Both the position numbers and the translations under genes were made by a program. Positions 1 through 64,000 of a stretch of DNA of 64,000 nucleotides are shown in pieces. The notes under the pieces are model-generated. The model saw only the letters and a program-made list of their open reading frames with translations, searched no databases and was not told the DNA's origin. The stretch lies in the IMG/VR virus record IMGVR_UViG_3300006098_000001; one strand, 5' to 3'. The DNA is from a virus. Numbering within the stretch: position 1 is the stretch's first letter; every line of letters begins with the position of its first letter.

Positions 1-278
1 ATTTCATTCATATCTTCGTCGTAGAATAACGCTTGCCATTTATCGGCGTTTCCTTCAAAATCAACTAGCCAAACAATTGAGTCATGTTCTGCGCTTAATT
101 GATCCAAAAATTCATCGGTTGCATACTTTGTTTCTAAAACCCGAAAAATTTCGTCTAGTTCCGAGTTAGTAATTAAATTTTCTGTACTATTACCAATGCT
201 GTACCAGCCTTCTGTAAGATAGGTAACATTTAATTCATCTAGTCGTGCTAATGCGTCTTTTGCTGTTAAAATTTCCAT
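1..278 (-). CDS. hypothetical acidic early protein; C-terminus runs off the left edge
   Basis: ATG at 278-276 (minus) preceded by AGGAG. My translation (MEILTAKDALARLDELNVTYLTEGWYS...) stays open to position 1. It is missing from the ORF track only because no stop lies in the window. Confidence 0.45.
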   Translation of the reverse strand, partial: MEILTAKDALARLDELNVTYLTEGWYSIGNSTENLITNSELDEIFRVLETKYATDEFLDQLSAEHDSIVWLVDFEGNADKWQALFYDEDMNE

Positions 279-283
279 TTTAT

Positions 284-466
284 TCACTCTCCTAAAATTT
301 CTTTTTCTTTTAACTGTTCTACTTTGTACCCAACATTTTCTAATGCTTCAATTGCCTCGGATAATGTCATTTCTATACCAATTCCAAATGACTCTCCCCA
401 TTTAATTAACTCTTGTTCATTAACTCGTTCACGAAATCCGTCGTGAGTGTCAATTAAAAATCTCAC
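284..466 (-). CDS. small hypothetical protein (track ORF 284..565, probably with a shorter true start)
   Basis: The 5' third of the track ORF overlaps the clamp-like gene. An internal GTG at 466 with GGAGA about 10 nt upstream is the likelier start. Confidence 0.35.
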   Translation of the reverse strand: MRFLIDTHDGFRERVNEQELIKWGESFGIGIEMTLSEAIEALENVGYKVEQLKEKEILGE

Positions 467-491
467 TCTAAAATCATCTCCAAATTTTCTT

Positions 492-1304
492 TTAGTGCAA
501 ACGAATAGGGCAAACCAAACCAAGCCCACCATTTTCTCGTGAAATTGTGAATGGACGGTAAGCATTTTGGTAGAATCTAAATGTTAGATTTTCTCGACTA
601 CTAAGATGTTGTAAACGTTGCTTTAATTTTTTCATGTTGAAATTAATTTCAAACTCACCTTCTACTTCTACATTAGTGACTGCGAGTGGGAACTCTAAAT
701 CTTTTCTCCCATCAAAGTATTCAAGTTTTACTACATTACCTTTTACCAAAAGTGCTCCTACATCAGACTTTTTTACTATTTCTTTCAACACTGGAAAAAT
801 TTCTTTTTGTTGTACATCAAACTTAACGGTTGCATCATTAAGATATGGTGTAACTCGTACTAAATCTGGATAACCAAACACACTTATATTTCCTCGGCTG
901 TCATCAATAAATTCTTCACCACCGCCAACGATTGAAATAATTCCCTTGTACTTTCCATCATTAAATTGAGGGTAAACTCCCAATGTCTTCCCGTATTTCG
1001 TCGGTGTCTTAGATAAATTCTTTGCAAACTTACCATCAATTAAAAATTCTTTACCAACTAACTCAGATGGAATACTTGCTGCCACGTGTGAACGTTCTAA
1101 TACATGGCTATCTGTTGCTTCTAAGATCAAGTTATTTTCTGTAATCCGAACATGAACAAATGTAAGGTTAGGACGATGGTCAGATGGCTTAGCAACAGCA
1201 GTCGCCACTTGACGTAACTTTTGTAAAAATTCTTTTGCGTTTACAAAAATACCGTTATCTTTATTAATAGTTGCTACATTGTTTAATAGTGTTTGTGTAT
1301 TCAT
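492..1304 (-). CDS. DnaN (DNA pol III beta)-like sliding clamp, short 270-aa form
   Basis: LILEATDSHVLER, GYPDLVRVTP and C-terminal GLVCPIRLH resemble the ATDGHRL, FPDYRRVIP and MPMRL signatures of bacterial beta clamps. Length is about two thirds of a canonical clamp. Confidence 0.5.
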   Translation of the reverse strand: MNTQTLLNNVATINKDNGIFVNAKEFLQKLRQVATAVAKPSDHRPNLTFVHVRITENNLILEATDSHVLERSHVAASIPSELVGKEFLIDGKFAKNLSKTPTKYGKTLGVYPQFNDGKYKGIISIVGGGEEFIDDSRGNISVFGYPDLVRVTPYLNDATVKFDVQQKEIFPVLKEIVKKSDVGALLVKGNVVKLEYFDGRKDLEFPLAVTNVEVEGEFEINFNMKKLKQRLQHLSSRENLTFRFYQNAYRPFTISRENGGLGLVCPIRLH

Positions 1305-1368
1305 GATAATTACCTCTTAATAGTGAATTTATTTTTAATAGTGTATTTGTTATGAGAATTTCTTTTGA

Positions 1369-1704
1369 TTAGTACGATAGCGGGTGTTTATACATATCGA
1401 TTGCCTTATCTTTCTTACCAGCCTTCCATGCGTTCATAATTTTTTCACCCATGCAGCTTTCCATGGTATGGAAATAATTGCAACTATAGAAATCAACATT
1501 ACTTTTTTCTTCCTCGGTCAAACTTTCAATTAACGCCTTATGGAATTCCTCGGTTTCACTCAAAGCAATTGCACATTTGGCTTCAATTATCGCTAACGGC
1601 TCGCCTAACTTATAAGCGACGGCTTTCTTCAAATGCAACTTTACTACCCTGTCTAATTCTTTCTTAAATGACTTTTCATCAAAATTTGCATCAAAATAAC
1701 TCAT
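1369..1704 (-). CDS. hypothetical early protein
   Basis: Track ORF in a tightly packed same-strand array; GGAGG upstream of the ATG. Confidence 0.6.
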   Translation of the reverse strand: MSYFDANFDEKSFKKELDRVVKLHLKKAVAYKLGEPLAIIEAKCAIALSETEEFHKALIESLTEEEKSNVDFYSCNYFHTMESCMGEKIMNAWKAGKKDKAIDMYKHPLSY

Positions 1705-1727
1705 TTTCTATTTCCTCCAAAAATTTT

Positions 1728-1922
1728 TTACTGTGATACCTTACAAATTCCACATTCCTGTAATGCTTCATTCAATTCTTCAATGCTTACTGGACTAATT
1801 CCAACACTTTCAATAAATTCCTGAACAGTTTCACCAATATGGTCAATTCCACCTGTAACCGTTGCGTCATCTTTTAATTCAATTCCCAAAGTCTTTTTTG
1901 ATAACATTTCTATTTCCTCCAA
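1728..1922 (-). CDS. hypothetical small acidic early protein
   Basis: Track ORF; GGAGG RBS; same-strand array. Confidence 0.55.
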   Translation of the reverse strand: MEEIEMLSKKTLGIELKDDATVTGGIDHIGETVQEFIESVGISPVSIEELNEALQECGICKVSQ

Positions 1923-1986
1923 TTCATAAATACCGTTATATCAACGTTTCTAGCATCTGAATTTCTTTATAAAATACATATTTTAT

Positions 1987-2256
1987 CTAATCTTCTGCTT
2001 CGCTCAGTAATTCGTTTAGATTAATTCCAAATGTTATCCTTGGTTTCAAAGCATCAATTTCTTGCTCCCAAATTTCGATACTATTATTTAATTCTTGCCC
2101 AAAATCTACTGCGCTATATTCGTTGAATTGTAGATATTGAACTAATAATTTCTTTGCCTTGTCTAACGTGGTTGCTGTAGTAATGTAATCAGTCGGTTCC
2201 TGCCAAAACTCTTGATGATCGACAATAACAACAACATAAACTTTTTTATTTTCCAT
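1987..2256 (-). CDS. hypothetical early protein
   Basis: Track ORF; GGAGG RBS. Confidence 0.6.
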   Translation of the reverse strand: MENKKVYVVVIVDHQEFWQEPTDYITTATTLDKAKKLLVQYLQFNEYSAVDFGQELNNSIEIWEQEIDALKPRITFGINLNELLSEAED

Positions 2257-2282
2257 CTTTATTTCCTCCGTTTATCTAATTT

Positions 2283-2555
2283 TTAATATTGGGCACCAAT
2301 CAACCACCATTTACTTCCGGGCAAATCTTCATCATCTCGCCAATTTTCTGACTGGCTATCAATAAATGAACGATAATCACTATCGTTTTCATATTGTTCC
2401 TGATCCACTTCCTCACAACCAATTGCTCCATATTCATACCCTAAATAACCAGCATTTACGATTTTGGTTGCTAATTCTTCGTCACCACTAACTTCCCACT
2501 GTACCAACCAATCGAATAAGGCTTTCTGGGTTTTCGTCCAAATTGATTTACTCAT
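2283..2555 (-). CDS. hypothetical acidic early protein
   Basis: Track ORF; GGAGG RBS. Confidence 0.6.
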   Translation of the reverse strand: MSKSIWTKTQKALFDWLVQWEVSGDEELATKIVNAGYLGYEYGAIGCEEVDQEQYENDSDYRSFIDSQSENWRDDEDLPGSKWWLIGAQY

Positions 2556-2682
2556 CTTAATTTCCTCCGTTTATTGAAAAATTCTTTTCGTATCTACCAA
2601 ATAGGAAAAACATATTTTTCTTTAACAATAGTTGTTTGACTAACTGGCATTCCTCCTGCAATACCAACTAATTCATGCTTTT

Positions 2683-2883
2683 CTACACTTTCACCATCTT
2701 CAAGTGGATAAAAGACTCAATCATTTCGTTTTCATCATAGAAACCTTCAAGCTCATTGCCGAACCAATCGCAAACACTGAAATACCAAGACTTACGAATT
2801 AGCTCACCATCAAAGTAGTCGTCTGGCTTAATCCATTTGAAAGTAACTGGATAGTTTTCTCGGCGATAGTGTAATTTCTTCAT
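2683..2883 (-). CDS. hypothetical early protein
   Basis: Track ORF; GAGGAG RBS. Confidence 0.55.
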   Translation of the reverse strand: MKKLHYRRENYPVTFKWIKPDDYFDGELIRKSWYFSVCDWFGNELEGFYDENEMIESFIHLKMVKV

Positions 2884-2910
2884 GATTATTTTCTCCTCAA
2901 TAATTTTTTC

Positions 2911-3135
2911 TTAGTGTTCGATACGTAGGCACCACCAGTAGTTATCAACTACCGCTTGATTGATTACGTCATACTCCCACAACTTGTTGAATGTAAAAAC
3001 TGCGATTGCGTCATTACATAAGCTCGCAATTCTAATACCCTTTTTGTCAGCTTTCGTTAAGACAAGTTCGATAAACTTATCAAGTTTCTTCTGGCTCGCT
3101 TTTGTCTTAAATTCATTCATTTTTATTTCCTCCAA
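2911..3135 (-). CDS. hypothetical early protein
   Basis: Track ORF; GGAGG RBS. Confidence 0.55.
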   Translation of the reverse strand: MEEIKMNEFKTKASQKKLDKFIELVLTKADKKGIRIASLCNDAIAVFTFNKLWEYDVINQAVVDNYWWCLRIEH

Positions 3136-3162
3136 GTGGTTAATTTATTTTCTGTTCAGTAA

Positions 3163-3510
3163 TTAATAGTGATAATTTCTTTTATTCTTAACGTTGACCA
3201 ATTCAATACCATCAGCACCTTCACCTTGTTGACCCACAATTTTTTGTGATTTATCAGTAGGAACAACAACGAGGTTGTAGTCACCATTGCCTTGGTCGTG
3301 GTACTCAACCTCGAAATTCTGAGTTTTAATAGTGTCGTCATTCTTGAGCGATAAATTTTTCTGTTTGTGACCAATAGTCTTACTAATAATTTTTGCCTCA
3401 CTGTGCATTGTGATTGCGTTTGAGTTGGCTTCATGCTTTGACATAATCCAGCCGGTAACGCTTACGATAGTTGTTAGGGTTAATACGATTAGTGCAATAT
3501 TTTTCTTCAT
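3163..3510 (-). CDS. secreted or membrane-anchored protein (N-terminal signal/anchor MKKNIALIVLTLTTIVSVTGW)
   Basis: Track ORF; GGAGG RBS; hydrophobic N-terminus. The overlapping ORF 3156..3434 in another frame has no RBS. Confidence 0.6.
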   Translation of the reverse strand: MKKNIALIVLTLTTIVSVTGWIMSKHEANSNAITMHSEAKIISKTIGHKQKNLSLKNDDTIKTQNFEVEYHDQGNGDYNLVVVPTDKSQKIVGQQGEGADGIELVNVKNKRNYHY

Positions 3511-3550
3511 GGTTATTTATCCTCCGAGTGGTTGTATTGTGTGGTTGTGG

Positions 3551-3907
3551 TTAGTCTTCTAATTCTTCGATAGCATCATCAATCGCTTGACTTAATACAT
3601 AGCAACGCAAGGAAACATCAATTGATTCATAGCAATCATCAAGCCACCATTCAGCAGTTTTTTGACGGTCCATAAACCCTTCATCAATTGCTTCGCGGAT
3701 TAAGTCCTTGTTATCATCAACGTATTCCTTGGCTTTGTTGGCGTTGAAAGTATATGATCCTGAGCCATTACCAGTTACAGAATCTTCGATCCAAAGTTGT
3801 TCGTTGAGTTCTTCACGATCAACCTCGTTGACATTGATTTCGTTGTCCTTGATGAAGTCGATTACATCGTTCTTAACATTTTCAAAGTAGTCATATTGTT
3901 GTGTCAT
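3551..3907 (-). CDS. hypothetical strongly acidic early protein
   Basis: Track ORF; GAGGGG RBS; very acidic composition, as is often seen in host-takeover or anti-restriction-type proteins (function not assigned). Confidence 0.6.
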   Translation of the reverse strand: MTQQYDYFENVKNDVIDFIKDNEINVNEVDREELNEQLWIEDSVTGNGSGSYTFNANKAKEYVDDNKDLIREAIDEGFMDRQKTAEWWLDDCYESIDVSLRCYVLSQAIDDAIEELED

Positions 3908-3970
3908 GATATTTACCCCTCAATTAATATATTTTAGTATTTTTGTTGTGATTAATAGTGTAAGATTACA

Positions 3971-4183
3971 TTAGTTTAGCAAGTTCGTCAATAGTACCCG
4001 TAGAAGTGGTAAGGTCACTGCAATAACAATAACTGTAATGAATACAGCTAAAATACTGTACTTCTTGAACCTGATTAGCCTTTCGCTATCTCGTTCTAAC
4101 TGCTTAATGTATTCAGGATCAACCAACTTGTAATCCTGTTCAGCGTATTTCTGTAGTTCCTTTTGTGACATCATAATTATCAA
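3971..4183 (-). CDS. small protein with C-terminal transmembrane helix
   Basis: Track ORF; hydrophobic SILAVFITVIVIAVTLPLL segment. Start is ambiguous (TTG 4183 or ATG 4174). First gene downstream of the long leader. Confidence 0.55.
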   Translation of the reverse strand: MIIMMSQKELQKYAEQDYKLVDPEYIKQLERDSERLIRFKKYSILAVFITVIVIAVTLPLLRVLLTNLLN

Positions 4184-4189
4184 AACCTT

Positions 4190-4790
4190 TCTAATTTGCT
4201 TCAGCGGTTATTATTAATCGCTTTATATAGAGTCTTATCGTGTTGATAAGGCTCTCTAAAAACAATTAATAGTGTCTTTTTCACTTTCACAGGCTTAAAC
4301 CAAGGAATATTAGCAAGTCCCTGCTGGTAGTATCACGGTGCCTTTATCTACTATTGATTAGGCGGTTGACGTGGAATCACCTACCCCTACCGTACCGGGT
4401 TATTTACCAACTTTTGATATTGCGGAGTTGTTCTCAGTTCTACTGAAAGATTGAACCGCCGTTATTTTGTTTTCAAAGTTCAGCATATGTTGGTTTGAAA
4501 GTGATTGAGTATGCTCTCGCTCACACTGTCCGCCACCTTAACTTTTAGCTTGAATACAGTTATGGCTTTATCCTGCCCTAGGTGATATATGGAATCCTAC
4601 ACCCTTGCGGTTTATCAAGTTATTATGTTAAGCCTGTTCAGCCCGTTGACTTTTGCGACTTGTTAACGTTTTTTGAATTGGTAACTTTCCAATTAGTTTG
4701 AACAATTTTATATAACATCGTAAGTTATATAAGGATAACCTTTTATTTCTTAATCGCTTCAAGGCTTGCGATTGCCTGCTCCTTTATCGT
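4190..4790 (-). ncRNA. about 600-nt GC-enriched untranslated leader / candidate large structured RNA
   Basis: No ORF of 60 aa or more in any frame between 4184 and 5192. Visibly higher GC than flanks. Lies directly downstream of four consensus minus-strand promoters. Many local hairpins (AATCGC/GCGATT, AATTGG/CCAATT, a GCAA-loop hairpin, an 11-bp AGAGCCTTATC/GATAAGACTCT stem) and possible long-range pairs (GGCGGTT 4362 with AACCGCC 4453). Confidence 0.3.
4709..4731. promoter_or_regulatory. operator-type palindrome TATAAC-N7-GTTATA without promoter hexamers
   Basis: Same half-sites as the operators embedded in the four upstream promoters. It lies inside the leader, so it may act as a roadblock. 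Confidence 0.45.
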
Positions 4791-4796
4791 GTCTTT

Positions 4797-4825
4797 ATTA
4801 TAACTTCCGATGTTATAATTGTCAA
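4797..4825 (-). promoter_or_regulatory. consensus sigma-A promoter P1 with embedded operator
   Basis: Minus strand reads TTGACA-17 nt-TATAAT. The palindrome TTATAAC-TTCCGAT-GTTATAA (4798-4818) fills the spacer and overlaps the -10. Confidence 0.65.
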
Positions 4826-4921
4826 GACTTAATTTTTTGAATTGTAGCGGTTGACCTTGAAGTCAAAGTTAGATACTCAAGTGAACTCACTTTCAATCCA
4901 TTTATTAAGTTTGTGCTTTTT

Positions 4922-4951
4922 ATTATAACTTCGTAAGTTATAAATTGTCAA
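4922..4951 (-). promoter_or_regulatory. consensus promoter P2 with embedded operator
   Basis: Minus strand TTGACA-18 nt-TATAAT; operator TTATAAC-N7-GTTATAA at 4923-4943. Confidence 0.65.
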
Positions 4952-5037
4952 GAAGTAAATTTGATTAATTTTTAATCACCTAGGCTAGTTCGATGACTGC
5001 TCTTTATTGTGATTGTCCTAATCAACTTTACGGCTTT

Positions 5038-5066
5038 ATTATAACTTCCGATGTTATAAATGTCAA
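5038..5066 (-). promoter_or_regulatory. consensus promoter P3 with embedded operator
   Basis: Minus strand TTGACA-17 nt-TATAAT; operator at 5039-5059. Confidence 0.65.
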
Positions 5067-5128
5067 TACCTTTTTCAAATTATTTTTGATACCTGGTATT
5101 TATTGCCGTTGTCCTTTTGACGATTCCA

Positions 5129-5156
5129 ATTATAACATCGCAAGTTATAAAGTCAA
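5129..5156 (-). promoter_or_regulatory. promoter P4 with embedded operator
   Basis: Minus strand TTGACT-16 nt-TATAAT; operator TTATAAC-ATCGCAA-GTTATAA at 5130-5150. Confidence 0.6.
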
Positions 5157-5164
5157 CTATTTTT

Positions 5165-5200
5165 TGTAAAAAAATAAGAGTAGTTATAATAACTACTCTT
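5165..5200 (-). terminator. rho-independent terminator of gene 5193..5423
   Basis: Perfect 10-bp stem AAGAGTAGTT/AACTACTCTT followed on the minus strand by ATTTTTTT. Confidence 0.65.
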
Positions 5201-5423
5201 GTAATTCTTTTAGGCGCTTATCTAATTCAATTTTAAACTCTTTCAAATCACTGATATAAGTATCTCTTATATCTATATTAGATTTTATTAATTGATATAA
5301 TCTTGTTTTAGATGATGGGCGAATAAAGCCCCCCGCCTCACTCTTACGCTTCCAATAGTAAGCTTTATCTGGATTAGCTTTTTCATAATTCTTTTTTGCT
5401 TGTTTTTGTGCTTCACTAACCAA
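5193..5423 (-). CDS. small basic protein, candidate operator-binding regulator (paralog of 6701..6898)
   Basis: Track ORF; AGGAGG RBS. Its own promoter carries a sixth copy of the operator. It shares the KxYxE...KKSxAxxF...RLKEL pattern with 6701..6898. Confidence 0.5.
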   Translation of the reverse strand: MVSEAQKQAKKNYEKANPDKAYYWKRKSEAGGFIRPSSKTRLYQLIKSNIDIRDTYISDLKEFKIELDKRLKELQE

Positions 5424-5445
5424 GACTTCACCTCCTTTTTACTTT

Positions 5446-5477
5446 ATAACATGGTAAGTTATAAGTATTATACCATA
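5446..5477 (-). promoter_or_regulatory. extended -10 promoter (TGGTATAAT) plus operator over the transcription start
   Basis: Minus strand TGGTATAAT at 5477-5469. TTATAAC-ATGGTAA-GTTATAA at 5446-5466 lies just downstream of the -10. Confidence 0.5.
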
Positions 5478-5508
5478 CTCAACAGAAATAAAACTACACA
5501 ATCAGTAA

Positions 5509-5537
5509 TTGACTATTACAATACTTAAGTTTAAAAT
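5509..5537 (+). promoter_or_regulatory. promoter of micro-ORF 5570..5668
   Basis: TTGACT-17 nt-TAAAAT. Confidence 0.55.
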
Positions 5538-5569
5538 TGTTATATCTCCTTGAGTAAGGAGGTGACAAC

Positions 5570-5668
5570 ATGAAACATAATGAAAAAGAAAAGAAACAAC
5601 CCTATAAGGCTTTTTACTTTGAGTGTAGCCTAATAAAGTTATTTCTTAAAATCATCATTATAAAGTAG
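5570..5668 (+). CDS. 32-aa peptide MKHNEKEKKQPYKAFYFECSLIKLFLKIIIIK (toxin-like micro-ORF)
   Basis: Strong RBS AAGGAGGTG, own promoter and terminator. A clear paralog lies on the opposite strand at 5863..5958. Below the track's length cutoff. Confidence 0.45.
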   Translation: MKHNEKEKKQPYKAFYFECSLIKLFLKIIIIK

Positions 5669-5678
5669 TGTAATCACT

Positions 5679-5723
5679 TCCCTGAGTTGTTGTGTGACGG
5701 CTCAACCCAGGGAGATTTTTATT
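5679..5723 (+). terminator. terminator of micro-ORF 5570..5668
   Basis: 11-bp stem TCCCTGAGTTG/CAACCCAGGGA (one mismatch) followed by a T run. Confidence 0.5.
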
Positions 5724-5731
5724 ACAATTAC

Positions 5732-5740
5732 ATTATATCA
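5732..5740 (-). promoter_or_regulatory. extended -10 (TGaTATAAT) for an antisense RNA covering the 3' end of 5570..5668
   Basis: Minus strand reads TGATATAAT immediately beyond the terminator, pointing back into the micro-ORF. Confidence 0.4.
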
Positions 5741-5766
5741 CAATTTATTGTGGTATTATATATTTG

Positions 5767-5795
5767 TTGATATGATATTACTAGATTGTTATAAT
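5767..5795 (+). promoter_or_regulatory. strong promoter for an antisense RNA covering the 3' end of 5863..5958
   Basis: TTGATA-17 nt-TATAAT with TG extension at 5787-5788. Confidence 0.6.
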
Positions 5796-5801
5796 ATAGA
5801 T

Positions 5802-5848
5802 ACAAGAAAACCCCTAAAGGTTGTTAACTTGTCCGTTAACCTTTAGGG
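5802..5848 (-). terminator. terminator of micro-ORF 5863..5958
   Basis: Long hairpin CCCCTAAAGGTTGTTAAC/GTTAACCTTTAGGG followed on the minus strand by TTTTCTTG. There is no T run on the plus strand, so the plus-strand antisense RNA can read through. Confidence 0.5.
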
Positions 5849-5862
5849 CGGTGAGTTATTCA

Positions 5863-5958
5863 CTACTTAATAATAAAGAATTTAAAGAATAATCTTAAAA
5901 GGCTGAACTCGCAATATACAACCTTAAAAGATTGTTCTTTTTTCTTTTTATTGTTCAT
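5863..5958 (-). CDS. 31-aa peptide MNNKKKKEQSFKVVYCEFSLLRLFFKFFIIK (paralog of 5570..5668)
   Basis: Hand translation checked base by base; RBS AGGGGGTGGG upstream of the ATG at 5958; alignable along its full length with the other peptide. Confidence 0.45.
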   Translation of the reverse strand: MNNKKKKEQSFKVVYCEFSLLRLFFKFFIIK

Positions 5959-6242
5959 GTTCCCACCCCCTTTCCTTAAGGGGTTAAAATAATTTAAACA
6001 TCGTTATTTCTGAAAGTCAATAATTGAAAAAGAAAAAGCCAAAACGCAAAAGTAAAAAACGTTAAGGCTTAAAGGCTTAAAAGCTTACATATTGAGGGAA
6101 CGTGGCGCCGTTCCCTTTTTGTATAATTATCATATCATACTTACAACCCTAACAGAATAGAAAAATAACACCCCTTTATTTTTCTATATAAGGAAGAAAA
6201 AACATAATAAAAAAACGATAAAGAAAAAAATAAATATACATG

Positions 6243-6273
6243 TTGACAACATGAAGAATTGTGTTATTATAAT
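6243..6273 (+). promoter_or_regulatory. strong promoter
   Basis: TTGACA-16 nt-TATTAT with TG extension (alternatively TATAAT at 6268). Confidence 0.55.
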
Positions 6274-6345
6274 ATACGTAAGCTATTAATATAGTTTACA
6301 AGGCGACACACTAACAACAAATAATAAAGGTTTGAGGTGGTCAAA

Positions 6346-6486
6346 TTGTATTCTATATTGTTGCATGCTGCAACCTTGTTTAGTTTGGTAAGTGGTGGAA
6401 TTCTGGCGATAGTAACATCAATCGAAAAAGTTCTTATCATAAAAGAAAAAGCCCACAAGTCAGATAAGGACAAGGGGCAAAAATAA
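6346..6486 (+). CDS. 46-aa small membrane protein (MYSILLHAATLFSLVSGGILAIVTSIEKV...)
   Basis: TTG start 5 nt after GAGGTGG; consensus promoter upstream; clean terminator downstream; one predicted TM helix. It competes with the unsupported track ORF 6267..6473 (minus). Confidence 0.45.
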   Translation: MYSILLHAATLFSLVSGGILAIVTSIEKVLIIKEKAHKSDKDKGQK

Positions 6487-6505
6487 CTTACATTTATGAA
6501 TATTT

Positions 6506-6533
6506 GGGAAGTGTTGCGACCACTTCCCTTTTT
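6506..6533 (+). terminator. rho-independent terminator
   Basis: GGGAAGTG/CACTTCCC stem followed by TTTTT. Confidence 0.65.
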
Positions 6534-6573
6534 CTACAGTGTTATAATAACATAATAAAAAGGGTGTGACAAT

Positions 6574-6681
6574 ATGAAATGGATCATATTAATTGGTCTA
6601 TATCTTTTCGGGTTTGTTTGTCTAACGGTTGCGATCAAAAAGGCGAGAAAAATATATAATACTTTAAAGCATAATAAATAA
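6574..6681 (+). CDS. 35-aa hydrophobic peptide MKWIILIGLYLFGFVCLTVAIKKARKIYNTLKHNK
   Basis: ATG-initiated micro-ORF with one TM-like segment and a basic tail; weak RBS (AGGGTG). Confidence 0.35.
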   Translation: MKWIILIGLYLFGFVCLTVAIKKARKIYNTLKHNK

Positions 6682-6700
6682 TTAAAATAAATATAGAATT

Positions 6701-6898
6701 ATGGAAAACAAACAAAACAAAACAAGTAAAGCAAAATTACAAGCAAATAAACGCTATCAAGAAAGACATAAAAAAGAAGTTTATCGCAATCAGAAAAAAT
6801 CTAGGGCGAAAAATTTTCTATTGAATGATGCAAGGATTGACGAACTAGAATTTTTTTCTGAATTAATTTCTGAAAGATTGAAAGAATTAAAAAAATAA
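6701..6898 (+). CDS. small basic protein, paralog of 5193..5423
   Basis: Track ORF; the shared KRYQE...KKSRAKNF...RLKEL pattern aligns with the other protein. Confidence 0.55.
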   Translation: MENKQNKTSKAKLQANKRYQERHKKEVYRNQKKSRAKNFLLNDARIDELEFFSELISERLKELKK

Positions 6899-6949
6899 TA
6901 ATAGTAATTAGGGTAATGCGTTAGTGTTTAGCGTGTTGCCCTTTTGCAT

Positions 6950-7590
6950 TGTGGTTATATGATAACGCTTACATAGTGATGTATAGCAGTGTATAGGTAT
7001 TACAGTGATATGTATATAGTAGCGTGCATAGTGTTGTTATGATAGTGATATATAGTAGTGTTATTTGTGTCTGTGTATAGATGTATATAGGTTAGTGAGT
7101 GAGTAGTGTTACATAGTGATATGCATAGTGAAGTAATATGATAGTGTAGTGATGTATATAATGTATTGAGTTAGTAACTGATTTACGTTTGTAGATATTA
7201 GATTGTCAAGGCTGAGAGTGAGTGCGGTGTATGGGGTGTAGTGTGATTAGTATGTTTGATATATGATAATGTTTTCATATGTTATTGTAATGATATAGTA
7301 AGTGAGTAGTATATTGATATGTATGTATTGAGTGAGTAAGTAGGCGGATTGCGTGAGTGTGTTTGGTTAGTTAGTTATTATATTAGGGGTGTGTATTAAG
7401 TTACGTTTGTAAATTTTAAATTGTCAAGAGTGAATTTTTATGGTCTGGGTTTATTATTGTGTTGGTTGTGATATGTATTAGTTAGATTTTATTTATTAGG
7501 GGTGTGGGTGAATTATTGGGCGGTGTTAGGTTAGGTAAACGGTTATTATATTAATTTATTGGGTGTTTGGTGTGGTGTGTGAGTATGTGT
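6950..7590. repeat. C-depleted (G/T/A-only) arm of a mirror-composition region with degenerate TAGTGAT/GTATAT-type repeats
   Basis: By hand count, about 23 C in the 600 nt of 6961-7560. No ORF. Two copies of TTACGTTTGTA-N-ATTGTCAAG (7184-7210, 7401-7429). Confidence 0.7.
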
Positions 7591-7617
7591 GAACATTTGT
7601 TCATAGCAGATTATAAT
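7589..7617 (+). promoter_or_regulatory. candidate LexA-controlled promoter
   Basis: GTGAAC-17 nt-TATAAT, with the Cheo box 7590-7603 covering the -35 and spacer. Confidence 0.4.
7590..7603. promoter_or_regulatory. LexA (Cheo/SOS) box tGAACATTTGTTCa
   Basis: Perfect GAAC-N4-GTTC core of the Firmicutes LexA operator. Confidence 0.55.
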
Positions 7618-7623
7618 ATATGA

Positions 7624-7749
7624 AATTTTGTTCATATGAATTAGTGAAAAGTACCCTACCCAGCCCACCAAAATAAATATATTAAGTTTACAACTGTAGC
7701 CCCTTATAAATAAAATTACCCCTTATCAAAAGATAGGGGCTTTCTTTTT
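7624..7749 (+). ncRNA. candidate short SOS-controlled transcript (about 125 nt)
   Basis: Runs from the promoter at 7589-7617 to the terminator at 7719-7749. It contains only an 18-codon ORF with no RBS. Confidence 0.3.
7719..7749 (+). terminator. rho-independent terminator
   Basis: CCCCTTATC-AAAA-GATAGGGG followed by CTTTCTTTTT. Confidence 0.65.
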
Positions 7750-8051
7750 CGATATTAAAATATTCTTGTAACCGTTTACACATAACAACAACTATTATTG
7801 TGTCTTAAATTTGCAAATAGGCGGGGGTTATTTTACTCAAAACGCCTTAATTTTTAGGGAAAATTTTAGGGTAGTTGCTTCACTCACACACCACAAAATT
7901 TTTTCCATTCACCCCATTTCTCGCACCCTATCACCCCTCAAATATCCCAATAAATTAATACCAAATTTAACCTTTTCAAAACTATGAAAATATCTTTCAT
8001 AATCTTTCAACACAATATCCCTACCCATTCCTCTCACCCTTTCCCATTCAA

Positions 8052-8087
8052 CTATAAATAAAGAGCCTAGGAATTACCCTAGACTCT
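8052..8087 (-). terminator. terminator of gene 8086..8412
   Basis: AGAGCCTAGG/CCTAGACTCT stem (one mismatch) followed on the minus strand by TTTATTTAT. Confidence 0.45.
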
Positions 8088-8412
8088 AATTCATCTCATT
8101 ATTAATATACTCTTCTAACCCAACTCTGGTCTCGTCATCTAAATTGGCAACATACTCCCTATATTTACTCAAATAGCCCTCATTAATACTACTAATTACA
8201 TATAATATATACCCTTCGTATAGACCATCTGGACACTTTAATAATCGCTGCATCAGTCTCATTAAATAGTAATACTGTTCATCATAACCATCATTCATAT
8301 ATTTATTCTCAAATATATAATATGCAGTCCAAATAATATTATCGTCCCTATTTTCTAAACTGGATATACCCCATAGTTCCTTAATTATAGTATCTAGTTT
8401 AATAATCTCCAC
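8086..8412 (-). CDS. orphan 108-aa protein under a LexA-box promoter
   Basis: Track ORF with GTG start and GGGGA RBS. It is the only sizeable ORF in 6.9-9.6 kb, and its coding strand shares the C-poor composition of the arm. Confidence 0.55.
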   Translation of the reverse strand: MEIIKLDTIIKELWGISSLENRDDNIIWTAYYIFENKYMNDGYDEQYYYLMRLMQRLLKCPDGLYEGYILYVISSINEGYLSKYREYVANLDDETRVGLEEYINNEMN

Positions 8413-8450
8413 TGTCGTTTCCCCATTCTTATATTAAACGTATGTTCCCT

Positions 8451-8459
8451 TGTTATAAT
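8451..8459 (+). promoter_or_regulatory. extended -10 element TGtTATAAT facing rightwards
   Basis: Read directly; the LexA box starts 4 nt downstream. No clear -35. Confidence 0.35.
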
Positions 8460-8483
8460 ACACGAACGAATGTTCTTTATCAA
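8455..8483 (-). promoter_or_regulatory. promoter of 8086..8412 with a LexA box in its spacer
   Basis: Minus strand TTGATA-17 nt-TATTAT. The 17-nt spacer is AAGAACATTCGTTCGTG, which is the Cheo box. Confidence 0.55.
8463..8476. promoter_or_regulatory. LexA (Cheo/SOS) box CGAACGAATGTTCT
   Basis: Matches 13 of 14 positions of CGAACRNRYGTTYC, with a perfect GAAC-N4-GTTC core. Confidence 0.6.
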
Positions 8484-9561
8484 GTATTATCAGTAAATAG
8501 ATACATATATCGCTTTATAGTACATTTTTATATTTATGTTCTTAATGCCATATACCTAATTATTCTGATTTATGAAAATATTGCGCACCCAAAATAGCCA
8601 TTTTTTGAAACAAAGAAAATTGCCTCTCGCTTTCATAACAATTATTTTCATAAAATTACTCAAAACTACCCTATTTTGCACCCAATAAAATCTTCGAAAC
8701 TCCCTATGAGGAATTCCTCAATTCACAAACTTTCGACTTCTACACAAACAACATTACTGAATTTAATTATACTTTGTGAATTTTTCTTCACTAATTCAAG
8801 AATTCAATTCTAAATAACTAAAATATGAACAAAAATTGTTATGAAAACATCGTTTTATGCATACCTAACTTATTTACGAAATAATCTGTCTTATTGTACA
8901 AAACTAAAAATTCATCATTCTTAATATTTCGCACCCTACTACTCATGTAACTAACCCTATCGAAACTCCCTATTTTTCATTTTGATATTTTTACTCAAAT
9001 CACTGAATTTTTAACCAAAAAAAATGAACTAATACCAAATCCTATTTAATAGGATCTAGTAGTACTTTTTTATAATTATTATTCACTTGAGACATTTATT
9101 AGTACATCTTCGATAATACAAGGGGTTTCAAACATCTAATTCCAGAAAATTTCACAAACTTAAAAAGGGTGCGGGGTATTTTTACTCTAATAACCTATAA
9201 TTATATGTTTCGTATTGGTTCATTATTTCCACTCAGACTATTTTTCATAATTCCGCCGCCATCTATCCATTGTAATAGGAAGAAAACCTCTATTTTCTAT
9301 CACTGCTTTTATTGTCGCTTGTGAAGTCATCAAAAAATGCTGTTTCATTTTTATGTAACTATTCTCGCCTTCTTTTTCTCTTTAAACACAGCCAAACACC
9401 AACGTAGAATGGAGTTAACGGGTCATAAATCAAAATTACATTAATTTATCTAAATCAGCTCTTAGCCCCATTATTCATTGTTCGTTTTGATTATTTATGA
9501 GCAATAATTATGTAGGTCAATTATTAAAACAGCTATTCCACAAGTTCCTTTAAATAAAAAA

Positions 9562-9590
9562 CAGCGACAGTAAATACCACCGCTGAAATA
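9562..9590 (-). terminator. weak terminator downstream of the toxin-like micro-ORF
   Basis: CAGCG/CGCTG stem followed on the minus strand by TTTTTTATTT. Confidence 0.35.
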
Positions 9591-9598
9591 ATTACGGA

Positions 9599-9688
9599 TT
9601 ACTTACATAACCACTTACTAATCTTTTTAATTAAATGTTTAACGTGCTTATTAGGCACAATCAATATTATTAGACACCAATGCGTCAT
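9599..9688 (-). CDS. 29-aa Fst/Ldr-like type I toxin candidate MTHWCLIILIVPNKHVKHLIKKISKWLCK
   Basis: Hand translation. The AGGAGG RBS is locked in a perfect hairpin AAAGGAG-TTGC-CTCCTTT. Hydrophobic N-half and basic C-half. It lies next to the partition genes. Confidence 0.45.
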   Translation of the reverse strand: MTHWCLIILIVPNKHVKHLIKKISKWLCK

Positions 9689-9750
9689 AAAGGAGTTGCC
9701 TCCTTTCTGCACTAGTCGGGTTTCCTAAGCCCGCTCAAATGTGCCTAATT

Positions 9751-9759
9751 ATTGTATCA
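9751..9759 (-). promoter_or_regulatory. extended -10 (TGaTACAAT) for the toxin-like mRNA
   Basis: Read on the minus strand about 60 nt upstream of the ATG. Confidence 0.4.
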
Positions 9760-9770
9760 TATTTATTTTA

Positions 9771-9779
9771 TGCTATAAT
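9771..9779 (+). promoter_or_regulatory. extended -10 (TGcTATAAT) for a divergent sRNA
   Basis: Read directly; back to back with the toxin promoter. Confidence 0.45.
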
Positions 9780-9785
9780 ATAGTT

Positions 9786-9873
9786 ATCAATATTATTAGG
9801 CCGTGTGATGTGGGTGCTTCCTAGCTCACGCATTGGTTTAACGTGGGGCGCCCTGATAGGCGCTCTTTTTTTT
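9786..9873 (+). ncRNA. candidate antitoxin sRNA (about 88 nt)
   Basis: Bounded by the promoter at 9771-9779 and a terminator (GGGCGCC/GGCGCTC stem plus T8, 9846-9873). Its 5' ATCAATATTATTAG (9786-9799) repeats 9660-9673, so it is complementary to codons 6-10 of the toxin mRNA. Confidence 0.4.
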
Positions 9874-9882
9874 ATTTAAAAT

Positions 9883-9922
9883 AAAAGCCACAGTAACTAG
9901 TTTATCTGTTACTGTGGCTTTT
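9883..9922. terminator. bidirectional terminator at the end of the parM-parR operon
   Basis: Perfect 15-bp stem AAAAGCCACAGTAAC/GTTACTGTGGCTTTT with A and T runs on both sides. Confidence 0.7.
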
Positions 9923-9983
9923 CACATTTTATATTACTTTATATGTTTAATTCCGATTAAATCATATATAATCAGATTAAGTA

Positions 9984-10373
9984 TTACGATAACATGTCTA
10001 AATTAGGCCTGTTTTTCAATTTAGAACTCAAAGAACTGTCATCAGTTTTAGAGTCATTATCGTTTTTCTTATTTCCAATTCTTGTCCTTAATTTGCGCTT
10101 GGGCTTTTCTTCAACATCGACATCATCATTCTCTTCTACCGACGTCTTTTCTTCTAGTTTTGAAACTGAGTTAATAGTACCTAACTGTCCATCTAAGCTT
10201 GCACTATCTAAAATAGCTTGGATAAGATCACCAGTTCCATATTTCCTAACTACCATTTCTAATGCCCTAATAGCAGCCGGAGAAAATTGTGACTGGTTTT
10301 TAGACCATTCTGCAACTTTTGAATCCTCGGGAATAAGGATAGTTTTTCTAATCATTTTCGCCATAAAAATCAC
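9984..10373 (-). CDS. ParR-like centromere-binding adaptor (N-terminal RHH-like segment, charged tail)
   Basis: Track ORF immediately downstream of the actin-like ATPase gene. Size and the KTILIPEDSKVAEW beta-strand-like N-terminus fit ParR. The call rests mainly on position. Confidence 0.5.
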   Translation of the reverse strand: MIFMAKMIRKTILIPEDSKVAEWSKNQSQFSPAAIRALEMVVRKYGTGDLIQAILDSASLDGQLGTINSVSKLEEKTSVEENDDVDVEEKPKRKLRTRIGNKKNDNDSKTDDSSLSSKLKNRPNLDMLS

Positions 10374-10378
10374 ACTCT

Positions 10379-11590
10379 CTATAAGGCTTCAACAATTACT
10401 TGTAATCCTAATTCATTTAAATATTGTGCATATTCCTTATCAATCCAAATTACTGGAACATCATATCCACCACTGAAGCTCTTAAGTTTTTCGTTCAATA
10501 CTTCGCGAAGATTACTCTCATCTAGCATTGGAATGGAACCACCACCATATACGTAAACAAGTTCAGTATCCTTAGCGATACGCATTGTTTGACTAACTGT
10601 ATCGATAATCTTGTCAGCTAATGGTTCTAATTGGTCGTAAACAACTTGACGTACTTTATCTTGGCGAGCTCGACGCAATGGACTGACCTTTTCAGATAAG
10701 AAACTCTGTAATTGTGAACGTTCCTCAAAATTCATTTGTTGATCTTGAAGAACACGCACTGCATCTTGTAATACATTTCCGTATCCTTGTGGTAACGAAG
10801 CTGATGCTGCTGGATTAGCTTTACCGTTAATAATTGCTACTACATCAGTAGTCCCTTCTCCGATATCAATTCCAAGTACATTTCGTGAATTAATAAGGTC
10901 GTCAGCTCCAACTTCATCCTTCATTTCTGAATAGTTCTTATCAAAGTCTTCCTTAATTTTATCTGTTAATCCATCATAATCGGAGGAAATAAGCATTTGG
11001 GCTGTTTCACCTTCTAATGCAACATATACTTTATTAAATTCAATGGTTACATTAATTGGATCCTTAAAGTTATGGAAAGTTACTGTATGCGTACTACCCA
11101 TGTAACGTTCTTTGTAACGATCTTTTGCATTATTAACCTTACCTTCTGAAATAGGTAACGCAGTCGCCATATTAACTTTTACCTTTAGAGTCTCCTTTAA
11201 GTCTTGTCCAGCTTCATATGCTTCTTTTACTTTCTTCCCAGCTATCAAACTTAAAGTAAGAATAATTGCTAAATCTGTTTCTGATTTACCAGTAAAGTCA
11301 TTAACATCAAAAGCCCTCATAGATAGACCACTGTCGATCGCAGCATTACCAATTAAAAATCTTCCAGAGGTTTTTACTGCATTACTTGACACACTAACGT
11401 CCATGTTATTAAGAAAGTTCTTCATATATGTATCTTGATCTTGTTTAGAATCAAATTCCATAGGAGCTTGTACATCTTGTGGACGTTCTGCTGCTATAAC
11501 TGACGGAAACTTAATATTTTCACCATCAACATTTGCTTTTACAGAACCATATCCCAAATCATTTGCAACCTTCATAATCTTCTCAACCAT
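10379..11590 (-). CDS. parM: actin-like segregation ATPase (ParM/Alp family)
   Basis: N-terminal NDLGYGSVKA phosphate-1 motif, GIDIGEGTTDV phosphate-2 motif and YVYGGGS adenosine motif. About 400 aa. Confidence 0.7.
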   Translation of the reverse strand: MVEKIMKVANDLGYGSVKANVDGENIKFPSVIAAERPQDVQAPMEFDSKQDQDTYMKNFLNNMDVSVSSNAVKTSGRFLIGNAAIDSGLSMRAFDVNDFTGKSETDLAIILTLSLIAGKKVKEAYEAGQDLKETLKVKVNMATALPISEGKVNNAKDRYKERYMGSTHTVTFHNFKDPINVTIEFNKVYVALEGETAQMLISSDYDGLTDKIKEDFDKNYSEMKDEVGADDLINSRNVLGIDIGEGTTDVVAIINGKANPAASASLPQGYGNVLQDAVRVLQDQQMNFEERSQLQSFLSEKVSPLRRARQDKVRQVVYDQLEPLADKIIDTVSQTMRIAKDTELVYVYGGGSIPMLDESNLREVLNEKLKSFSGGYDVPVIWIDKEYAQYLNELGLQVIVEAL

Positions 11591-11756
11591 TATTTCTACC
11601 TCCGATTTATAACATAATCATATTATATCATACTTAATACAAATTTAAGTGTAACTAAATAAGATATTTTATTTTTTTATATGATATAATCTTCTTTTTG
11701 ATTACCACAATGTTAATAATACTATGTATTTAACATAATGTAAATAACATTTAACA

Positions 11757-11767
11757 CTTTTAGAAAG
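11757..11767. repeat. parS-like site (reverse complement of GTGTTAAATGT)
   Basis: The inverted copy of AAAGTGTTAAATGT, also found at 13060-13073, lies downstream of the parA operon and upstream of parM. Confidence 0.35.
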
Positions 11768-11811
11768 TTTTATGAAGGCAAATAAAAAACGCTTTGGTAG
11801 CGTTTCATAGT

Positions 11812-12141
11812 TTACTTAAGGCTTTTAGACATGTAGTCCTTTTGCTCTAATATATTATACATTCTATCAAATCGAGTTTTTTCACTCTCGTTTAATTCAG
11901 CAATTTCACTCTCAATCATATGTTCGACAACTGCCTTTGCATTTTTTGCAACACCAAGATTAATTAAGGCAGAAACCTTATTACGAATATGATTGTCAAC
12001 ACGTATATTAACTGGAAAGGACACTTCTTTATTGTCTGTTAAGATGTCTTCTTTTTTTGTTATCTCCTTGAATGATGGCTTTGCATCTACCTCACTATTT
12101 TTCAAGGAATTCTTTGATTTAGCTGGCTTTGATATTGCCAT
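11812..12141 (-). CDS. small RHH (ParG/CopG-like) centromere-binding partner of ParA
   Basis: Track ORF overlapping the parA stop by 1 nt (TAATG). The segment FPVNIRVDNHIRNKVSALINLG looks like a ribbon-helix-helix. Confidence 0.55.
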   Translation of the reverse strand: MAISKPAKSKNSLKNSEVDAKPSFKEITKKEDILTDNKEVSFPVNIRVDNHIRNKVSALINLGVAKNAKAVVEHMIESEIAELNESEKTRFDRMYNILEQKDYMSKSLK

Positions 12142-12953
12142 TATTCATGTGCCTCCTTAATACGCCCTAAAAGTTCAACTGCAACTTCTTTATAAACATT
12201 GAGAGTTTTTTTGTCCCATGCATCTCTATCTTCTGTAATACCTGTGACGTCATAATTTTTAGCTCTTTCCATAATCCTAATATGACTATTAAAAACGTCA
12301 GCTCCCCATTCTTCTCTTGATTTTTCCAAAATCAATTGATCGACTTTAGCATTGTCTTTAGATAAAACAGGAACAACTGCTAATACTTCTGTGTCAGCAA
12401 TATACTCATCAATTATGTCGTCTTGAATATATTCAATAAAGTCTTTTGCATCGTCAAAAGCTCTTTGTTGAGTTTGAAGAACAATTACTAATTCGTCACA
12501 AGCATACAAAGCTGTATCATTTTGTAAACTCAACGTAGGACTAACATCTATAAAAATGTAATCATACTTGTCCTTTATATCACTTAGCTTATTTTTAAAG
12601 GATGCGACACGCTCCTTTTCATTAAGATAAGCATGTTCAAGATATCTAGGATATAGATAAAAATCACTAGCAGTTGGGACAAGATAAAGATTATCCATTA
12701 CCTGAACTGTAACATTATCCAAACTTTCATTATCTTTAATAGCGCTCATTAGCGTCTTGTTAAATGATAAAATCTCATCAGACTTTTGACTCTTTGTCTT
12801 TACCATCAATGTTGTCAAATCTGCCTGTGGATCAAAATCAATTAATAATACCTTATTCCCCATTTTTGCCAAACTATACGCTACCAATGCAGTGGTCGTT
12901 GTCTTACCAACACCACCCTTTTGATTACACATTGAAATTACTTTTGCACTCAT
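12141..12953 (-). CDS. parA: ParA/Soj-type partition ATPase (type Ib size)
   Basis: Deviant Walker A NQKGGVGKTTT and DFDPQ motif; 270 aa. Confidence 0.8.
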   Translation of the reverse strand: MSAKVISMCNQKGGVGKTTTTALVAYSLAKMGNKVLLIDFDPQADLTTLMVKTKSQKSDEILSFNKTLMSAIKDNESLDNVTVQVMDNLYLVPTASDFYLYPRYLEHAYLNEKERVASFKNKLSDIKDKYDYIFIDVSPTLSLQNDTALYACDELVIVLQTQQRAFDDAKDFIEYIQDDIIDEYIADTEVLAVVPVLSKDNAKVDQLILEKSREEWGADVFNSHIRIMERAKNYDVTGITEDRDAWDKKTLNVYKEVAVELLGRIKEAHE

Positions 12954-13007
12954 TTCAATTCCACCTCACCTATTTATTAAGTACTATAATATCAAACCTT
13001 TCGGATT

Positions 13008-13074
13008 GTGTTAAGTGTAATATGTAATGTATATTATATGAATCGCATAAAACTACACAAAAGTGTTAAATGTG
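13008..13074. repeat. parS-like direct repeats GTGTTAARTGT upstream of parA
   Basis: GTGTTAAGTGT at 13008 and GTGTTAAATGT at 13063, plus a related AATGTGAAAT at 13090. Confidence 0.4.
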
Positions 13075-13129
13075 ATTTATATAATGCATAATGTGAAATA
13101 TATTATTAATTATAAATTATGTATAAAAC

Positions 13130-13176
13130 ATATCCCATTATATATAATGTTTTTAATACTATACATAATGGGATAT
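13130..13176. repeat. 12-bp perfect inverted repeat ATATCCCATTAT / ATAATGGGATAT (23-bp spacer)
   Basis: Read directly in the divergent parA-repA intergenic region; candidate operator. Confidence 0.5.
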
Positions 13177-13260
13177 ACACGACTTATTAATATCTATTGA
13201 CTTTTTAGGTTTTTGATGGGATTATCTACTTGTAACAACAAACTATCCAAATGTGTTACA

Positions 13261-13395
13261 GGTGAGAGTTATTTATATGATTGGCTCACACAAAACAATT
13301 TTATATCTGCCCGAAAATAAGTCACTATCAAAGTATATGTTCGTGAGATAGTGTTATTTAAGCGTGATTTAATATGGTTCACGCAAAATATATTG
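13261..13395. repeat. two ~45-50-bp direct repeat units upstream of repA
   Basis: GTGAGAGTTATTTA..GGCTCACACAAAACA and GTGAGATAGTGTTATTTA..GGTTCACGCAAAATA. Confidence 0.4.
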
Positions 13396-13693
13396 AACAT
13401 TATTGTTATATTGCTATTTAAATTCGGGTATGGTATCTTATATTACATACCACAATAAGTGGTATTTTAGGCGAACCAAGTTTGAGAAGGATTAGGCACC
13501 CTTTGATAACTATTACAACTGAATAAAGAGTATAAAAAAAGACCCAACCATTAGGCATTTGGTTAGATCGACAAAAAAAACTTTTATTCATATATTGTAT
13601 GTATTTATAATACCATACTTTGTCGATTAATCAATAGGTTGAGCTTGTTTTCTTATACTCATTTTCAAATAAATGAATTAAGGAGAAACTACA

Positions 13694-14779
13694 ATGAATA
13701 ACCAAAAAGCATTTCTAGGTATCAACCTAGATTTACTCGAAAATCCAAAATATAAGAATTTAGACTCCCGTGCAATGATGTTGTACGCTCTTTACGCTGA
13801 CCGCTATTCTGCATCAATGAATAACGCTCGTTTAGGGAATACTGCATTCGTTGATGACATGGGAGTCTTTATTCGTTTTACTAATGAATTAGCCGCTAAG
13901 GTACTTCACACAACAGCCAAAATGATTAGCAAATTTCGTAAGCAATTAGAATCAGAGAATTTAATTAAGATTGTTCGTGAAGGACTTAAGGGTTACAAAA
14001 TCTATGTTTACCCAGTTCAACAAACACCAAATAATGTTGAGCTTCTTTTGCCATGGAAAAATCATACCATCACTGTACAAAAGACTATTTCTGACTGGAC
14101 TATTGCATCCAAGCTTGAATTCAGTAAAACTCTTAAATTATCTTCTCAAACCATTGATATGACTGTGAAGTCCCAACGGGAATACACGTGCAACCAAAAA
14201 GGGAATACTAGTTTATCTCACTCTAGTTTATCTCATGTATTTTTAAATAATAATGGATTGGATGATAACGCGCGTACGCGTAAGGAAAATGAAATTCAAC
14301 CCAATCAATCAAACAAGAATCCATATCACTCTTTACCAGAAAAGATAAAGAATTCATTTGGTGATGTATTTGGTTTTATTACAAAGCCTATGGCTATTGA
14401 ACTACATTCTCTAATCAGTCAAGCTAACGAAGACATGGTTAACTACGTAATTACAAGCAGCAAAGGTCATAAGGTTACTAATGCTATCGCATATATCAAA
14501 GCCGCTATTACCAATGCTATTAAACGAGGGGATAAGTGCGCCCAAGATATGATTGACTTTTATAACAACAACGTAAAAACTACGTTCTCTAGTTACAAGA
14601 AAAAGCCAGCAAAGCGTTTTATGTCTGAAGAAGAAGTAAATGCTATGGTTGCAAAAGACGAAGAAGAAATGCGCCAAAACAATCCGAAGCTTTACACTCG
14701 TATACAGGAAATTAAGCGTCGCAGCGCAGAAAAGGCACAGAATCGTCCAGAAATTCCAATCTATAAGCTTGAGTTTTAA
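13694..14779 (+). CDS. RepA_N-type theta-replication initiator with DnaD/DnaB-like C-terminal domain
   Basis: The N-terminus LLENPKYKNLDSRAMMLYALYADRYSASMNN...FIRFTNELAAKVL matches the RepA_N pattern of Firmicute plasmids. The C-terminal MVNYVITSS...AIAYIKAAITNAIKRG resembles the DnaD-type domain. Confidence 0.6.
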   Translation: MNNQKAFLGINLDLLENPKYKNLDSRAMMLYALYADRYSASMNNARLGNTAFVDDMGVFIRFTNELAAKVLHTTAKMISKFRKQLESENLIKIVREGLKGYKIYVYPVQQTPNNVELLLPWKNHTITVQKTISDWTIASKLEFSKTLKLSSQTIDMTVKSQREYTCNQKGNTSLSHSSLSHVFLNNNGLDDNARTRKENEIQPNQSNKNPYHSLPEKIKNSFGDVFGFITKPMAIELHSLISQANEDMVNYVITSSKGHKVTNAIAYIKAAITNAIKRGDKCAQDMIDFYNNNVKTTFSSYKKKPAKRFMSEEEVNAMVAKDEEEMRQNNPKLYTRIQEIKRRSAEKAQNRPEIPIYKLEF

Positions 14780-14796
14780 AACAAATCCAGGATTAT

Positions 14797-14853
14797 AAAA
14801 ACGTTACTGGTAGGTGCAAATCTGTGACTTGCTCATGCTATTTTTGGTAAGAT
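14797..14853 (+). promoter_or_regulatory. promoter class copy 1: conserved 32-bp upstream element + GTGACT-18-TGgTAAGAT
   Basis: AAAAACGTTACTGGTAGGTGCAAATCTGTGAC is shared with 15865 and 39431. Confidence 0.5.
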
Positions 14854-14894
14854 AACCTCCAGAATGTTGATATGACGCCAAACTCAAAAAGGTA

Positions 14895-14997
14895 AGAAAA
14901 TCTACATCTTTTTTTGTTGAAGTGACCACGAAAAGGTGTAGATTTTCTACCGCCTCGACCACGAAAGGGTGTAGATTTTCTTATCAATGCGTGGTCC
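14895..14997. repeat. iteron cluster / candidate oriV
   Basis: GACCACGAAARGGTGTAGATTTTCT occurs twice at 33-bp spacing (14924, 14957). There is an inverted AGAAAATCTACA (14895) and an inverted GACCACGC (about 14990), followed by an AT-rich stretch TTATTAATATATAAATATATAAATAAG. Confidence 0.55.
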
Positions 14998-15101
14998 TTA
15001 TTAATATATAAATATATAAATAAGAAAAGGTATATGAGTAATAGGGAAATAAAAGCCCGCGCGTAGGCGGAGCTTTTCAGAACATATATCACAGGAGGAT
15101 A

Positions 15102-15848
15102 TTGATGAATCTAATCACGAAATACGATAGTTACAAAGAAGGATTGCCAAAAACAGAAATATATGGGATCGTTGACAAGAACATATTCCAAATCAATTTC
15201 GATCTTGAAGTTAATGATAAACTAACCTTTGACGAAATTAGCTTATTTATATATCTGTCTTATATGTCTTCACGAGCAACTATATATAATGGCAAGAGAA
15301 CAGTTATTGGCGCAGATGATGTAAGCCTATATAAACTAATTTATAAAACTAGTAAATTAGCAGGACGTTATCAGGAAAAAATTAGTAAAATCCACAAGTC
15401 ATTAAATCATCTTAAACGTCTTAGACTTATCAAATCGATGTTATACATAGACCGAGAAGATATTATTATACCTGATGTCGAAGATAACTATGGGAGGCTC
15501 TCCCCGGTAACGGTAGAATCAATTATTAAAATCTCTAAGGGCGACGCTTTATTAAAACATATTGGGGTGTATGCTGCTATGAAATCTACTGTTTATGCGG
15601 GAAGCACAAACACCTCTGTAGTTGAAAAAAATTCAAAATATATTGCCCATATGCTAAATACAACTAGTACAACTGTTGACCGACATCTTAAATGGCTGAG
15701 GGATAATAAACTAATTTGTTATTTTCTTTGTGCCTCAGAAAAAGGTACAGTTCGTAAATATTATTATGCCGATCTTCCTGATTGGGAAAATCTAAGAGAT
15801 AATATAAAGACAAAAATCAAAAGGGAACATATTCAATTAATTGCATAA
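15102..15848 (+). CDS. second winged-helix (RepA_N-like) DNA-binding protein
   Basis: Track ORF; LTFDEISLFIYLSYMS and two wHTH-like segments (ISKIHKSLNHLKRLRLIK, STTVDRHLKWLRDNKLI). Confidence 0.4.
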   Translation: MMNLITKYDSYKEGLPKTEIYGIVDKNIFQINFDLEVNDKLTFDEISLFIYLSYMSSRATIYNGKRTVIGADDVSLYKLIYKTSKLAGRYQEKISKIHKSLNHLKRLRLIKSMLYIDREDIIIPDVEDNYGRLSPVTVESIIKISKGDALLKHIGVYAAMKSTVYAGSTNTSVVEKNSKYIAHMLNTTSTTVDRHLKWLRDNKLICYFLCASEKGTVRKYYYADLPDWENLRDNIKTKIKREHIQLIA

Positions 15849-15864
15849 ACAGCTTGACTTTCAA

Positions 15865-15921
15865 AAAAACGTTACCGGTAGATGCAGATCTGTGACCTGC
15901 CCACCGTGTTCTTGGTACAAT
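15865..15921 (+). promoter_or_regulatory. promoter class copy 2: conserved upstream element + GTGACC-18-TGgTACAAT
   Basis: AAAAACGTTACCGGTAGATGCAGATCTGTGAC; contains the palindrome TACCGGTA. Confidence 0.5.
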
Positions 15922-15950
15922 AACACCAGCGAACACGGTTTTTATTTTTT
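15904..15950 (+). terminator. rho-independent terminator whose loop contains the -10 of promoter copy 2
   Basis: CCGTGTTC/GAACACGG stem followed by TTTTTATTTTTT. Confidence 0.65.
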
Positions 15951-16018
15951 AAAAATAATCACAACGAAAATACTAAAATAAATTTATTTGATATAAAGAG
16001 AGGGGATACAAAGACAAG

Positions 16019-16741
16019 GTGAACAAAACACTATTTAAAACTGAATTAATGACGTACAAAGAGAGAAAAGAGAACATTGATAAAGAATTGAACCCCAACT
16101 TCTTTGAGGAATTTAATCGTGATGATATCGATAAGGGTAAGACAATGGCAGAAAGCTATTCGGGCTGGTTCAATGATCGAATTGTTCAATACTTAGTACA
16201 CGGGCGCAATATAGATAATCCCAAGGAAACAGATTATCCATTTTATGCGAGTGATTATGATTATTACAGAACAAGAATGGCTAAAGCCACATTGCTAACT
16301 GCGCAGATTGATGATTGGGTTAATCCGATTATGTCAAAGGATTATGAAATAAAAAATCAGGAAAATAAAAAAGAATATATTGAACGCTTATTTGATACAA
16401 ACAATTTAGAAGTTAATGACTTAAGAAATTTTATTAAATTAGGGCTTCACAAGGATCTGAAAAGGTTAAATTTTGAAGATTATTCTTTTGATTTATTACG
16501 AAATCTGCAAGAATTACAAAAAATTGTTTGGATGGGCTGTACAAAAAACACTGATCAAATATTCTTGAATTATTTTGATGGGAAAAGATCAATTAATGAA
16601 ATAAGCGTTATTTATGGTGTTACTCATCAGAATGTTTCAAAAAAATTAACAAGAATTTGCAAAAATGCCTTAAAAAAGTTGCGCGCACATGAAGGGTGCG
16701 CTTGTCTTAATGAGGAAGTAGATAATAAATTATCTGCTTAG
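16019..16741 (+). CDS. sigma-70-family-like transcription factor (region 4-type HTH at C-terminus)
   Basis: SINEISVIYGVTHQNVSKKLTRICKNALKKLR resembles sigma region 4.2. GTG start (an ATG 10 codons in is an alternative). Confidence 0.4.
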   Translation: MNKTLFKTELMTYKERKENIDKELNPNFFEEFNRDDIDKGKTMAESYSGWFNDRIVQYLVHGRNIDNPKETDYPFYASDYDYYRTRMAKATLLTAQIDDWVNPIMSKDYEIKNQENKKEYIERLFDTNNLEVNDLRNFIKLGLHKDLKRLNFEDYSFDLLRNLQELQKIVWMGCTKNTDQIFLNYFDGKRSINEISVIYGVTHQNVSKKLTRICKNALKKLRAHEGCACLNEEVDNKLSA

Positions 16742-16752
16742 TCGTAAAATAC

Positions 16753-16781
16753 TTGCGTTTGTACCATTTTTCTTCGCGGTT
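16753..16781. repeat. IR-A: TTGCGTTTGTACCATT..TCTTCGCGGTT, inverted partner of 41846-41872
   Basis: 16-nt perfect reverse-complement match plus about 11 further matching positions with small indels. Confidence 0.6.
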
Positions 16782-16801
16782 GTTGCGAACCGCGGAGTTA
16801 T

Positions 16802-16843
16802 GAGGATTAAGGGTATTAGTCAGTTCGACTCTGACATATCCTC
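16802..16843 (+). other. T-arm-like hairpin (GTCAG-TTCGACT-CTGAC) closed by an outer GAGGAT/ATCCTC helix
   Basis: It has the same 7-nt TTCGACT loop as the two minihelices at 25951 and 30639. Confidence 0.35.
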
Positions 16844-16888
16844 ACCGTATAAAATAAACATTTTAACAAGAGAGCGAGAGAGAAAAAT

Positions 16889-17155
16889 ATGTTAAACAAG
16901 AAAGATTTAATTGAAATTATTGCAAAGCAACAAGAAACTACAAAGGTTGAAGCTAAGAAGATTGTGGAAGCCTTTACTGATGGTATCAAGTCAATTATGA
17001 AGGATAACAAGTCAGTAAACATTACAGGCTTTGCTAAGTTTGAAAGTAAGTACAAGGAAGCTTACAAGCGTGTGTTTGGTGTAACTGGTGAATTAATTGA
17101 AGTTCCAGCACATCACGTACACAAGGCAACTTTATCAAAGAAGATTGCTGAATAA
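16889..17155 (+). CDS. HU/IHF-family DNA-binding protein
   Basis: 88 aa with the typical MLNKKDLIEIIAKQ..TKVEAKKIVEAFTDGI..ITGFAKFE pattern. Confidence 0.75.
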   Translation: MLNKKDLIEIIAKQQETTKVEAKKIVEAFTDGIKSIMKDNKSVNITGFAKFESKYKEAYKRVFGVTGELIEVPAHHVHKATLSKKIAE

Positions 17156-17249
17156 TTAAGTTAACAGTTCATCCGTTAGTCCATGGAGCTATAAAAACCC
17201 ACGATCGAATGGGCTGTTGGGTTGGTTAAGCAGTCCGAACTAAATAATG

Positions 17250-17275
17250 TCACACGGAAGCGCTCGTGTGATTTT
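17250..17275 (+). terminator. terminator after the HU-like gene
   Basis: TCACACG/CGTGTGA stem followed by TTTTC. Confidence 0.5.
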
Positions 17276-17392
17276 CAAAGCAGATAATAACCAGTGAAAA
17301 CCTCCTTAATAACAAATAAAAAATGAAACTGAGATTATTGTCTGTTGTGAAAACTACACGAGCGTAAGTTATGTGACGAAGGGGACAATCAT

Positions 17393-17563
17393 ATGAATTT
17401 AGATATTGATGTCGCCCTCAAGAAGCATGTTGAGTTCGTGCTTAGAAAAATGGACGAAATTGAAGCGTGCGAAGAACTATCAATTCATAACATGGCAGAC
17501 CTTGACCGGTATGCTCACATATTAAGAAATCTAGCACAAACTCACGAAGCAATTATGAAGTAG
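17393..17563 (+). CDS. 56-aa hypothetical protein upstream of the terminase genes
   Basis: ATG after AAGGGGA, open for 57 codons (MNLDIDVALKKHVEFVLRKMDEIEACEEL...). Below the track cutoff. Confidence 0.45.
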   Translation: MNLDIDVALKKHVEFVLRKMDEIEACEELSIHNMADLDRYAHILRNLAQTHEAIMK

Positions 17564-17575
17564 AGAGGTGAGTCA

Positions 17576-18352
17576 ATGGCAGGGAAAATATGTGTCATCT
17601 GTGGTAAAGAAAAAAGGTCTAACCAACTTTTAAGACACAAGAACTTATTATTCGACAATGGTTTTTCTATTTGTCGTGATTGTGCCAATACGGTAGCGGA
17701 TTTTAGTAATGAGGATTCGGTTATTGAAATGGCACAATTCGCAAATATTCCCTTTGTCAAGAACCTTTACATCGATGTAAAGAGAACAAGTAAGAATCCT
17801 AATTTTGGAGAATACTTAAAGAAAATAGCTCCGTATAAGAATTTCAAGACCTTCTCTGATTCTGTATTCACAACAGATCATGCCGAGGAAACAGTAAGCA
17901 TTACCCCCGAATTAGAAAGTAGATGGGGTAAGGGATATAACGAAGAAGAATATGCTTATTTTGAGAATGTGCTACAAGGTCTTATTGCAATTAAACCGGC
18001 AACAACGGCATTTGAGATTCAGAGATATGTTGCCAATGTAAAGTTGAAGGACGCATTGGATAAGGCGTTTATGGATGGAGACTCTAAGGCGATCACTGCC
18101 TTACGTAAAGCATATTCAGAAGATTCAAAGGATTTAGGGTTTGACGCTGTACTTAGTGGGAATGATGACAGTGGAAAGACGTTGGGTCAAAGAATTCAAG
18201 GTTGGGAACTTAGTGAACCTGTTCCAGATAGCGATAAATACGAAGACGCTGCTGGCCTAAAGAAGTACATTGAAAAATGGTTCGTGATTCCTATGAAGAG
18301 AACCTTTGGTGTCGCCTCTGAAAAGGAGGTTGAAAGTCTATATGAAGACTGA
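17576..18352 (+). CDS. putative small terminase subunit (Cys4 zinc-ribbon N-terminus)
   Basis: Position directly upstream of and overlapping terL; CVICG...CRDC motif. Confidence 0.45.
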   Translation: MAGKICVICGKEKRSNQLLRHKNLLFDNGFSICRDCANTVADFSNEDSVIEMAQFANIPFVKNLYIDVKRTSKNPNFGEYLKKIAPYKNFKTFSDSVFTTDHAEETVSITPELESRWGKGYNEEEYAYFENVLQGLIAIKPATTAFEIQRYVANVKLKDALDKAFMDGDSKAITALRKAYSEDSKDLGFDAVLSGNDDSGKTLGQRIQGWELSEPVPDSDKYEDAAGLKKYIEKWFVIPMKRTFGVASEKEVESLYED

Positions 18353-18626
18353 AAAGACACAACAAAAGTCTAGCTATTTTGAAAAACGAGAACGCAACCT
18401 GATGAAATGGGTTGGATATTGGCGAAGAAACCCACAGATATTCGTAAAAGATTATCTTGGAGTTAACCTGAAGCCTTATCAGAAATTGTTGTTTTACATG
18501 ATGAATAAGGTTGATTTCTTCATGTATATTGCGGCGAGAGGTCAGGGAAAAAGTTTCCTTATTGCTTTGTACTGTATTGTCCGGTGTATTTTATATCCTG
18601 GAACAAAAATAGTATTGGCTTCAGGT
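18342..18626 (+). CDS. terL: terminase large subunit, exon 1 (Walker A)
   Basis: AAGGAGG RBS and ATG at 18342; YIAARGQGKSF Walker A. The frame runs into a stop at 18716 unless spliced. The 3' boundary is inferred. Confidence 0.6.
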
Positions 18627-19748
18627 AAAAAAGAAACGTATATATTTTGGGAGGATACATATCGTAAGAGTAATGAAGAGATGGACCGTAGAGGAAGAGA
18701 AGTTCCTCAAGGATAATTACGGGAAAATGACATGCCGAGAAATAGGCGATTGTTTGGAGAGATCTGTAGGATCTATAAGAAAACATCTTCCATATTTAGG
18801 CTTAAGGCGATCAAGATACAAATACAGCTTTAATGCTTCGTATTTCAATACAATTGATACGCCAGAAAAAGCATATTGGCTAGGATTCATTGCTGCTGAT
18901 GGATGCATTATAGATACAAGCTCTGAAAAGGGTTCACAGAAGCGTCTTAAAATTGGGTTACAAAAAAGTGATGATGAACACCTTAAAAAATTCAGAGAAT
19001 GTATTAACGGAAATCACCCAATTACATACTATGAATCAGTAAACAAAAAGCGAAATATTTGTTCTGAAGAATGTCAAATCGTTATTTATTCAGCAAGCAT
19101 GGTTGAGGATTTAGAGAGACTTGGATTATATCCAAGAAAAACATATTCTTTGCCATTCCCAACAGAAGAGCAAGTTTCTATAGGACTTATGCCACATTAC
19201 ATTCGAGGTTTTATAGATGGAGATGGAGCTTTTACTTCGCGTATCCGTAATGATCGTAATAGGCGCGTTGCCGAGTTTACAGTTACGGGTGCAGATAAAT
19301 CGTTCTTATTTGCTATGAAACAATTTTTTGAGTCTACGTTAGATGTACGTGTGGGATTATATGGGAAGTCTGATGGTAATTGGCGAATAACATCGTCTGC
19401 CATCTCTGATGTTTTAAAAATATTAGATTACGCATATAAGGCTGAAGGAATTACTTATAATTCAGTACTCAATAGAAAATACCTAAAATATATACGATCA
19501 AGAAAAGAATTTGCCGTCTGTGTTGGCAACAATACAGATAATAAACCCGGAAAAAGCTGGAAGCCTAAACTTGATATAAGCATGGTAATCAGAGCGGAAG
19601 GTCGCGAGAAAGCGAACACGTGCAGAGCATAGATTCTGAAATAATGAATCCACGAGGCCGGGTCATCTCTCAGAGATGAAAAGATATGCCGAGCTTATGA
19701 GAAATCATAAGAAGTAGAGGATAAAAAGCCTTTACGATAACAAAACTG
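18627..19748 (+). mobile_element. group I-type intron with homing-endonuclease ORF interrupting terL (boundaries approximate)
   Basis: The Walker A and Walker B halves of terL are separated by 1.1 kb holding a LAGLIDADG ORF in another frame. Splicing after U18626 and after G19748 gives in-frame ...IVLASG/TRSQAANIISQKI... The ~115 nt after the ORF look structured. Confidence 0.55.
18673..19632 (+). CDS. double-motif LAGLIDADG homing endonuclease with N-terminal Myb/SANT-like HTH
   Basis: YWLGFIAADGCI and YIRGFIDGDGAF motifs. Confidence 0.75.
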   Translation: MKRWTVEEEKFLKDNYGKMTCREIGDCLERSVGSIRKHLPYLGLRRSRYKYSFNASYFNTIDTPEKAYWLGFIAADGCIIDTSSEKGSQKRLKIGLQKSDDEHLKKFRECINGNHPITYYESVNKKRNICSEECQIVIYSASMVEDLERLGLYPRKTYSLPFPTEEQVSIGLMPHYIRGFIDGDGAFTSRIRNDRNRRVAEFTVTGADKSFLFAMKQFFESTLDVRVGLYGKSDGNWRITSSAISDVLKILDYAYKAEGITYNSVLNRKYLKYIRSRKEFAVCVGNNTDNKPGKSWKPKLDISMVIRAEGREKANTCRA

Positions 19749-21218
19749 ACAAGAAGCCAAGCTGCAAATATCATTTCACAAAAGATAGTGGACTTTTACG
19801 ATCAATCAGCAGCAGTTCGATACGAAATAGGTTACAAGAAGGACCATATTAAAACGACGGTCAATGAGGCAAAGGTTGAGTTTAAGAATGGATCGAGGAT
19901 CTTTGCCGCTACATCTGGTGAAAGTGCTCGTGGTTTACGTTGTAATATCTTAATCTGTGACGAATTTCGTCTGATTAAGAAAGAAACATTGGATAAGATT
20001 CTAAAACCGATGCTTAACGTTTACCGCCAGCCACCATATTTATCGAAACCAGAATATAGTCACTTAAAGCGAGAGGAAAACAAACAGATTTACATTTCTT
20101 CTGCTTGGTATAAGTCGCATTGGATATGGGACGAATTCAAGAGCTATTTTAAGAAAATGACCAATTCGGATAAGCGTTATTTCGTTTCAATTCTCCCATA
20201 TCAATTATCGGTTAAGAGCGGATTACTTTCACAGAGTGCGGTTGATGCCGAAAGAACGAGTGACACATTCGATCAAACGAGTTTTGATATGGAATATGAA
20301 ACTATATTTGTTGGTGAAAATGATAAAGCCTACTTCAAGCTTGATCCATTAAACAAGATTAGAACGGTGGGAAAGACGTTTAGACCTCCAACTAATCAAG
20401 AATTCGTTGAAAATCAACATAGATCAAAACCAAGAACGTTGTCGAATTTCAAACGTGTCGATAAAGTAAATGAAATTAGAATAGTAGCCCTTGATATTGC
20501 CTTAATGGGTGGAAATAAGCTCGTTAAGAACGATACATCAGCATTTACGTTGATGAGGTTAATTCGTGAGGGTGATGAATATAAGCGCCAGGTTGTCTAT
20601 TTGGAAAGTATTCAAGAGTCAATTTCTTCGGAGAACTTAGCTATTCGTTTAAAACAACTATATTACGACTTTGAAGCCGATTATGTAGTTATGGATGCGA
20701 ATGGTAATGGGTTAGGAGTATTTGATGCTTGTACAACCGTCCTTACAGATAAAGATCGTGATATAGAATATCCAGCCTGGGCTTGTATCAATGATGACGA
20801 AACAAACGATAGAACAAAAACTAAGGGAATTAAATGTGTATATACGGTTAAGGCAAATGCGGCTTTCAACCACGAAATTGCAGTTTCCCTAAAGAATGTC
20901 ATTGAATCTGGAAAACTCAGATTACCTATGAATGACATTCAAAAGCGCGAAGAATTACAGGAAGATAAGGAATATCGAAAGTTGCCGGCCGAAGAACAAA
21001 TTAAGGTCTTATATCCATATGTTCAAGCGACTGCATTGGTCAACGAGTTGGTAAACCTTGAATATACCGTTAGAACTGGATATATCAAGATTTACGAAGT
21101 CGGAACCACAACAAAAGATAGGTATAGTTCGATCGCCTACTGTAATTATTACGCGAATGAATTAGAAAAAGATTTAAAAGAAGAAGCAGCTGACAATTTT
21201 AGCTACTTTATGATCTAA
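19749..21218 (+). CDS. terL: terminase large subunit, exon 2 (Walker B and nuclease domain)
   Basis: The frame is open from 19725. RCNILICDEF is the Walker B. The track ORF 19788..21218 is the same frame. Confidence 0.6.
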   Translation, partial: TRSQAANIISQKIVDFYDQSAAVRYEIGYKKDHIKTTVNEAKVEFKNGSRIFAATSGESARGLRCNILICDEFRLIKKETLDKILKPMLNVYRQPPYLSKPEYSHLKREENKQIYISSAWYKSHWIWDEFKSYFKKMTNSDKRYFVSILPYQLSVKSGLLSQSAVDAERTSDTFDQTSFDMEYETIFVGENDKAYFKLDPLNKIRTVGKTFRPPTNQEFVENQHRSKPRTLSNFKRVDKVNEIRIVALDIALMGGNKLVKNDTSAFTLMRLIREGDEYKRQVVYLESIQESISSENLAIRLKQLYYDFEADYVVMDANGNGLGVFDACTTVLTDKDRDIEYPAWACINDDETNDRTKTKGIKCVYTVKANAAFNHEIAVSLKNVIESGKLRLPMNDIQKREELQEDKEYRKLPAEEQIKVLYPYVQATALVNELVNLEYTVRTGYIKIYEVGTTTKDRYSSIAYCNYYANELEKDLKEEAADNFSYFMI

Positions 21219-21233
21219 ATAGGCGGTGGAGTT

Positions 21234-22799
21234 TTGGCGAATAGACGCAGAAATATGCGAGGAAAACGACGCACCTATGAGCGAAATATAGCAGCTATCC
21301 GTAGAAGAAATGCTGAATATGCTTCTGTTTTAGCTGATCCAAAAAGTCGGTTTAAGCCAAGTACAAGTGCAGCGACCGAAAAAAGTAATATTAAGAGCTA
21401 CTTACAGAGACCTGCTGATAACTTTGCACAAATAGCGGCAACCTTACGGCAGGCATATTTAAACAGCGGAATTGTAAGCGGTGTCATAGACTATTACGTT
21501 GCTCATCCAACATATAATTATTCAATTTATCCTGTCTTGGGTAATAAGCAATATGCCATTGGTGGCAACATGCAAGAAGATTATATCGATGTGGCATATC
21601 AATTAAATTTATTGAATATAAATTATTGGGCACCAAAATTCTTTAAGGATACCTTGCTAGATGGGGTTACCTTTTATATCAAGATCGAAGATTCTACTGG
21701 AATAGCATATATGAAGCTCCCTCCTGAGTGGTGTCGTATTTCTAATTTAGAAAATGGAGTATATCGATTTAGAATCGACATTTCTAAATTAAAGCAAGAA
21801 CAATACGATGAACTACCTAATGAACTTCAGCAAGCTTACGACAAATATCATGGGAGCGGCATAAGCGACGATGACCAAGATTGGTATGACCGTAAATGGT
21901 ACCTGGTATCAGACGACGGTGTTGCTTTTACTTTTGACCATAATGCTATCAACAATGGTGGAACGGCGGTTTCTCCATTCGCAAGCGTATTGGCAGATAG
22001 TCTTTCCCTAGACGCTGCTAAAGACAATATTGATATAAAAGATAAGCTCGATACAGTACGACTAATTCATTCAAAAATACCAACTGACAGTAATGGGACA
22101 CCATCGTTAGATTTAAAGACAGCTCGTAATTTTGATGATCAAATGAGGTCAAGATTACCAGAAGGTGTTGTTGCTATTACTAGTCCTTCTTCATTGGACA
22201 ACATTCCTTTGAAAGGATCGGGTAATGAAGGAATTTACGATACTGTAAACAATGGATTAGAACAATTATTTTATGACCTGGGTATCAGCTCATCATTATT
22301 TGGTGGGAAAACTACGAGTTCTAACATCGTAAAAGAATCCGTTAAAAAGGACTCCAATTGGATTTATACAAACTTATTTCCGATGTTGGAAGCTTATTAC
22401 AACTTTGAACTTAGCCAGGTAAAAACGAAAAGTAAGATTCCGTGGAACTTGAAGTTCATTAGGGAATCAAACTTCACCTTAAAAGAAGATATTGCTAATT
22501 ATAAAGATCAACTTAGCTACGGTGGTTCAAGACTTGATTATTTGGCTTCTGTTGGATTTACACCAGATCAAATAATCTCTCAATTAACCTTTGAGCAACA
22601 AGCGCTTGATATTGATTCAATTATGGTTGTTAAGCCAACGTCAAATACCATATCAAGCAAAGAAGCCTCGACAGGTAGTGGGAAGACAATAGTTAAATCA
22701 CCTAATAGCAATATAAATAATCCAAATAAAGGCAACGTAGGACGACCAGAAACGGATAATCCAACTGATGACACTGATCGTTTGAGTGATGCCGCATAG
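21234..22799 (+). CDS. portal protein
   Basis: 521-aa ORF immediately after terL; size and position are typical. Confidence 0.6.
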   Translation: MANRRRNMRGKRRTYERNIAAIRRRNAEYASVLADPKSRFKPSTSAATEKSNIKSYLQRPADNFAQIAATLRQAYLNSGIVSGVIDYYVAHPTYNYSIYPVLGNKQYAIGGNMQEDYIDVAYQLNLLNINYWAPKFFKDTLLDGVTFYIKIEDSTGIAYMKLPPEWCRISNLENGVYRFRIDISKLKQEQYDELPNELQQAYDKYHGSGISDDDQDWYDRKWYLVSDDGVAFTFDHNAINNGGTAVSPFASVLADSLSLDAAKDNIDIKDKLDTVRLIHSKIPTDSNGTPSLDLKTARNFDDQMRSRLPEGVVAITSPSSLDNIPLKGSGNEGIYDTVNNGLEQLFYDLGISSSLFGGKTTSSNIVKESVKKDSNWIYTNLFPMLEAYYNFELSQVKTKSKIPWNLKFIRESNFTLKEDIANYKDQLSYGGSRLDYLASVGFTPDQIISQLTFEQQALDIDSIMVVKPTSNTISSKEASTGSGKTIVKSPNSNINNPNKGNVGRPETDNPTDDTDRLSDAA

Positions 22800-22812
22800 G
22801 TGAGGTTAAAAA

Positions 22813-24474
22813 ATGATTGATGTAACTACGGTAAATCTACCGACTCACTTTGAAGAAATTGAGAGTTGTAATGATTCGAGATTTCAAAAGGTGAAAATTT
22901 ATATCGCTCATACCGGAGAGAACTTAAATAAATCGATTTTCTCACGAGAAGTTCTTGAAAATATGATCCCATCTCTTTCACATATTCCAATTTTAGGACT
23001 GATCAGTGAAAAAGATAACGGTGATAAAGATTTTAGAGGTCATGAGAAGAACCTATCGTTGGAAGATGGAAAATTCAAAATTAAGTTTAATACTCATGCG
23101 TATGGGTTTGTTCCAGAAGATAACAACGCTCATTTCGAGATAACTGGCGGTAAAGAATGGCTAGTTACTGATGGTTATCTTTGGACAAGATTTATTGATG
23201 CCATGGAACTCTTCAATGATGCAAGTGGTTCTAAAGGACAGTCAATGGAAGTGGGAGACGTTGAAGGTTATACAGATAATCGAGGAAGATTAGTATTTAC
23301 CAATGCTGTATTTACTGGATTATGTATTCTTGGTGACGATGTACCGCCTGCAATGACTGGCTCAACGGTATCAACAGTATTTAGTAAGCAAGACTTTAAG
23401 TCGAGTTTTGAAGAAATGTTAGCCGAATTCACGGCTGAGAAAGGAGAAAAAGCTTTGGCAACTAAGAAAAAGCAAAATGATGAACCAGCAGTAGCAACAA
23501 CGATTACAGAACCAGAAAGTTCTGCAAGTACTGAACCGGCTAAACCAGCTACGCCTGCCTCATCAGCTAATACCAGTAGCGCTTCTAAACCAGCCGCAGA
23601 ACCTGCAAAAGCAGATGACAAGACAAAGGCTAGTCCTGCTTCACCAGACAGCTCTACATCTGATGATAAGCCATCAACAAGTGATACAAGTGCCGGACCA
23701 GCAAGTGGTGAAAGCAGTGATTCAACTGATGAAAATGCTGAGATGTCTAGTAAGAAGGACGACAAAGATACTAATTTTTTAAACAAAAATGAAAGCGCTT
23801 TCAAAAAGGATGAAGAGGAAGACGAACCCGACTCCGAGGATGCGGAAGATGACAAGGAAGACAAGAATAGGTTCTCCCAATTCGAACTCAGTCTTTCAGA
23901 TCGGGAACGCGCATTGAGCGACGCCGTTCGCCAAAGATACGAAGACGACATTGTTGTAGAAGGAGTTTGGCCGGTAGATATCTTTGAAGATTACGGAATT
24001 TTCAAATTCGTTAACTGGTCTAACGACAACAGACAACTGTTCCGCATCGCATACAGCGTTAATACTGATGACTCAATCAAATTAGGTGATAAAACAGAGA
24101 TTTTCTCAATGTATGTCACTCAAGAAGAGAAAAACAAGATTGAGGACAATCGGGCGAAATTAGCTGATTTAGAAACTAAGATCGCTGAACTTACTGAGTA
24201 CAAGAACAACATTGAAATGTCTAAGAAAGAGAAGGCATTGGACGAGGTTAAGGCTTCATTAACAGCTGAACAAATGAAGAATATCCGGGGCAAGTTTACA
24301 GAAATGTCTGTAGAAGACGTTGAACGAGAAATTGCCTACGCGATGTACTCAGCTAATAAACAAGAATTTACACACTCCAAGCGTGGAGGGGTTCGGACCA
24401 CGAATTTCAACGCTAAGCAAGAGAGTGATTTTGGCTATGGAACGGCAGATGACCTGTTCCGTAAACGATATTAA
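22813..24474 (+). CDS. scaffolding or protease-scaffold fusion protein
   Basis: Sits between the portal and capsid genes. Globular N-domain, long P/A/S/D/E-rich linker, C-terminal coiled coil (KLADLETKIAELTEYKNN). Confidence 0.45.
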   Translation: MIDVTTVNLPTHFEEIESCNDSRFQKVKIYIAHTGENLNKSIFSREVLENMIPSLSHIPILGLISEKDNGDKDFRGHEKNLSLEDGKFKIKFNTHAYGFVPEDNNAHFEITGGKEWLVTDGYLWTRFIDAMELFNDASGSKGQSMEVGDVEGYTDNRGRLVFTNAVFTGLCILGDDVPPAMTGSTVSTVFSKQDFKSSFEEMLAEFTAEKGEKALATKKKQNDEPAVATTITEPESSASTEPAKPATPASSANTSSASKPAAEPAKADDKTKASPASPDSSTSDDKPSTSDTSAGPASGESSDSTDENAEMSSKKDDKDTNFLNKNESAFKKDEEEDEPDSEDAEDDKEDKNRFSQFELSLSDRERALSDAVRQRYEDDIVVEGVWPVDIFEDYGIFKFVNWSNDNRQLFRIAYSVNTDDSIKLGDKTEIFSMYVTQEEKNKIEDNRAKLADLETKIAELTEYKNNIEMSKKEKALDEVKASLTAEQMKNIRGKFTEMSVEDVEREIAYAMYSANKQEFTHSKRGGVRTTNFNAKQESDFGYGTADDLFRKRY

Positions 24475-24499
24475 TCAAATGAGAGAAAGAGGTTAAAGA

Positions 24500-24940
24500 A
24501 TGGCTGAAGTTATTTTAGACAAGATTAGTGCTACTGCGCATATTGATAGCGTTGTGGCCGAAGAAGATCTAAAGAACGGTCAATGGTTAACTTTGGGCCT
24601 TCTTGATGCAGACGGTGAACGTCGTTTAGCAACAAAGGCAGCAAAGGAAGAAGAAGCAGATGTACTTCTTGTAACTAGTTTTACTAAGTATGACCCTAAC
24701 ACAGATTTCGCAGATTACGTAACTAAGAGAGGTCAAACAGGACGTGGATTCCACATGATTTCTGGTGACGTTATCTCTGTAACTAAGGATTTAGTTGCTG
24801 GAGCTAAGAAGGGTGACAGCCTAACCATTGGTGACGATGGATTAGGTTTCAAGAAGGCAGAAGGTCGCGGTATCGCTCAAATTATTGGCGAAGAAAATCA
24901 AGGCTTTTACGGCGACATGTTTGTGATCGCAATTCGCTAA
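24500..24940 (+). CDS. head morphogenesis protein (possible decoration protein)
   Basis: 146-aa ORF directly upstream of the capsid gene. Confidence 0.5.
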   Translation: MAEVILDKISATAHIDSVVAEEDLKNGQWLTLGLLDADGERRLATKAAKEEEADVLLVTSFTKYDPNTDFADYVTKRGQTGRGFHMISGDVISVTKDLVAGAKKGDSLTIGDDGLGFKKAEGRGIAQIIGEENQGFYGDMFVIAIR

Positions 24941-24960
24941 TAAGGAAACGAGGTAAATTA

Positions 24961-25944
24961 ATGGAAAAGAATGATTTTATGAAATTTGCTCGCGACCTCT
25001 ACTTCCACAAGGAATTTACAAAAGGCGAAGTTTCAGGTCAAGAAGCAATGCGTAACGCTATTTTAGATGCTCTTGGTGGCGAATTTACCCCAACTTCATG
25101 GGGCAAGAATAAATACGATGTTTTCGAATTGATTTCAGAAGCAGTTGATGCTGTTGTTCCACGTTTGTTAACTGATCAATTTGCAAACATTGCCGATGTT
25201 CGGACAGTTGCACTTGGTGAAAAACCAATTTTCCAAGTGAAAGATCCAAAGGCTATTCGAGTTGGTCGTGTAGCTGCTGGTGACCAAGACATTCGTCGGC
25301 AAACAATTAAGGATACTCATTACTCAATTGAAACAGAAGACTTTGGTGCATCTGTATATACAGAACTTCATCAATTCATGACTGGAACAGTTGATTGGAG
25401 CGACTTAATTGATCGGGTTGCGCAAGCTTTTACCAACCACATTCAAGCAACTATTGCAGAAGCCTTAAATGATAGTTACTCATTGCTTGACGCAACTGAC
25501 AAGATTACTGGTAAAGCAACTCTTGATCAAATTGTTAAGTTAGCAGAACGAATTCAAGTTAAGTCTAACAGTAATGTAGAAGTTTACGGCACTAAGGCTG
25601 CTTTAAGTAAATTAGCAGAAATGGCTAATGTGAACCTTTACTCAGGATCAATGAAAGATGAATTAAATCAAAAGGGCTACCTAGGTGTTGTGCGTGGCTT
25701 GAAGTTAAATGAAATTCCACAGGCATTTAAGGTTAATAAAGATGAGTTTGCCCTTGACGACAACAAGCTTTTGATCCTTCCAGAAGGTGAAAAGATTGTT
25801 GGTGTAGTCATGGAAGGTGACGCTATTACAGTTGAACCAGATTACACAGGACGTAATGATTTACAAATGGGCTTTAAGACGATCGAACGGATTGGAATTA
25901 TGGCTCTTCAAATGAAAGTGTACGGTATGGCCGACTTAGGCTAA
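24961..25944 (+). CDS. major capsid protein
   Basis: 327 aa with a strong RBS; position after the scaffold. Followed by a conserved RNA hairpin, as is the major tail gene. Confidence 0.6.
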   Translation: MEKNDFMKFARDLYFHKEFTKGEVSGQEAMRNAILDALGGEFTPTSWGKNKYDVFELISEAVDAVVPRLLTDQFANIADVRTVALGEKPIFQVKDPKAIRVGRVAAGDQDIRRQTIKDTHYSIETEDFGASVYTELHQFMTGTVDWSDLIDRVAQAFTNHIQATIAEALNDSYSLLDATDKITGKATLDQIVKLAERIQVKSNSNVEVYGTKAALSKLAEMANVNLYSGSMKDELNQKGYLGVVRGLKLNEIPQAFKVNKDEFALDDNKLLILPEGEKIVGVVMEGDAITVEPDYTGRNDLQMGFKTIERIGIMALQMKVYGMADLG

Positions 25945-25950
25945 TCGTTT

Positions 25951-25981
25951 AGCTGAATGGGGTTCGACTCCCTATTTAGTT
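25951..25981 (+). other. tRNA-like acceptor/T-arm minihelix, copy 1
   Basis: 12-bp stem (3 G-U pairs) with the 7-nt loop TTCGACT, 7 nt after the capsid stop. About 85 percent identical to 30639-30669. Confidence 0.55.
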
Positions 25982-26014
25982 GTAGTGACTAAGTACGAGA
26001 GAGAGGTTTTGAGA

Positions 26015-26578
26015 ATGTCACGTGAACAAAAGCGCCGGAAGCGCAAAATTATTGACCCCTCAACCGAAATAGTAGTGGCAAATAATACATATGGAATATT
26101 TGCTTATGAATCAAATAATGGGGCCCTTTCTTTTGTTTTGGAAGAAAACGGTGATGAAGAATATATCACATATGCCGAAGCAAGAAAGTTAAAGAAATAC
26201 TTTGAAAATATGTCTTTATTAATAATTGACGTCAACTCCGAGGAAGACATTTCAATTATGGATGTAGTTCGTGGATTGAGATTAACTGATGTTTATAAAT
26301 CATATCTTGAGCTAGTTGAAGGTTTCGAAGAAGACGAGTTTGACGAAGTAGAAGCGTTATATGCAGAGGCATTAGCAGATTTCTGCTTAGACTCTGAACT
26401 TGACGACTTCAAGAAGGCATTAAAAACACCTTTAAGAAACGCAGTTATTATGACGACTGTTGAAATGTATAAGCAACGGCGGTTATCTGATCGTGATAAA
26501 CAAGACCTTGTAAATACCAGAGGTGAAGACTTCTGGGCCGATATTGATGTATCGGTTCGTGCAGCAGAAGGTCGCTAA
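26015..26578 (+). CDS. hypothetical head-associated protein
   Basis: Track ORF 25985..26578; the ATG at 26015 after GAGAGG is the likelier start. Confidence 0.55.
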   Translation: MSREQKRRKRKIIDPSTEIVVANNTYGIFAYESNNGALSFVLEENGDEEYITYAEARKLKKYFENMSLLIIDVNSEEDISIMDVVRGLRLTDVYKSYLELVEGFEEDEFDEVEALYAEALADFCLDSELDDFKKALKTPLRNAVIMTTVEMYKQRRLSDRDKQDLVNTRGEDFWADIDVSVRAAEGR

Positions 26579-26603
26579 ATCTTGTTTGGAAGGGGAATCT
26601 TTC

Positions 26604-27062
26604 ATGGCAAATGAGAGCAATGACCCGAAATATACATATTATGAAGAAGTCTATAAGGCGTTCTTGAATACTGTTGATTCATATGATCTTCCACGATTGG
26701 ATGATGATGAATTGGCAGATGTCCTTTACGGGTATATGGACGCGGGTCGTTTGATGTTTAGCACTTATATTGCTAAAGATTTCATGGATGATGACCCAGA
26801 AAATAAGCGTTTCAACTTTAAGATGACCAGGATTGAGATCACTCTTTTAGCCCAAGCAATGAAACTTGAATGGGTTAGGGAACACTTGAATTCCGAAGAA
26901 TTGATGAGAAAAGCAATCGGTGACCGAGATTACACAACAGTGCAAGGTTATCAGTATATCGACAGATTGCAAAATATGGAAAAGCAATTGAGCCGTGAAA
27001 TTACTGCGCAAATCAATCGTTTGGAATATTCAAATTCAGAGCTCTATGGAGAAATGAAATGA
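26604..27062 (+). CDS. head-tail connector/adaptor candidate
   Basis: Track ORF 26523..27062; the ATG at 26604 after GAAGGGGA avoids overlap with the previous gene. Confidence 0.5.
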   Translation: MANESNDPKYTYYEEVYKAFLNTVDSYDLPRLDDDELADVLYGYMDAGRLMFSTYIAKDFMDDDPENKRFNFKMTRIEITLLAQAMKLEWVREHLNSEELMRKAIGDRDYTTVQGYQYIDRLQNMEKQLSREITAQINRLEYSNSELYGEMK

Positions 27063-28120
27063 GTAGTTTTTCAACATCTTATCGTAGAAAACAAAAAGTC
27101 CTCGGAGATAACAGGGTTACAAGAAATTATAACCGTCGACTTGAGGAATTTAATTTGTTCTATCGGGATACGTTGACAAGGCATGATTGTGTAATTGATG
27201 GTGTCCCAACGCAGGCGGTCTTTCAAGATCATTCACAAAGTAACAATAAAGATTTGTCTGATGACAAGTACGTTGTTGTCCCAAATTCAGTTGAAGTTGG
27301 TGTGGGCTCATATATTGAATGGGCGGACGAAACATGGATGGTTTTTACAGAAGAATATAAGACCATTCCCACCCATCAACAATTAAAGATAAAGCATACG
27401 AATAGACGGCTTAAGTGGTTGACGAACAAGAACAGTAAGCTGATTTGCAACTTTGGGAAAGGTTGGCCTGCTTATGTACAGAACCAGACGCTTTATACAT
27501 TAGGGGTGTCATTCGCAGGACAAAATATCGCATTAGCGAATGCAAAGATGTCTGTCTATATCAAAGATATTCCTGAAACGCGTGCAGTTAAGGTTGGGAC
27601 CAGATTATGGATAGCTGGGCAAGTCTATAAGGTTGAATTCGCTGACTACGTATCAAGACCGGGATTAGTTAACTGGTTATTAGACGAAGATACAAAGAAT
27701 CCGGAAACCGATAATTCTGACTTAGAAATAGCTGATTATTGGAATTCTGGAGGTAAAGACGAAGATGATTCCATAAAAGACGTATCTAAGTCGACTGTGC
27801 CTACAAACGGCTCTGGCAGCAGCCATTCTGAGGACGAAAAGCCGAAAGCTGAATGGAACATCGAAGGAACAATTAAAGCTCGCCTAGGGCATACCTATGT
27901 CTATACAGCGATGAATTCTGATGGAACTAAGGCAGATGTCTCCGAATGGATGATTGGAACCCTTGAAGACTCTCCATTTTATGTAAAAGAAAAAGATAAT
28001 CATAGCATTACTGTGACCGTGAAAGACATCTATAAGCTAGTTGGACAAACAGTAACAATCACAGCAAAAGCCAATGACGAAATAAAAAATATTGCAATAA
28101 AAATTATAAAGAAGTTCTAG
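27059..28120 (+). CDS. neck/head-closure protein with C-terminal Ig-like domain
   Basis: Start overlaps the upstream stop (ATGA). The last ~90 aa look like a Big_2-type domain. Confidence 0.45.
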   Translation: MSSFSTSYRRKQKVLGDNRVTRNYNRRLEEFNLFYRDTLTRHDCVIDGVPTQAVFQDHSQSNNKDLSDDKYVVVPNSVEVGVGSYIEWADETWMVFTEEYKTIPTHQQLKIKHTNRRLKWLTNKNSKLICNFGKGWPAYVQNQTLYTLGVSFAGQNIALANAKMSVYIKDIPETRAVKVGTRLWIAGQVYKVEFADYVSRPGLVNWLLDEDTKNPETDNSDLEIADYWNSGGKDEDDSIKDVSKSTVPTNGSGSSHSEDEKPKAEWNIEGTIKARLGHTYVYTAMNSDGTKADVSEWMIGTLEDSPFYVKEKDNHSITVTVKDIYKLVGQTVTITAKANDEIKNIAIKIIKKF

Positions 28121-28123
28121 GGA

Positions 28124-28687
28124 GTGAATGAGAGAGTGCCCGCAAAGGAAATTACAAATGAGGCTCCAAAACATGTGTCTTCAGTTATGAAGATTAGTGA
28201 GTGGAAACAGCAAATGATGGAAACAATGGCAATGGATGATGATTTAGCAAAATTACTTTATTATGACTCATCTGATGCATTAAGCCGTCCTGATTTAACC
28301 GAGGAGCAAAAATATGAACTGGTAACAGAGGGAGAAGAAAAGCGTCGGATTTATCCAACAAGATATAAGCCTGGGGTCGTTATGGACCAGCAATCATTTA
28401 TTGGTATGGCAATTTCTAATTTCTCATTTCCAGAAATTCATTATCACGTAGATAGTGATTTCGTGATGGGGTACTTATACTTCTTTATCCTTGTTGATAA
28501 CAAAATTATGGATATCGATGAAGGACAAAGGCAAGATCAAATACTCGCTAGAATTTATGACTTATTCTCCGATTCTAGAAGATACGGAATCGGGACTGTA
28601 AAAATTGGCCAACTTTCCGAATTATGGGAGCAAAACAATAAGTTTGGCGGCTACCAACTAATGATGAGAGTATACGACTTTAAGTAA
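28124..28687 (+). CDS. head-tail joining protein candidate
   Basis: Track ORF in the structural operon. Confidence 0.45.
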   Translation: MNERVPAKEITNEAPKHVSSVMKISEWKQQMMETMAMDDDLAKLLYYDSSDALSRPDLTEEQKYELVTEGEEKRRIYPTRYKPGVVMDQQSFIGMAISNFSFPEIHYHVDSDFVMGYLYFFILVDNKIMDIDEGQRQDQILARIYDLFSDSRRYGIGTVKIGQLSELWEQNNKFGGYQLMMRVYDFK

Positions 28688-28699
28688 AGGACGTCTGCT

Positions 28700-29503
28700 A
28701 TGAGAATTAACTATTCTTACGTGATTCTCGGGAAAGATATACCCATAAACGATAAGGTAACTTTTCATATTCCCACAATTGGCGAACTAGCAGAAGCAGA
28801 AAACAATGACTTTAGTGATTGTACTCGTGTTTTTGTAACAGGGGTTCGGGAACAATTTAGTGGTGTTCCTGAGCAGGTTGATCTGATAGAAGAAAGATTC
28901 CCGTCTCTATGGGATATGGCTTTTGACGATGAAATGAATGACCTTGTTGGAGAGGCCATGTTTGGTAAGGGCGCTACTTTATTACGACAATTTTTGAAAG
29001 CGATTTCGTACTGGACTAGGACGAAAGAAGAACAGTACAAAATCCTGAGTAATAAAAAGATCGTAAGCGAAGAACTGGATTGGATTATCGACAGGGAAAC
29101 ATACATTGACCTATCCAACCTAATCAAAGCAGTTACTTTGTCAAAGCCCAATAGGGATTTGATTGCACCCAAGGGTGTGGGAAGTAATCCGAGAAAGATT
29201 CAAATGTGGAAAAACACATACAAAGGTCGATTACAACAAGCCATGAAAAGAAAAGGAACGGAATTAGGAGATCAAATCCTTCAGCTAGAAGTATTTGCGC
29301 CTGGATACATTAGCTTTGCTGATATTCAAGGTATGACCTACTACCAGTTTTCAAATCTTTTATCTGCTTACACCGCTAAGTATTCATCAGAAAAACAGTA
29401 TCAGATTTACACATCAGAAAAGTTCGATACGAAAGATATGAAGATGCCTGATCTAAACGAAGAAATAAAACTAATCAAATTTGATGAAAAAAATAAAGAC
29501 TAA
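28700..29503 (+). CDS. tail completion/terminator-type protein candidate
   Basis: Track ORF directly upstream of the major tail gene. Confidence 0.4.
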   Translation: MRINYSYVILGKDIPINDKVTFHIPTIGELAEAENNDFSDCTRVFVTGVREQFSGVPEQVDLIEERFPSLWDMAFDDEMNDLVGEAMFGKGATLLRQFLKAISYWTRTKEEQYKILSNKKIVSEELDWIIDRETYIDLSNLIKAVTLSKPNRDLIAPKGVGSNPRKIQMWKNTYKGRLQQAMKRKGTELGDQILQLEVFAPGYISFADIQGMTYYQFSNLLSAYTAKYSSEKQYQIYTSEKFDTKDMKMPDLNEEIKLIKFDEKNKD

Positions 29504-29526
29504 ATACGAAAGGAGACATTGATTAT

Positions 29527-30633
29527 ATGTCTACTTATGGTTTGAAGGATGCGTCAAATATCACATTTGTAAAGCGTGGTACTACTACTCCCGTTTTATA
29601 CATTGATTACGCAAACCAAACAAATACTCAATGGCAATCTAACCGTGTATATGCCAAGAAGAAGGGTACACAAGCAATTGCATGGGACTCTGCACGGACT
29701 GGTAAGTTAACCATTCAAACTGAAATGTTTGATCTTCGGCTCTTAGCAATGATGGCCGGTGATGATGACTTACATAAGGGAACAAACACTATCTTTAAGC
29801 GAAAAGTATTCCAATTACGAGGAGATCGCTTAATTGATTTAGGCGCAAAGCCAGTTGAAGGTTCTGTATCTGTGTTCCGTGTAGACGACAAGGATAAGCG
29901 TGAACACATTACTGAAATCCCTATGTTAGTTTCTGGAGACGCTGGTTCAGTTCCACAAATGGTAACTGATGTTGCTGTTTCTGCCAAGGATACAACTGCA
30001 ACAATTACTTGGAGTTCTACAGCCAATGCAACTAGTTATGTTGTTTACCGAAATGGAGTAGCTACTGGATACCCTGTTGGTACTTCATTTAACGACTCAA
30101 ACTTAACTCCTGAAACAGAATACAAGTACACAGTTGTTGCTAAGAATGAGGCAGGACAATCAGTTCAATCTGCTGAAGTAGTTATTACTACTGCTACATC
30201 AGGTACTAAAGAGGCCGGCGCTGCTGTTAAGGCAACTGAAGATGCAATCAAGAAGGCACAAGAAAATGCTAGTGGGGCCAACTTAAATGGCTTGTACTTC
30301 AAGATGACTGATGGTGGAAACGGAATTCAACTTTCTGATGAAGCCGTTGTCGGTGCTGCTTACGCAGTGTACTACGTTGTAAAGCAAGACGGTGTATCTT
30401 CCTACACTATCAATGCACTTAAGTTTGCAACTAACTACGAAATTTACGCCGATGCCGTAATTCGTTCCCAAGACGGTGAAGATAAGTTTGCGCAAATTCA
30501 CTTTACTAATGTAAAGCCCGCTGCAAATGTAACATTCAACCAAAACTCAGAACAAGTAACTTCCCTTTCATTAGAATTTGACTTGTTAGCTGATGAAAAT
30601 AACGACCAAGCTATTTACGAATACATCGAATAG
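29527..30633 (+). CDS. major tail protein with internal fibronectin type III-like domain
   Basis: Position. The segment TATITWSSTANATSYVVYRNG...EYKYTVVAKNEAGQS is a typical FN3 signature. Confidence 0.55.
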   Translation: MSTYGLKDASNITFVKRGTTTPVLYIDYANQTNTQWQSNRVYAKKKGTQAIAWDSARTGKLTIQTEMFDLRLLAMMAGDDDLHKGTNTIFKRKVFQLRGDRLIDLGAKPVEGSVSVFRVDDKDKREHITEIPMLVSGDAGSVPQMVTDVAVSAKDTTATITWSSTANATSYVVYRNGVATGYPVGTSFNDSNLTPETEYKYTVVAKNEAGQSVQSAEVVITTATSGTKEAGAAVKATEDAIKKAQENASGANLNGLYFKMTDGGNGIQLSDEAVVGAAYAVYYVVKQDGVSSYTINALKFATNYEIYADAVIRSQDGEDKFAQIHFTNVKPAANVTFNQNSEQVTSLSLEFDLLADENNDQAIYEYIE

Positions 30634-30638
30634 CTATT

Positions 30639-30669
30639 AGCTGGATGGGGTTCGACTCCCCATTCAGCT
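30639..30669 (+). other. tRNA-like acceptor/T-arm minihelix, copy 2
   Basis: Continuous 12-bp stem AGCTGGATGGGG/CCCCATTCAGCT with T-loop TTCGACT, 6 nt after the tail gene stop. Confidence 0.6.
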
Positions 30670-30722
30670 TTCAACTAAGTAGATTAAATTAATCCATTTA
30701 TACGGTTATGAATGGACAGAAA

Positions 30723-30748
30723 GTCCGAAACCTCGGGCTTTATTTTTT
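30723..30748 (+). terminator. rho-independent terminator
   Basis: GTCCGA/TCGGGC stem followed by TTTATTTTTT. Confidence 0.55.
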
Positions 30749-30782
30749 CAAGAATTTATAGATTTTACAAAAAGGGGAATCG

Positions 30783-33700
30783 TTGATGGAGAAAACGATT
30801 AAGTATTTAGAAAACGGAGAATACCATTATGCTACAGTTCGCTCTGTTGGTGATTTGGCACAATTAAAGACTGATTCAAAGGAAACACTTGTCGAAGCCA
30901 TCAACGAGCTCTGGAATGGTGGAGGTAATGCTGATCCAAGTAAAGCACCAAAACCAGAAGGCTATGACCAATTAGTTCAAGATGTTGCTGATGCTGTAAA
31001 GAATCAACAAGAAATCAGTCAACAATGGATTGAGTGGCAAAACGAAGAAGCTCAATTAACGGAAGAACGAAAACAAGCTTATCTTCAAGCAATGAAAGAA
31101 ATGCAAGAAGCCATTGATAAGGCTAAAGCAGATGCAGCGGCTCTTGATGATAAGACAGCTAAATTGGACGAACAAATTACTAAGACCTTTAGTGATCTTG
31201 ATACATCAATCCAAAATATGCATGAACAGCTTCAAAAAGAAGCAGATCGCATGAATAAAGATTTACAAGACACTAAGGGAACCTTGTCAACCCTTCGTAC
31301 CGATTTGCAAAATACGCAAATGGATAATGGGAAAATTCATGACGAGCTAACTAATATTAATGGGAAATTTGAACACAAAGTTTGGCAAACAGATTTGGAT
31401 CCATTAAAGGAGCAGATCGACAGAGCAGAAACCAGTGTTCAACAGACCAAAGATGAGTTACTTGGAAAGGCGAGTCGTCAAGACCTAGATACAGTAAGTA
31501 ACACTGTTTCTAAGCTTGATACGCAACTGAAAGAAACCGCTAAAGGTGTAGAAATCAGCGTTAAGAAAGCTGAACTTGGTGGTGAAATCGCTGAGGCGCT
31601 GACTAATAAAACGAACATTTTACTAGGTACAAGAAGATTCACTACTAATAACTGGCAGCAACGAGAGCATGTTGAAATATGTAGCGATCCTTGGAAGGGA
31701 TTCTTAGTAGCTAAGCAAAATAGTCCAATTGAGGGTATCCAACAAGCTTATGAAGCAAAAGCTGGAACTACCTATACCTTTAGTCTTTTTGCAAAGATGG
31801 ATACTTTGGACGATAGTAGCAAACCGCAAATTATTCTTGCCAAGAATAACCTTGATACTAGTCTAGATACCAAAATTGATGTATGGCGTAAAGAAATTGA
31901 TGATATTACCTCTGATTTCAAGAGATATGATTTGACCTTTACCCCAAGTGAAGATTGCACAATTTATCCTCATGTTATATCAAATAGCAATAATCCTATA
32001 TTCGTTTGTGGCTATCAGCTAGAAATTGGAAAGATATCAACTCCATGGGAACCTAATCAAGAAGATGTTGGTGATTACGTAGAAAAGTCTGAGGCGCAAT
32101 TCAATGTCTATAATGATAAGATTCAAGCCCTAACTGAAAAACAACGCCAACAAGGTGATACCCAAGAAAAGTTACGAACAGAAGTCACTCAGACAGCCGA
32201 GGGAACTCGACAAGTATCTGAAAATCTTAAAAAGACTAATGATGATATCACTAAACTTCGTGGCGAATTTGAAGTAAAAGCGGATCACATGAAGTCTGAG
32301 TATGAGACTTATACGAATAAAGCTGTAGGTCAAATCAGTGATAGTACATTGAATCTTATTAGAAATAGTTCATTCCAAAATAAAGATAGCGATTTTGACC
32401 AATGGCAAAATATAAGTGCTAAAGCTAATGTTCGCTCAGATGAGAATGGGCTACGTTGGGTTGAACTAACTCAATCAGGATTAACAACTAATAATCCTGA
32501 AGGAATTACGAGTAACTACTTTAATATCAAACAAGGTAAGGTTACTGTTGCCGTCGATATTAAGAGTGGTGACAAAGCGAGTTTAGATAATGATTCGGTT
32601 CTTTCGCTAGAACTTTACAACGATGTAAAAAAACGTGTGGACTTCTACGATGTTTCTTTATCACAATTGGGGTTAAGCAAAGAATTGCTTGGCGACCACA
32701 AGGTTCATAGAGGATTATACCGATTAGGTATTGATCGCAATGATGCTAAATATATGACAGTCAAAGCTAAATTAGTAAAAAATGGTGATTTATACTTTAC
32801 TAATTTCTCTGCAAGATTGTCTTCGATTGACGATGGAGCTTATGAGCCCAATCCAGATGACTTAAATCAACAAATTCTTAAACAGAATACAAAGATTGAA
32901 CAGAATGCTAAAGAAGTAGCCATTAAGGCTAATTCAGTTGATGTAACAAGGGATATTAAAAGTGCTGTTGAAAATAATAATGGTGGGGGAGTTAATCTTT
33001 TAAAAGGGACGAAAGATTTTCGACCAGACAGTATATGGTTTCCATTAGGTGCATGGGTTAGAACTAATGATACCTACAATGACCTAACGATATTTAAAGG
33101 AAAATCAACAGAAGATTGGAATGGTCTAACCCAATATTATTCGGTAAAAGCTGGCGAAACTTATACGTTTAGCTTAAATGCTCGATATGAATCCGGCTCT
33201 GGTTCATCTGCGCTATACATTATGTTACACGAAGATCCCGAAAATGGGCATAAGGCAGCAAAGGTATCTCCATGGTCACGTGATATTACTCTGAATGAAA
33301 ACTGGCAAAGATATAGTATCACATTTACTGTGAATTCTGATGGTTATATCAAACCAAGAATTGAACGAGGATCCCATAATAAGAATGTACTAGAAATTTG
33401 TGGGCTTAAGCTAGAGCGAGGGACAGTTGCTACTCCATGGACCCCGGCATCCGAGGACACTTCCACTGAAATCAAATCGGCAAAAGATGCCGCAATTCAA
33501 GTAGCTAGTGACCAAATTAATCTTCATGTTAACGAAATATCCACTCAATTTGATGATAAGTTAAATAGACGAATCAATGAACAAAAAACGGCCAGTGAAA
33601 AGTTCACGTCCGATGGTATTGAGCAGGTCGTAACTAAGGTTACTAATGTAAAGAATGATGTTGATAGATTGGGAGATAATCTACGTAATACGGGTTCACG

Positions 33701-36700
33701 GAATCTTCTTCATAATACAAGTGATCAGTGGAGAACTTTAACTAATAACAATGACTGGCTACAACAGACAACAGCATCTTCTTGTTGGACTTCTACTTCT
33801 GATTACCATGGCGGGAATAAATTTACTTATGCTGCGAAGATTACTAATAATAGCCATCAACAAGCTGAATTAGAAATTTGGTTATGTGATCAGAATAAGA
33901 ATTTCATTAATGGGCAAGCATTCCATGCTCCTATTCCTAAAGGTGCGAATGCTTATGATGTGAATGTTACATTTCCGATTACGACAGGAACTTGGTATAT
34001 AAGAAGTTGGATTATCTTTACGGGCGGACACGCCCCTAAAGGAGATATTGTTCAGGTTAAAGATGAACGTTTGGTTGAGGGGGTCGCTCCCGGGAGTTGG
34101 TCACCTAATCCTGAAGATATTAACCAACAGATTACTAATACTAATAAAAAGATTGATACCCAAACACTTGACTCAGCCAATATAGATAATATGCGTACCC
34201 AGGGTCATTACTTTGTAAGAAATCTTTCTGGAAATCCTATCGGCGGATGGGTCTATGTTGATGTGACTGGTAACAATAATAATCGTGTGCGGCAAGATGT
34301 TTATGCTGACCAAAATAATCAACATAAATATAGATCATGGAATGGATCAAGATGGTCCGATTGGGAACAAGGCGCTTATTTAAGTGATGTTAAAACTGAA
34401 GTTACTGCTTCGGTTAAGAATCTTGGAGATAGAGTTACAACTGAAGTCAATTCAGTTACAAGTAAGATTAATAATGTTGACGGTAAAGTCAACAATCTGA
34501 AAATAGGTGGCCGGAACTTACTAAAAGGCACTCGTGACTTCAATAGTAAGTATTGGTATCAAAGTGGAGATCATACTGCGTTAGCTGATAACTCTACAGA
34601 TCCGTCCACCAAAGAGCTCCATAGTTGGCTAGATTGGCACAGTTATAAAAATAATCAAACTATTCAGTTAGATCCATCGAAGAATTATATGATTAGTGCT
34701 GATATTGCGATTTATGGTGGTGACGGTAATGGATTATATGTTACTCCATATGGAACGGTAGACGGACAGGGGAGCAATTTAGTTGGCACAGATGTTAACT
34801 TAGCTGGATTCCCTAGACAGGTTAAAGGCGAAGGATTTCGACGAATTTATCTTCCTGTGACGGCACATGGACGAACCTTAAAAGATTTTCGTATCGAAGG
34901 GCATGGTAATTGGAACGCAGGTAGTGGCTCAGTATTTATTTCTAAAATTGCGCTTTACGAGGGTAATACTCCAATGGCATGGTCGGATTCTTCAGATGAT
35001 TTTGTTGAAGCCATTAAGGAGGTTAATACCAAATGGGACGTTGCTAACGGTCAAATTCAAGGTAAGGTAACGGCCACGGATGTAAATAATATTCTAAACG
35101 GCAAGGGATATGCTACACAGTCATGGGCACAAACGATGTTCCAAATGAAAAGCGATTCCATTACTTTGCAGGCTGTTAGAGATAATATTACGAATGGAAT
35201 TCAGAACCAGGTAAATAGTATTAATAACCGTGTAACGAATGCTCAAATTGGGGAACGTAATTTAGCGGTTGGAACTAATCGAGGAAAAGCTGGATGGTGG
35301 GTCGATCCAGGAAATGGAACAGCAAGTACAGATATAGCACTTCTAAATGGTGTCAAAGGTCTTCATATAAATAATACAAAGAAAAGTACATCTTGGTGGG
35401 TTGTTTGTTACCCCTTTGATATGGGGAAATTAAAACCGAATACTTATTACACAATAAGCTTTGACATACAAACGAGTGAAAACACCAATGGTGGAGCAAT
35501 AATTGACCTTGCAAGAGGTAATTCATCTGGTAGTCCTTTTATTGAAGGACGAGGCGGGAACATTACGACCCGTGGTGGAGAAATTACTCATATAACTCGC
35601 ACTTTAAAGACAGGCGCAAGTATAGAAAATAATGGGCAAGCTCTATATATAAATAGTATAGCTTTTGGTAGCTCTAATGTAGTTAACATTGCTAATTTAA
35701 TGATTGTTGAAGGTACACAAAGTTCTGTTTGGAAACCAGCTCCAGAAGACCAAGGTAGTGGACAAAATCTTTTAAGAGGTACAGCTGATTTCAGTTGGCC
35801 TACTGGAATAGGAATGAATAATTCATTCGAATTTAATTATGAGCGTTTTGATGATTCTACTATTGCCATGCATCTTTGGAATATAAAAAGTAATGGTACG
35901 GGTATTTACACCAAATGGGGTGGAGCCTTCCCAGATGGACAGATACAAGTCGGTGAACAATATACATTCTCATTTGATGTAAAAGGTTCAGGAAAGTTTC
36001 TAACTGTAAAAAATGAAAGCGAACCTGGAAAAGGCATGCTTACGCTAGATGGAGTAAATGTCCCTAGCGAATGGGCTAGAGTGTCAGTTGCAGGAACAAT
36101 TCAGGCACTCGATAAAGCATTTATTATTTATTTCGCACAAGGCGCTAATGTTTGGATAAAGAATGTAAAGATTGAACGAGGGGCGATTGCTACTCCTTGG
36201 ACACCACACCCGTTTGATGATAAAGACAAAGGTGTAAATCTTCTTAAGTCTACTGCCTATTGGAATCCAGCTGACTGGAACCATATTAGTAATAATGTCT
36301 GGTATGACGATGGTTGGGTAGATAGTAGTGGACATAAAGCGTATGGACATCATACAGCATGGCAGGGATTAGGGCAGACCGTATATGTAACTCAGGGTGT
36401 TTATACATGGAGTGCCAAGATATATCTGAACGGTTTAGATAGCAATGATTTTGTGTATCCTTATATGGGTGATGGTCAATATAATGGTACAGCACAAGTT
36501 CAAGATATACGAAAGCCTATGCTGGGAGTTAATGACCAAAATCGATGGATTGATTATAGTACAACCTTTTATGTTAAAAATGCGGGCAATCTATGTGTAA
36601 GACCAGAATTAAATCGAGATCATGGGAACATTCATGTTGGCTCTCAGAAATTAGAACATGGAATGGTTGCGACTCCGTGGAGCCCTTCCCCATTAGATGA

Positions 36701-37946
36701 TAAGAATGCGACAATAACTCTTGATTCCGCAGATATTAATAGCATGAAGACACAGGGGCATTACTTTGTTAGAAACTTAGCAAATAGTCCAATAGCTGGT
36801 TGGGTTTATGTTGATGTCACTGGTAACAATAATAATCGCTTGAAACAAGAGGTTTATCAAGACAATGGCTATGAACATAGATCCAGACGATGGACTGGTA
36901 GGGGTTGGACTGAGTGGACAACAGATGTAAACAATAAAAATGTTGTTTCGCAAATTAATATCACCCCAGATCAGATTAAGATTGCTTCAAATAAGATTGT
37001 TATTGATGGTAATACTGATATTCATGGTGATTTAAGAACTGATAGAGTACGCCTTGTTGGGAAAAATGGGGCTATTGATATGACTGGTGACACTGGTATA
37101 AAGCTAACCAACAACGATGGAAGTTCGATGTTATTAGGACGTGGAAATATTGATTTAATGTACAAAAATGATTTCCGAATGAATATTGATAGTTCTTTGA
37201 TGACAATCATGCAAAGGAATCAATTTACTGGTCAAAATAAACCGATGGCTATTTTAAATATTGGAGCATCTTGGAACCATAGCTATGAAAAGATACGCGG
37301 AGCGGATATTAGATATAATCCTGGAAATGTTAATGATGTTAATTTACATGGCGCAGATTATCTAGCTCTAAGTTATAATAGACCAAATTTCATACCAGGA
37401 GAGGCCAATATTCATCCTCAGCTTGTAATGGCATATCAAGACCTTAAGTTTGATGAAAATCACTATCTATGGCGTAAAGGAGTCAATGTAGCCGATGATT
37501 TAACTATTCAGGAATATCAAAGAATTAATGTTGGGTACAGAGATAAGGAAGATCAGAGTGGAAAATGGACCAACGATCCATTGATGATTCATCGAATGCA
37601 ATGGGGAGTTTCTTCTCAAGCTGATCGCTATCAACCAACAGTAAGACTTGGCTATAGCAAAGACAGTATGGGGAGTGCAGGAGTAACCTTTCTATGGAAT
37701 CAAGTAAAGCCCTTTGGGAATATGGATATAAGTGATTTAGGAGAAATTTTGTTTAATGGACAAAGATTTGTCTTTGGTTGGGCTAGTCATGAAAGAATGT
37801 TTAATAACCAGAATCAACCAGCGTTTATGAGACTCGATGATAAAGGCGGAATTATGTCTGGAATAGCATTTACTCCCGGATCAACATGGGATTTAGGATC
37901 AGGAGCATGGAATATTACAGCATCGGTAATGAATCATGGGGGTTAA
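30783..37946 (+). CDS. 2387-aa fibre-like protein with about eight jelly-roll/CBM-like modules separated by coiled coils
   Basis: Single open frame. Recurrent module-end signature G-x-x-A-T-P-W-x-P-x-P-x-D (EIGKISTPWEPNQED, ERGTVATPWTPASED, VEGVAPGSWSPNPED, ERGAIATPWTPHPFD, EHGMVATPWSPSPLD and others). N-terminal 270-aa coiled coil. Confidence 0.65.
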   Translation: MMEKTIKYLENGEYHYATVRSVGDLAQLKTDSKETLVEAINELWNGGGNADPSKAPKPEGYDQLVQDVADAVKNQQEISQQWIEWQNEEAQLTEERKQAYLQAMKEMQEAIDKAKADAAALDDKTAKLDEQITKTFSDLDTSIQNMHEQLQKEADRMNKDLQDTKGTLSTLRTDLQNTQMDNGKIHDELTNINGKFEHKVWQTDLDPLKEQIDRAETSVQQTKDELLGKASRQDLDTVSNTVSKLDTQLKETAKGVEISVKKAELGGEIAEALTNKTNILLGTRRFTTNNWQQREHVEICSDPWKGFLVAKQNSPIEGIQQAYEAKAGTTYTFSLFAKMDTLDDSSKPQIILAKNNLDTSLDTKIDVWRKEIDDITSDFKRYDLTFTPSEDCTIYPHVISNSNNPIFVCGYQLEIGKISTPWEPNQEDVGDYVEKSEAQFNVYNDKIQALTEKQRQQGDTQEKLRTEVTQTAEGTRQVSENLKKTNDDITKLRGEFEVKADHMKSEYETYTNKAVGQISDSTLNLIRNSSFQNKDSDFDQWQNISAKANVRSDENGLRWVELTQSGLTTNNPEGITSNYFNIKQGKVTVAVDIKSGDKASLDNDSVLSLELYNDVKKRVDFYDVSLSQLGLSKELLGDHKVHRGLYRLGIDRNDAKYMTVKAKLVKNGDLYFTNFSARLSSIDDGAYEPNPDDLNQQILKQNTKIEQNAKEVAIKANSVDVTRDIKSAVENNNGGGVNLLKGTKDFRPDSIWFPLGAWVRTNDTYNDLTIFKGKSTEDWNGLTQYYSVKAGETYTFSLNARYESGSGSSALYIMLHEDPENGHKAAKVSPWSRDITLNENWQRYSITFTVNSDGYIKPRIERGSHNKNVLEICGLKLERGTVATPWTPASEDTSTEIKSAKDAAIQVASDQINLHVNEISTQFDDKLNRRINEQKTASEKFTSDGIEQVVTKVTNVKNDVDRLGDNLRNTGSRNLLHNTSDQWRTLTNNNDWLQQTTASSCWTSTSDYHGGNKFTYAAKITNNSHQQAELEIWLCDQNKNFINGQAFHAPIPKGANAYDVNVTFPITTGTWYIRSWIIFTGGHAPKGDIVQVKDERLVEGVAPGSWSPNPEDINQQITNTNKKIDTQTLDSANIDNMRTQGHYFVRNLSGNPIGGWVYVDVTGNNNNRVRQDVYADQNNQHKYRSWNGSRWSDWEQGAYLSDVKTEVTASVKNLGDRVTTEVNSVTSKINNVDGKVNNLKIGGRNLLKGTRDFNSKYWYQSGDHTALADNSTDPSTKELHSWLDWHSYKNNQTIQLDPSKNYMISADIAIYGGDGNGLYVTPYGTVDGQGSNLVGTDVNLAGFPRQVKGEGFRRIYLPVTAHGRTLKDFRIEGHGNWNAGSGSVFISKIALYEGNTPMAWSDSSDDFVEAIKEVNTKWDVANGQIQGKVTATDVNNILNGKGYATQSWAQTMFQMKSDSITLQAVRDNITNGIQNQVNSINNRVTNAQIGERNLAVGTNRGKAGWWVDPGNGTASTDIALLNGVKGLHINNTKKSTSWWVVCYPFDMGKLKPNTYYTISFDIQTSENTNGGAIIDLARGNSSGSPFIEGRGGNITTRGGEITHITRTLKTGASIENNGQALYINSIAFGSSNVVNIANLMIVEGTQSSVWKPAPEDQGSGQNLLRGTADFSWPTGIGMNNSFEFNYERFDDSTIAMHLWNIKSNGTGIYTKWGGAFPDGQIQVGEQYTFSFDVKGSGKFLTVKNESEPGKGMLTLDGVNVPSEWARVSVAGTIQALDKAFIIYFAQGANVWIKNVKIERGAIATPWTPHPFDDKDKGVNLLKSTAYWNPADWNHISNNVWYDDGWVDSSGHKAYGHHTAWQGLGQTVYVTQGVYTWSAKIYLNGLDSNDFVYPYMGDGQYNGTAQVQDIRKPMLGVNDQNRWIDYSTTFYVKNAGNLCVRPELNRDHGNIHVGSQKLEHGMVATPWSPSPLDDKNATITLDSADINSMKTQGHYFVRNLANSPIAGWVYVDVTGNNNNRLKQEVYQDNGYEHRSRRWTGRGWTEWTTDVNNKNVVSQINITPDQIKIASNKIVIDGNTDIHGDLRTDRVRLVGKNGAIDMTGDTGIKLTNNDGSSMLLGRGNIDLMYKNDFRMNIDSSLMTIMQRNQFTGQNKPMAILNIGASWNHSYEKIRGADIRYNPGNVNDVNLHGADYLALSYNRPNFIPGEANIHPQLVMAYQDLKFDENHYLWRKGVNVADDLTIQEYQRINVGYRDKEDQSGKWTNDPLMIHRMQWGVSSQADRYQPTVRLGYSKDSMGSAGVTFLWNQVKPFGNMDISDLGEILFNGQRFVFGWASHERMFNNQNQPAFMRLDDKGGIMSGIAFTPGSTWDLGSGAWNITASVMNHGG

Positions 37947-37952
37947 AAATAT

Positions 37953-38270
37953 ATGTATAAAGTAGTGCGGCTTGTTAAGACAATTAAAGATAATGACGGA
38001 AATAACATAGCTACAATTCAAGTAGATTTAAATGGAGACGGATCAACACCAGATCCTTTGACTGCAATATATGGTTCTGCTCAAATTATAGGATTTAATG
38101 ACGATGGATCTCCAATCTATGACATGGAAATTAAACAGCGGATTAAAGATGAGAAGCAAAAATTTATGGCAGAAGCTATAAAAGAACAAAAAAAGTTATG
38201 CATTGAGAATGGTGTGGACCCAGATTTAGTCAACATCTTAAATGCTGAAAAGAAGGTAAATAATGAATAA
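37953..38270 (+). CDS. hypothetical protein
   Basis: Track ORF. Confidence 0.5.
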   Translation: MYKVVRLVKTIKDNDGNNIATIQVDLNGDGSTPDPLTAIYGSAQIIGFNDDGSPIYDMEIKQRIKDEKQKFMAEAIKEQKKLCIENGVDPDLVNILNAEKKVNNE

Positions 38271-38475
38271 TCAACGACAAGCGCCCGGAAAAGGTGAAAA
38301 AGTAGCAAGTAAGTTAATTAATAAATTGGCGTTAACAGAACTGGAATTAGCTAATCGTGAAGTTGATATTGATGAACTTAACGAAAAAATTCAACAACTA
38401 ACTCAAGCTAATCAACAACTCTCTGCTGAAAATCAACAACTTAAAAGTAAACAAGAAACTAAAACAGAAGAATAA
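38263..38475 (+). CDS. small coiled-coil protein
   Basis: Track ORF overlapping the previous gene by 8 nt; QQLTQANQQLSAENQQLKSK. Confidence 0.5.
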   Translation: MNNQRQAPGKGEKVASKLINKLALTELELANREVDIDELNEKIQQLTQANQQLSAENQQLKSKQETKTEE

Positions 38476-38496
38476 GAAGAAAAGGGGAATATTAGC

Positions 38497-38775
38497 ATGG
38501 CTTTACGCAAAACTAAATCAACATCATTAACTGGTGAATCAGTAATCAATGGCACTACTGTTGTGCGCATGACTGCTAGTTTATCAACGAGCGGTGGTTC
38601 AGACTCGGTAAATCAGTATGTCCAAAATGTAGACTTATATAACGCAAACAAGCGAGACGTGCGTAAGGATATCTCTGCATTTCAAGAATATGTATATGAG
38701 CAACAAGATGCTATTGACGCAGAACTTGAAGCTGATAAGGAAGCTGCCGATTCTGAAAAGAAAGAAGCTAAATAA
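38497..38775 (+). CDS. hypothetical protein
   Basis: Track ORF with GGGGA RBS. Confidence 0.5.
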   Translation: MALRKTKSTSLTGESVINGTTVVRMTASLSTSGGSDSVNQYVQNVDLYNANKRDVRKDISAFQEYVYEQQDAIDAELEADKEAADSEKKEAK

Positions 38776-38874
38776 AACAAGGCTTTTACCAGCATATTTG
38801 GTTTTCGAGAACGCCTAATATACTGGATATTTCGTCGCCTAAGAAATTCACAGTTCCTTAATTGAGGGGCGGCC

Positions 38875-39159
38875 ATGATCGGTGGTGACAGCATGGACAA
38901 AGATAAAGAGCTTGAACTACTAATGGATATTCAAGAAAAAGTCGGTCGAATTGATGAGAGACTTAAAAAGGTTGAAGATACAGATCGCAAAGCGGAAGAG
39001 GCGATTCGTTTAAGTGAAAAGAATGAAGAAAAAATTGTTGAGCTTTCCGCAGCAGTTGAAGAACTTAAGGAAGGTCGAAAGTGGACCCAAAGAACTGCCA
39101 TTGGTGCCATTATCAGTGCCGCAATTGCAGTTTTATCTTGGATTCACCCGCCATTCTAA
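38875..39159 (+). CDS. XhlA-like lysis-associated membrane protein
   Basis: N-terminal coiled coil plus a single C-terminal TM (WTQRTAIGAIISAAIAVLSW), the architecture of PBSX XhlA. It lies directly upstream of a holin. Confidence 0.45.
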   Translation: MIGGDSMDKDKELELLMDIQEKVGRIDERLKKVEDTDRKAEEAIRLSEKNEEKIVELSAAVEELKEGRKWTQRTAIGAIISAAIAVLSWIHPPF

Positions 39160-39172
39160 AGGGGTAAATAAA

Positions 39173-39430
39173 ATGAAAAAAGTATTGAATTTAATTAAAA
39201 ATAAGGTAGTTAAGCCAGATGGAACGCTGAATGGGAAGATCATTAGTGGTTTGGTAGCACTAATCATTGTATTTGTACAACAAATCTTTGCCTGCTTTGG
39301 AGTTCAACCCAAAGGTGACGTGACTGCTTTTGTTGGACTTGCTAATACAGCCTTAACTATTCTTGGATTGGTTGGAGTATTAAGCGATCCAACGCCTGTG
39401 GAAGTTCCTGTTAAGACAGAAAATAAATAA
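39173..39430 (+). CDS. holin (phi LC3 / XhlB-like class)
   Basis: 85 aa with two hydrophobic helices (IISGLVALIIVFVQQIF, FVGLANTALTILGLVGVL) followed by SDPT. The ATG at 39173 after AGGGG is the likelier start; the track ORF starts further upstream at 39014. Confidence 0.55.
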   Translation: MKKVLNLIKNKVVKPDGTLNGKIISGLVALIIVFVQQIFACFGVQPKGDVTAFVGLANTALTILGLVGVLSDPTPVEVPVKTENK

Positions 39431-39485
39431 AAAATGTTACCGATAGATGCAATTTTGTGACAGCGATTGCAGAATTTGGTAGAAT
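39431..39485 (+). promoter_or_regulatory. promoter class copy 3: conserved upstream element + GTGACA-17-TGgTAGAAT
   Basis: AAAAATGTTACCGATAGATGCAATTTTGTGAC. Confidence 0.5.
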
Positions 39486-39524
39486 AATCGGTGTGGTACG
39501 AACGGGAAACGGAGAGTACACGAA

Positions 39525-40133
39525 TTGGTACAATTTAATAGTTTTTATAATGATCCAAATAATCGACAAATTCTTGAGGTTATTAATACACCTACGGGTG
39601 CTGTTACAATCTTTGAACCATCAAAAGATGATGTTAATAAGATAATGCAGCTTAAGGAAATGGTAGATGCATTTAATCAAGAAAATACTGATGAAAATCT
39701 ACTAGATATTAATGGAACTACAATTTTAAAGGAATTAATTCCTCTTCTTACAGATTTGGAAATTGATCCAGATATGACTGATGAAGAAATGGCTCAAATC
39801 ATTGAAAATCCTACAGTGGAATTAAGTTTAATTACGTCAGTCCTTTCAAGTGTAGTAACGAATATCTATACGTTAATGATTATGAACTTTAAGAATAATC
39901 TAGAATTACGTAATATGGTAGATCAAACTGAAGAGATTTCTGATAGTGCTTTAGCTATGTTTATTTCTAAACAGTCTAAGACTGACGAAGGACGTAAACA
40001 AATCGAAGAGATCAATAAGCAATCAGATAAGATCGTTAAGATGGAAACGGCTATTAAACAAGCTGAAGAAAAAGAAAAAACAAACGCAAAACCAGAGGAA
40101 GAGTCGCAAACTTCCGAAAAACAAGCTGGTTAA
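39525..40133 (+). CDS. tail assembly chaperone candidate
   Basis: Acidic 202-aa ORF upstream of the tape measure; TTG start after GGAGAG. Confidence 0.4.
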   Translation: MVQFNSFYNDPNNRQILEVINTPTGAVTIFEPSKDDVNKIMQLKEMVDAFNQENTDENLLDINGTTILKELIPLLTDLEIDPDMTDEEMAQIIENPTVELSLITSVLSSVVTNIYTLMIMNFKNNLELRNMVDQTEEISDSALAMFISKQSKTDEGRKQIEEINKQSDKIVKMETAIKQAEEKEKTNAKPEEESQTSEKQAG

Positions 40134-40173
40134 TAAAAATAAAATGGTACATAAAAATAGCGCAAGTAATGAA

Positions 40174-40199
40174 ATGGACAGGAGATAGTCCATCTTTTT
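40174..40199 (+). terminator. rho-independent terminator inside the tail gene block
   Basis: ATGGAC/GTCCAT stem followed by CTTTTT. Confidence 0.5.
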
Positions 40200-40236
40200 G
40201 CTTACGCTATTTTTGATTTTAAACAAGGAGGTTTTT

Positions 40237-40761
40237 ATGTCTAGTTTTGTTATTGAAGGTACTTTAACCGTAGACATAAGTGGCCTAGAAGGATTGGCAG
40301 GAGAAATTCGCTCTGTAAGTATTAAGGCGCTTCAGGGTGAAATAAGAAAAGTAGCAGATCAAATATTAAGAGAATTAGTTGAGAAGGATTGGCCGGCAGG
40401 TCGGGCTTCTCCAGGATACGTTTCAACTGGTGAGTTAGTAGATGCCATCAATGTAACGGGTGGTGGGACTAGTTTATCTATTGAAATGGATGGTTCTCGT
40501 ATGAGTATGAGTCCTCCAAGCACAGGAAATAGTGCAAACGGAGACTGGGGTGGAATTGAAAGCTGGGGAACCCATATGGGTGTACAGTCTCAGCCATTTA
40601 ATGACGAGATGCCAGCATATCTTAACTATGGTGGTGGCGGACTTGTTCCACATCAAGGTACTCACTATTTTGACAATGCATTTTCTAAATATGTAGAAAT
40701 AATTCCTAAACTCCTTGCTGATGCTCTTCGTGCTGCTGGGTTTGAAGTATCTAGCGCATAA
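40237..40761 (+). CDS. hypothetical tail-associated protein
   Basis: The ATG at 40237 after AGGAGG lies inside track ORF 40198..40761. Confidence 0.5.
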   Translation: MSSFVIEGTLTVDISGLEGLAGEIRSVSIKALQGEIRKVADQILRELVEKDWPAGRASPGYVSTGELVDAINVTGGGTSLSIEMDGSRMSMSPPSTGNSANGDWGGIESWGTHMGVQSQPFNDEMPAYLNYGGGGLVPHQGTHYFDNAFSKYVEIIPKLLADALRAAGFEVSSA

Positions 40762-40773
40762 GAGGGGATATAT

Positions 40774-41802
40774 TTGAAACGAAAAGAAGGATTAACGTAT
40801 CAAACAAAAAGCGATAGAAAAATCGTAAGATACGCAACGAAAGCAAGAATGGCAAAAGTAAATCCTAAAAACATTAAGATTTATGAGCGCTATCTTAAGA
40901 GTCGAATCATTCACAATTCTGATGTTAAAGATACTACTTATAAGGTTTACCACTCTTATATGAATATCTTCATGTGTTATATTGCAGAAGAATGGGACAA
41001 TTTTTATCTTTTAGATGAAGATATGCTAGAAGATGAAATGATCGACGTAATGGAAGGCTATATGGCTTTCCTTGCCGATGAATGTGGTAATGGTAAAAAA
41101 GTCATTAACACTAAATTAAGTGCTGTATCCAGTTTCTACCTATGGGCAACTAAGCGAGGAATGATTCGAAGTCATCCTTTTGATGGAAAATTAGACCGTA
41201 TTAAGAATGCTCAAGATGAAAAGAAGATTTCAGTTCACTTTTTACACGAAGACAAGATTAATCAAATTTATAAAACTCTTGAAGAAGAAGCAGAACCTGA
41301 GGGAGCAAGATATGATTATCAAGACAGATTGATTTGGGAGATTGCTTTTTATAGTGCTTGTCGTATTGGAGCATTGTATAACTTAAGTTTGTCTAATCTG
41401 AAACTTGATGAAAATAAGTTTGTCGACATTCGAGAAAAGCGAGGAAAGAGAGTGGAGGTTCCGTTCACAAATGAAACTAAGGAATTAATTAAGAAGTTCC
41501 TTAAGTGGCGTGAGGATAATGGAATTGATACAGATGCGTTCTTTGTTAATCGCCTAGGTGGTCATATGAGTAAACAAGCCATGTCAATCCGTATTCGCAA
41601 AATAGGAGAAATTGTTGGTGTTGGTGATTTCAGAGCTCACAGTATTCGTAAGAGTCGATTAAACCAAGTTGGGCAAAAGAATATTGAATTAGCTAAGCAA
41701 TTAGCACACCACGAATCAATGGATACAACAGCACGCTTCTATATGGAAAAGAAGAGTGAAACAGCAACATTGAAAGAAATCGATGCATTACTTTCAGAAT
41801 AA
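40774..41802 (+). CDS. tyrosine recombinase (XerC/D / phage integrase family)
   Basis: ACRIGAL (Arg), HSIRKS (His-x-x-Arg) and HHESMDTTARFY (His...Tyr) catalytic signature. Confidence 0.75.
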   Translation: MKRKEGLTYQTKSDRKIVRYATKARMAKVNPKNIKIYERYLKSRIIHNSDVKDTTYKVYHSYMNIFMCYIAEEWDNFYLLDEDMLEDEMIDVMEGYMAFLADECGNGKKVINTKLSAVSSFYLWATKRGMIRSHPFDGKLDRIKNAQDEKKISVHFLHEDKINQIYKTLEEEAEPEGARYDYQDRLIWEIAFYSACRIGALYNLSLSNLKLDENKFVDIREKRGKRVEVPFTNETKELIKKFLKWREDNGIDTDAFFVNRLGGHMSKQAMSIRIRKIGEIVGVGDFRAHSIRKSRLNQVGQKNIELAKQLAHHESMDTTARFYMEKKSETATLKEIDALLSE

Positions 41803-41845
41803 AATATCCATTTTATAAAGTTGTAATTAATAATTTTATAATTTA

Positions 41846-41872
41846 AACCGCAGAAGAATGGTACAAACGCAA
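41846..41872. repeat. IR-B: AACCGCAGAAGAATGGTACAAACGCAA, inverted partner of 16753-16781
   Basis: Lies 44 nt after the recombinase stop and 30 nt before the tape-measure start. It contains a TGgTACAAA extended -10-like element. Confidence 0.6.
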
Positions 41873-41901
41873 AATCATTTCTTTTAGGCGGGTGAAATAT
41901 A

Positions 41902-44900
41902 TTGGCAAGTAAAGAACTGTCAATAAAAGTTAAAGTTAACCTCCCAACGGCAGGGGAAATTGAAAATCAAATTCAACGTTCTCTGCGTGGGTTAAAGGAT
42001 ATTAAGGTTGACGCAAATGTAAAATTAAAAGTTGGCAAGCTTGGCAATCTCAAACGCCAACTAAGAAATGCTCTTGGTAAAGAAAACTTTAGAGTAAACG
42101 CAAATGTTAAAGTACATGGAATGTCCGAATTAAATCGGGTATCCAGTAAATTAAAAGAAATTAGACGTTTAGCAAATGAGCCAATTAAGTTAAACGTTGA
42201 TATGGGTGGACATGATTTTGATAAGTCCATCGAAGAGGCACGGCGAAAGGCTAATAAAGAGTTAGAGAATACTAATTCTAGAAGTCACTATGCTCGAGCA
42301 GCAGTTGATGTGCAAAAGGAAATGCGAGCACAACAGCGTGCTATTGAAAAAGCACAACAAGAGTATTTAAAGCTCCAAAATCAAGCTGCTAAGGCTAGTG
42401 ACGAACGTATTCGACAAAATATACAACATTATGCTAGTCAAGTTGCTAAACAACAAGAGCAAGCTGAAATGCGGTATAGAATGGCTGCGAATAAGGCTGG
42501 CTTGAGTGATTCAGAAATTAGTAAAAATGTTCTTGGTTTCAGAGAACAGCCCAAAGCTCGCATGACTCTCAAGAACACTGAAATTGAACAACAGTTAAAA
42601 AGAGACGCAGAAGCCTTTAGGAGATATAAAAGTGCATTAAATGACGTCACTAAAGCGCAAATGACCCTGGCAAAAGGTGGTTTAGGTGACAATGTGTTTG
42701 CCGAAGTTCAGAGACAAGCTGGGGCAGCAGAAAAAAAGGTACGATCTCTTGAAAGTGCTATAAGAAAAACAAAGTATGCATCTCAAGCATCAGATCTTAG
42801 AGAAGCTTCAGACGCAAGAATTAGAATGGCGCGAGCTCAAGCGGCAGATCGGGAAAATGTAAAGATACGTCGAGGTAGAAAATCTTCTGCTGGCATGATG
42901 AATACCTTAAACACTTGGGACGTATTACAAAATGGTATATATGGAGCCGCTGCTGTTGTAAATGGTTTAAATGAAGTTGATAAGGCCATTACAAAAGTTA
43001 CAAAAGTTGTTCCCGACAGTCAAGCAGCAGTAAATAGATGGAAGAAGAATATCTATAAGGATGCTTCAGAAGTTGGTAAGACTGCTCCAGAATTTGCTGC
43101 CGCTGTAGAACAATGGGCAACAGCTGGATATAATCTTAAACAATCAAATCGTCTTGCAAAGGCGTCAGTTATGGGTTCTTTCGTTGGTGAAGTGCCTGTA
43201 GAAGACATGGTTAAGTATATGTCTGTTCCAATGAAAGCTTTCCAAAAGGAAGGTATTAAATCGAAAGACATTATTAACGCAATGAACCAAGTTTCTAACA
43301 AACATGCCATTGAAATGAATGACTTGGGGGCTGCATATCAGAAAGCTAGTTCAACAGTTGGTGCTACTGGAACTAAGTTCTCACAACTAACAGGTATTAT
43401 TACAGCTGCTCAAGAAGGTACTCGTGCGGGTGGAGATATGATTGGAACCGCATATAAGACGATTGGCTCACGTCTTGCTAAGATGGGTACTGGATTAACA
43501 AAGCAGGATCAAACCCGTGCAGCGTTCTTTAAGAAGTTGGGTGTTGATTTAACTGACAGCAATGGAAAGTTGAAATCTACTTGGCAAATTATGGATCAGT
43601 TAGGTAAGCAATGGGATAAGTTAGATAGTAAAGACAAGAATACGGCAGCTCAATATGCCGCTGGAGCGAACCATGCTAACATTTTCCAAGCTACGATGGA
43701 TAATTGGAAAATCGCACGTAAAGCCATGAAAGAAGCACAAGCTCAGGTTGATTTAAAAGATAAAGATCATGGATCGGCATATCAAGAATTTGAGAAGCAA
43801 AAGCAATCTATCGAATTCCAGTTAGCTTCATTAAAGAATACATGGATGTCATTCTTAAACAATATATCTGGTGGTAGAGAAGGAATTTCCCAAATTCTTC
43901 AAAGTCTTAATGGAATAGGATCTGTTGCAGATAAACTTGCTTCAAATAAATTATTCTCACAAGCTATTAGATGGGGTGCAATCACTGCTGGAATAGTTAT
44001 GGCACGTAACGCTATAACAGGAATGGTTAAAAGCTTTGCAAGCATTGGAAATGCGGGCAAAGGAATTGAGGGATTAAAATCTAAATTTACTAATGTTGGA
44101 AGTTCTGTTTCTGAATTAAAGGCAAAAATTCATGAATTAAGAGCAGAGTTAGATGGCTTAAATGCCAAGGGCTTTAAGTCAAAAACAAAGCTAGATAGAG
44201 ATGCAAAAGGAAGAACCAAGGGAGAGTATACAGGTAAAGACGTAGGTTTAATTAAATACTCTATTCCAGAGAATAACGTCCTCCAAACTAGACGTGGGGC
44301 CCGAAGACAATATGGTCTATCTAAGAAGTATCCAACTCATTTTGCTCCAAAGGAACTTGCAAAAGAAAATGAAGATTTAGCAAAATCATATTCAAATGTT
44401 ACTCCTGCAATTAGTAGAGCAGAACAAAAACTAAAAGACACCAATGGTACTCTTTCTAAAGGAACTAAAGCAACTGCTAAATTAGGAAAAGTCATGGGTG
44501 TTGCTGGTAGTGTACTGGGAGTAATTGGTAGCGGACTTGGTGTCGTTGGATTAGGCATTGATGCGATTACTATTGCGTCAGGAGCCTTAGAAATGATGGG
44601 CGTTCATCCATGGGAGCTTATCCGAAAGGCAATTAAGCCGGCCCAAGCTAATGCTGAAGCATTTAGTAAATCTATGCAGAAAATTCATTCCGATATTGGA
44701 AATGTTAATTCTGGATTAAAAGACAATGTATTATTTAATGGCACTGCTGAAAAGTCGAAAAAGAGTCTTTCTGGATTAGATAAAGTCTTAAAAGGCGTTA
44801 CAGATGGTTCTAATCAATTGAGCAAAGGTGACTGGAAAAACTTCAAGGATAGCTTTAATGCAATTTCAAAGGCTAATGGGCTTGGAATTAGAGCATATTC

Positions 44901-47900
44901 AAATAATGTTGAAGTCTTAAAAGGCCAAATGACAGATCTTAAGAATGCTATTCACGATGTTAACTTGGAACAACTAAAGTCTGGTTCAAGAGAATTAGAT
45001 AAGCTTGATAAGACTGGTAAAAAAATTAATAGTCAAAAGACATTAAATGACTTACTCAAGACTAATAATGATTATCTAAAAAAATCTAAGGAATTAGAGC
45101 AAGAGCGAGACAATGCTAATAACGGGGTTACAAATAGTGCTCAAGCCAAGAAGAATAATGATAAATATGAGCACAAGTTAGCAGCTTTACGTGGCTCTGC
45201 AATTCGTAAAGAAATGGGTTCCGCTGCGTACCAAGAGTGGGCTCAACAATATCAAGACTATGGTGACTCTGTAAGAAAACAATATGGTGAATTAGCATCG
45301 ATCCTTGATTCTGGTATATTCAAGAAGACAGACTTTAATATGATGTCTTCAAATGAATTGCGGAAGATGGGAACTGCTCAAACTATGAATCTGCAAAATG
45401 CAGCTAGAGCAAATAAAATTTGGAATGATGTTAATAAGCAGTTAACTCAGAATAATAAATTAGGCAGTCAGCAAGGTAAGTTAACAAAAGAGCAACAGCA
45501 ATATCTTTCTAAGAATGTTAAAGGACTTGAAGGTATTAGTCGTAACATGCGTAAGTGGACTGATGCTCAAAGAACAGCGTTCGATGAGTATGGTAAGACT
45601 GCGGCAAAGAATCTTAAGAATCAACAAAGTCGAATGATGGATATCCTTACGGCTCAAGGAATGTCAAAAAGTGCTGCTCAAAAACAAATTAATAAGCTTG
45701 ACGGTACTGGTTCAGGATATATTAATGCTCTTGGGAACAATTACAATGCTCAGGCATTGTTGAATGTTGATCCTGATTATGCGGCGTTATATGGGAAAAA
45801 GTGGTTCCCACAGCTACAAGAGCAACAGCGGCAAATTCAAAATTACCAGAATAGAAAAGGAAAAAAGAATAGCGATACAATAGATGCATTTCTTGATCCG
45901 CAAACTGGGGTAATGAATACTGGTATGATCGCCAGAAGTCAGGCTGTTATGACCTATAACTCAAAGCGACAAAAGCAATTCCAAAAGATGGGATTCATTG
46001 ATGGCGATGGGAATATAAAATTCGATAAGGTATCAGACGCATTTGATGGTGTTAAAGGTCGCGATAATCCAATGCAGCTTATTAGTTCATTAGCAGATGG
46101 TTCTATTAATAAGTTTAGTAAGCTGCATATTTCTGCAAACCAAAGCCATGGAAAGTTAACTAAGGATGTTAAAAGTGATATCAGAAACTTGGTGAAGAGT
46201 AAAGGAGCTGAAGCGGCAGGAAATTATATTAAAGGGTTACAAGCCGATAACGTCTTAGGAAAAGATGCAATGAATTACTATGATGCCCTTGTTCGCAAAG
46301 GTAATGAGACTAAGCGAACACCTAAGAGTCAGCGTAGTCAAAGAAAGCCATCAGGTTCTAGAAAATCTTCAGGGTCATCTAAAAAGAATTGGTACGACAA
46401 AGATGATGATGACCCAATGGCGAAACCATTATGGAAACGTAATGATACTAAACCATCATCAAGTCGTCATCGTGGTACATCGAAGCCTGATACTAAGAAT
46501 CAACCTAGAACTTCTAAGAATCAGCAAAAAGCATTAGAGAAAGCGGCACAAGGTAAACAGCAGACCAAGAGCCCTAATTTAATACCTAATTTGCTTAAGA
46601 AATTAGGACTTATTACAGATGCGAAAGCTGATACTAAACCAAAAACAGCCAAGGATGTCGAAAAGAATCTTAAGGGCCGTAAGGTATCAGACAAAGAGCT
46701 TAAGAATGCTCAGGCGCTCCTTAAGAACAAGAAAGAGCAGAAAAAACTCGAAGATGATTTGAGGAAGAATGGGCAATTAAAGACTTCGAAACCATCTAGC
46801 TCCAATTCTAATAAAAAGAATTCATCAAAGAATAAGAAACAAGCCGAAAAGGAAGGGCGCGAAGAAGAGAAAGCCTGTCAAAAGGGTAGAGATAGTGCAA
46901 AGAAAACATCATCCAAGAAATCTAATTCTTCCAAAAAACAGAATCAAGAACAAAAAGATCTTGCCAAACAGTTAAATAAAGGCAAAGGAGTAAAAGTAAA
47001 ACTTCAACCAGATGCTAAAAGTTTAACGAAGGGGTTGAAAAATCTTGGTGGTAAAAAAGGTACCAAGATTAAGTTACAACCAGATACAAAATCTCTTACA
47101 AAAGGCCTTAAAAACTTAGGCGGCAAAAAGGGTACTAAAATAAAACTTCAAGCCGACACGAAAAGTTTAACAAAAGATCTTAAGAATCTCGGTGGTAAAA
47201 AAGGCACTAAAGTCAAGTTACAAGCAGACACCAAGGGACTTACTAAGAGTCTTAAGAATCTAGGCGGTAAGAATGGAACAAAGGTTAAGCTTCAAGCTGA
47301 TACTAAGTCTCTAACAAAGAGTTTATCTAATCTTGGTAAAGGTAAAGGGGTAAAGGTAAAGCTCCAAGCAGACACCAAAGGACTAGATAAGTCACTCAAA
47401 AGCCTAAAAGGGCTTAAAAAGTCTCAGAATATTAAGATTAATGTTTCTGGTAACGCTTCAAGCAAGATAAGTAAGATCAAGTCTTCTCTAAATGGGTTGA
47501 GTGGTAAGAGTAAGAATATCTCTATTAACGTTCGAGGTAATGCAGTTAGTCAGGTAAATAAAATAAAGTCTGCATTAAACGGGATAAAAGGTTCTAAGAA
47601 TATCTCAATCAATGCCTCTGGTAACGCAGCCTCCTTTGCTTCCAAGGTTAAATCATCGCTTGCCGGAATTCATAATAAGCATGTAAATATTAGTGCTTCT
47701 GGCAACGCTGCATCGATGGCACAAAGAGCGTCCTCAGCAATTAATAGTATCCCGACTAGTCATCAGACGAATATAACTGCTCACGATGGAGCCTCTCCTA
47801 AGGCAAATGCAGCTAAATCGGCAATTGAGAATATTCCCAAAAAACATAATACTCATATTAGTGTTACTGGAGACGGACAAGCTATAGCAAAAGCACACAG

Positions 47901-50900
47901 TGTAGCAGCCGCTATAAATAGTATTCCAAGTAGCAAGACAGTTACTATCAATGTTAATAAGAACGAAACTCACACCATTACAACAGAACATAAGTCTAAA
48001 TCAATGGCTATTACACCAGAAAATTCACAGCCAGTTAGCCCGATGACTTCTATGTCTGTCGTTGCAGGAAATCCTGCTATGAATATGGCCGTAAATAGTG
48101 GAGCTGCTAACATGGGTGTTGATACGAATTCTGCAACTAATGGCGATAAGGTAAGCGGAATTGCTACAACAGATCGTTCTGATTCTACCCAAAAAGTTAG
48201 TGAAGATTATTGGCGTTATATGGGAAATGAACTTTACACGGGCTTACCACTTGACGAAAAAGTTCAGAACCTTGAAAATGCAGTAACCCAAGCTGACGAA
48301 GATATGGACAAGCTTATTAATCTATCAAAGCAGAGAATTGACTTAGATAATAAGCAAATCGCATATCAAAGAACTATGCAGGGCGCTTATCAGCAACAAA
48401 TTACTGATGTCCTTAATGAATTGCATAAATATGGTTTCCAAACAAATGGTAATCAGATTACTAATTTGAACCATGCAAAGGATATTACAGGTGATAATGC
48501 AAGTAAAGCTGATGAATTACTTGGGAAATACCAAACTGCTTATCAAAACTTCTCTGAAGCTACAAAGAAGATTGATGAGTTGCAAACAGATATTTGGCAA
48601 CAAGGTAAGAATCAACAAGATTATAACAACACTAAAGATCAAAAGATGGTTGAAAAGTTACAACGTGAATTAGAGCTTGTGACTACTGCTATTGATAACC
48701 AAAAGAATATTCTTGAGCGTGAAGGTAATTCACTAGAAGATAGTGATTATCGTATGAAGTTAAAGAACAATTCTGATCAGATCTATGCTAAGTCCGAGGC
48801 TGTTCAACAGTTGTTAGCCGAATTTAATCAATTAAGTGTTGCCAATTTTGTTGGTACAAAAGACGCCGATAATGCAAAGAATTTAGCTGACTCCTTAAGT
48901 CAAATTCGTGATGCTATCATGGAAAACCTTGATTCCATTGATGAATTAAAGAAGAGCATTCGGGATATTCAACTTAATTCTATTATTGAAAGCCTGTCTA
49001 AATACACCGACAATCTTAGCAATAGTATTGATCGGCTAAAGAACAATGTAACAAATCTTCAAGATGGGTTATTAAGTGGAACATCTTATAACGACCTTAT
49101 GAGTAGTAATTTTGATGTTGTTAACCTTAATCAAAAATCTGCTTATGAGAAGAGTGTGGCCGATAAGATTTCATTAGAACGTCAATTGGATAGTGCTCTA
49201 GATCAATTCGCTAGAAAGAACGTTGATCGAACGGCACAAGTAGCCAATGATCAACTTCAAATTGAAGCACAAAAGTATAACGATATGCTTTCGATGGCAA
49301 TTAACTATGCTAGAGGTGCGCGTAATGAAGTTGGAGCTATTGATGTTAAATACAATGTATCTGTTGAATCTGACAAGATTGAAGTTCCTAACCTTACTCA
49401 TAACCAAGAGTATGTACAGTCCTCAATTGCTTATCAGAAAGAAATGAATGAATTAAAGGCTGAGTACAACCGTTTAATGGGCGAAGCTAATACTGCTGAA
49501 CAAAAAGAAGCAATTAATTCTGAAATGATCTATAAGCAATTAGAACTCCAGGAAAAAGTTTACAAGTCCATGATTGAGGCCGATCAAAAGGCGATCAATG
49601 ATTTACGTGAACAAGCTAAGAATCCAGATATGACTACTGAACAGCTTAAAACGATAACCGACCAAATTACAGAGTATGAAAAAAATGTTATTGATGCCCA
49701 AAATAGCATTAAGGACGTTGTTAAGAATCGTTTTGAGTATGAAAAGTCTCTTATTGATAAGCAAATTGATGAGTATAAACGTGCCAGCGACACAATAAGT
49801 ACTTTAGTAAGTATTGCTGATACCCTTCATTTAGAAGGTTCTACTCAAGCCGCTATTATAAATCAGCAATATGCCTCCACTTACCGTGAGTACAATAATT
49901 ACCTTGATTTACTCCAAAGACTTCGAAATGAATTATCTGGATACGAAAAGAATTCCTACGAATACAATCAATTGAAGGCAATGATTGATGAATATCAAAC
50001 TTCGCTTGATAGCACAATGTCTTCGCTTATGGATATAAGCAAAAATGAGTTTGGCCAGACTCTTGATTCCATTCAAAAGGAATTTGAAAAGAGTGTTAAC
50101 AAGGGAATGACCGCTGATCAGGCTAAGTTCGACCAAGATGTATGGTATAACCCCATGCAAAAAGAACTTCGCCTTGAGGAAATGCGGTTAAAGATTGTTG
50201 AGTTGGAAGATAAGACGGTTGAAAAACGTATAGCTGCTCTCGACGCCCAAGAGAGAATGTCTAAGGCGGAAGCTGATTACGTTGACAAGCAACTTGATTT
50301 GGCACTTGCTCAACAAAAACTTGATAACACTATAAATAAAAAAGACGTCCGTTACCTTGAAAAAGATAAGGACGGCAAGTTTAACTGGACATACATTGCT
50401 GACCAAGCAAATGTAGAAGAGGCACAAAGAGCTGTCAACTCTGCAAAACAAGCTCTTGAAGAGTCAAAGATTTCCAATCGAAATGATTACATTCAAAAAG
50501 TCAGTGAAACTATTAATAGTATTAAAGACGGTTCGATTAATCAGGAAGAAGCTCGGAAACGTCTCGAACAGTTAAATGATTCATATAAGTTTATTCTTAA
50601 GGACATTCCTACTTTTGATATTGCAAAAGTTGAGGATGTCATCAAAGCCTACAATGACTATGAAAAGAAGAATAGCGACATATTAAATGATTACAAACGA
50701 AGCGTTAAGCCAGAGGTAACACAAGGCTATGAAACAATCGTTAAAGGATTTGGAGATCAGTTTAAAGCTGTATCAAAAGATCTAGGTGAGATTTTCGGAA
50801 AGCAGCTAAGAGAAGCTCTTAATCTACCAAGTGGCATTCGTAATGCATATGGTAATGGAAATGATAGATCATTAGTAATTAATGGTGGACTTACCATTAA

Positions 50901-50991
50901 GCTCCCTAATGTTAAAGACGCTGACGGTTTTACAGAAGCGATGAAGAATCTTCCCCAATTAGCTCAACAATACGCGACTAAGAAATTGTAA
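41902..50991 (+). CDS. tail tape measure protein, 3029 aa
   Basis: Single frame. The TP901-type core (AAVEQWATAGYNLKQSNRLA...GTRAGGDMIGTAYKTIGSRLAK), long coiled coils and hydrophobic GVAGSVLGVIGSGLGVVGLGI segments are all typical of tape measures. Confidence 0.8.
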   Translation: MASKELSIKVKVNLPTAGEIENQIQRSLRGLKDIKVDANVKLKVGKLGNLKRQLRNALGKENFRVNANVKVHGMSELNRVSSKLKEIRRLANEPIKLNVDMGGHDFDKSIEEARRKANKELENTNSRSHYARAAVDVQKEMRAQQRAIEKAQQEYLKLQNQAAKASDERIRQNIQHYASQVAKQQEQAEMRYRMAANKAGLSDSEISKNVLGFREQPKARMTLKNTEIEQQLKRDAEAFRRYKSALNDVTKAQMTLAKGGLGDNVFAEVQRQAGAAEKKVRSLESAIRKTKYASQASDLREASDARIRMARAQAADRENVKIRRGRKSSAGMMNTLNTWDVLQNGIYGAAAVVNGLNEVDKAITKVTKVVPDSQAAVNRWKKNIYKDASEVGKTAPEFAAAVEQWATAGYNLKQSNRLAKASVMGSFVGEVPVEDMVKYMSVPMKAFQKEGIKSKDIINAMNQVSNKHAIEMNDLGAAYQKASSTVGATGTKFSQLTGIITAAQEGTRAGGDMIGTAYKTIGSRLAKMGTGLTKQDQTRAAFFKKLGVDLTDSNGKLKSTWQIMDQLGKQWDKLDSKDKNTAAQYAAGANHANIFQATMDNWKIARKAMKEAQAQVDLKDKDHGSAYQEFEKQKQSIEFQLASLKNTWMSFLNNISGGREGISQILQSLNGIGSVADKLASNKLFSQAIRWGAITAGIVMARNAITGMVKSFASIGNAGKGIEGLKSKFTNVGSSVSELKAKIHELRAELDGLNAKGFKSKTKLDRDAKGRTKGEYTGKDVGLIKYSIPENNVLQTRRGARRQYGLSKKYPTHFAPKELAKENEDLAKSYSNVTPAISRAEQKLKDTNGTLSKGTKATAKLGKVMGVAGSVLGVIGSGLGVVGLGIDAITIASGALEMMGVHPWELIRKAIKPAQANAEAFSKSMQKIHSDIGNVNSGLKDNVLFNGTAEKSKKSLSGLDKVLKGVTDGSNQLSKGDWKNFKDSFNAISKANGLGIRAYSNNVEVLKGQMTDLKNAIHDVNLEQLKSGSRELDKLDKTGKKINSQKTLNDLLKTNNDYLKKSKELEQERDNANNGVTNSAQAKKNNDKYEHKLAALRGSAIRKEMGSAAYQEWAQQYQDYGDSVRKQYGELASILDSGIFKKTDFNMMSSNELRKMGTAQTMNLQNAARANKIWNDVNKQLTQNNKLGSQQGKLTKEQQQYLSKNVKGLEGISRNMRKWTDAQRTAFDEYGKTAAKNLKNQQSRMMDILTAQGMSKSAAQKQINKLDGTGSGYINALGNNYNAQALLNVDPDYAALYGKKWFPQLQEQQRQIQNYQNRKGKKNSDTIDAFLDPQTGVMNTGMIARSQAVMTYNSKRQKQFQKMGFIDGDGNIKFDKVSDAFDGVKGRDNPMQLISSLADGSINKFSKLHISANQSHGKLTKDVKSDIRNLVKSKGAEAAGNYIKGLQADNVLGKDAMNYYDALVRKGNETKRTPKSQRSQRKPSGSRKSSGSSKKNWYDKDDDDPMAKPLWKRNDTKPSSSRHRGTSKPDTKNQPRTSKNQQKALEKAAQGKQQTKSPNLIPNLLKKLGLITDAKADTKPKTAKDVEKNLKGRKVSDKELKNAQALLKNKKEQKKLEDDLRKNGQLKTSKPSSSNSNKKNSSKNKKQAEKEGREEEKACQKGRDSAKKTSSKKSNSSKKQNQEQKDLAKQLNKGKGVKVKLQPDAKSLTKGLKNLGGKKGTKIKLQPDTKSLTKGLKNLGGKKGTKIKLQADTKSLTKDLKNLGGKKGTKVKLQADTKGLTKSLKNLGGKNGTKVKLQADTKSLTKSLSNLGKGKGVKVKLQADTKGLDKSLKSLKGLKKSQNIKINVSGNASSKISKIKSSLNGLSGKSKNISINVRGNAVSQVNKIKSALNGIKGSKNISINASGNAASFASKVKSSLAGIHNKHVNISASGNAASMAQRASSAINSIPTSHQTNITAHDGASPKANAAKSAIENIPKKHNTHISVTGDGQAIAKAHSVAAAINSIPSSKTVTINVNKNETHTITTEHKSKSMAITPENSQPVSPMTSMSVVAGNPAMNMAVNSGAANMGVDTNSATNGDKVSGIATTDRSDSTQKVSEDYWRYMGNELYTGLPLDEKVQNLENAVTQADEDMDKLINLSKQRIDLDNKQIAYQRTMQGAYQQQITDVLNELHKYGFQTNGNQITNLNHAKDITGDNASKADELLGKYQTAYQNFSEATKKIDELQTDIWQQGKNQQDYNNTKDQKMVEKLQRELELVTTAIDNQKNILEREGNSLEDSDYRMKLKNNSDQIYAKSEAVQQLLAEFNQLSVANFVGTKDADNAKNLADSLSQIRDAIMENLDSIDELKKSIRDIQLNSIIESLSKYTDNLSNSIDRLKNNVTNLQDGLLSGTSYNDLMSSNFDVVNLNQKSAYEKSVADKISLERQLDSALDQFARKNVDRTAQVANDQLQIEAQKYNDMLSMAINYARGARNEVGAIDVKYNVSVESDKIEVPNLTHNQEYVQSSIAYQKEMNELKAEYNRLMGEANTAEQKEAINSEMIYKQLELQEKVYKSMIEADQKAINDLREQAKNPDMTTEQLKTITDQITEYEKNVIDAQNSIKDVVKNRFEYEKSLIDKQIDEYKRASDTISTLVSIADTLHLEGSTQAAIINQQYASTYREYNNYLDLLQRLRNELSGYEKNSYEYNQLKAMIDEYQTSLDSTMSSLMDISKNEFGQTLDSIQKEFEKSVNKGMTADQAKFDQDVWYNPMQKELRLEEMRLKIVELEDKTVEKRIAALDAQERMSKAEADYVDKQLDLALAQQKLDNTINKKDVRYLEKDKDGKFNWTYIADQANVEEAQRAVNSAKQALEESKISNRNDYIQKVSETINSIKDGSINQEEARKRLEQLNDSYKFILKDIPTFDIAKVEDVIKAYNDYEKKNSDILNDYKRSVKPEVTQGYETIVKGFGDQFKAVSKDLGEIFGKQLREALNLPSGIRNAYGNGNDRSLVINGGLTIKLPNVKDADGFTEAMKNLPQLAQQYATKKL
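46978..47420 (+). repeat. about 6.5 tandem 63-bp (21-aa) coding repeats KLQADTKSLTKxLKNLGGKKGTK
   Basis: Read from the translation. The units are nearly identical in protein but differ at many third-codon positions. Confidence 0.8.
47421..47960 (+). repeat. second tandem coding repeat family (about 7 units) NISINxSGNAxSxxxKIKSxLNG
   Basis: Read from the translation. Confidence 0.7.
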
Positions 50992-50996
50992 TCATA

Positions 50997-51027
50997 TTGA
51001 CCGAGGTTAAAACCTTGGTTGTACATA
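50997..51027 (+). repeat. DR1: TTGACC-hairpin-CTTGGTTGTACATA
   Basis: Direct repeat of 51642-51673; the two copies flank gene 51097..51618. Confidence 0.55.
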
Positions 51028-51096
51028 ACTTCTTATTCATTTTCTATAAAAGGTATGTCATCATATTAAAGACACTTATCTAATGGAGGAATTGAA

Positions 51097-51618
51097 ATGA
51101 ATAAAGTAAAAGTGTTTATTGTAAATCATAAACTTATTACTGTCGTATGTTTTTTTATTTTGATATATGCGATAGCAGGTGGACTATATTTAGCTGATCA
51201 ACATAGAAAACAACAGGAATTTTATGATGAACACCCCTTAGTTAATAAGGTTTATAAGTCTCATGTCTTAGAGAAGCCAGCTGAGGGTGATTGGACTACT
51301 ACAGACTCGTACTATATTTTTGGAAATAATGAATATAGAGATAAAGTTATTGAAATTTTCCAAGATGAGGGAGGATTGAAGAGAGTAAAAGAAATAATGA
51401 ATGATGAAAATGAATATAAAAAAGAATTTGAGTCTAATACCTCCGAAAAATATATAGTTGAAGATGGAAATAAATTAATCATTGGTGATAATCCCGAAAA
51501 TGTCTATTCTCACCAAGTAAAAGATGGTGAGAATTGGGTTGGAATGTATAATCCCGATAATAAAAATGAAGAAGAACCTGGTGAAATCCATAAGACTACA
51601 CCAGTAAATATAGACTAA
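51097..51618 (+). CDS. membrane-anchored moron protein (N-terminal TM)
   Basis: Track ORF with GGAGG RBS and TM segment LITVVCFFILIYAIAGGLYL. It is inserted between the tape-measure and distal-tail genes. Confidence 0.6.
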   Translation: MNKVKVFIVNHKLITVVCFFILIYAIAGGLYLADQHRKQQEFYDEHPLVNKVYKSHVLEKPAEGDWTTTDSYYIFGNNEYRDKVIEIFQDEGGLKRVKEIMNDENEYKKEFESNTSEKYIVEDGNKLIIGDNPENVYSHQVKDGENWVGMYNPDNKNEEEPGEIHKTTPVNID

Positions 51619-51641
51619 TTCATAACATAAACATATTTTAT

Positions 51642-51673
51642 TTGACCAAGGACACTCTTCTTGGTTGTACATA
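51642..51673 (+). repeat. DR2: TTGACC-hairpin-CTTGGTTGTACATA
   Basis: See DR1. Confidence 0.55.
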
Positions 51674-51704
51674 TCAAAGAATAAAAAGAAAGGAGCTGAA
51701 TTGG

Positions 51705-53336
51705 TTGACGCAACCAATACTAAATCAGGCGTCTAATTACGATGCGAAGAACTCATATACATTCACATTTACGTATTTGGGCGCAGAGCATACGACAACG
51801 AATACATTATCAATTCGTGAAGATGGTCCAGGAACAAAACCTGTCTACGAAAAGGATCAAGTGTCGCTAGATAAAAACCACATTTTACCAGCAAAAACTC
51901 TGAACAATGGTACGGCATATCTAGCAAAAGTTCGCGTTAAACTCAAAGATGGCTATTCTGAGTGGTCACCAGAGATTAAATTTACGTGTTATACAACACC
52001 ACGAATTCTATTTGATACGATTGACCAACATCAATTTATCTATACGAATGATGTATTAATGTCGGCTATTTATACGCAAGCACAAAATGAGCCTGTTACG
52101 TCATATCAATATACTCTTTACGATCAAAGACATGTTGCTTTAGTTAAATATCCAATTCGGAAGCCGGAAAGAAATTCTCCAACAAGATTTTCAGAACGTG
52201 TTTCAAATATAAAAAAAGGTAAATTATATTACATTGGATTGAAGGTAGTAACAGAGCACGGAATTATTTATGAGCAACTTCAAGAATTTACCGCTCAATA
52301 TATCACGCCATCTGTATCGGGTATTATTCAGCCAACAATGAATAAAGATGACGGACAAATAGTTGTTGACCTTTTCCTAAAACAATTGTTAGGAACGTCA
52401 GCTCGTGCTTACATTCCTCATCGTAAAAATGATAATGCTGATAACTATACATATTGGAAAGATGATTATGTCTTTGTCCCAAAAGAAAACCCTTTGATTT
52501 ATACCAAGTTAGCGATGGCGAAAGCGAGTGATTGGATCGGAAAGTTCTGGGTAATGAATGTTCAGAATGGATTATTCCTAGACTTCTCGCCAGCCGAAGA
52601 TAGAGGACAGCATATAAAGTTCTATAAACATGATGATTATATTACCTGTGAAAAAGAATTTGGACAGATTAAATCCAGAACACGGTCTAATGTAATTAAG
52701 GATTTAAAACTGCGTCCTTTCTATATGTTTGTATATGTTAAGGAATATCGAGTTGAAATAAAGATAGTTCCTGATCAGACATTCAAAGATGATGATTGGA
52801 ATGAAGAGTTATCCAAAGAAGAATTGTCTCAGTACGGTGAAATAACTAAAGAAACTCAACAAATGATAGATGCAGCAGAAGCGAAAATTAACGCTGCAAG
52901 ACAAAGGCTTCAACAAATCCACGATGAACATTGGCAACAATACATCACCAAGGTAGAGCAAGCAATATCAGACGCTAGAGCACGTATTTTAGGGCAAAAT
53001 GAACTACGCGATCGAGTGATGGAAATTGACGACCAATATTGGGACTACTTTGAAAATACTGAAATGGTCAACTACTGGAAAGAATTAGCAAAGGCGGAAC
53101 GTGAGTCCGAAGCCAAGTATGAAATCTATCGTACCGAATATGAGCAAAGAATTAATGAAACTTTATCAGAAATTAAAAGTGGTGCTATGACGCTTGATGA
53201 TGGACGTTTGAAGTTAACTCAATATAGCCTTGTGTATAGCTTTATTTTACGTGAAGTCATTGATTTTAACGATACGAAGCTAACATTAGATGGACTTCAA
53301 GAGCTCTACGATGAATATTTACAAAAATATAAATAG
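51705..53336 (+). CDS. distal tail/baseplate structural protein with C-terminal coiled coil
   Basis: Track ORF 51642..53336. The TTG at 51705, 9 nt after AGGAG, is the likelier start because the upstream part lies in DR2. Confidence 0.5.
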   Translation: MTQPILNQASNYDAKNSYTFTFTYLGAEHTTTNTLSIREDGPGTKPVYEKDQVSLDKNHILPAKTLNNGTAYLAKVRVKLKDGYSEWSPEIKFTCYTTPRILFDTIDQHQFIYTNDVLMSAIYTQAQNEPVTSYQYTLYDQRHVALVKYPIRKPERNSPTRFSERVSNIKKGKLYYIGLKVVTEHGIIYEQLQEFTAQYITPSVSGIIQPTMNKDDGQIVVDLFLKQLLGTSARAYIPHRKNDNADNYTYWKDDYVFVPKENPLIYTKLAMAKASDWIGKFWVMNVQNGLFLDFSPAEDRGQHIKFYKHDDYITCEKEFGQIKSRTRSNVIKDLKLRPFYMFVYVKEYRVEIKIVPDQTFKDDDWNEELSKEELSQYGEITKETQQMIDAAEAKINAARQRLQQIHDEHWQQYITKVEQAISDARARILGQNELRDRVMEIDDQYWDYFENTEMVNYWKELAKAERESEAKYEIYRTEYEQRINETLSEIKSGAMTLDDGRLKLTQYSLVYSFILREVIDFNDTKLTLDGLQELYDEYLQKYK

Positions 53337-53353
53337 TAAAGAGGTGAGAGTTT

Positions 53354-54394
53354 TTGATTATAGGTGTCGATTATTTTAATTATGGATTTGACCAACAATT
53401 TTATGATACTCCTATTCCAACTTCTGAGATTGACGAGGTTATGATGGGGGCCGGAATGTATGATGAAATGTTCATTAGTGTGGATACAACTTTAGATGAT
53501 TCACAAACCAAACCAGCTCAATGGAATCTGAAAACTATTATGGACGCTAAGTTCAATAATTCTCTTGAAGCTGGGAGTATTGACGGAGCTGGTCATATTG
53601 TCACCAAAATACAATGTTATCGTCGAGAATACATGAGCACGAATACGGATTGGCAATTAGTAGCGCAATTTGATTATGATGACCATTATAACCTTTATAC
53701 GGTAGTTGATAGATTCATTGAAAATGGCAAAACATATGAATATGCAGTTGTTCCATTAGCCAATGAAATTCAAGGTGACTTACAAGTTGGCCCACCAATT
53801 GATAGCAAGTTTTATGGCTCCTTTATTTCTAATCTAGGTTCGAATTATTCAATGAACATCGACTTCAAGTTCTCGGATTTAGTTTGGAATTCTAACACGA
53901 GTACCAGTGTGCCGCTTAATGGTCAATATCCAATAGTGACGTTTGGAAATGCAAACTATCGAACTGGTACAGTTTCGTTCTTACCACTTACTCCGCAACA
54001 AGAATTTGGTTATGAAAACGAAATTGATCCACACGCCGAATACATTAATAGAACTAATGTTATTGACTTCCTTAATGATGGACAAACAAAGGTAATTCGT
54101 CGTGAAGATGGAGATATTATTGTTTGTGCAACACATAATATTAAAACTACTCCGAAAGATGAAAGTCTTGAAGCTATTTCTACGGTAACATTTGATTTCA
54201 CTGAAATAGGTAAATTAGATTACAACACCATGGAAAAAGCGGGATTAATTGCTGATGCAGGTAAATCTGTCTACACATACGATGAAGATGGGAATATTAA
54301 GTGGAATCAGGAATATATTGCTGAAGATGGTTCTATTCAATCTAGAACTAGATATAGAAATTCATTCTTATATGAACGAGACAATTTAAAGTAA
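53354..54394 (+). CDS. tail/baseplate structural protein
   Basis: Track ORF. Confidence 0.5.
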   Translation: MIIGVDYFNYGFDQQFYDTPIPTSEIDEVMMGAGMYDEMFISVDTTLDDSQTKPAQWNLKTIMDAKFNNSLEAGSIDGAGHIVTKIQCYRREYMSTNTDWQLVAQFDYDDHYNLYTVVDRFIENGKTYEYAVVPLANEIQGDLQVGPPIDSKFYGSFISNLGSNYSMNIDFKFSDLVWNSNTSTSVPLNGQYPIVTFGNANYRTGTVSFLPLTPQQEFGYENEIDPHAEYINRTNVIDFLNDGQTKVIRREDGDIIVCATHNIKTTPKDESLEAISTVTFDFTEIGKLDYNTMEKAGLIADAGKSVYTYDEDGNIKWNQEYIAEDGSIQSRTRYRNSFLYERDNLK

Positions 54395-54406
54395 GAGGGA
54401 TAAAGT

Positions 54407-56503
54407 ATGCCACTGAAATACAAAAAGCCCAATTACAATGAAACGTTATCGAATATTGTAAATGGACTTGAAGAAAAAGTAAGTGGTCGAGCAGCAAGTG
54501 TTTTACGACAACCAATTCGCAACCTTCAAACAACTATTCAAGTGTTGGATAATGATGGCTCCATAATTGATACTATTACTGGAAAAACAACTGGTGGAAC
54601 TATTAATTATGATGCAACTTCATTGATACGACGAACGGGAACTTTGAAGATGGTTGTTGATCCTTCATATATGCCAAACAACAAAAGTGTTTTTTGGTTC
54701 GATAAGAAGTTTAGAGTCTATCAAGGAGTTGTTGATTTATCTCGTTTCCCCAGAGAGGCAGTTAACTTTTTGCTAGGAACGTTTTGGGTTAACGAATCCT
54801 CTCTACGTTTTGATAAAACAACACGTGAAATATCAGTTACATTAGCTGACAAAATGACCTTATGGGACGGCCAAGGACTAGAAAATAAACTCAAAATAAA
54901 GCGTGGAACTCCTATGAGTGATGCTATTAGGGGAATCATGGAATTAGTGGGAGAAACAGATTTTGGGTATATGTACACCAGTAATGGTGAAGAAATACTT
55001 CAGTACGATTACGAAAAGGAACCGGGAACTTCAATCAATGATATCATTGAAGACTTTCGTGATATGTACATGGATTTTATCTGTGGATATAATTCTCTTG
55101 GTCAATTTGAGTATCGGAAGTTGCCTATTCAAAAGGAAGAAGAAATTCCTAAGCCTAAATGGGAATTTGATGCAACTTCACAAGATAGAGCAGATCTCAC
55201 CTTATCATTTCAAGAAAGCTACGACTTAAAGAATGTTAAGAACAGATTTGTTGTTATTGGGTCCACATCAACCAAAACAGGCTATACACCTAAAGGTTCA
55301 GTAAAAATTACTGATACAAATAGCGAGTTTAATATAGATGCTATCGGAACTAGAACAAAAGTTATCCAAAATAGTGATCTAACAAATGATCTACAGTGTG
55401 TATCTCAAGCACGATATGAAATGTGGAAAGCTGCACACTTCCAAGAAAAAGTAAGCATTGATGTTTCTCCAGTTTACTTCTTGCAACCCAATGATATTAT
55501 TCTGGTCACCAATCCTGTAACAAAAAAAGTATATCAGTACATGATTGATACTATTCAAATTGACTTAGCTGTCGATGGAATTATGTCAATTGACGCTCAT
55601 AAAATGTACTTTGTTAAGCCGGATTATGGTGAGGCAGATATGCCAATTGTGGCGGCTATCAAAAATGGTATCAATAAATTAGGCTGGTTGTCACTTCCAG
55701 AAGAAAGAATTAAGGATACGTATGGTATTTCCGCCGATGGAAAGAATTACTTGAGTATACGATTCGTCGTTGATGAAGAAGGTGGATGGCAAGCAGAAAC
55801 AACTGCGTATAACACTTCCAGAAATCAAACACTAGAAATCGACCTTCGAGATTTTGAAAAGCTCAATCTTAAGGATGAAAATGGTGACGTTGGTAGATCT
55901 AAAGGTGATTATGCAGATCGTGTACTCGGACATGAAATGTTTCATGCAGTATGTAACGATTTCTATGGTGCTGTTAAAACGATGGATATGCCTGTGTGGT
56001 TCAAAGAAGGCTTTGCGGAATTGCTTCATGGTGGAAAAGATCGTTATGTAACGATAACGGGATTTGAAAACAGGGAAGCTAAGAAGCAAGCATTAATTAA
56101 GCGAGCTAGAAACCAACTAAACGGAACATGGGAGAGTACATCAGATGACTATGTAGCCGCGTATCTTATTGCTTGTGCTATGTATTATTTGGCTGGAGAC
56201 TTAAAAGGTATTCATGACATGTTTCAGCGACTAGAAAAAGAAAGTAACTTAAATTTGAACTTTCTGTACAAAGCATTACCTATTACTGAATCGGCAGGTC
56301 AAATCTTCGATAAGGTAATTGATGAAATGCAAAAGATGCCAATTTGGGATTTCTTAAATGACCCCACAGATGTAGACACATGTTCTATTGGTGGAAATCA
56401 TATGCTTAATCTATATGGCAGACCGCTTAGTCCAGAAGATGTGTTTAACAATCAGACGGCAACAACTGATTCATTAGGATTCAAAATTAAGTTTGACGAG
56501 TAG
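54407..56503 (+). CDS. tail-tip (Tal-like) protein with C-terminal MA-clan zinc-metallopeptidase-like domain
   Basis: The N-terminal 400 aa resemble prophage-tail/Tal proteins. The C-terminal LGHEMFHAV...WFKEGFAELLHGG has the HExxH plus downstream Glu pattern. Confidence 0.5.
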   Translation: MPLKYKKPNYNETLSNIVNGLEEKVSGRAASVLRQPIRNLQTTIQVLDNDGSIIDTITGKTTGGTINYDATSLIRRTGTLKMVVDPSYMPNNKSVFWFDKKFRVYQGVVDLSRFPREAVNFLLGTFWVNESSLRFDKTTREISVTLADKMTLWDGQGLENKLKIKRGTPMSDAIRGIMELVGETDFGYMYTSNGEEILQYDYEKEPGTSINDIIEDFRDMYMDFICGYNSLGQFEYRKLPIQKEEEIPKPKWEFDATSQDRADLTLSFQESYDLKNVKNRFVVIGSTSTKTGYTPKGSVKITDTNSEFNIDAIGTRTKVIQNSDLTNDLQCVSQARYEMWKAAHFQEKVSIDVSPVYFLQPNDIILVTNPVTKKVYQYMIDTIQIDLAVDGIMSIDAHKMYFVKPDYGEADMPIVAAIKNGINKLGWLSLPEERIKDTYGISADGKNYLSIRFVVDEEGGWQAETTAYNTSRNQTLEIDLRDFEKLNLKDENGDVGRSKGDYADRVLGHEMFHAVCNDFYGAVKTMDMPVWFKEGFAELLHGGKDRYVTITGFENREAKKQALIKRARNQLNGTWESTSDDYVAAYLIACAMYYLAGDLKGIHDMFQRLEKESNLNLNFLYKALPITESAGQIFDKVIDEMQKMPIWDFLNDPTDVDTCSIGGNHMLNLYGRPLSPEDVFNNQTATTDSLGFKIKFDE

Positions 56504-56550
56504 ATTTTATTGAGGAGGACATTAATACATATGAGAGGAAGTTGTATTAA

Positions 56551-57285
56551 ATGTCGAGATCTACTTTTCCGCAAAAGATAGATGTATTTAGAGAATTATT
56601 TGATCTTCCGGCAAATCAAGTTGCAAATGCACTAGAATTGCAGAGATTAAAACAAAAGACAACACTAACAAATGATGAACAAAACCAAATTTCCGCATTA
56701 AGCGCCCAACTACAAGATTATATGATTACGCCTGAAACCATGAATAAACTTCAGGACGCAATTGTAGAAATCGAAACATTCTTTGATGGGAATGTAAGAA
56801 AGTACATCCTTGAAAAGCAGAAAGAATGGGATACCTATGTCAATGATTTTGATTATATAGGCGAATGGGACGCAACGAAGAAATTTAAGAAACATAATCT
56901 TATAACATATCAAGGTGCATTATATATTGTTACAAAAGATGTGGTAGCGGATAGGCAACATACACCAGATAATGATTCCGATCATTATCGGCCTGCATCT
57001 AGTAAGGGTGACAAAGGTGATATAGGATTAAATGCTATTTTTAAGGGTGAATGGAATGGAGCAACTAGCTATAAGGCTGGTGATGCCGTGTCTGTTCGTG
57101 AAGGTCAAAGTTGGCGCCCATTAGATTTAGTATTTATTGCTAAAAAAGATAATCAAGGTCAAAAGCCAACAATAGGCGCTGCAAGCGATTATTGGTTCCC
57201 ATATCATAATTTAATTGTTGTTCCTAAAGAATATGCTAACTATAAATTTCATCCAGATATTCATCGAATCCAGATAGTTGATTAG
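56551..57285 (+). CDS. baseplate-associated protein with CBM5/12-like repeats
   Basis: YQGALYIVTKDV..HTPDND..HY and YKAGDAVSVREGQSW...DYWFPY resemble small carbohydrate-binding repeats. Confidence 0.35.
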   Translation: MSRSTFPQKIDVFRELFDLPANQVANALELQRLKQKTTLTNDEQNQISALSAQLQDYMITPETMNKLQDAIVEIETFFDGNVRKYILEKQKEWDTYVNDFDYIGEWDATKKFKKHNLITYQGALYIVTKDVVADRQHTPDNDSDHYRPASSKGDKGDIGLNAIFKGEWNGATSYKAGDAVSVREGQSWRPLDLVFIAKKDNQGQKPTIGAASDYWFPYHNLIVVPKEYANYKFHPDIHRIQIVD

Positions 57286-57295
57286 AGGTGGGAGA

Positions 57296-57685
57296 ATGGA
57301 AGTTAGCGAACAACAAAAAGGATTATTAGAAGCCATGCGAACAATAGCTCAGCATGAAGCACAACGTAATTCAGGACCACAGTTTCAAACAGGTGTCGTG
57401 GTGGAAGATCCTGCTGGATATAAATGTATTGTCAGAGTGAATGATACCGAAAAAACATGTACTTTGCCAGAACATTTGCATGATTGGGTAAGCAAAGACG
57501 ATATAGTTCAAATTTGCGATATGTATGGAAATGGTGCTGAGCTAATTGTCACTGGATCTTCTGGATCAACAAGAAAGAAAACATTGGTTGTTAACGATGA
57601 AGATAAAGATAAGTTAACTGGTGGCGTTACTAAATTTGCAGATGATAGTGGAAATTTAACCGATAATACACTAACGCTAGAGTAG
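57296..57685 (+). CDS. hypothetical baseplate protein
   Basis: The ATG at 57296 after GAGGTGG lies inside track ORF 57278..57685. Confidence 0.5.
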   Translation: MEVSEQQKGLLEAMRTIAQHEAQRNSGPQFQTGVVVEDPAGYKCIVRVNDTEKTCTLPEHLHDWVSKDDIVQICDMYGNGAELIVTGSSGSTRKKTLVVNDEDKDKLTGGVTKFADDSGNLTDNTLTLE

Positions 57686-57699
57686 AGAGAAGGTATTAA

Positions 57700-59055
57700 A
57701 TGGCTGTAAAGAGAGCAAAATATTTAGTTGCAGATGATGAATATCATTTCGTAACGGACGACAAGGCTCTTAGAGTCCTAGATTCAAATAATAATGAAAT
57801 TGGAACGTTTAGAGAATTAGGCTTTGAGGGAAAGCTAATCACAAGCGGTGATTATAGAGACATAAAACATACTGGAGTATACCGAATCAAAGGAGTAGGA
57901 GGTTTACCCGGAAACATTCCAGGAGACAAGGAATCCATTCTGACAGTTACATCGATTGGTGATCAGGGTAATCCAGAATTAACCTTTTATAAGGTAATTA
58001 GTCCTAACGGAGTAATTTTAGAAAATACTGTCTCACGGAGTAATCAGTCTGGATGGGGATCTGGTGGTGTTGATTTACGAAATACCATTACAAGTATTAA
58101 CAATATTATTGGTGATATTTCAAAACTTCAGACAGATTCCAAGAATATGACTGGGGCAATTAATGAGTTAAATTCCAAAATAAATAATGTATCTGGCAAC
58201 TCGCAAAGTGGGTTGGAAGACTTAAAAAAAGATAGTAACAATAGATATTTGTTCAAATGGGGAGATACAGTCAACGGTGACCTTTCAGTTAAGTTTGGGG
58301 CAAAATACAAACTTCGAGGTAAGAATGGTCACGACTACAATTTAGCTTCTATTGACGATAACAATAATATCCATATTGGCGATGCAGATACCAATTTACA
58401 GTTTTGGGGTAATGATAATCCTACTTTTAATGGTAAAAAGATATTCACAGAAGCTAATGTAGGTAGTGGATCGGGGTTAGATGCTGATAAGCTTGATGGA
58501 ATTGATAGTTCAGGTTTCTTAAAGACTAATAGCGATGATACTAAATATAGTGGTCTTCGCATGGATAAACGGAACATTCACTTCAATATCAAAGATGGCG
58601 AAAATACAGAAACAGGCTTAGTTTTTGATAAGAATAATAAGTGGACTGCTAAAGTTGTTGCAACCGATATTGGTGATGTCCATATTCAAACAGGTGGTAA
58701 AGAGTATAAATATCCTCCATTTACGTTCAATCAAGATCGTAATTTTGTTCAATATGGTGGTATGCACGTTATTCGAGCCAATGAGCCACAAATTAATTTT
58801 CAGACATTTGATGAAAAAACTGGAAACTTTGATAAAGGAGTAGGGTTTTTCAAGCCAACATGGGATCAAGGATCATTAGCTGTTGGTAACTGGAATACTA
58901 GTGAGGTTGTTGCGCAATTTGCCGTTGGTACTAATCATGAAGCGGTTAAGCTCAATCATTCTCCTTATATTGGTGATCATAATAGACGGTTATTCTTGCA
59001 AGACGAACAGCCTAGTGGTGACGTTCCCGTAGGATCTGTTTGGATTGGTATTTAG
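57700..59055 (+). CDS. tail fibre / receptor-binding protein
   Basis: GSGLDADKLDGIDSSGFL motif common in phage tail fibres; 451 aa. Confidence 0.55.
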   Translation: MAVKRAKYLVADDEYHFVTDDKALRVLDSNNNEIGTFRELGFEGKLITSGDYRDIKHTGVYRIKGVGGLPGNIPGDKESILTVTSIGDQGNPELTFYKVISPNGVILENTVSRSNQSGWGSGGVDLRNTITSINNIIGDISKLQTDSKNMTGAINELNSKINNVSGNSQSGLEDLKKDSNNRYLFKWGDTVNGDLSVKFGAKYKLRGKNGHDYNLASIDDNNNIHIGDADTNLQFWGNDNPTFNGKKIFTEANVGSGSGLDADKLDGIDSSGFLKTNSDDTKYSGLRMDKRNIHFNIKDGENTETGLVFDKNNKWTAKVVATDIGDVHIQTGGKEYKYPPFTFNQDRNFVQYGGMHVIRANEPQINFQTFDEKTGNFDKGVGFFKPTWDQGSLAVGNWNTSEVVAQFAVGTNHEAVKLNHSPYIGDHNRRLFLQDEQPSGDVPVGSVWIGI

Positions 59056-59066
59056 GAGGTGAACAT

Positions 59067-59756
59067 ATGCCATTTGTAAATTATAGAGGAGCCAATGGAG
59101 AATGGATCAAACTTGGCGGTGGCAATGTTCGCGTTTCTAATGGACATAATTGGATTCCTCCCAGAGCAAAAATTTGGACTGGGAGTGAATGGAAAAATTT
59201 ACTTGAAGACCGTCATGTAGATACATGGGAAGCGACTGCATCGGAAGGCTATTGGGGACCAACAAAAGGGAATCTTGCTCATACTCATTATAATTCCTTA
59301 GTTCGTCATGACAGATTATGTCAAGGAAATTATCTTCCATATCATGACTCTTTCATTGGGCGTAATGGTAAAGAAGGCGGAATGTTTTGGGTAGATATAG
59401 ATAATATGAGAAATGCTCTACAAGGTAGCCGTATAGAAAAGGTCGAGGTATATATGCATGTTTTACACTCAGGGTATAGATCGGGTACACAGCTAACGAT
59501 TGGAACCCACAACACTAGAGGGTGGCAAGATAGATTTAGCCAGATTAATTATGGAGTAGCGTCTGCGCGTTATTATGGTCAAGATCAGGGACAATGGATT
59601 ACGGTTCCTACTTGGGTTGGTAATGATCTTAGAGATGGTAAGATATGTGGCTTTACGACCTTCGACAATCAACCAGATCTATGGCATTATTGCTATATTG
59701 CTGGAATATGGGATGGCTGGAAAAAGCCAAAGATTCGTATTACCTACTGGAAGTAA
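59067..59756 (+). CDS. hypothetical distal tail protein (Trp/Gly-rich)
   Basis: The ATG at 59067, 7 nt after AGGAGG, lies inside track ORF 59040..59756. Confidence 0.5.
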   Translation: MPFVNYRGANGEWIKLGGGNVRVSNGHNWIPPRAKIWTGSEWKNLLEDRHVDTWEATASEGYWGPTKGNLAHTHYNSLVRHDRLCQGNYLPYHDSFIGRNGKEGGMFWVDIDNMRNALQGSRIEKVEVYMHVLHSGYRSGTQLTIGTHNTRGWQDRFSQINYGVASARYYGQDQGQWITVPTWVGNDLRDGKICGFTTFDNQPDLWHYCYIAGIWDGWKKPKIRITYWK

Positions 59757-59793
59757 CAATTGAATAATCAGATTCTTATTTTTTAACACAAAA

Positions 59794-59809
59794 TAGTAAG
59801 CGCTTACTA
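59794..59809. repeat. 16-bp perfect palindrome TAGTAAGCGCTTACTA upstream of the endolysin gene
   Basis: Read directly. Confidence 0.5.
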
Positions 59810-59872
59810 AAAACTGAGGAGGAAACTTCATTAAGGAGGACAAAATAAAACACTCGAAAGGAGCAATTTATT

Positions 59873-61168
59873 TTGTTCAAGAAGTTTCTAAAGAAAGCTG
59901 CTTTAACAGTAGCAGTATTAGGATTGACTATACCTGTGACGACAGGTGTTGTTAATGTAACAAATCATGACAATGTGGCATATGCTGCTAAGGGAGACCA
60001 TGGCCCCGACTGGTCGAAATATCAGGGCGCAAATGGCATTTTCGGTTATCCAGACGATAAGTTCGCTATTATTCAAATGGGTGGAACTACAAGTGGATGG
60101 AACCTTTACGACCAATGGACTTATGGCTCACAAGTTTCTAGTGCAATTGCACAAGGAAAACGGGCCCATAACTATATTTGGTGGCAAAACGTTACTACTA
60201 ATCAACAGGCAGACCAAGTATTAAATTACTTTCTGCCTAAGGTGCAGACACCGAGAGGCTCAATTATCGCTCTGGACGTTGAGTCAGGCTACCAGAGTAC
60301 CCAGGCAATTGATTACGCTTGTCAACGAATTAAAGACGCAGGTTTTACGCCAATGGTTTACGGTTACAAGAATTATCTTGTGAATAACACAGATCTTCAT
60401 TATCTAGCAAGCAAGTATCAACTGTGGCTGGCAGAGTATCCAAACTATGCCGTAACTAGAGAACCAAACTATAACTTCTTCCCTAGTTTTGAGAATATTG
60501 GCCTTTTCCAATACACCTCAACTGCAATTGCTGGTGGTCTTGATCGGAATATTGACCTTACTGGTATTACCGATAATGGTTACGTCAATGGAAATTCACA
60601 AAAGCCAAAGACTGAAACTCCGGCAACTGAACAAGGCAAGCAAATTCATAAGGACACTCATAACTACACTGTAAAGCCAAATGATAGCTGGTGGGCAATA
60701 GCAAATCGTTATGGCATGGAAATGAACGCTTTAGCACAACTGAATGGCAAGACCATCAATGATGTAATTCACCCAGGTCAAGTTATTCGTGTTGCTGATA
60801 AAGGAGATGGTCAATCTGTTTCAAACAAGGTTAACACCACCCCCGCACAACCATCAAATAATACTCAATACTACACTGTACAACCAAATGATACGCTCTC
60901 AGGTATCGCTACAAAATTTGGGACAACATATCAATCAATCGCATTCCTTAACAGAATTGATAATCCAAATTGGATTTATCCTGGTCAGCGACTAAAAATT
61001 AATAGGGCGACTCAAAATAACAGTTCTAACAGAGTACACTATGTGCGTTACGGTGAAACACTAAGCGGCTTGAGTTATTCTCTTGGAGTTAATTACCAGA
61101 CACTGTTAAGCAAAAATAATATAGCTAATCCTAATTTTATTCGTGTAGGTCAGGCCATTTACTACTAA
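59873..61168 (+). CDS. endolysin: signal peptide + GH25 muramidase + three LysM repeats
   Basis: MFKKFLKKAALTVAVLGLTIPV signal-like N-terminus, GPDWSKYQG GH25 motif, and three YTVxPNDxxxxIA...GQxI LysM units. Confidence 0.8.
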   Translation: MFKKFLKKAALTVAVLGLTIPVTTGVVNVTNHDNVAYAAKGDHGPDWSKYQGANGIFGYPDDKFAIIQMGGTTSGWNLYDQWTYGSQVSSAIAQGKRAHNYIWWQNVTTNQQADQVLNYFLPKVQTPRGSIIALDVESGYQSTQAIDYACQRIKDAGFTPMVYGYKNYLVNNTDLHYLASKYQLWLAEYPNYAVTREPNYNFFPSFENIGLFQYTSTAIAGGLDRNIDLTGITDNGYVNGNSQKPKTETPATEQGKQIHKDTHNYTVKPNDSWWAIANRYGMEMNALAQLNGKTINDVIHPGQVIRVADKGDGQSVSNKVNTTPAQPSNNTQYYTVQPNDTLSGIATKFGTTYQSIAFLNRIDNPNWIYPGQRLKINRATQNNSSNRVHYVRYGETLSGLSYSLGVNYQTLLSKNNIANPNFIRVGQAIYY

Positions 61169-61190
61169 AAGAGATACAAGGAGGAAATTA

Positions 61191-61991
61191 ATGAAAGAAA
61201 TTTGGAAAGATATAGAAGAATTTGAGGGATATTATCAAATCTCTAATTTGGGACAAGTTAAAAGTATGGATAGAGATGTTATTTATAGCAATGGGGTTAT
61301 TCGACATTACGAAGAAAGAATTAGGACCCCAGTAACAGATAAGAATGGATATTTGATGGTAACGTTAAATAAAAGTTCTAAAAGTTATCCTAAAAGAGTA
61401 CATCAGCTTGTTGCCAGAGCGTTTATTCCCAATCCAGATAATTTACCATCAATTAATCATATTGACGAAGATAAGACAAACAATCGAGTGGATAATTTAG
61501 AATGGTGTTCGGTTTACTATAACAATCATTATAATGGTAGATATGAACGAATAAAGCGCTATCCCAAGTCGGTTTGCTTGTTTAATGTTGTAAATGGTGA
61601 GGTAATAAAAATCGAGTCTATATCTGAGGCTGCTCGTAGGCTGCACGGGTCCGCCGGAAATATTGAAGAAGTGATAGATGCAAAAGGAAGGACTTTTAAG
61701 GGGTGGATGATATTTTCTGAACGCAATTTTAATGGCTTAGCTATTAAACAGAGTTTGGAGGAATATAATAAACATCGCCCTAGGGGTATTGTCGTTGAAT
61801 TTATTGACACCGAAGATAAAAGGTTCTATGCGACCGAAAATGAATTCTGTCACGAATATAATGAGCATCCAGGTAGCATAAACACGTATTTAAGAAATAA
61901 CAGAGATGTATTCAAAAATAAATACGTTATACGATACGCTCTCCCATTTGAGGAGTCTAAATATCAAAATGGGCAGTTGCTAGATTATTGA
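61191..61991 (+). CDS. free-standing HNH homing endonuclease (NUMOD4 + HNH_3 type)
   Basis: EIWKDIEEFEGYYQISNLGQVKS and HQLVARAFIPNP..INHIDEDKTNNRVDNLEW. Confidence 0.75.
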   Translation: MKEIWKDIEEFEGYYQISNLGQVKSMDRDVIYSNGVIRHYEERIRTPVTDKNGYLMVTLNKSSKSYPKRVHQLVARAFIPNPDNLPSINHIDEDKTNNRVDNLEWCSVYYNNHYNGRYERIKRYPKSVCLFNVVNGEVIKIESISEAARRLHGSAGNIEEVIDAKGRTFKGWMIFSERNFNGLAIKQSLEEYNKHRPRGIVVEFIDTEDKRFYATENEFCHEYNEHPGSINTYLRNNRDVFKNKYVIRYALPFEESKYQNGQLLDY

Positions 61992-62170
61992 TCTGGGTCG
62001 GCCAAAGAATCGCTGCATAACATATTCGTTTGTAAAACATGGGTTTTATAAACTTTAGGGAATGTGTAGACTCAATGTCTACGCATTTTCATACATAAAT
62101 ATATTTATACTAATCCACCGATTGGTAATTAAGGAGGAAAAATTAATTACTCATGAGGTGAAATAAAGAT

Positions 62171-64000
62171 ATGAGATATTTAACAACATATCTTGACGAT
62201 GAAATTAATTTCAAGTTTGGCAATAATGGCTCAATCATTGAGTTGAAAGCTGTTGATGACCATGCGGTTATGAGTTTCTCAAACGAAGAAAAACTCCTCA
62301 TTCGTATTAAGAATGAGGAATCATATATCAAAACGGTGCCCGTTACTGCCGAACGTAAGATTATTCAACTCCCTACCAAGTTATTAAAAGACCTAACGGT
62401 AGGTCAGTACGATGTTGAGTTATGGCAAGGCGAAGGTGACGATCAAGTTATCTATCCTGACGAAGGATTCCTTAGATTAAAGATTCATGGCAACGCATCA
62501 CAAATTGATGGTAGCTTGGTTTCTTCTATTACTCTTGCTGATTTTGAAAAGAAGTTTAATGAACTAGCTCAAAAGATTGAGGATAAATTAGAGAAATTAC
62601 CAGATATCGATGGGAAGAATATTAGCATCGATGTGAAAGTAGTTGATGGCAACCTTTGTATTAACGGCAAAGATACAGGAATTAACCTAACTGCCAAGGA
62701 TGGTAGGGACGGAAGAGATGGACATACGCCAGAAATCACTGTATCAGATGCAGGTACACTTGTTGTTGATGGAATTGACACTAATAAATCTTTAATCGGT
62801 CCTAGAGGTGAGAATGGACTTCCGGGTAAGGATGGAGTTGCTGGTCAAGATGGTAAATCTGCCTATCAAGTAGCTGTCGATAATGGGTTTGATGGGACAG
62901 AAGTCGAATGGTTACGCTCATTGCATGGAAATGATGGCCTTGATGGAAAGTCAGGTAGAGACGGACTTCCAGGACAGAGTGGTAAATCTGCCTATGAGAT
63001 AGCTATCGCAAACGGGTTTATGGGAACTGAAACTGAATGGCTAGAATCCCTCAAAGGTAAGGATGGGCGAGATGGTAATGACGCTAATGTCGATTTATCT
63101 GAATTCTTAACTAAAGAAACTGCGAATTCAGAATATGCTAAAAAGAATGATGTTCCTCTTATCGTATATGATGCAGAAAACAATACTCTAACTATCAATG
63201 GTCAAAAGGTAGAAATACCTTCTCAAGTAGATTTGTCTAGTTATGTTACCAAGACTGATGCAGATAAATATGCTTTAAAATCTGATGTAAAGAATATTGT
63301 CCTTGATAAAAATGAAAGAACTTTAACTGTTGGAAAAGAATCAATTAATATTCCTAATAATATTGACCTTTCTCCTTATTACACTAAAGAAGAAATTGAT
63401 AAGAAGTTAACTGACATTGCGACAAATGGAAAGGTTGACCTTACTGGTTATCTTAGACAGAGTGATTTAACGGATTACGCTAAGAAATCAGATATCCCAA
63501 GTCAACCAGACCTTACTCCATATGCTAAAAAGTCAGAGCTACCCAAGATTTCAATAGACGTTGAGAAACGAACGCTTACTTTAAACGATAGTGTTATCAA
63601 TATTCCAGATAGTGTTGACTTAACTGACTATGCTAAAAAATCAGAAATTCCAAGTATCGTATTAGACACGGAAACTAATACCCTAACCATTAACGGAACA
63701 AAAGTAGTTATTCCAGGTAATGTTGACCTCACTCATTACTACACTAAAGGAGAAATTGATGAAAAAATAGCTGATATTCAATCTGGCGGAAAAATTGATT
63801 TAAGTAATTATGTCAATAAGCAAGAACTTTCTGATTATGCTAAGAAAGCAGATATTCCTGAAACGCCTGACTTAACTCCTTATGAGACTAAAGAGAATGC
63901 AGATAAGACTTATGCTACTAAGAAAGCGTTGGAAGATATTCAACTCACTCCCGGAAAAGATGGGAAGAATGGTAAGTCTGCTTATGATTTGGCGGTAGAA
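62171..64000 (+). CDS. collagen-like / tandem-repeat fibre protein; C-terminus beyond the right edge
   Basis: ATG 9 nt after GAGGTG. My reading is open for all 610 codons to the window end. It has Gly-X-Y runs (GPRGENGLPGKDGVAGQDGKS), two GKSAY..A..NGF.GTE.EWL.SL motifs, and then about 45-aa repeats (VDL..Y..K.E.../TLTINGxKVxIP). Absent from the track because there is no stop. Confidence 0.6.
   Translation, partial: MRYLTTYLDDEINFKFGNNGSIIELKAVDDHAVMSFSNEEKLLIRIKNEESYIKTVPVTAERKIIQLPTKLLKDLTVGQYDVELWQGEGDDQVIYPDEGFLRLKIHGNASQIDGSLVSSITLADFEKKFNELAQKIEDKLEKLPDIDGKNISIDVKVVDGNLCINGKDTGINLTAKDGRDGRDGHTPEITVSDAGTLVVDGIDTNKSLIGPRGENGLPGKDGVAGQDGKSAYQVAVDNGFDGTEVEWLRSLHGNDGLDGKSGRDGLPGQSGKSAYEIAIANGFMGTETEWLESLKGKDGRDGNDANVDLSEFLTKETANSEYAKKNDVPLIVYDAENNTLTINGQKVEIPSQVDLSSYVTKTDADKYALKSDVKNIVLDKNERTLTVGKESINIPNNIDLSPYYTKEEIDKKLTDIATNGKVDLTGYLRQSDLTDYAKKSDIPSQPDLTPYAKKSELPKISIDVEKRTLTLNDSVINIPDSVDLTDYAKKSEIPSIVLDTETNTLTINGTKVVIPGNVDLTHYYTKGEIDEKIADIQSGGKIDLSNYVNKQELSDYAKKADIPETPDLTPYETKENADKTYATKKALEDIQLTPGKDGKNGKSAYDLAVE

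Follow-up and report, generated by a model that had tools for sequence, protein, structure and literature searches.

A tRNA-like minihelix after the tail-tube and capsid genes of a Limosilactobacillus reuteri phage-plasmid: a possible t-element-like processing signal

Introduction

Why would a phage message carry, between the stop codon of its major tail gene and an ordinary transcription terminator, a hairpin that resembles the top half of a tRNA? The question is raised by a locus in a 64-kb stretch of viral DNA, called the window below, whose minihelix belongs to a Limosilactobacillus reuteri phage-plasmid lineage and stands after both the tail-tube and the capsid genes. An initial annotation had described the hairpin as tRNA-like and had preferred a role in processing or stability over one in termination.

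Results

The hairpin and its two copies

The TAG stop of the tail-tube ORF is at 30631-30633, and the first paired base of the hairpin is the sixth nucleotide past it (Table 1). The stem of this tail copy consists of 12 continuous pairs, of which only 30644·30664 is G·U; seven of them form an acceptor-like stem, and the other five the T-stem on which it stacks. Its predicted RNA fold has an energy of -21.2 kcal/mol (z = -5.3), and 0/200 shuffles were as stable. Downstream of it, a second hairpin is kept in relatives within a common downstream module, and an intrinsic terminator begins 50 nt 3' of the helix. Sequence and fold thus bear out the initial annotation, which had reported a continuous 12-bp stem with one G-U pair and the loop TTCGACT, 6 nt past the stop and distinct from a conventional terminator 50 nt later. 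As for the identity of the upstream genes, the top PDB sequence matches of the tail-tube ORF are tail tube proteins (E 1e-4), and the product of the capsid ORF has about 30% identity to annotated major capsid proteins of Tsamsa-like Bacillus phages.

Table 1. Coordinates of the two minihelix copies and of neighbouring features in the window
Feature	Position	Strand	Basis or remarks
Tail-copy minihelix	30639-30669	+	12-bp stem, 7-nt loop; sequence, fold, covariance model, covariation in 16 variants
Tail-copy 5' arm, AGCTGGATGGGG	30639-30650	+	Sequence
Tail-copy T-loop, TTCGACT	30651-30657	+	Sequence
Tail-copy 3' arm, CCCCATTCAGCT	30658-30669	+	Sequence
Spacer CTATT, TAG stop to helix	30634-30638	+	5 nt; sequence
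Discriminator N73 equivalent (U) and U74	30670-30671	+	Variant alignment; CCA not encoded
Tail-tube (major tail) protein gene, FN3 domain	29527-30633	+	phrog_2729, phrog_7440; Pfam fn3; PDB
Second hairpin	30693-30716	+	10 bp, loop CGGT; between minihelix and terminator
Conventional intrinsic terminator	30720-30748	+	9-bp stem 30720-30741, then ATTTTTT (T run to 30748)
Major capsid protein gene	24961-25944	+	phrog_4088; Bacillus phage similarity
Capsid-copy minihelix, AGCTGAATGGGG TTCGACT CCCTATTTAGTT	25951-25981	+	3 G·U pairs; sequence, fold, covariance model

The capsid copy starts 6 nt past the TAA of its ORF and is directly followed by G73 and U74 at 25982-25983. It has no following terminator, and the next gene begins with an ATG at 26015, preceded by the RBS GAGAGAGAGG. 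In several relatives, a TnpB-type IS is found ~30 nt 3' of this copy. The two copies differ at 4 of the 31 positions, all of them transitions that keep the pairing, and the three G·U pairs of the capsid copy are at positions that are G-C or A-U in the tail copy. The tail hairpin had been called a second, perfect copy; its own 12 pairs are indeed continuous, but the copies are similar rather than identical. No fold was obtained for the reverse strand of the capsid copy (z +0.2), and an extension of its helix into the flanks, as proposed by RNAfold, was rejected because it is not conserved among the variants.

A covariance model scored the tail copy at 54.1 and the capsid copy at 60.6 bits (E about 1e-9 to 1e-11), and nothing else on either strand of the 64 kb exceeded 15 bits; in the window, the element is therefore placed after exactly the capsid and tail genes, as had been claimed. 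Judged from shuffles, 0 matches to the full 31-mer are expected. Hairpins with a 12-bp stem and a 7-nt loop number seven in the window vs. 1.2 in shuffles, and the T-loop is found in only these two copies.

The sequence ACTAAGTA, also pointed out earlier as following the hairpin, is present 3' of the tail copy, at 30674-30681, and after the capsid copy as well. It is missing, however, after the tail copies of the relatives L001, L003, L018, and L019, and was on this ground ruled out as a motif with a function of its own. Exchange or homogenization between the two copies in this lineage probably left it behind; in the relative L029, the flanks are swapped between the tail and capsid copies.

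Conservation among related phage-plasmids

Megablast against GenBank phages found no nucleotide relatives, and relatives were recruited via the capsid protein. They provided 16 distinct variants, from related phage-plasmids of the L. reuteri group, to which a metagenome scan added no new sequence variants. Pairing was observed in 98.4% of the 192 stem cells, with compensatory (double) changes in 8 of the 12 pairs. The covariation score was 0.717, against 0.239 in shuffles, controls with slid positions were 45-58% paired, and RNAalifold independently predicted exactly the same 12 pairs. Because the variant stems contain about 31 G·U cells and one A·C, the structure forms in the RNA of the + strand. 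All 16 helices are 12 bp long with at most one mismatched pair per variant, and a Watson-Crick 13th pair between positions -1 and 73 was found in none of them (0/16). Two outliers, the tail copy of L019 and the capsid copy of L021, retain 11-12 pairs, interrupted by a small bulge or internal loop.

The loop is TTCGACT in 15 variants and TTCGATT in the other one, in agreement with the T-loop consensus T54 T55 C56 R57 A58 N59 Y60 (TTCRANY), and a further tail copy, in the relative L020, has the loop TGCAACT. The closing pair G53:C61 is kept, and G52G53/C61C62 are invariant among the 16 variants. The acceptor sequence varies freely except for A1:U72. On the 3' side, N73 is followed by U74, which is invariant in every variant examined, and no variant encodes CCA. 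On the 5' side, the spacer has U at position -2 in 15/16 variants and at -1 in 10/16.

This pattern bears on whether the hairpin is a DNA-level feature or a relic, such as an att or recombination site derived from a tRNA or tmRNA 3' end, an IS200/IS605-type single-stranded DNA hairpin, or a decayed tRNA gene. The IS behind the capsid copy of several relatives, the flank exchange of L029, and a T-loop shared with the tmRNA gene of a related plasmid would all fit such an origin. Nevertheless, the compensatory changes with many G·U and almost no A·C indicate selection on the transcribed + strand, and neither an att site nor a relic needs a 5' arm complementary to its 3' arm. The insertion point of the IS is outside the helix, and the position of the minihelix is kept across capsid proteins down to 55% identity. 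We regard an explanation at the DNA level as hardly credible.

Comparison with known classes of structured RNA

The minihelix has the features of the tRNA acceptor/T-arm class, with 7 + 5 = 12 continuous base pairs, a 7-nt loop of the T-loop consensus, and G53:C61, so that its initial designation as tRNA-like was appropriate. The N73-CCA 3' end of that class is lacking, which fits a CCA-less precursor and not a mature end. The element is not a tRNA gene, as its 5' acceptor-like strand runs directly into the T-stem, giving 31 nt in total and no cloverleaf. ARAGORN found 0 tRNA genes in the window, and Rfam 15 no family at gathering thresholds; the sole Rfam signal was that of the tmRNA T-arm, over 13-15 nt (E 0.11 and 1). 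In three relatives (L022, L023, and L027), ARAGORN made false tRNA calls that overlap the capsid genes, accepting the T-arm of the minihelix and forcing cloverleaves with inconsistent anticodons.

A tRNA-like domain of the tmRNA type was also rejected, since the pair 3:70 is CG, AU, UA, GU, or a mismatch and there is no analogue of the D-loop. Conserved aminoacylation identity was not found either. The bacterial TrpRS identity set is A1:U72 with G73, and both this set and the G3:U70 of AlaRS fail here, because 3:70 and 73 vary. A stimulator of readthrough or frameshifting was discarded as well: reading on in frame adds 3 and 15 codons, and the distance between stop and helix ranges from 5 to >30 nt among relatives.

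That the minihelix itself is an intrinsic (factor-independent) terminator or attenuator is very unlikely. It sits where related phages have terminators, and RNA depth drops there, but the trailers of the two copies (UUCAACUA for the tail and GUAGUGAC for the capsid) contain no U-run. A terminator scan listed the 12-bp helix of neither copy, the capsid copy appearing only as a weak 5-pair match of its T-stem, and the real terminator of the tail site is 50 nt further downstream. Moreover, the head-completion genes, which are essential, lie 3' of the capsid copy and have no promoter-like site ahead of them on the + strand.

The tRNA genes of the lineage itself offer a closer comparison. In the related plasmid NZ_CP065541.1, all six ARAGORN-called tRNA genes (6/6) and the tmRNA gene are CCA-less, with U(-1) and U74. 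The T-arm of this tmRNA (ACGGG TTCGACT CCCGT) shares with the minihelix its T-loop, U(-1), U74, and lack of CCA. In contrast to these tmRNA and tRNA genes, the minihelix has no G3:U70, D-loop analogue, anticodon arm, or mRNA-like domain, and is not a stand-alone gene.

Such likeness might also mark a binding site or decoy for a factor that reads T-arms, instead of a cleavage signal. Candidates would be TruB or TrmFO-type enzymes acting as RNA chaperones, the CCA-adding enzyme, EF-Tu, factors related to SmpB/tmRNA, or a phage protein; in one variant of the idea, the abundant late mRNAs would soak up a tRNA-targeting defence nuclease. T-arm stem-loops are minimal substrates of T-loop modification enzymes. 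The loop of the minihelix is stricter (GAC/GAT at 57-59) than the tRNA T-loops of the related plasmid (TTCAAGT, TTCAAAT, TTCGAAT, and TTCGAGT) and is identical to that of its tmRNA gene. Against this reading, the G3:U70 of tmRNA is absent and 3:70 varies freely, the D-loop analogue for SmpB is missing, and the PGAP annotation of the related plasmid has no tRNA-related protein gene. The location, matching that of terminators in relatives, and the drop in RNA point instead to the formation of 3' ends, and we hold a mere binding site to be distinctly unlikely. The determinants of RNase Z, namely no C74 and a U no more than 2 nt past the discriminator according to the B. subtilis rule (PMC10100781), were found in every variant examined.

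Equivalent positions in distant relatives and RNA coverage

At the two sites occupied by the minihelix, distant relatives carry ordinary hairpins or terminators. They include Bacillus phage vB_BcoS-136, where the terminators are annotated, Lactococcus phage PMBT69, Staphylococcus SPbeta-like 2, and also L011, L021, and L022; the hairpin of L011 is a plain one (AACTAGA-GTG-TCTAGTT) without T-loop. Leaky terminators or stabilizer hairpins occupy the same two places, in the same gene order, in related siphoviruses of the SPbeta/Tsamsa/949 type, presumably with the same outcome, an excess of capsid and tail message over that of the downstream genes. Those terminators combine GC-rich stems and U-runs with arbitrary loops, whereas the minihelix lacks a U-run and is constant in its T-loop and its length of 12 bp.

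The RNA data come from two or three studies and consist of assembler contigs of low depth that give neither the strand nor the ends of reads; the runs X5, X7, X8, and X34 are from one sample. Runs X1-X4 (flat depth, Nextera adapters), the "miRNA-Seq" run X6, and X13/X14 were set aside as DNA-like, and X15 is a single flat contig of 18.8 kb. RNA abundance steps down at both minihelix sites. On L009, the tail-gene contig of X26 stops at 15705, the last base of the helix, and that of X25 at 15677, so that contig ends differ between runs; in both, the stretch from the contig end to 15863 or further, terminator included, has no coverage. In the window, the tail-gene contigs of four runs of one sample stop at 30601-30622, i.e., 17-38 nt upstream of the helix, and nothing is covered up to 30950. 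Capsid contigs lose depth across the capsid minihelix (43 to 9, 14 to 8, and 7-8 to 0-4). Since some contigs continue past this copy, any cut is partial.

These data also have to be read with a passive device in mind. The minihelix could be a 3' stabilizer or a barrier to exonucleases (PNPase, RNase R), or a pause hairpin for RNA polymerase, with no tRNA enzyme involved; it would come into play once transcription has terminated, or once an unrelated endonuclease has cut further downstream, and the T-loop would be kept merely as a compact, stable loop fold. Plain hairpins and terminators at the same places in relatives, as in L011, agree with this, as do the transcripts that continue beyond the capsid copy, and the contig that stops at the final base of the helix shows the pattern expected from an exonuclease barrier. 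However, a passive barrier leaves unexplained why G53:C61 and TTCGA(C/T)T are fixed while 8/12 stem pairs change, why the length is constantly 12 bp, and why U74 is invariant. The downstream terminator hairpin should, in addition, stop a 3' exonuclease first, yet the contigs never cover the terminator. On balance, this reading seems rather doubtful. Together, the conservation of the + strand structure, the terminators of relatives at both sites, and the step-down of the contigs favour, as was initially suggested, a role of the minihelix in processing or stability, setting relative expression, over one in termination.

Discussion

Most likely, the minihelix tells the tRNA-trimming enzymes of the host where abundant messages end or get cut. 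We propose specifically a phage "t-element", a mimic of pre-tRNA that would steer processing by RNase Z/RNase P and provide the capsid and tail messages with a stable tRNA-like 3' end, and put the probability of this reading at roughly 45%. What has been observed is the structure, its conservation on the + strand, the tRNA-like geometry and flanks, the positional equivalence with the terminators of relatives, and the step-down of RNA abundance at both sites, with one contig ending on the final base of the helix. The acting enzymes, the addition of CCA, any change in RNA half-life, and how strongly expression is affected are inferred.

Within the late polycistronic message, the minihelix would imitate the upper half of a precursor tRNA that lacks CCA, and the host's tRNA-maturation nucleases would recognize the 12-bp helix and the T-loop and cleave the message there. 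U74 would stimulate RNase Z to cut 3' of N73, and RNase P might also cut at the -1/+1 junction. Following the RNase Z cut, the tail-tube or capsid cistron would end in a stable 12-bp hairpin resistant to 3' exonucleases, the released end of the minihelix may be CCA-tailed, and the downstream RNA would acquire a monophosphate 5' end and be exposed to decay. In this way, expression of the two most abundant virion proteins would exceed that of their neighbours, a task that falls to the leaky terminators in related phages. That RNase Z cleavage after N73 is followed by the CCA-adding enzyme, leaving late mRNAs with genuine tRNA-like 3' ends, is a tentative and rather unlikely extension of the proposal.

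The known enzymology is in part favourable: a U within 2 nt after the discriminator stimulates B. subtilis RNase Z about 200-fold (PMC10100781), and CCA-less precursors are cleaved by B. subtilis RNase P (PMC1874595). On the other hand, B. subtilis RNase Z is poor on precursors with 5' extensions >30 nt, so that RNase P is believed to cut before it (PMC1874595). The message upstream of the minihelix amounts to a 5' extension of >1 kb, and a first cut by RNase P would deprive it of the hairpin and of any gain in stability. Furthermore, the terminator 50 nt past the tail copy would protect the 3' end anyway, which leaves the need for a second device unexplained, and a stable hairpin alone would also halt 3' exonucleases at its base. 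No phage tRNA-processing enzymes are annotated (PGAP) in the related complete plasmid.

Further known systems resemble the phage element. The acceptor-TΨC minihelix is used in the laboratory as a model substrate of RNase P, RNase Z, the CCA-adding enzyme, and some synthetases, and its architecture (7 bp + 5 bp, a 7-nt T-loop, and the discriminator) is identical to that of the phage element. Laboratory minihelices, however, are synthetic, derived from real tRNAs, and usually end in NCCA, whereas the phage one is natural, located inside an mRNA, and CCA-less with U74. In mammals, a tRNA-like structure replaces the normal terminator of MALAT1 (mascRNA) and MEN-beta, whose 3' ends are made by tRNA enzymes; the small product is CCA-tailed, while RNase P makes the 3' end of the long RNA, which a triple helix protects. 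The phage element shares with them a tRNA-like structure that closes a long transcript, but they are eukaryotic with a full cloverleaf-like fold, and in the phage the hairpin itself would be the protecting end.

The t-elements of plant mitochondria are non-tRNA sequences with the T-arm motif GGTTCRANYCC (Forner et al. 2007, PMC1920247). In long transcripts they adjoin coding regions, either downstream, as for ccmC and nad6, or upstream; cuts by RNase P and RNase Z that create mRNA ends have been proposed and partly shown, and non-encoded C/A additions were observed on a released t-element (PMC1920247). Like them, the phage minihelix is a non-tRNA T-arm sequence beside a coding region in a long transcript. 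Unlike it, t-elements are organellar and often imperfect cloverleaves, and RNase P makes the 3' end of the mRNA when they lie downstream. The phage version is a bare 12-bp minihelix, found in a phage-plasmid after the two most abundant structural genes, and its cleavage is a proposal.

The full-text literature searched contained no description of such an element in phages. If the mechanism holds, this would be, to our knowledge, the first known case of a phage that ends or cuts its structural-gene messages by tRNA mimicry and not by terminators. In practical terms, minihelices of this kind trip tRNA finders such as ARAGORN. The element is small and strongly constrained, and the plain hairpins and terminators of relatives are its natural controls. 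Should the proposal be true, it would also supply a compact 31-nt processing and stability module, driven by host enzymes, for synthetic operons in lactic acid bacteria.

Genuine tRNA-like 3' ends, if formed, would be a DNA-phage counterpart of the tRNA-like 3' ends of plant viruses and of mascRNA-type processing, and would tie the yield of the two top virion proteins to the tRNA-maturation capacity of the host. More generally, if the t-element reading is correct, RNase Z and RNase P would gain a role in the gene expression of Firmicutes phages, and the stoichiometry of capsid and tail would be set by tRNA mimicry. The organellar principle of the t-element, or "tRNA punctuation", would then extend to bacterial viruses, and, counting a third tRNA-like element 5' of the HU gene, one could speak of a "tRNA punctuation" of the transcript of a bacterial virus.

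Genomic setting of the minihelices

The window is part of a Limosilactobacillus reuteri phage-plasmid of roughly 130 kb and is 92–95% identical to LN906635.1 (p53608_1, ATCC 53608) and NZ_CP065541.1, both of which combine ParM/RepA plasmid functions with the structural module of a large siphovirus. The genome paper presents p53608_1 as a megaplasmid that carries tRNA genes and an "incomplete prophage" (PMC4667477). The ORF at 24961–25944 shows about 30% identity to annotated major capsid proteins of Tsamsa-like Bacillus phages, and that at 29527–30633 encodes a tail-tube protein carrying an inserted FN3 domain, as indicated by phrog_2729, phrog_7440, Pfam fn3 and its top PDB sequence matches, which are tail tube proteins. 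The two minihelices (the capsid and tail copies) therefore lie directly behind the major capsid and major tail genes, in agreement with the initial annotation, which had placed the element after exactly these two. Also in the window are two giant ORFs, 30783–37946 (2387 aa) and 41902–50991 (3029 aa), whose homologues are named "phage specificity protein" and tape measure protein, respectively, by PGAP; between them, within the tail module, sit an XhlA/holin cassette and a tyrosine recombinase gene.

Coordinates of the minihelices and associated features
Feature	Position	Strand	Sequence or remark
Tail-copy minihelix	30639–30669	+	AGCTGGATGGGG-TTCGACT-CCCCATTCAGCT
Capsid-copy minihelix	25951–25981	+	AGCTGAATGGGG-TTCGACT-CCCTATTTAGTT
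Hairpin between tail minihelix and terminator	30693–30716	+	10 bp, loop CGGT
Conventional terminator	stem 30720–30741, T run to 30748	+	
Third tRNA-like element	16803–16843	+	GTCAG-TTCGACT-CTGAC
tRNA island of NZ_CP065541.1 (outside the window)	L034 29195–33689, about 121.8–126.3 kb of the plasmid		

Anatomy in the window

The initial annotation had described a 12-bp stem with one G-U pair and the loop TTCGACT behind the tail gene, distinct from a conventional terminator further on, and all of this was borne out by the sequence. The tail copy has a 7-nt loop and 12 uninterrupted base pairs, with a G·U only at 30644·30664, and its helix begins 5 nt beyond the TAG stop (30631–30633). Its RNA folds at −21.2 kcal/mol (z = −5.3), and none of 200 shuffles was as good. 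The capsid copy lies 6 nt past the TAA of its gene and includes three G·U pairs; its reverse complement fails to fold (z +0.2). The terminator is real and separate; that the minihelix is a terminator in its own right is very improbable, as neither copy is followed by a U-run. All relatives sharing the downstream module of the 2387-aa gene retain the hairpin between the two, which shows a compensating change in the related locus L001.

A covariance model made from 16 distinct variants of relatives (alignment A2) was used to scan both strands of the 64 kb with filters off. The capsid copy scored 60.6 bits and the tail copy 54.1 bits, and no third minihelix was found, no other score exceeding 15.3 bits. 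A simpler scan for 12 bp and a 7-nt loop picked out seven hairpins in the window versus 1.2 in shuffles; those at 6911–6941 and 62059–62089 (+) are without a T-loop, and in RNAfold each forms 14 pairs around a 5-nt loop (energies of about −21 and −19 kcal/mol, respectively).

The third tRNA-like element, which has the same T-loop, was missed by the covariance model. It is intergenic, preceded by a hairpin (16772–16797) and upstream of an HU-family gene (16889–17155), and its 6-bp acceptor-like stem GAGGAT/ATCCTC encloses an 11-nt GGG-containing 5'-side bulge and the T-arm. The same architecture is built from other stems in the relatives L007 and L020 (GAAGAT..GTGGG-TTCAACT-CCCAC..ATCTTC) and L019 (GAGGGA..GTTGAG-TTCGATT-CTCGAC-TCCCTC).

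Likeness to the top half of tRNA

In tRNA numbering, the 12 bp correspond to a 7-bp acceptor stem stacked on a 5-bp T-stem, and the loop matches the T-loop consensus T54-T55-C56-R57-A58-N59-Y60, with the closing pair G53:C61; the structure equals that of the laboratory acceptor-TΨC minihelix. An acceptor/T-stem helix with a T-loop is the module recognised and measured by RNase P, RNase Z and the CCA-adding enzyme, and minihelices are classic model substrates of the tRNA-maturation enzymes. As a tRNA gene, tmRNA domain, intrinsic terminator or Rfam family, the minihelix was rejected by membership tests. In the window, ARAGORN found zero tRNAs and Rfam zero families, the sole Rfam signal being a 13–15-nt local match to the tmRNA T-arm (E 0.11 and 1). 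In three relatives (L022, L023 and L027), ARAGORN called a "tRNA" at 9957–10034 that overlaps the capsid-gene end and takes its T-arm from the minihelix. Given their poor cloverleaves and inconsistent anticodons (Tyr-gta at two loci, Ile-tat at one close relative), these calls are false positives due to the minihelix.

The tRNA island of NZ_CP065541.1 holds six ARAGORN-called tRNA genes and one tmRNA gene (tag ANNHRVTALAA), whose T-arm, ACGGG-TTCGACT-CCCGT, has a loop identical to those of the minihelices. None of the seven genes encodes CCA, and all have U at −1 and directly after the discriminator; in the ARAGORN drawings, an apparent eighth pair, −1:73, precedes U74. At least seven more T-arm motifs in the island were not called as tRNAs (L034 29393, 31534, 32063, 32131, 32228, 33716 and 33972). 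According to a passage in PMC10100781, citing Pellegrini et al. 2012, CCA-less precursors are substrates of B. subtilis RNase Z, whose activity rises ~200-fold with uracil no more than 2 nt past the discriminator. Such precursors are also cleaved by B. subtilis RNase P, both in vitro and in vivo (PMC1874595). In the related lactic acid bacteria Streptococcus and Lactococcus, all tRNA genes are CCA-less and RNase Z-dependent (PMC8549757). With its tRNA-like helix, T-loop and CCA-less U74 flank, the minihelix thus offers tRNA enzymes what a CCA-less pre-tRNA of this lineage offers, and nothing more.

Conservation and covariation

Relatives were gathered via the capsid protein from IMG/VR, GTDB genomes, metagenomes and PLSDB. 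The capsid copy was found in every relative down to 55% capsid identity, with highly divergent stems (for example, AATTAGGGTGGG/CCCACTCTAATT, AGATTGGGTGGG/CCCACTTAATCT and ACATGATAAAGG/CCTTTGTCATGT), and is degenerate in L021 (10 standard pairs, one bulge, one mismatch). The tail copy was found in the L. reuteri group plus L018, L019 and L020 (stems such as AGATAGATGGGG/CCCTATTTATCT, AGGTGAGTAGGG/CCCTGCTTATCT and AGCATCGAAGGG/CCCTTCTATGTT), the L020 loop being TGCAACT. The outliers, L019 tail and L021 capsid, retain U74 and 11–12 pairs, interrupted by a small bulge or internal loop.

Standard pairing was seen in 98.4% of the 192 stem cells of A2, with both-sided changes at 8 of the 12 pairs. 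The covariation score was 0.717 versus 0.239 ± 0.035 for shuffles (0 of 500 equalled it), slid-structure controls (1–3 columns) paired at only 45–58%, and RNAalifold, run independently, returned the identical 12 pairs and none extra. By manual count, G·U and U·G together fill about 31 cells of the pair table versus one for A·C, and therefore selection is on the RNA of the + strand, which is the sense strand for the late genes; a DNA-level site or relic, at odds with these G·U-rich compensatory changes, is scarcely credible. Invariant or nearly so are A1:U72, G52G53:C61C62, the loop TTCGA(C/T)T, U74 and U at −2. Position 73 is variable, and columns −1 and 73 form no Watson-Crick pair in any variant, so the helix length is fixed at exactly 12 bp. 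A passive exonuclease barrier or pause hairpin would leave the fixed T-loop, the fixed 12 bp and U74 unexplained, and we consider it unlikely. The element might also be a binding site or decoy for a factor that reads the T-arm, which seems improbable.

The stem AGCTGRATGGGG is common to both copies in the window lineage, and the tail stems of L001 and L003 are unrelated. When L029 27206–27252 is compared with window 25945–25991 and 30633–30679, the NZ_CP065541.1 tail copy bears the capsid-copy 3' flank (GTAGTGACTA). The two copies apparently swap sequence, perhaps through gene conversion or recombination. Next to the capsid copy on its 3' side, the motif (T/A)GTGAC(T)AA (window 25983–25992; equivalents in L007, L018, L019 and L021) is retained despite diverged stems; its GTG (25985) shares frame with the ATG of the next gene (26015), and it may serve in processing, as an alternative start or as a UTR element. 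An IS200/IS605-type element with TnpB lies ~30 nt downstream of the capsid minihelix in several relatives, directly after GAGAGAGA (L029 21241–22416; L002 and L003 from about 9030 onward; the strain in sequencing run X25). This insertion, absent from the window, splits the minihelix from the next gene.

RNA contigs at the minihelices

The RNA data were assembler contigs of public runs, which carry neither strand information nor read ends. In four runs of one mouse-gut metatranscriptome sample (X5, X7, X8 and X34), contig depth was 7–8 over the capsid gene and 7–11 over the tail gene, versus 0–4 in neighbouring stretches. The tail-gene contigs ended at 30601, 30606, 30606 and 30622, and 30623–30950, terminator included, was uncovered. 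The capsid contigs broke near 25851–25857, with a depth of 0–4 further on, and two contigs ran through the capsid minihelix.

Contigs of an independent study were placed on the related locus L009 (tail helix 15675–15705, terminator about 15756–15784, capsid helix 10990–11020). The tail contig of run X25 (depth 14.3) stops at 15677, with the next cover from 15863, and that of run X26 (depth 16.8) stops at 15705, the final helix base, with zero cover from there to 15920, the end of the stretch compared. The latter contig carries the 30-mer 15575–15604 at its opposite end, reflecting either an assembly-graph cycle or reads linking 15705 back to 15575. At the capsid helix, X26 depth falls from 43 (contig end 10911) to 9 (from 11214), one X29 contig ends at 10981 and the next begins at 11001, and an X28 contig begins at 11012; an X25 contig passes the helix into the IS of that strain. 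In these weak but consistent signals, each minihelix marks a step down in RNA abundance, and the end of the tail message falls at the minihelix, not the terminator. The contig ends are compatible alike with a 5'-side cut (RNase P), a 3'-side cut (RNase Z) and an exonuclease stop.

A candidate phage t-element

Our tentative reading, with a probability of roughly 45%, is that the minihelix is a phage t-element, at which tRNA-maturation nucleases would cleave the late polycistronic RNA. The invariance of U74 favours an RNase Z cut after N73, as does the X26 contig, which runs across the 5' junction as far as the 3' edge of the helix and no further. Either cistron, capsid or tail, would then end in a 12-bp tRNA-like hairpin, possibly CCA-tailed, and the downstream RNA would expose a 5'-monophosphate, a target of 5'-to-3' decay. 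In Firmicutes such decay is the work of RNase J, which may attack the downstream fragment. The chief objection comes from B. subtilis, whose RNase Z is poor on long 5' extensions and in which RNase P is thought to act first (PMC1874595); a first cut by RNase P would sever the hairpin from the message upstream. Another weak point is the good terminator just 50 nt beyond the tail copy.

The closest system is the plant-mitochondrial t-element, in which a GGTTCRANYCC motif lies beside mRNA ends, cleavage by RNase P/Z has been proposed and partly shown, and the released element bears non-templated C/A (PMC1920247). Full-text literature searches returned no description of such a tRNA-like mRNA-end element in phages. 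Formation of the MALAT1/mascRNA 3' end is a conceptual parallel.

The same two positions in relatives

SPbeta-, Tsamsa- and 949-like phages have the same gene order, with seven or eight genes between capsid and tail tube. Both equivalent intergenic regions carry terminator annotations in Bacillus phage vB_BcoS-136, and hairpin-plus-U-run terminators are found at equivalent sites in Lactococcus phage PMBT69 and Staphylococcus SPbeta-like 2, and behind the capsid gene of the related locus L028. In Liquorilactobacillus mali (L011), the capsid gene is followed by a plain 7-bp hairpin and the tail gene by a terminator. L021–L023 keep the capsid minihelix, and behind their tail gene stand ordinary hairpins or terminators. 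The minihelices therefore occupy the slot of leaky terminators or stabiliser hairpins. The enzymes that would act on them are inferred. That the minihelices would act in processing or stability rather than termination, and so serve high capsid and tail expression, as first suggested from the sequence, is supported by their conservation, anatomy and comparative position and by the indirect RNA data.
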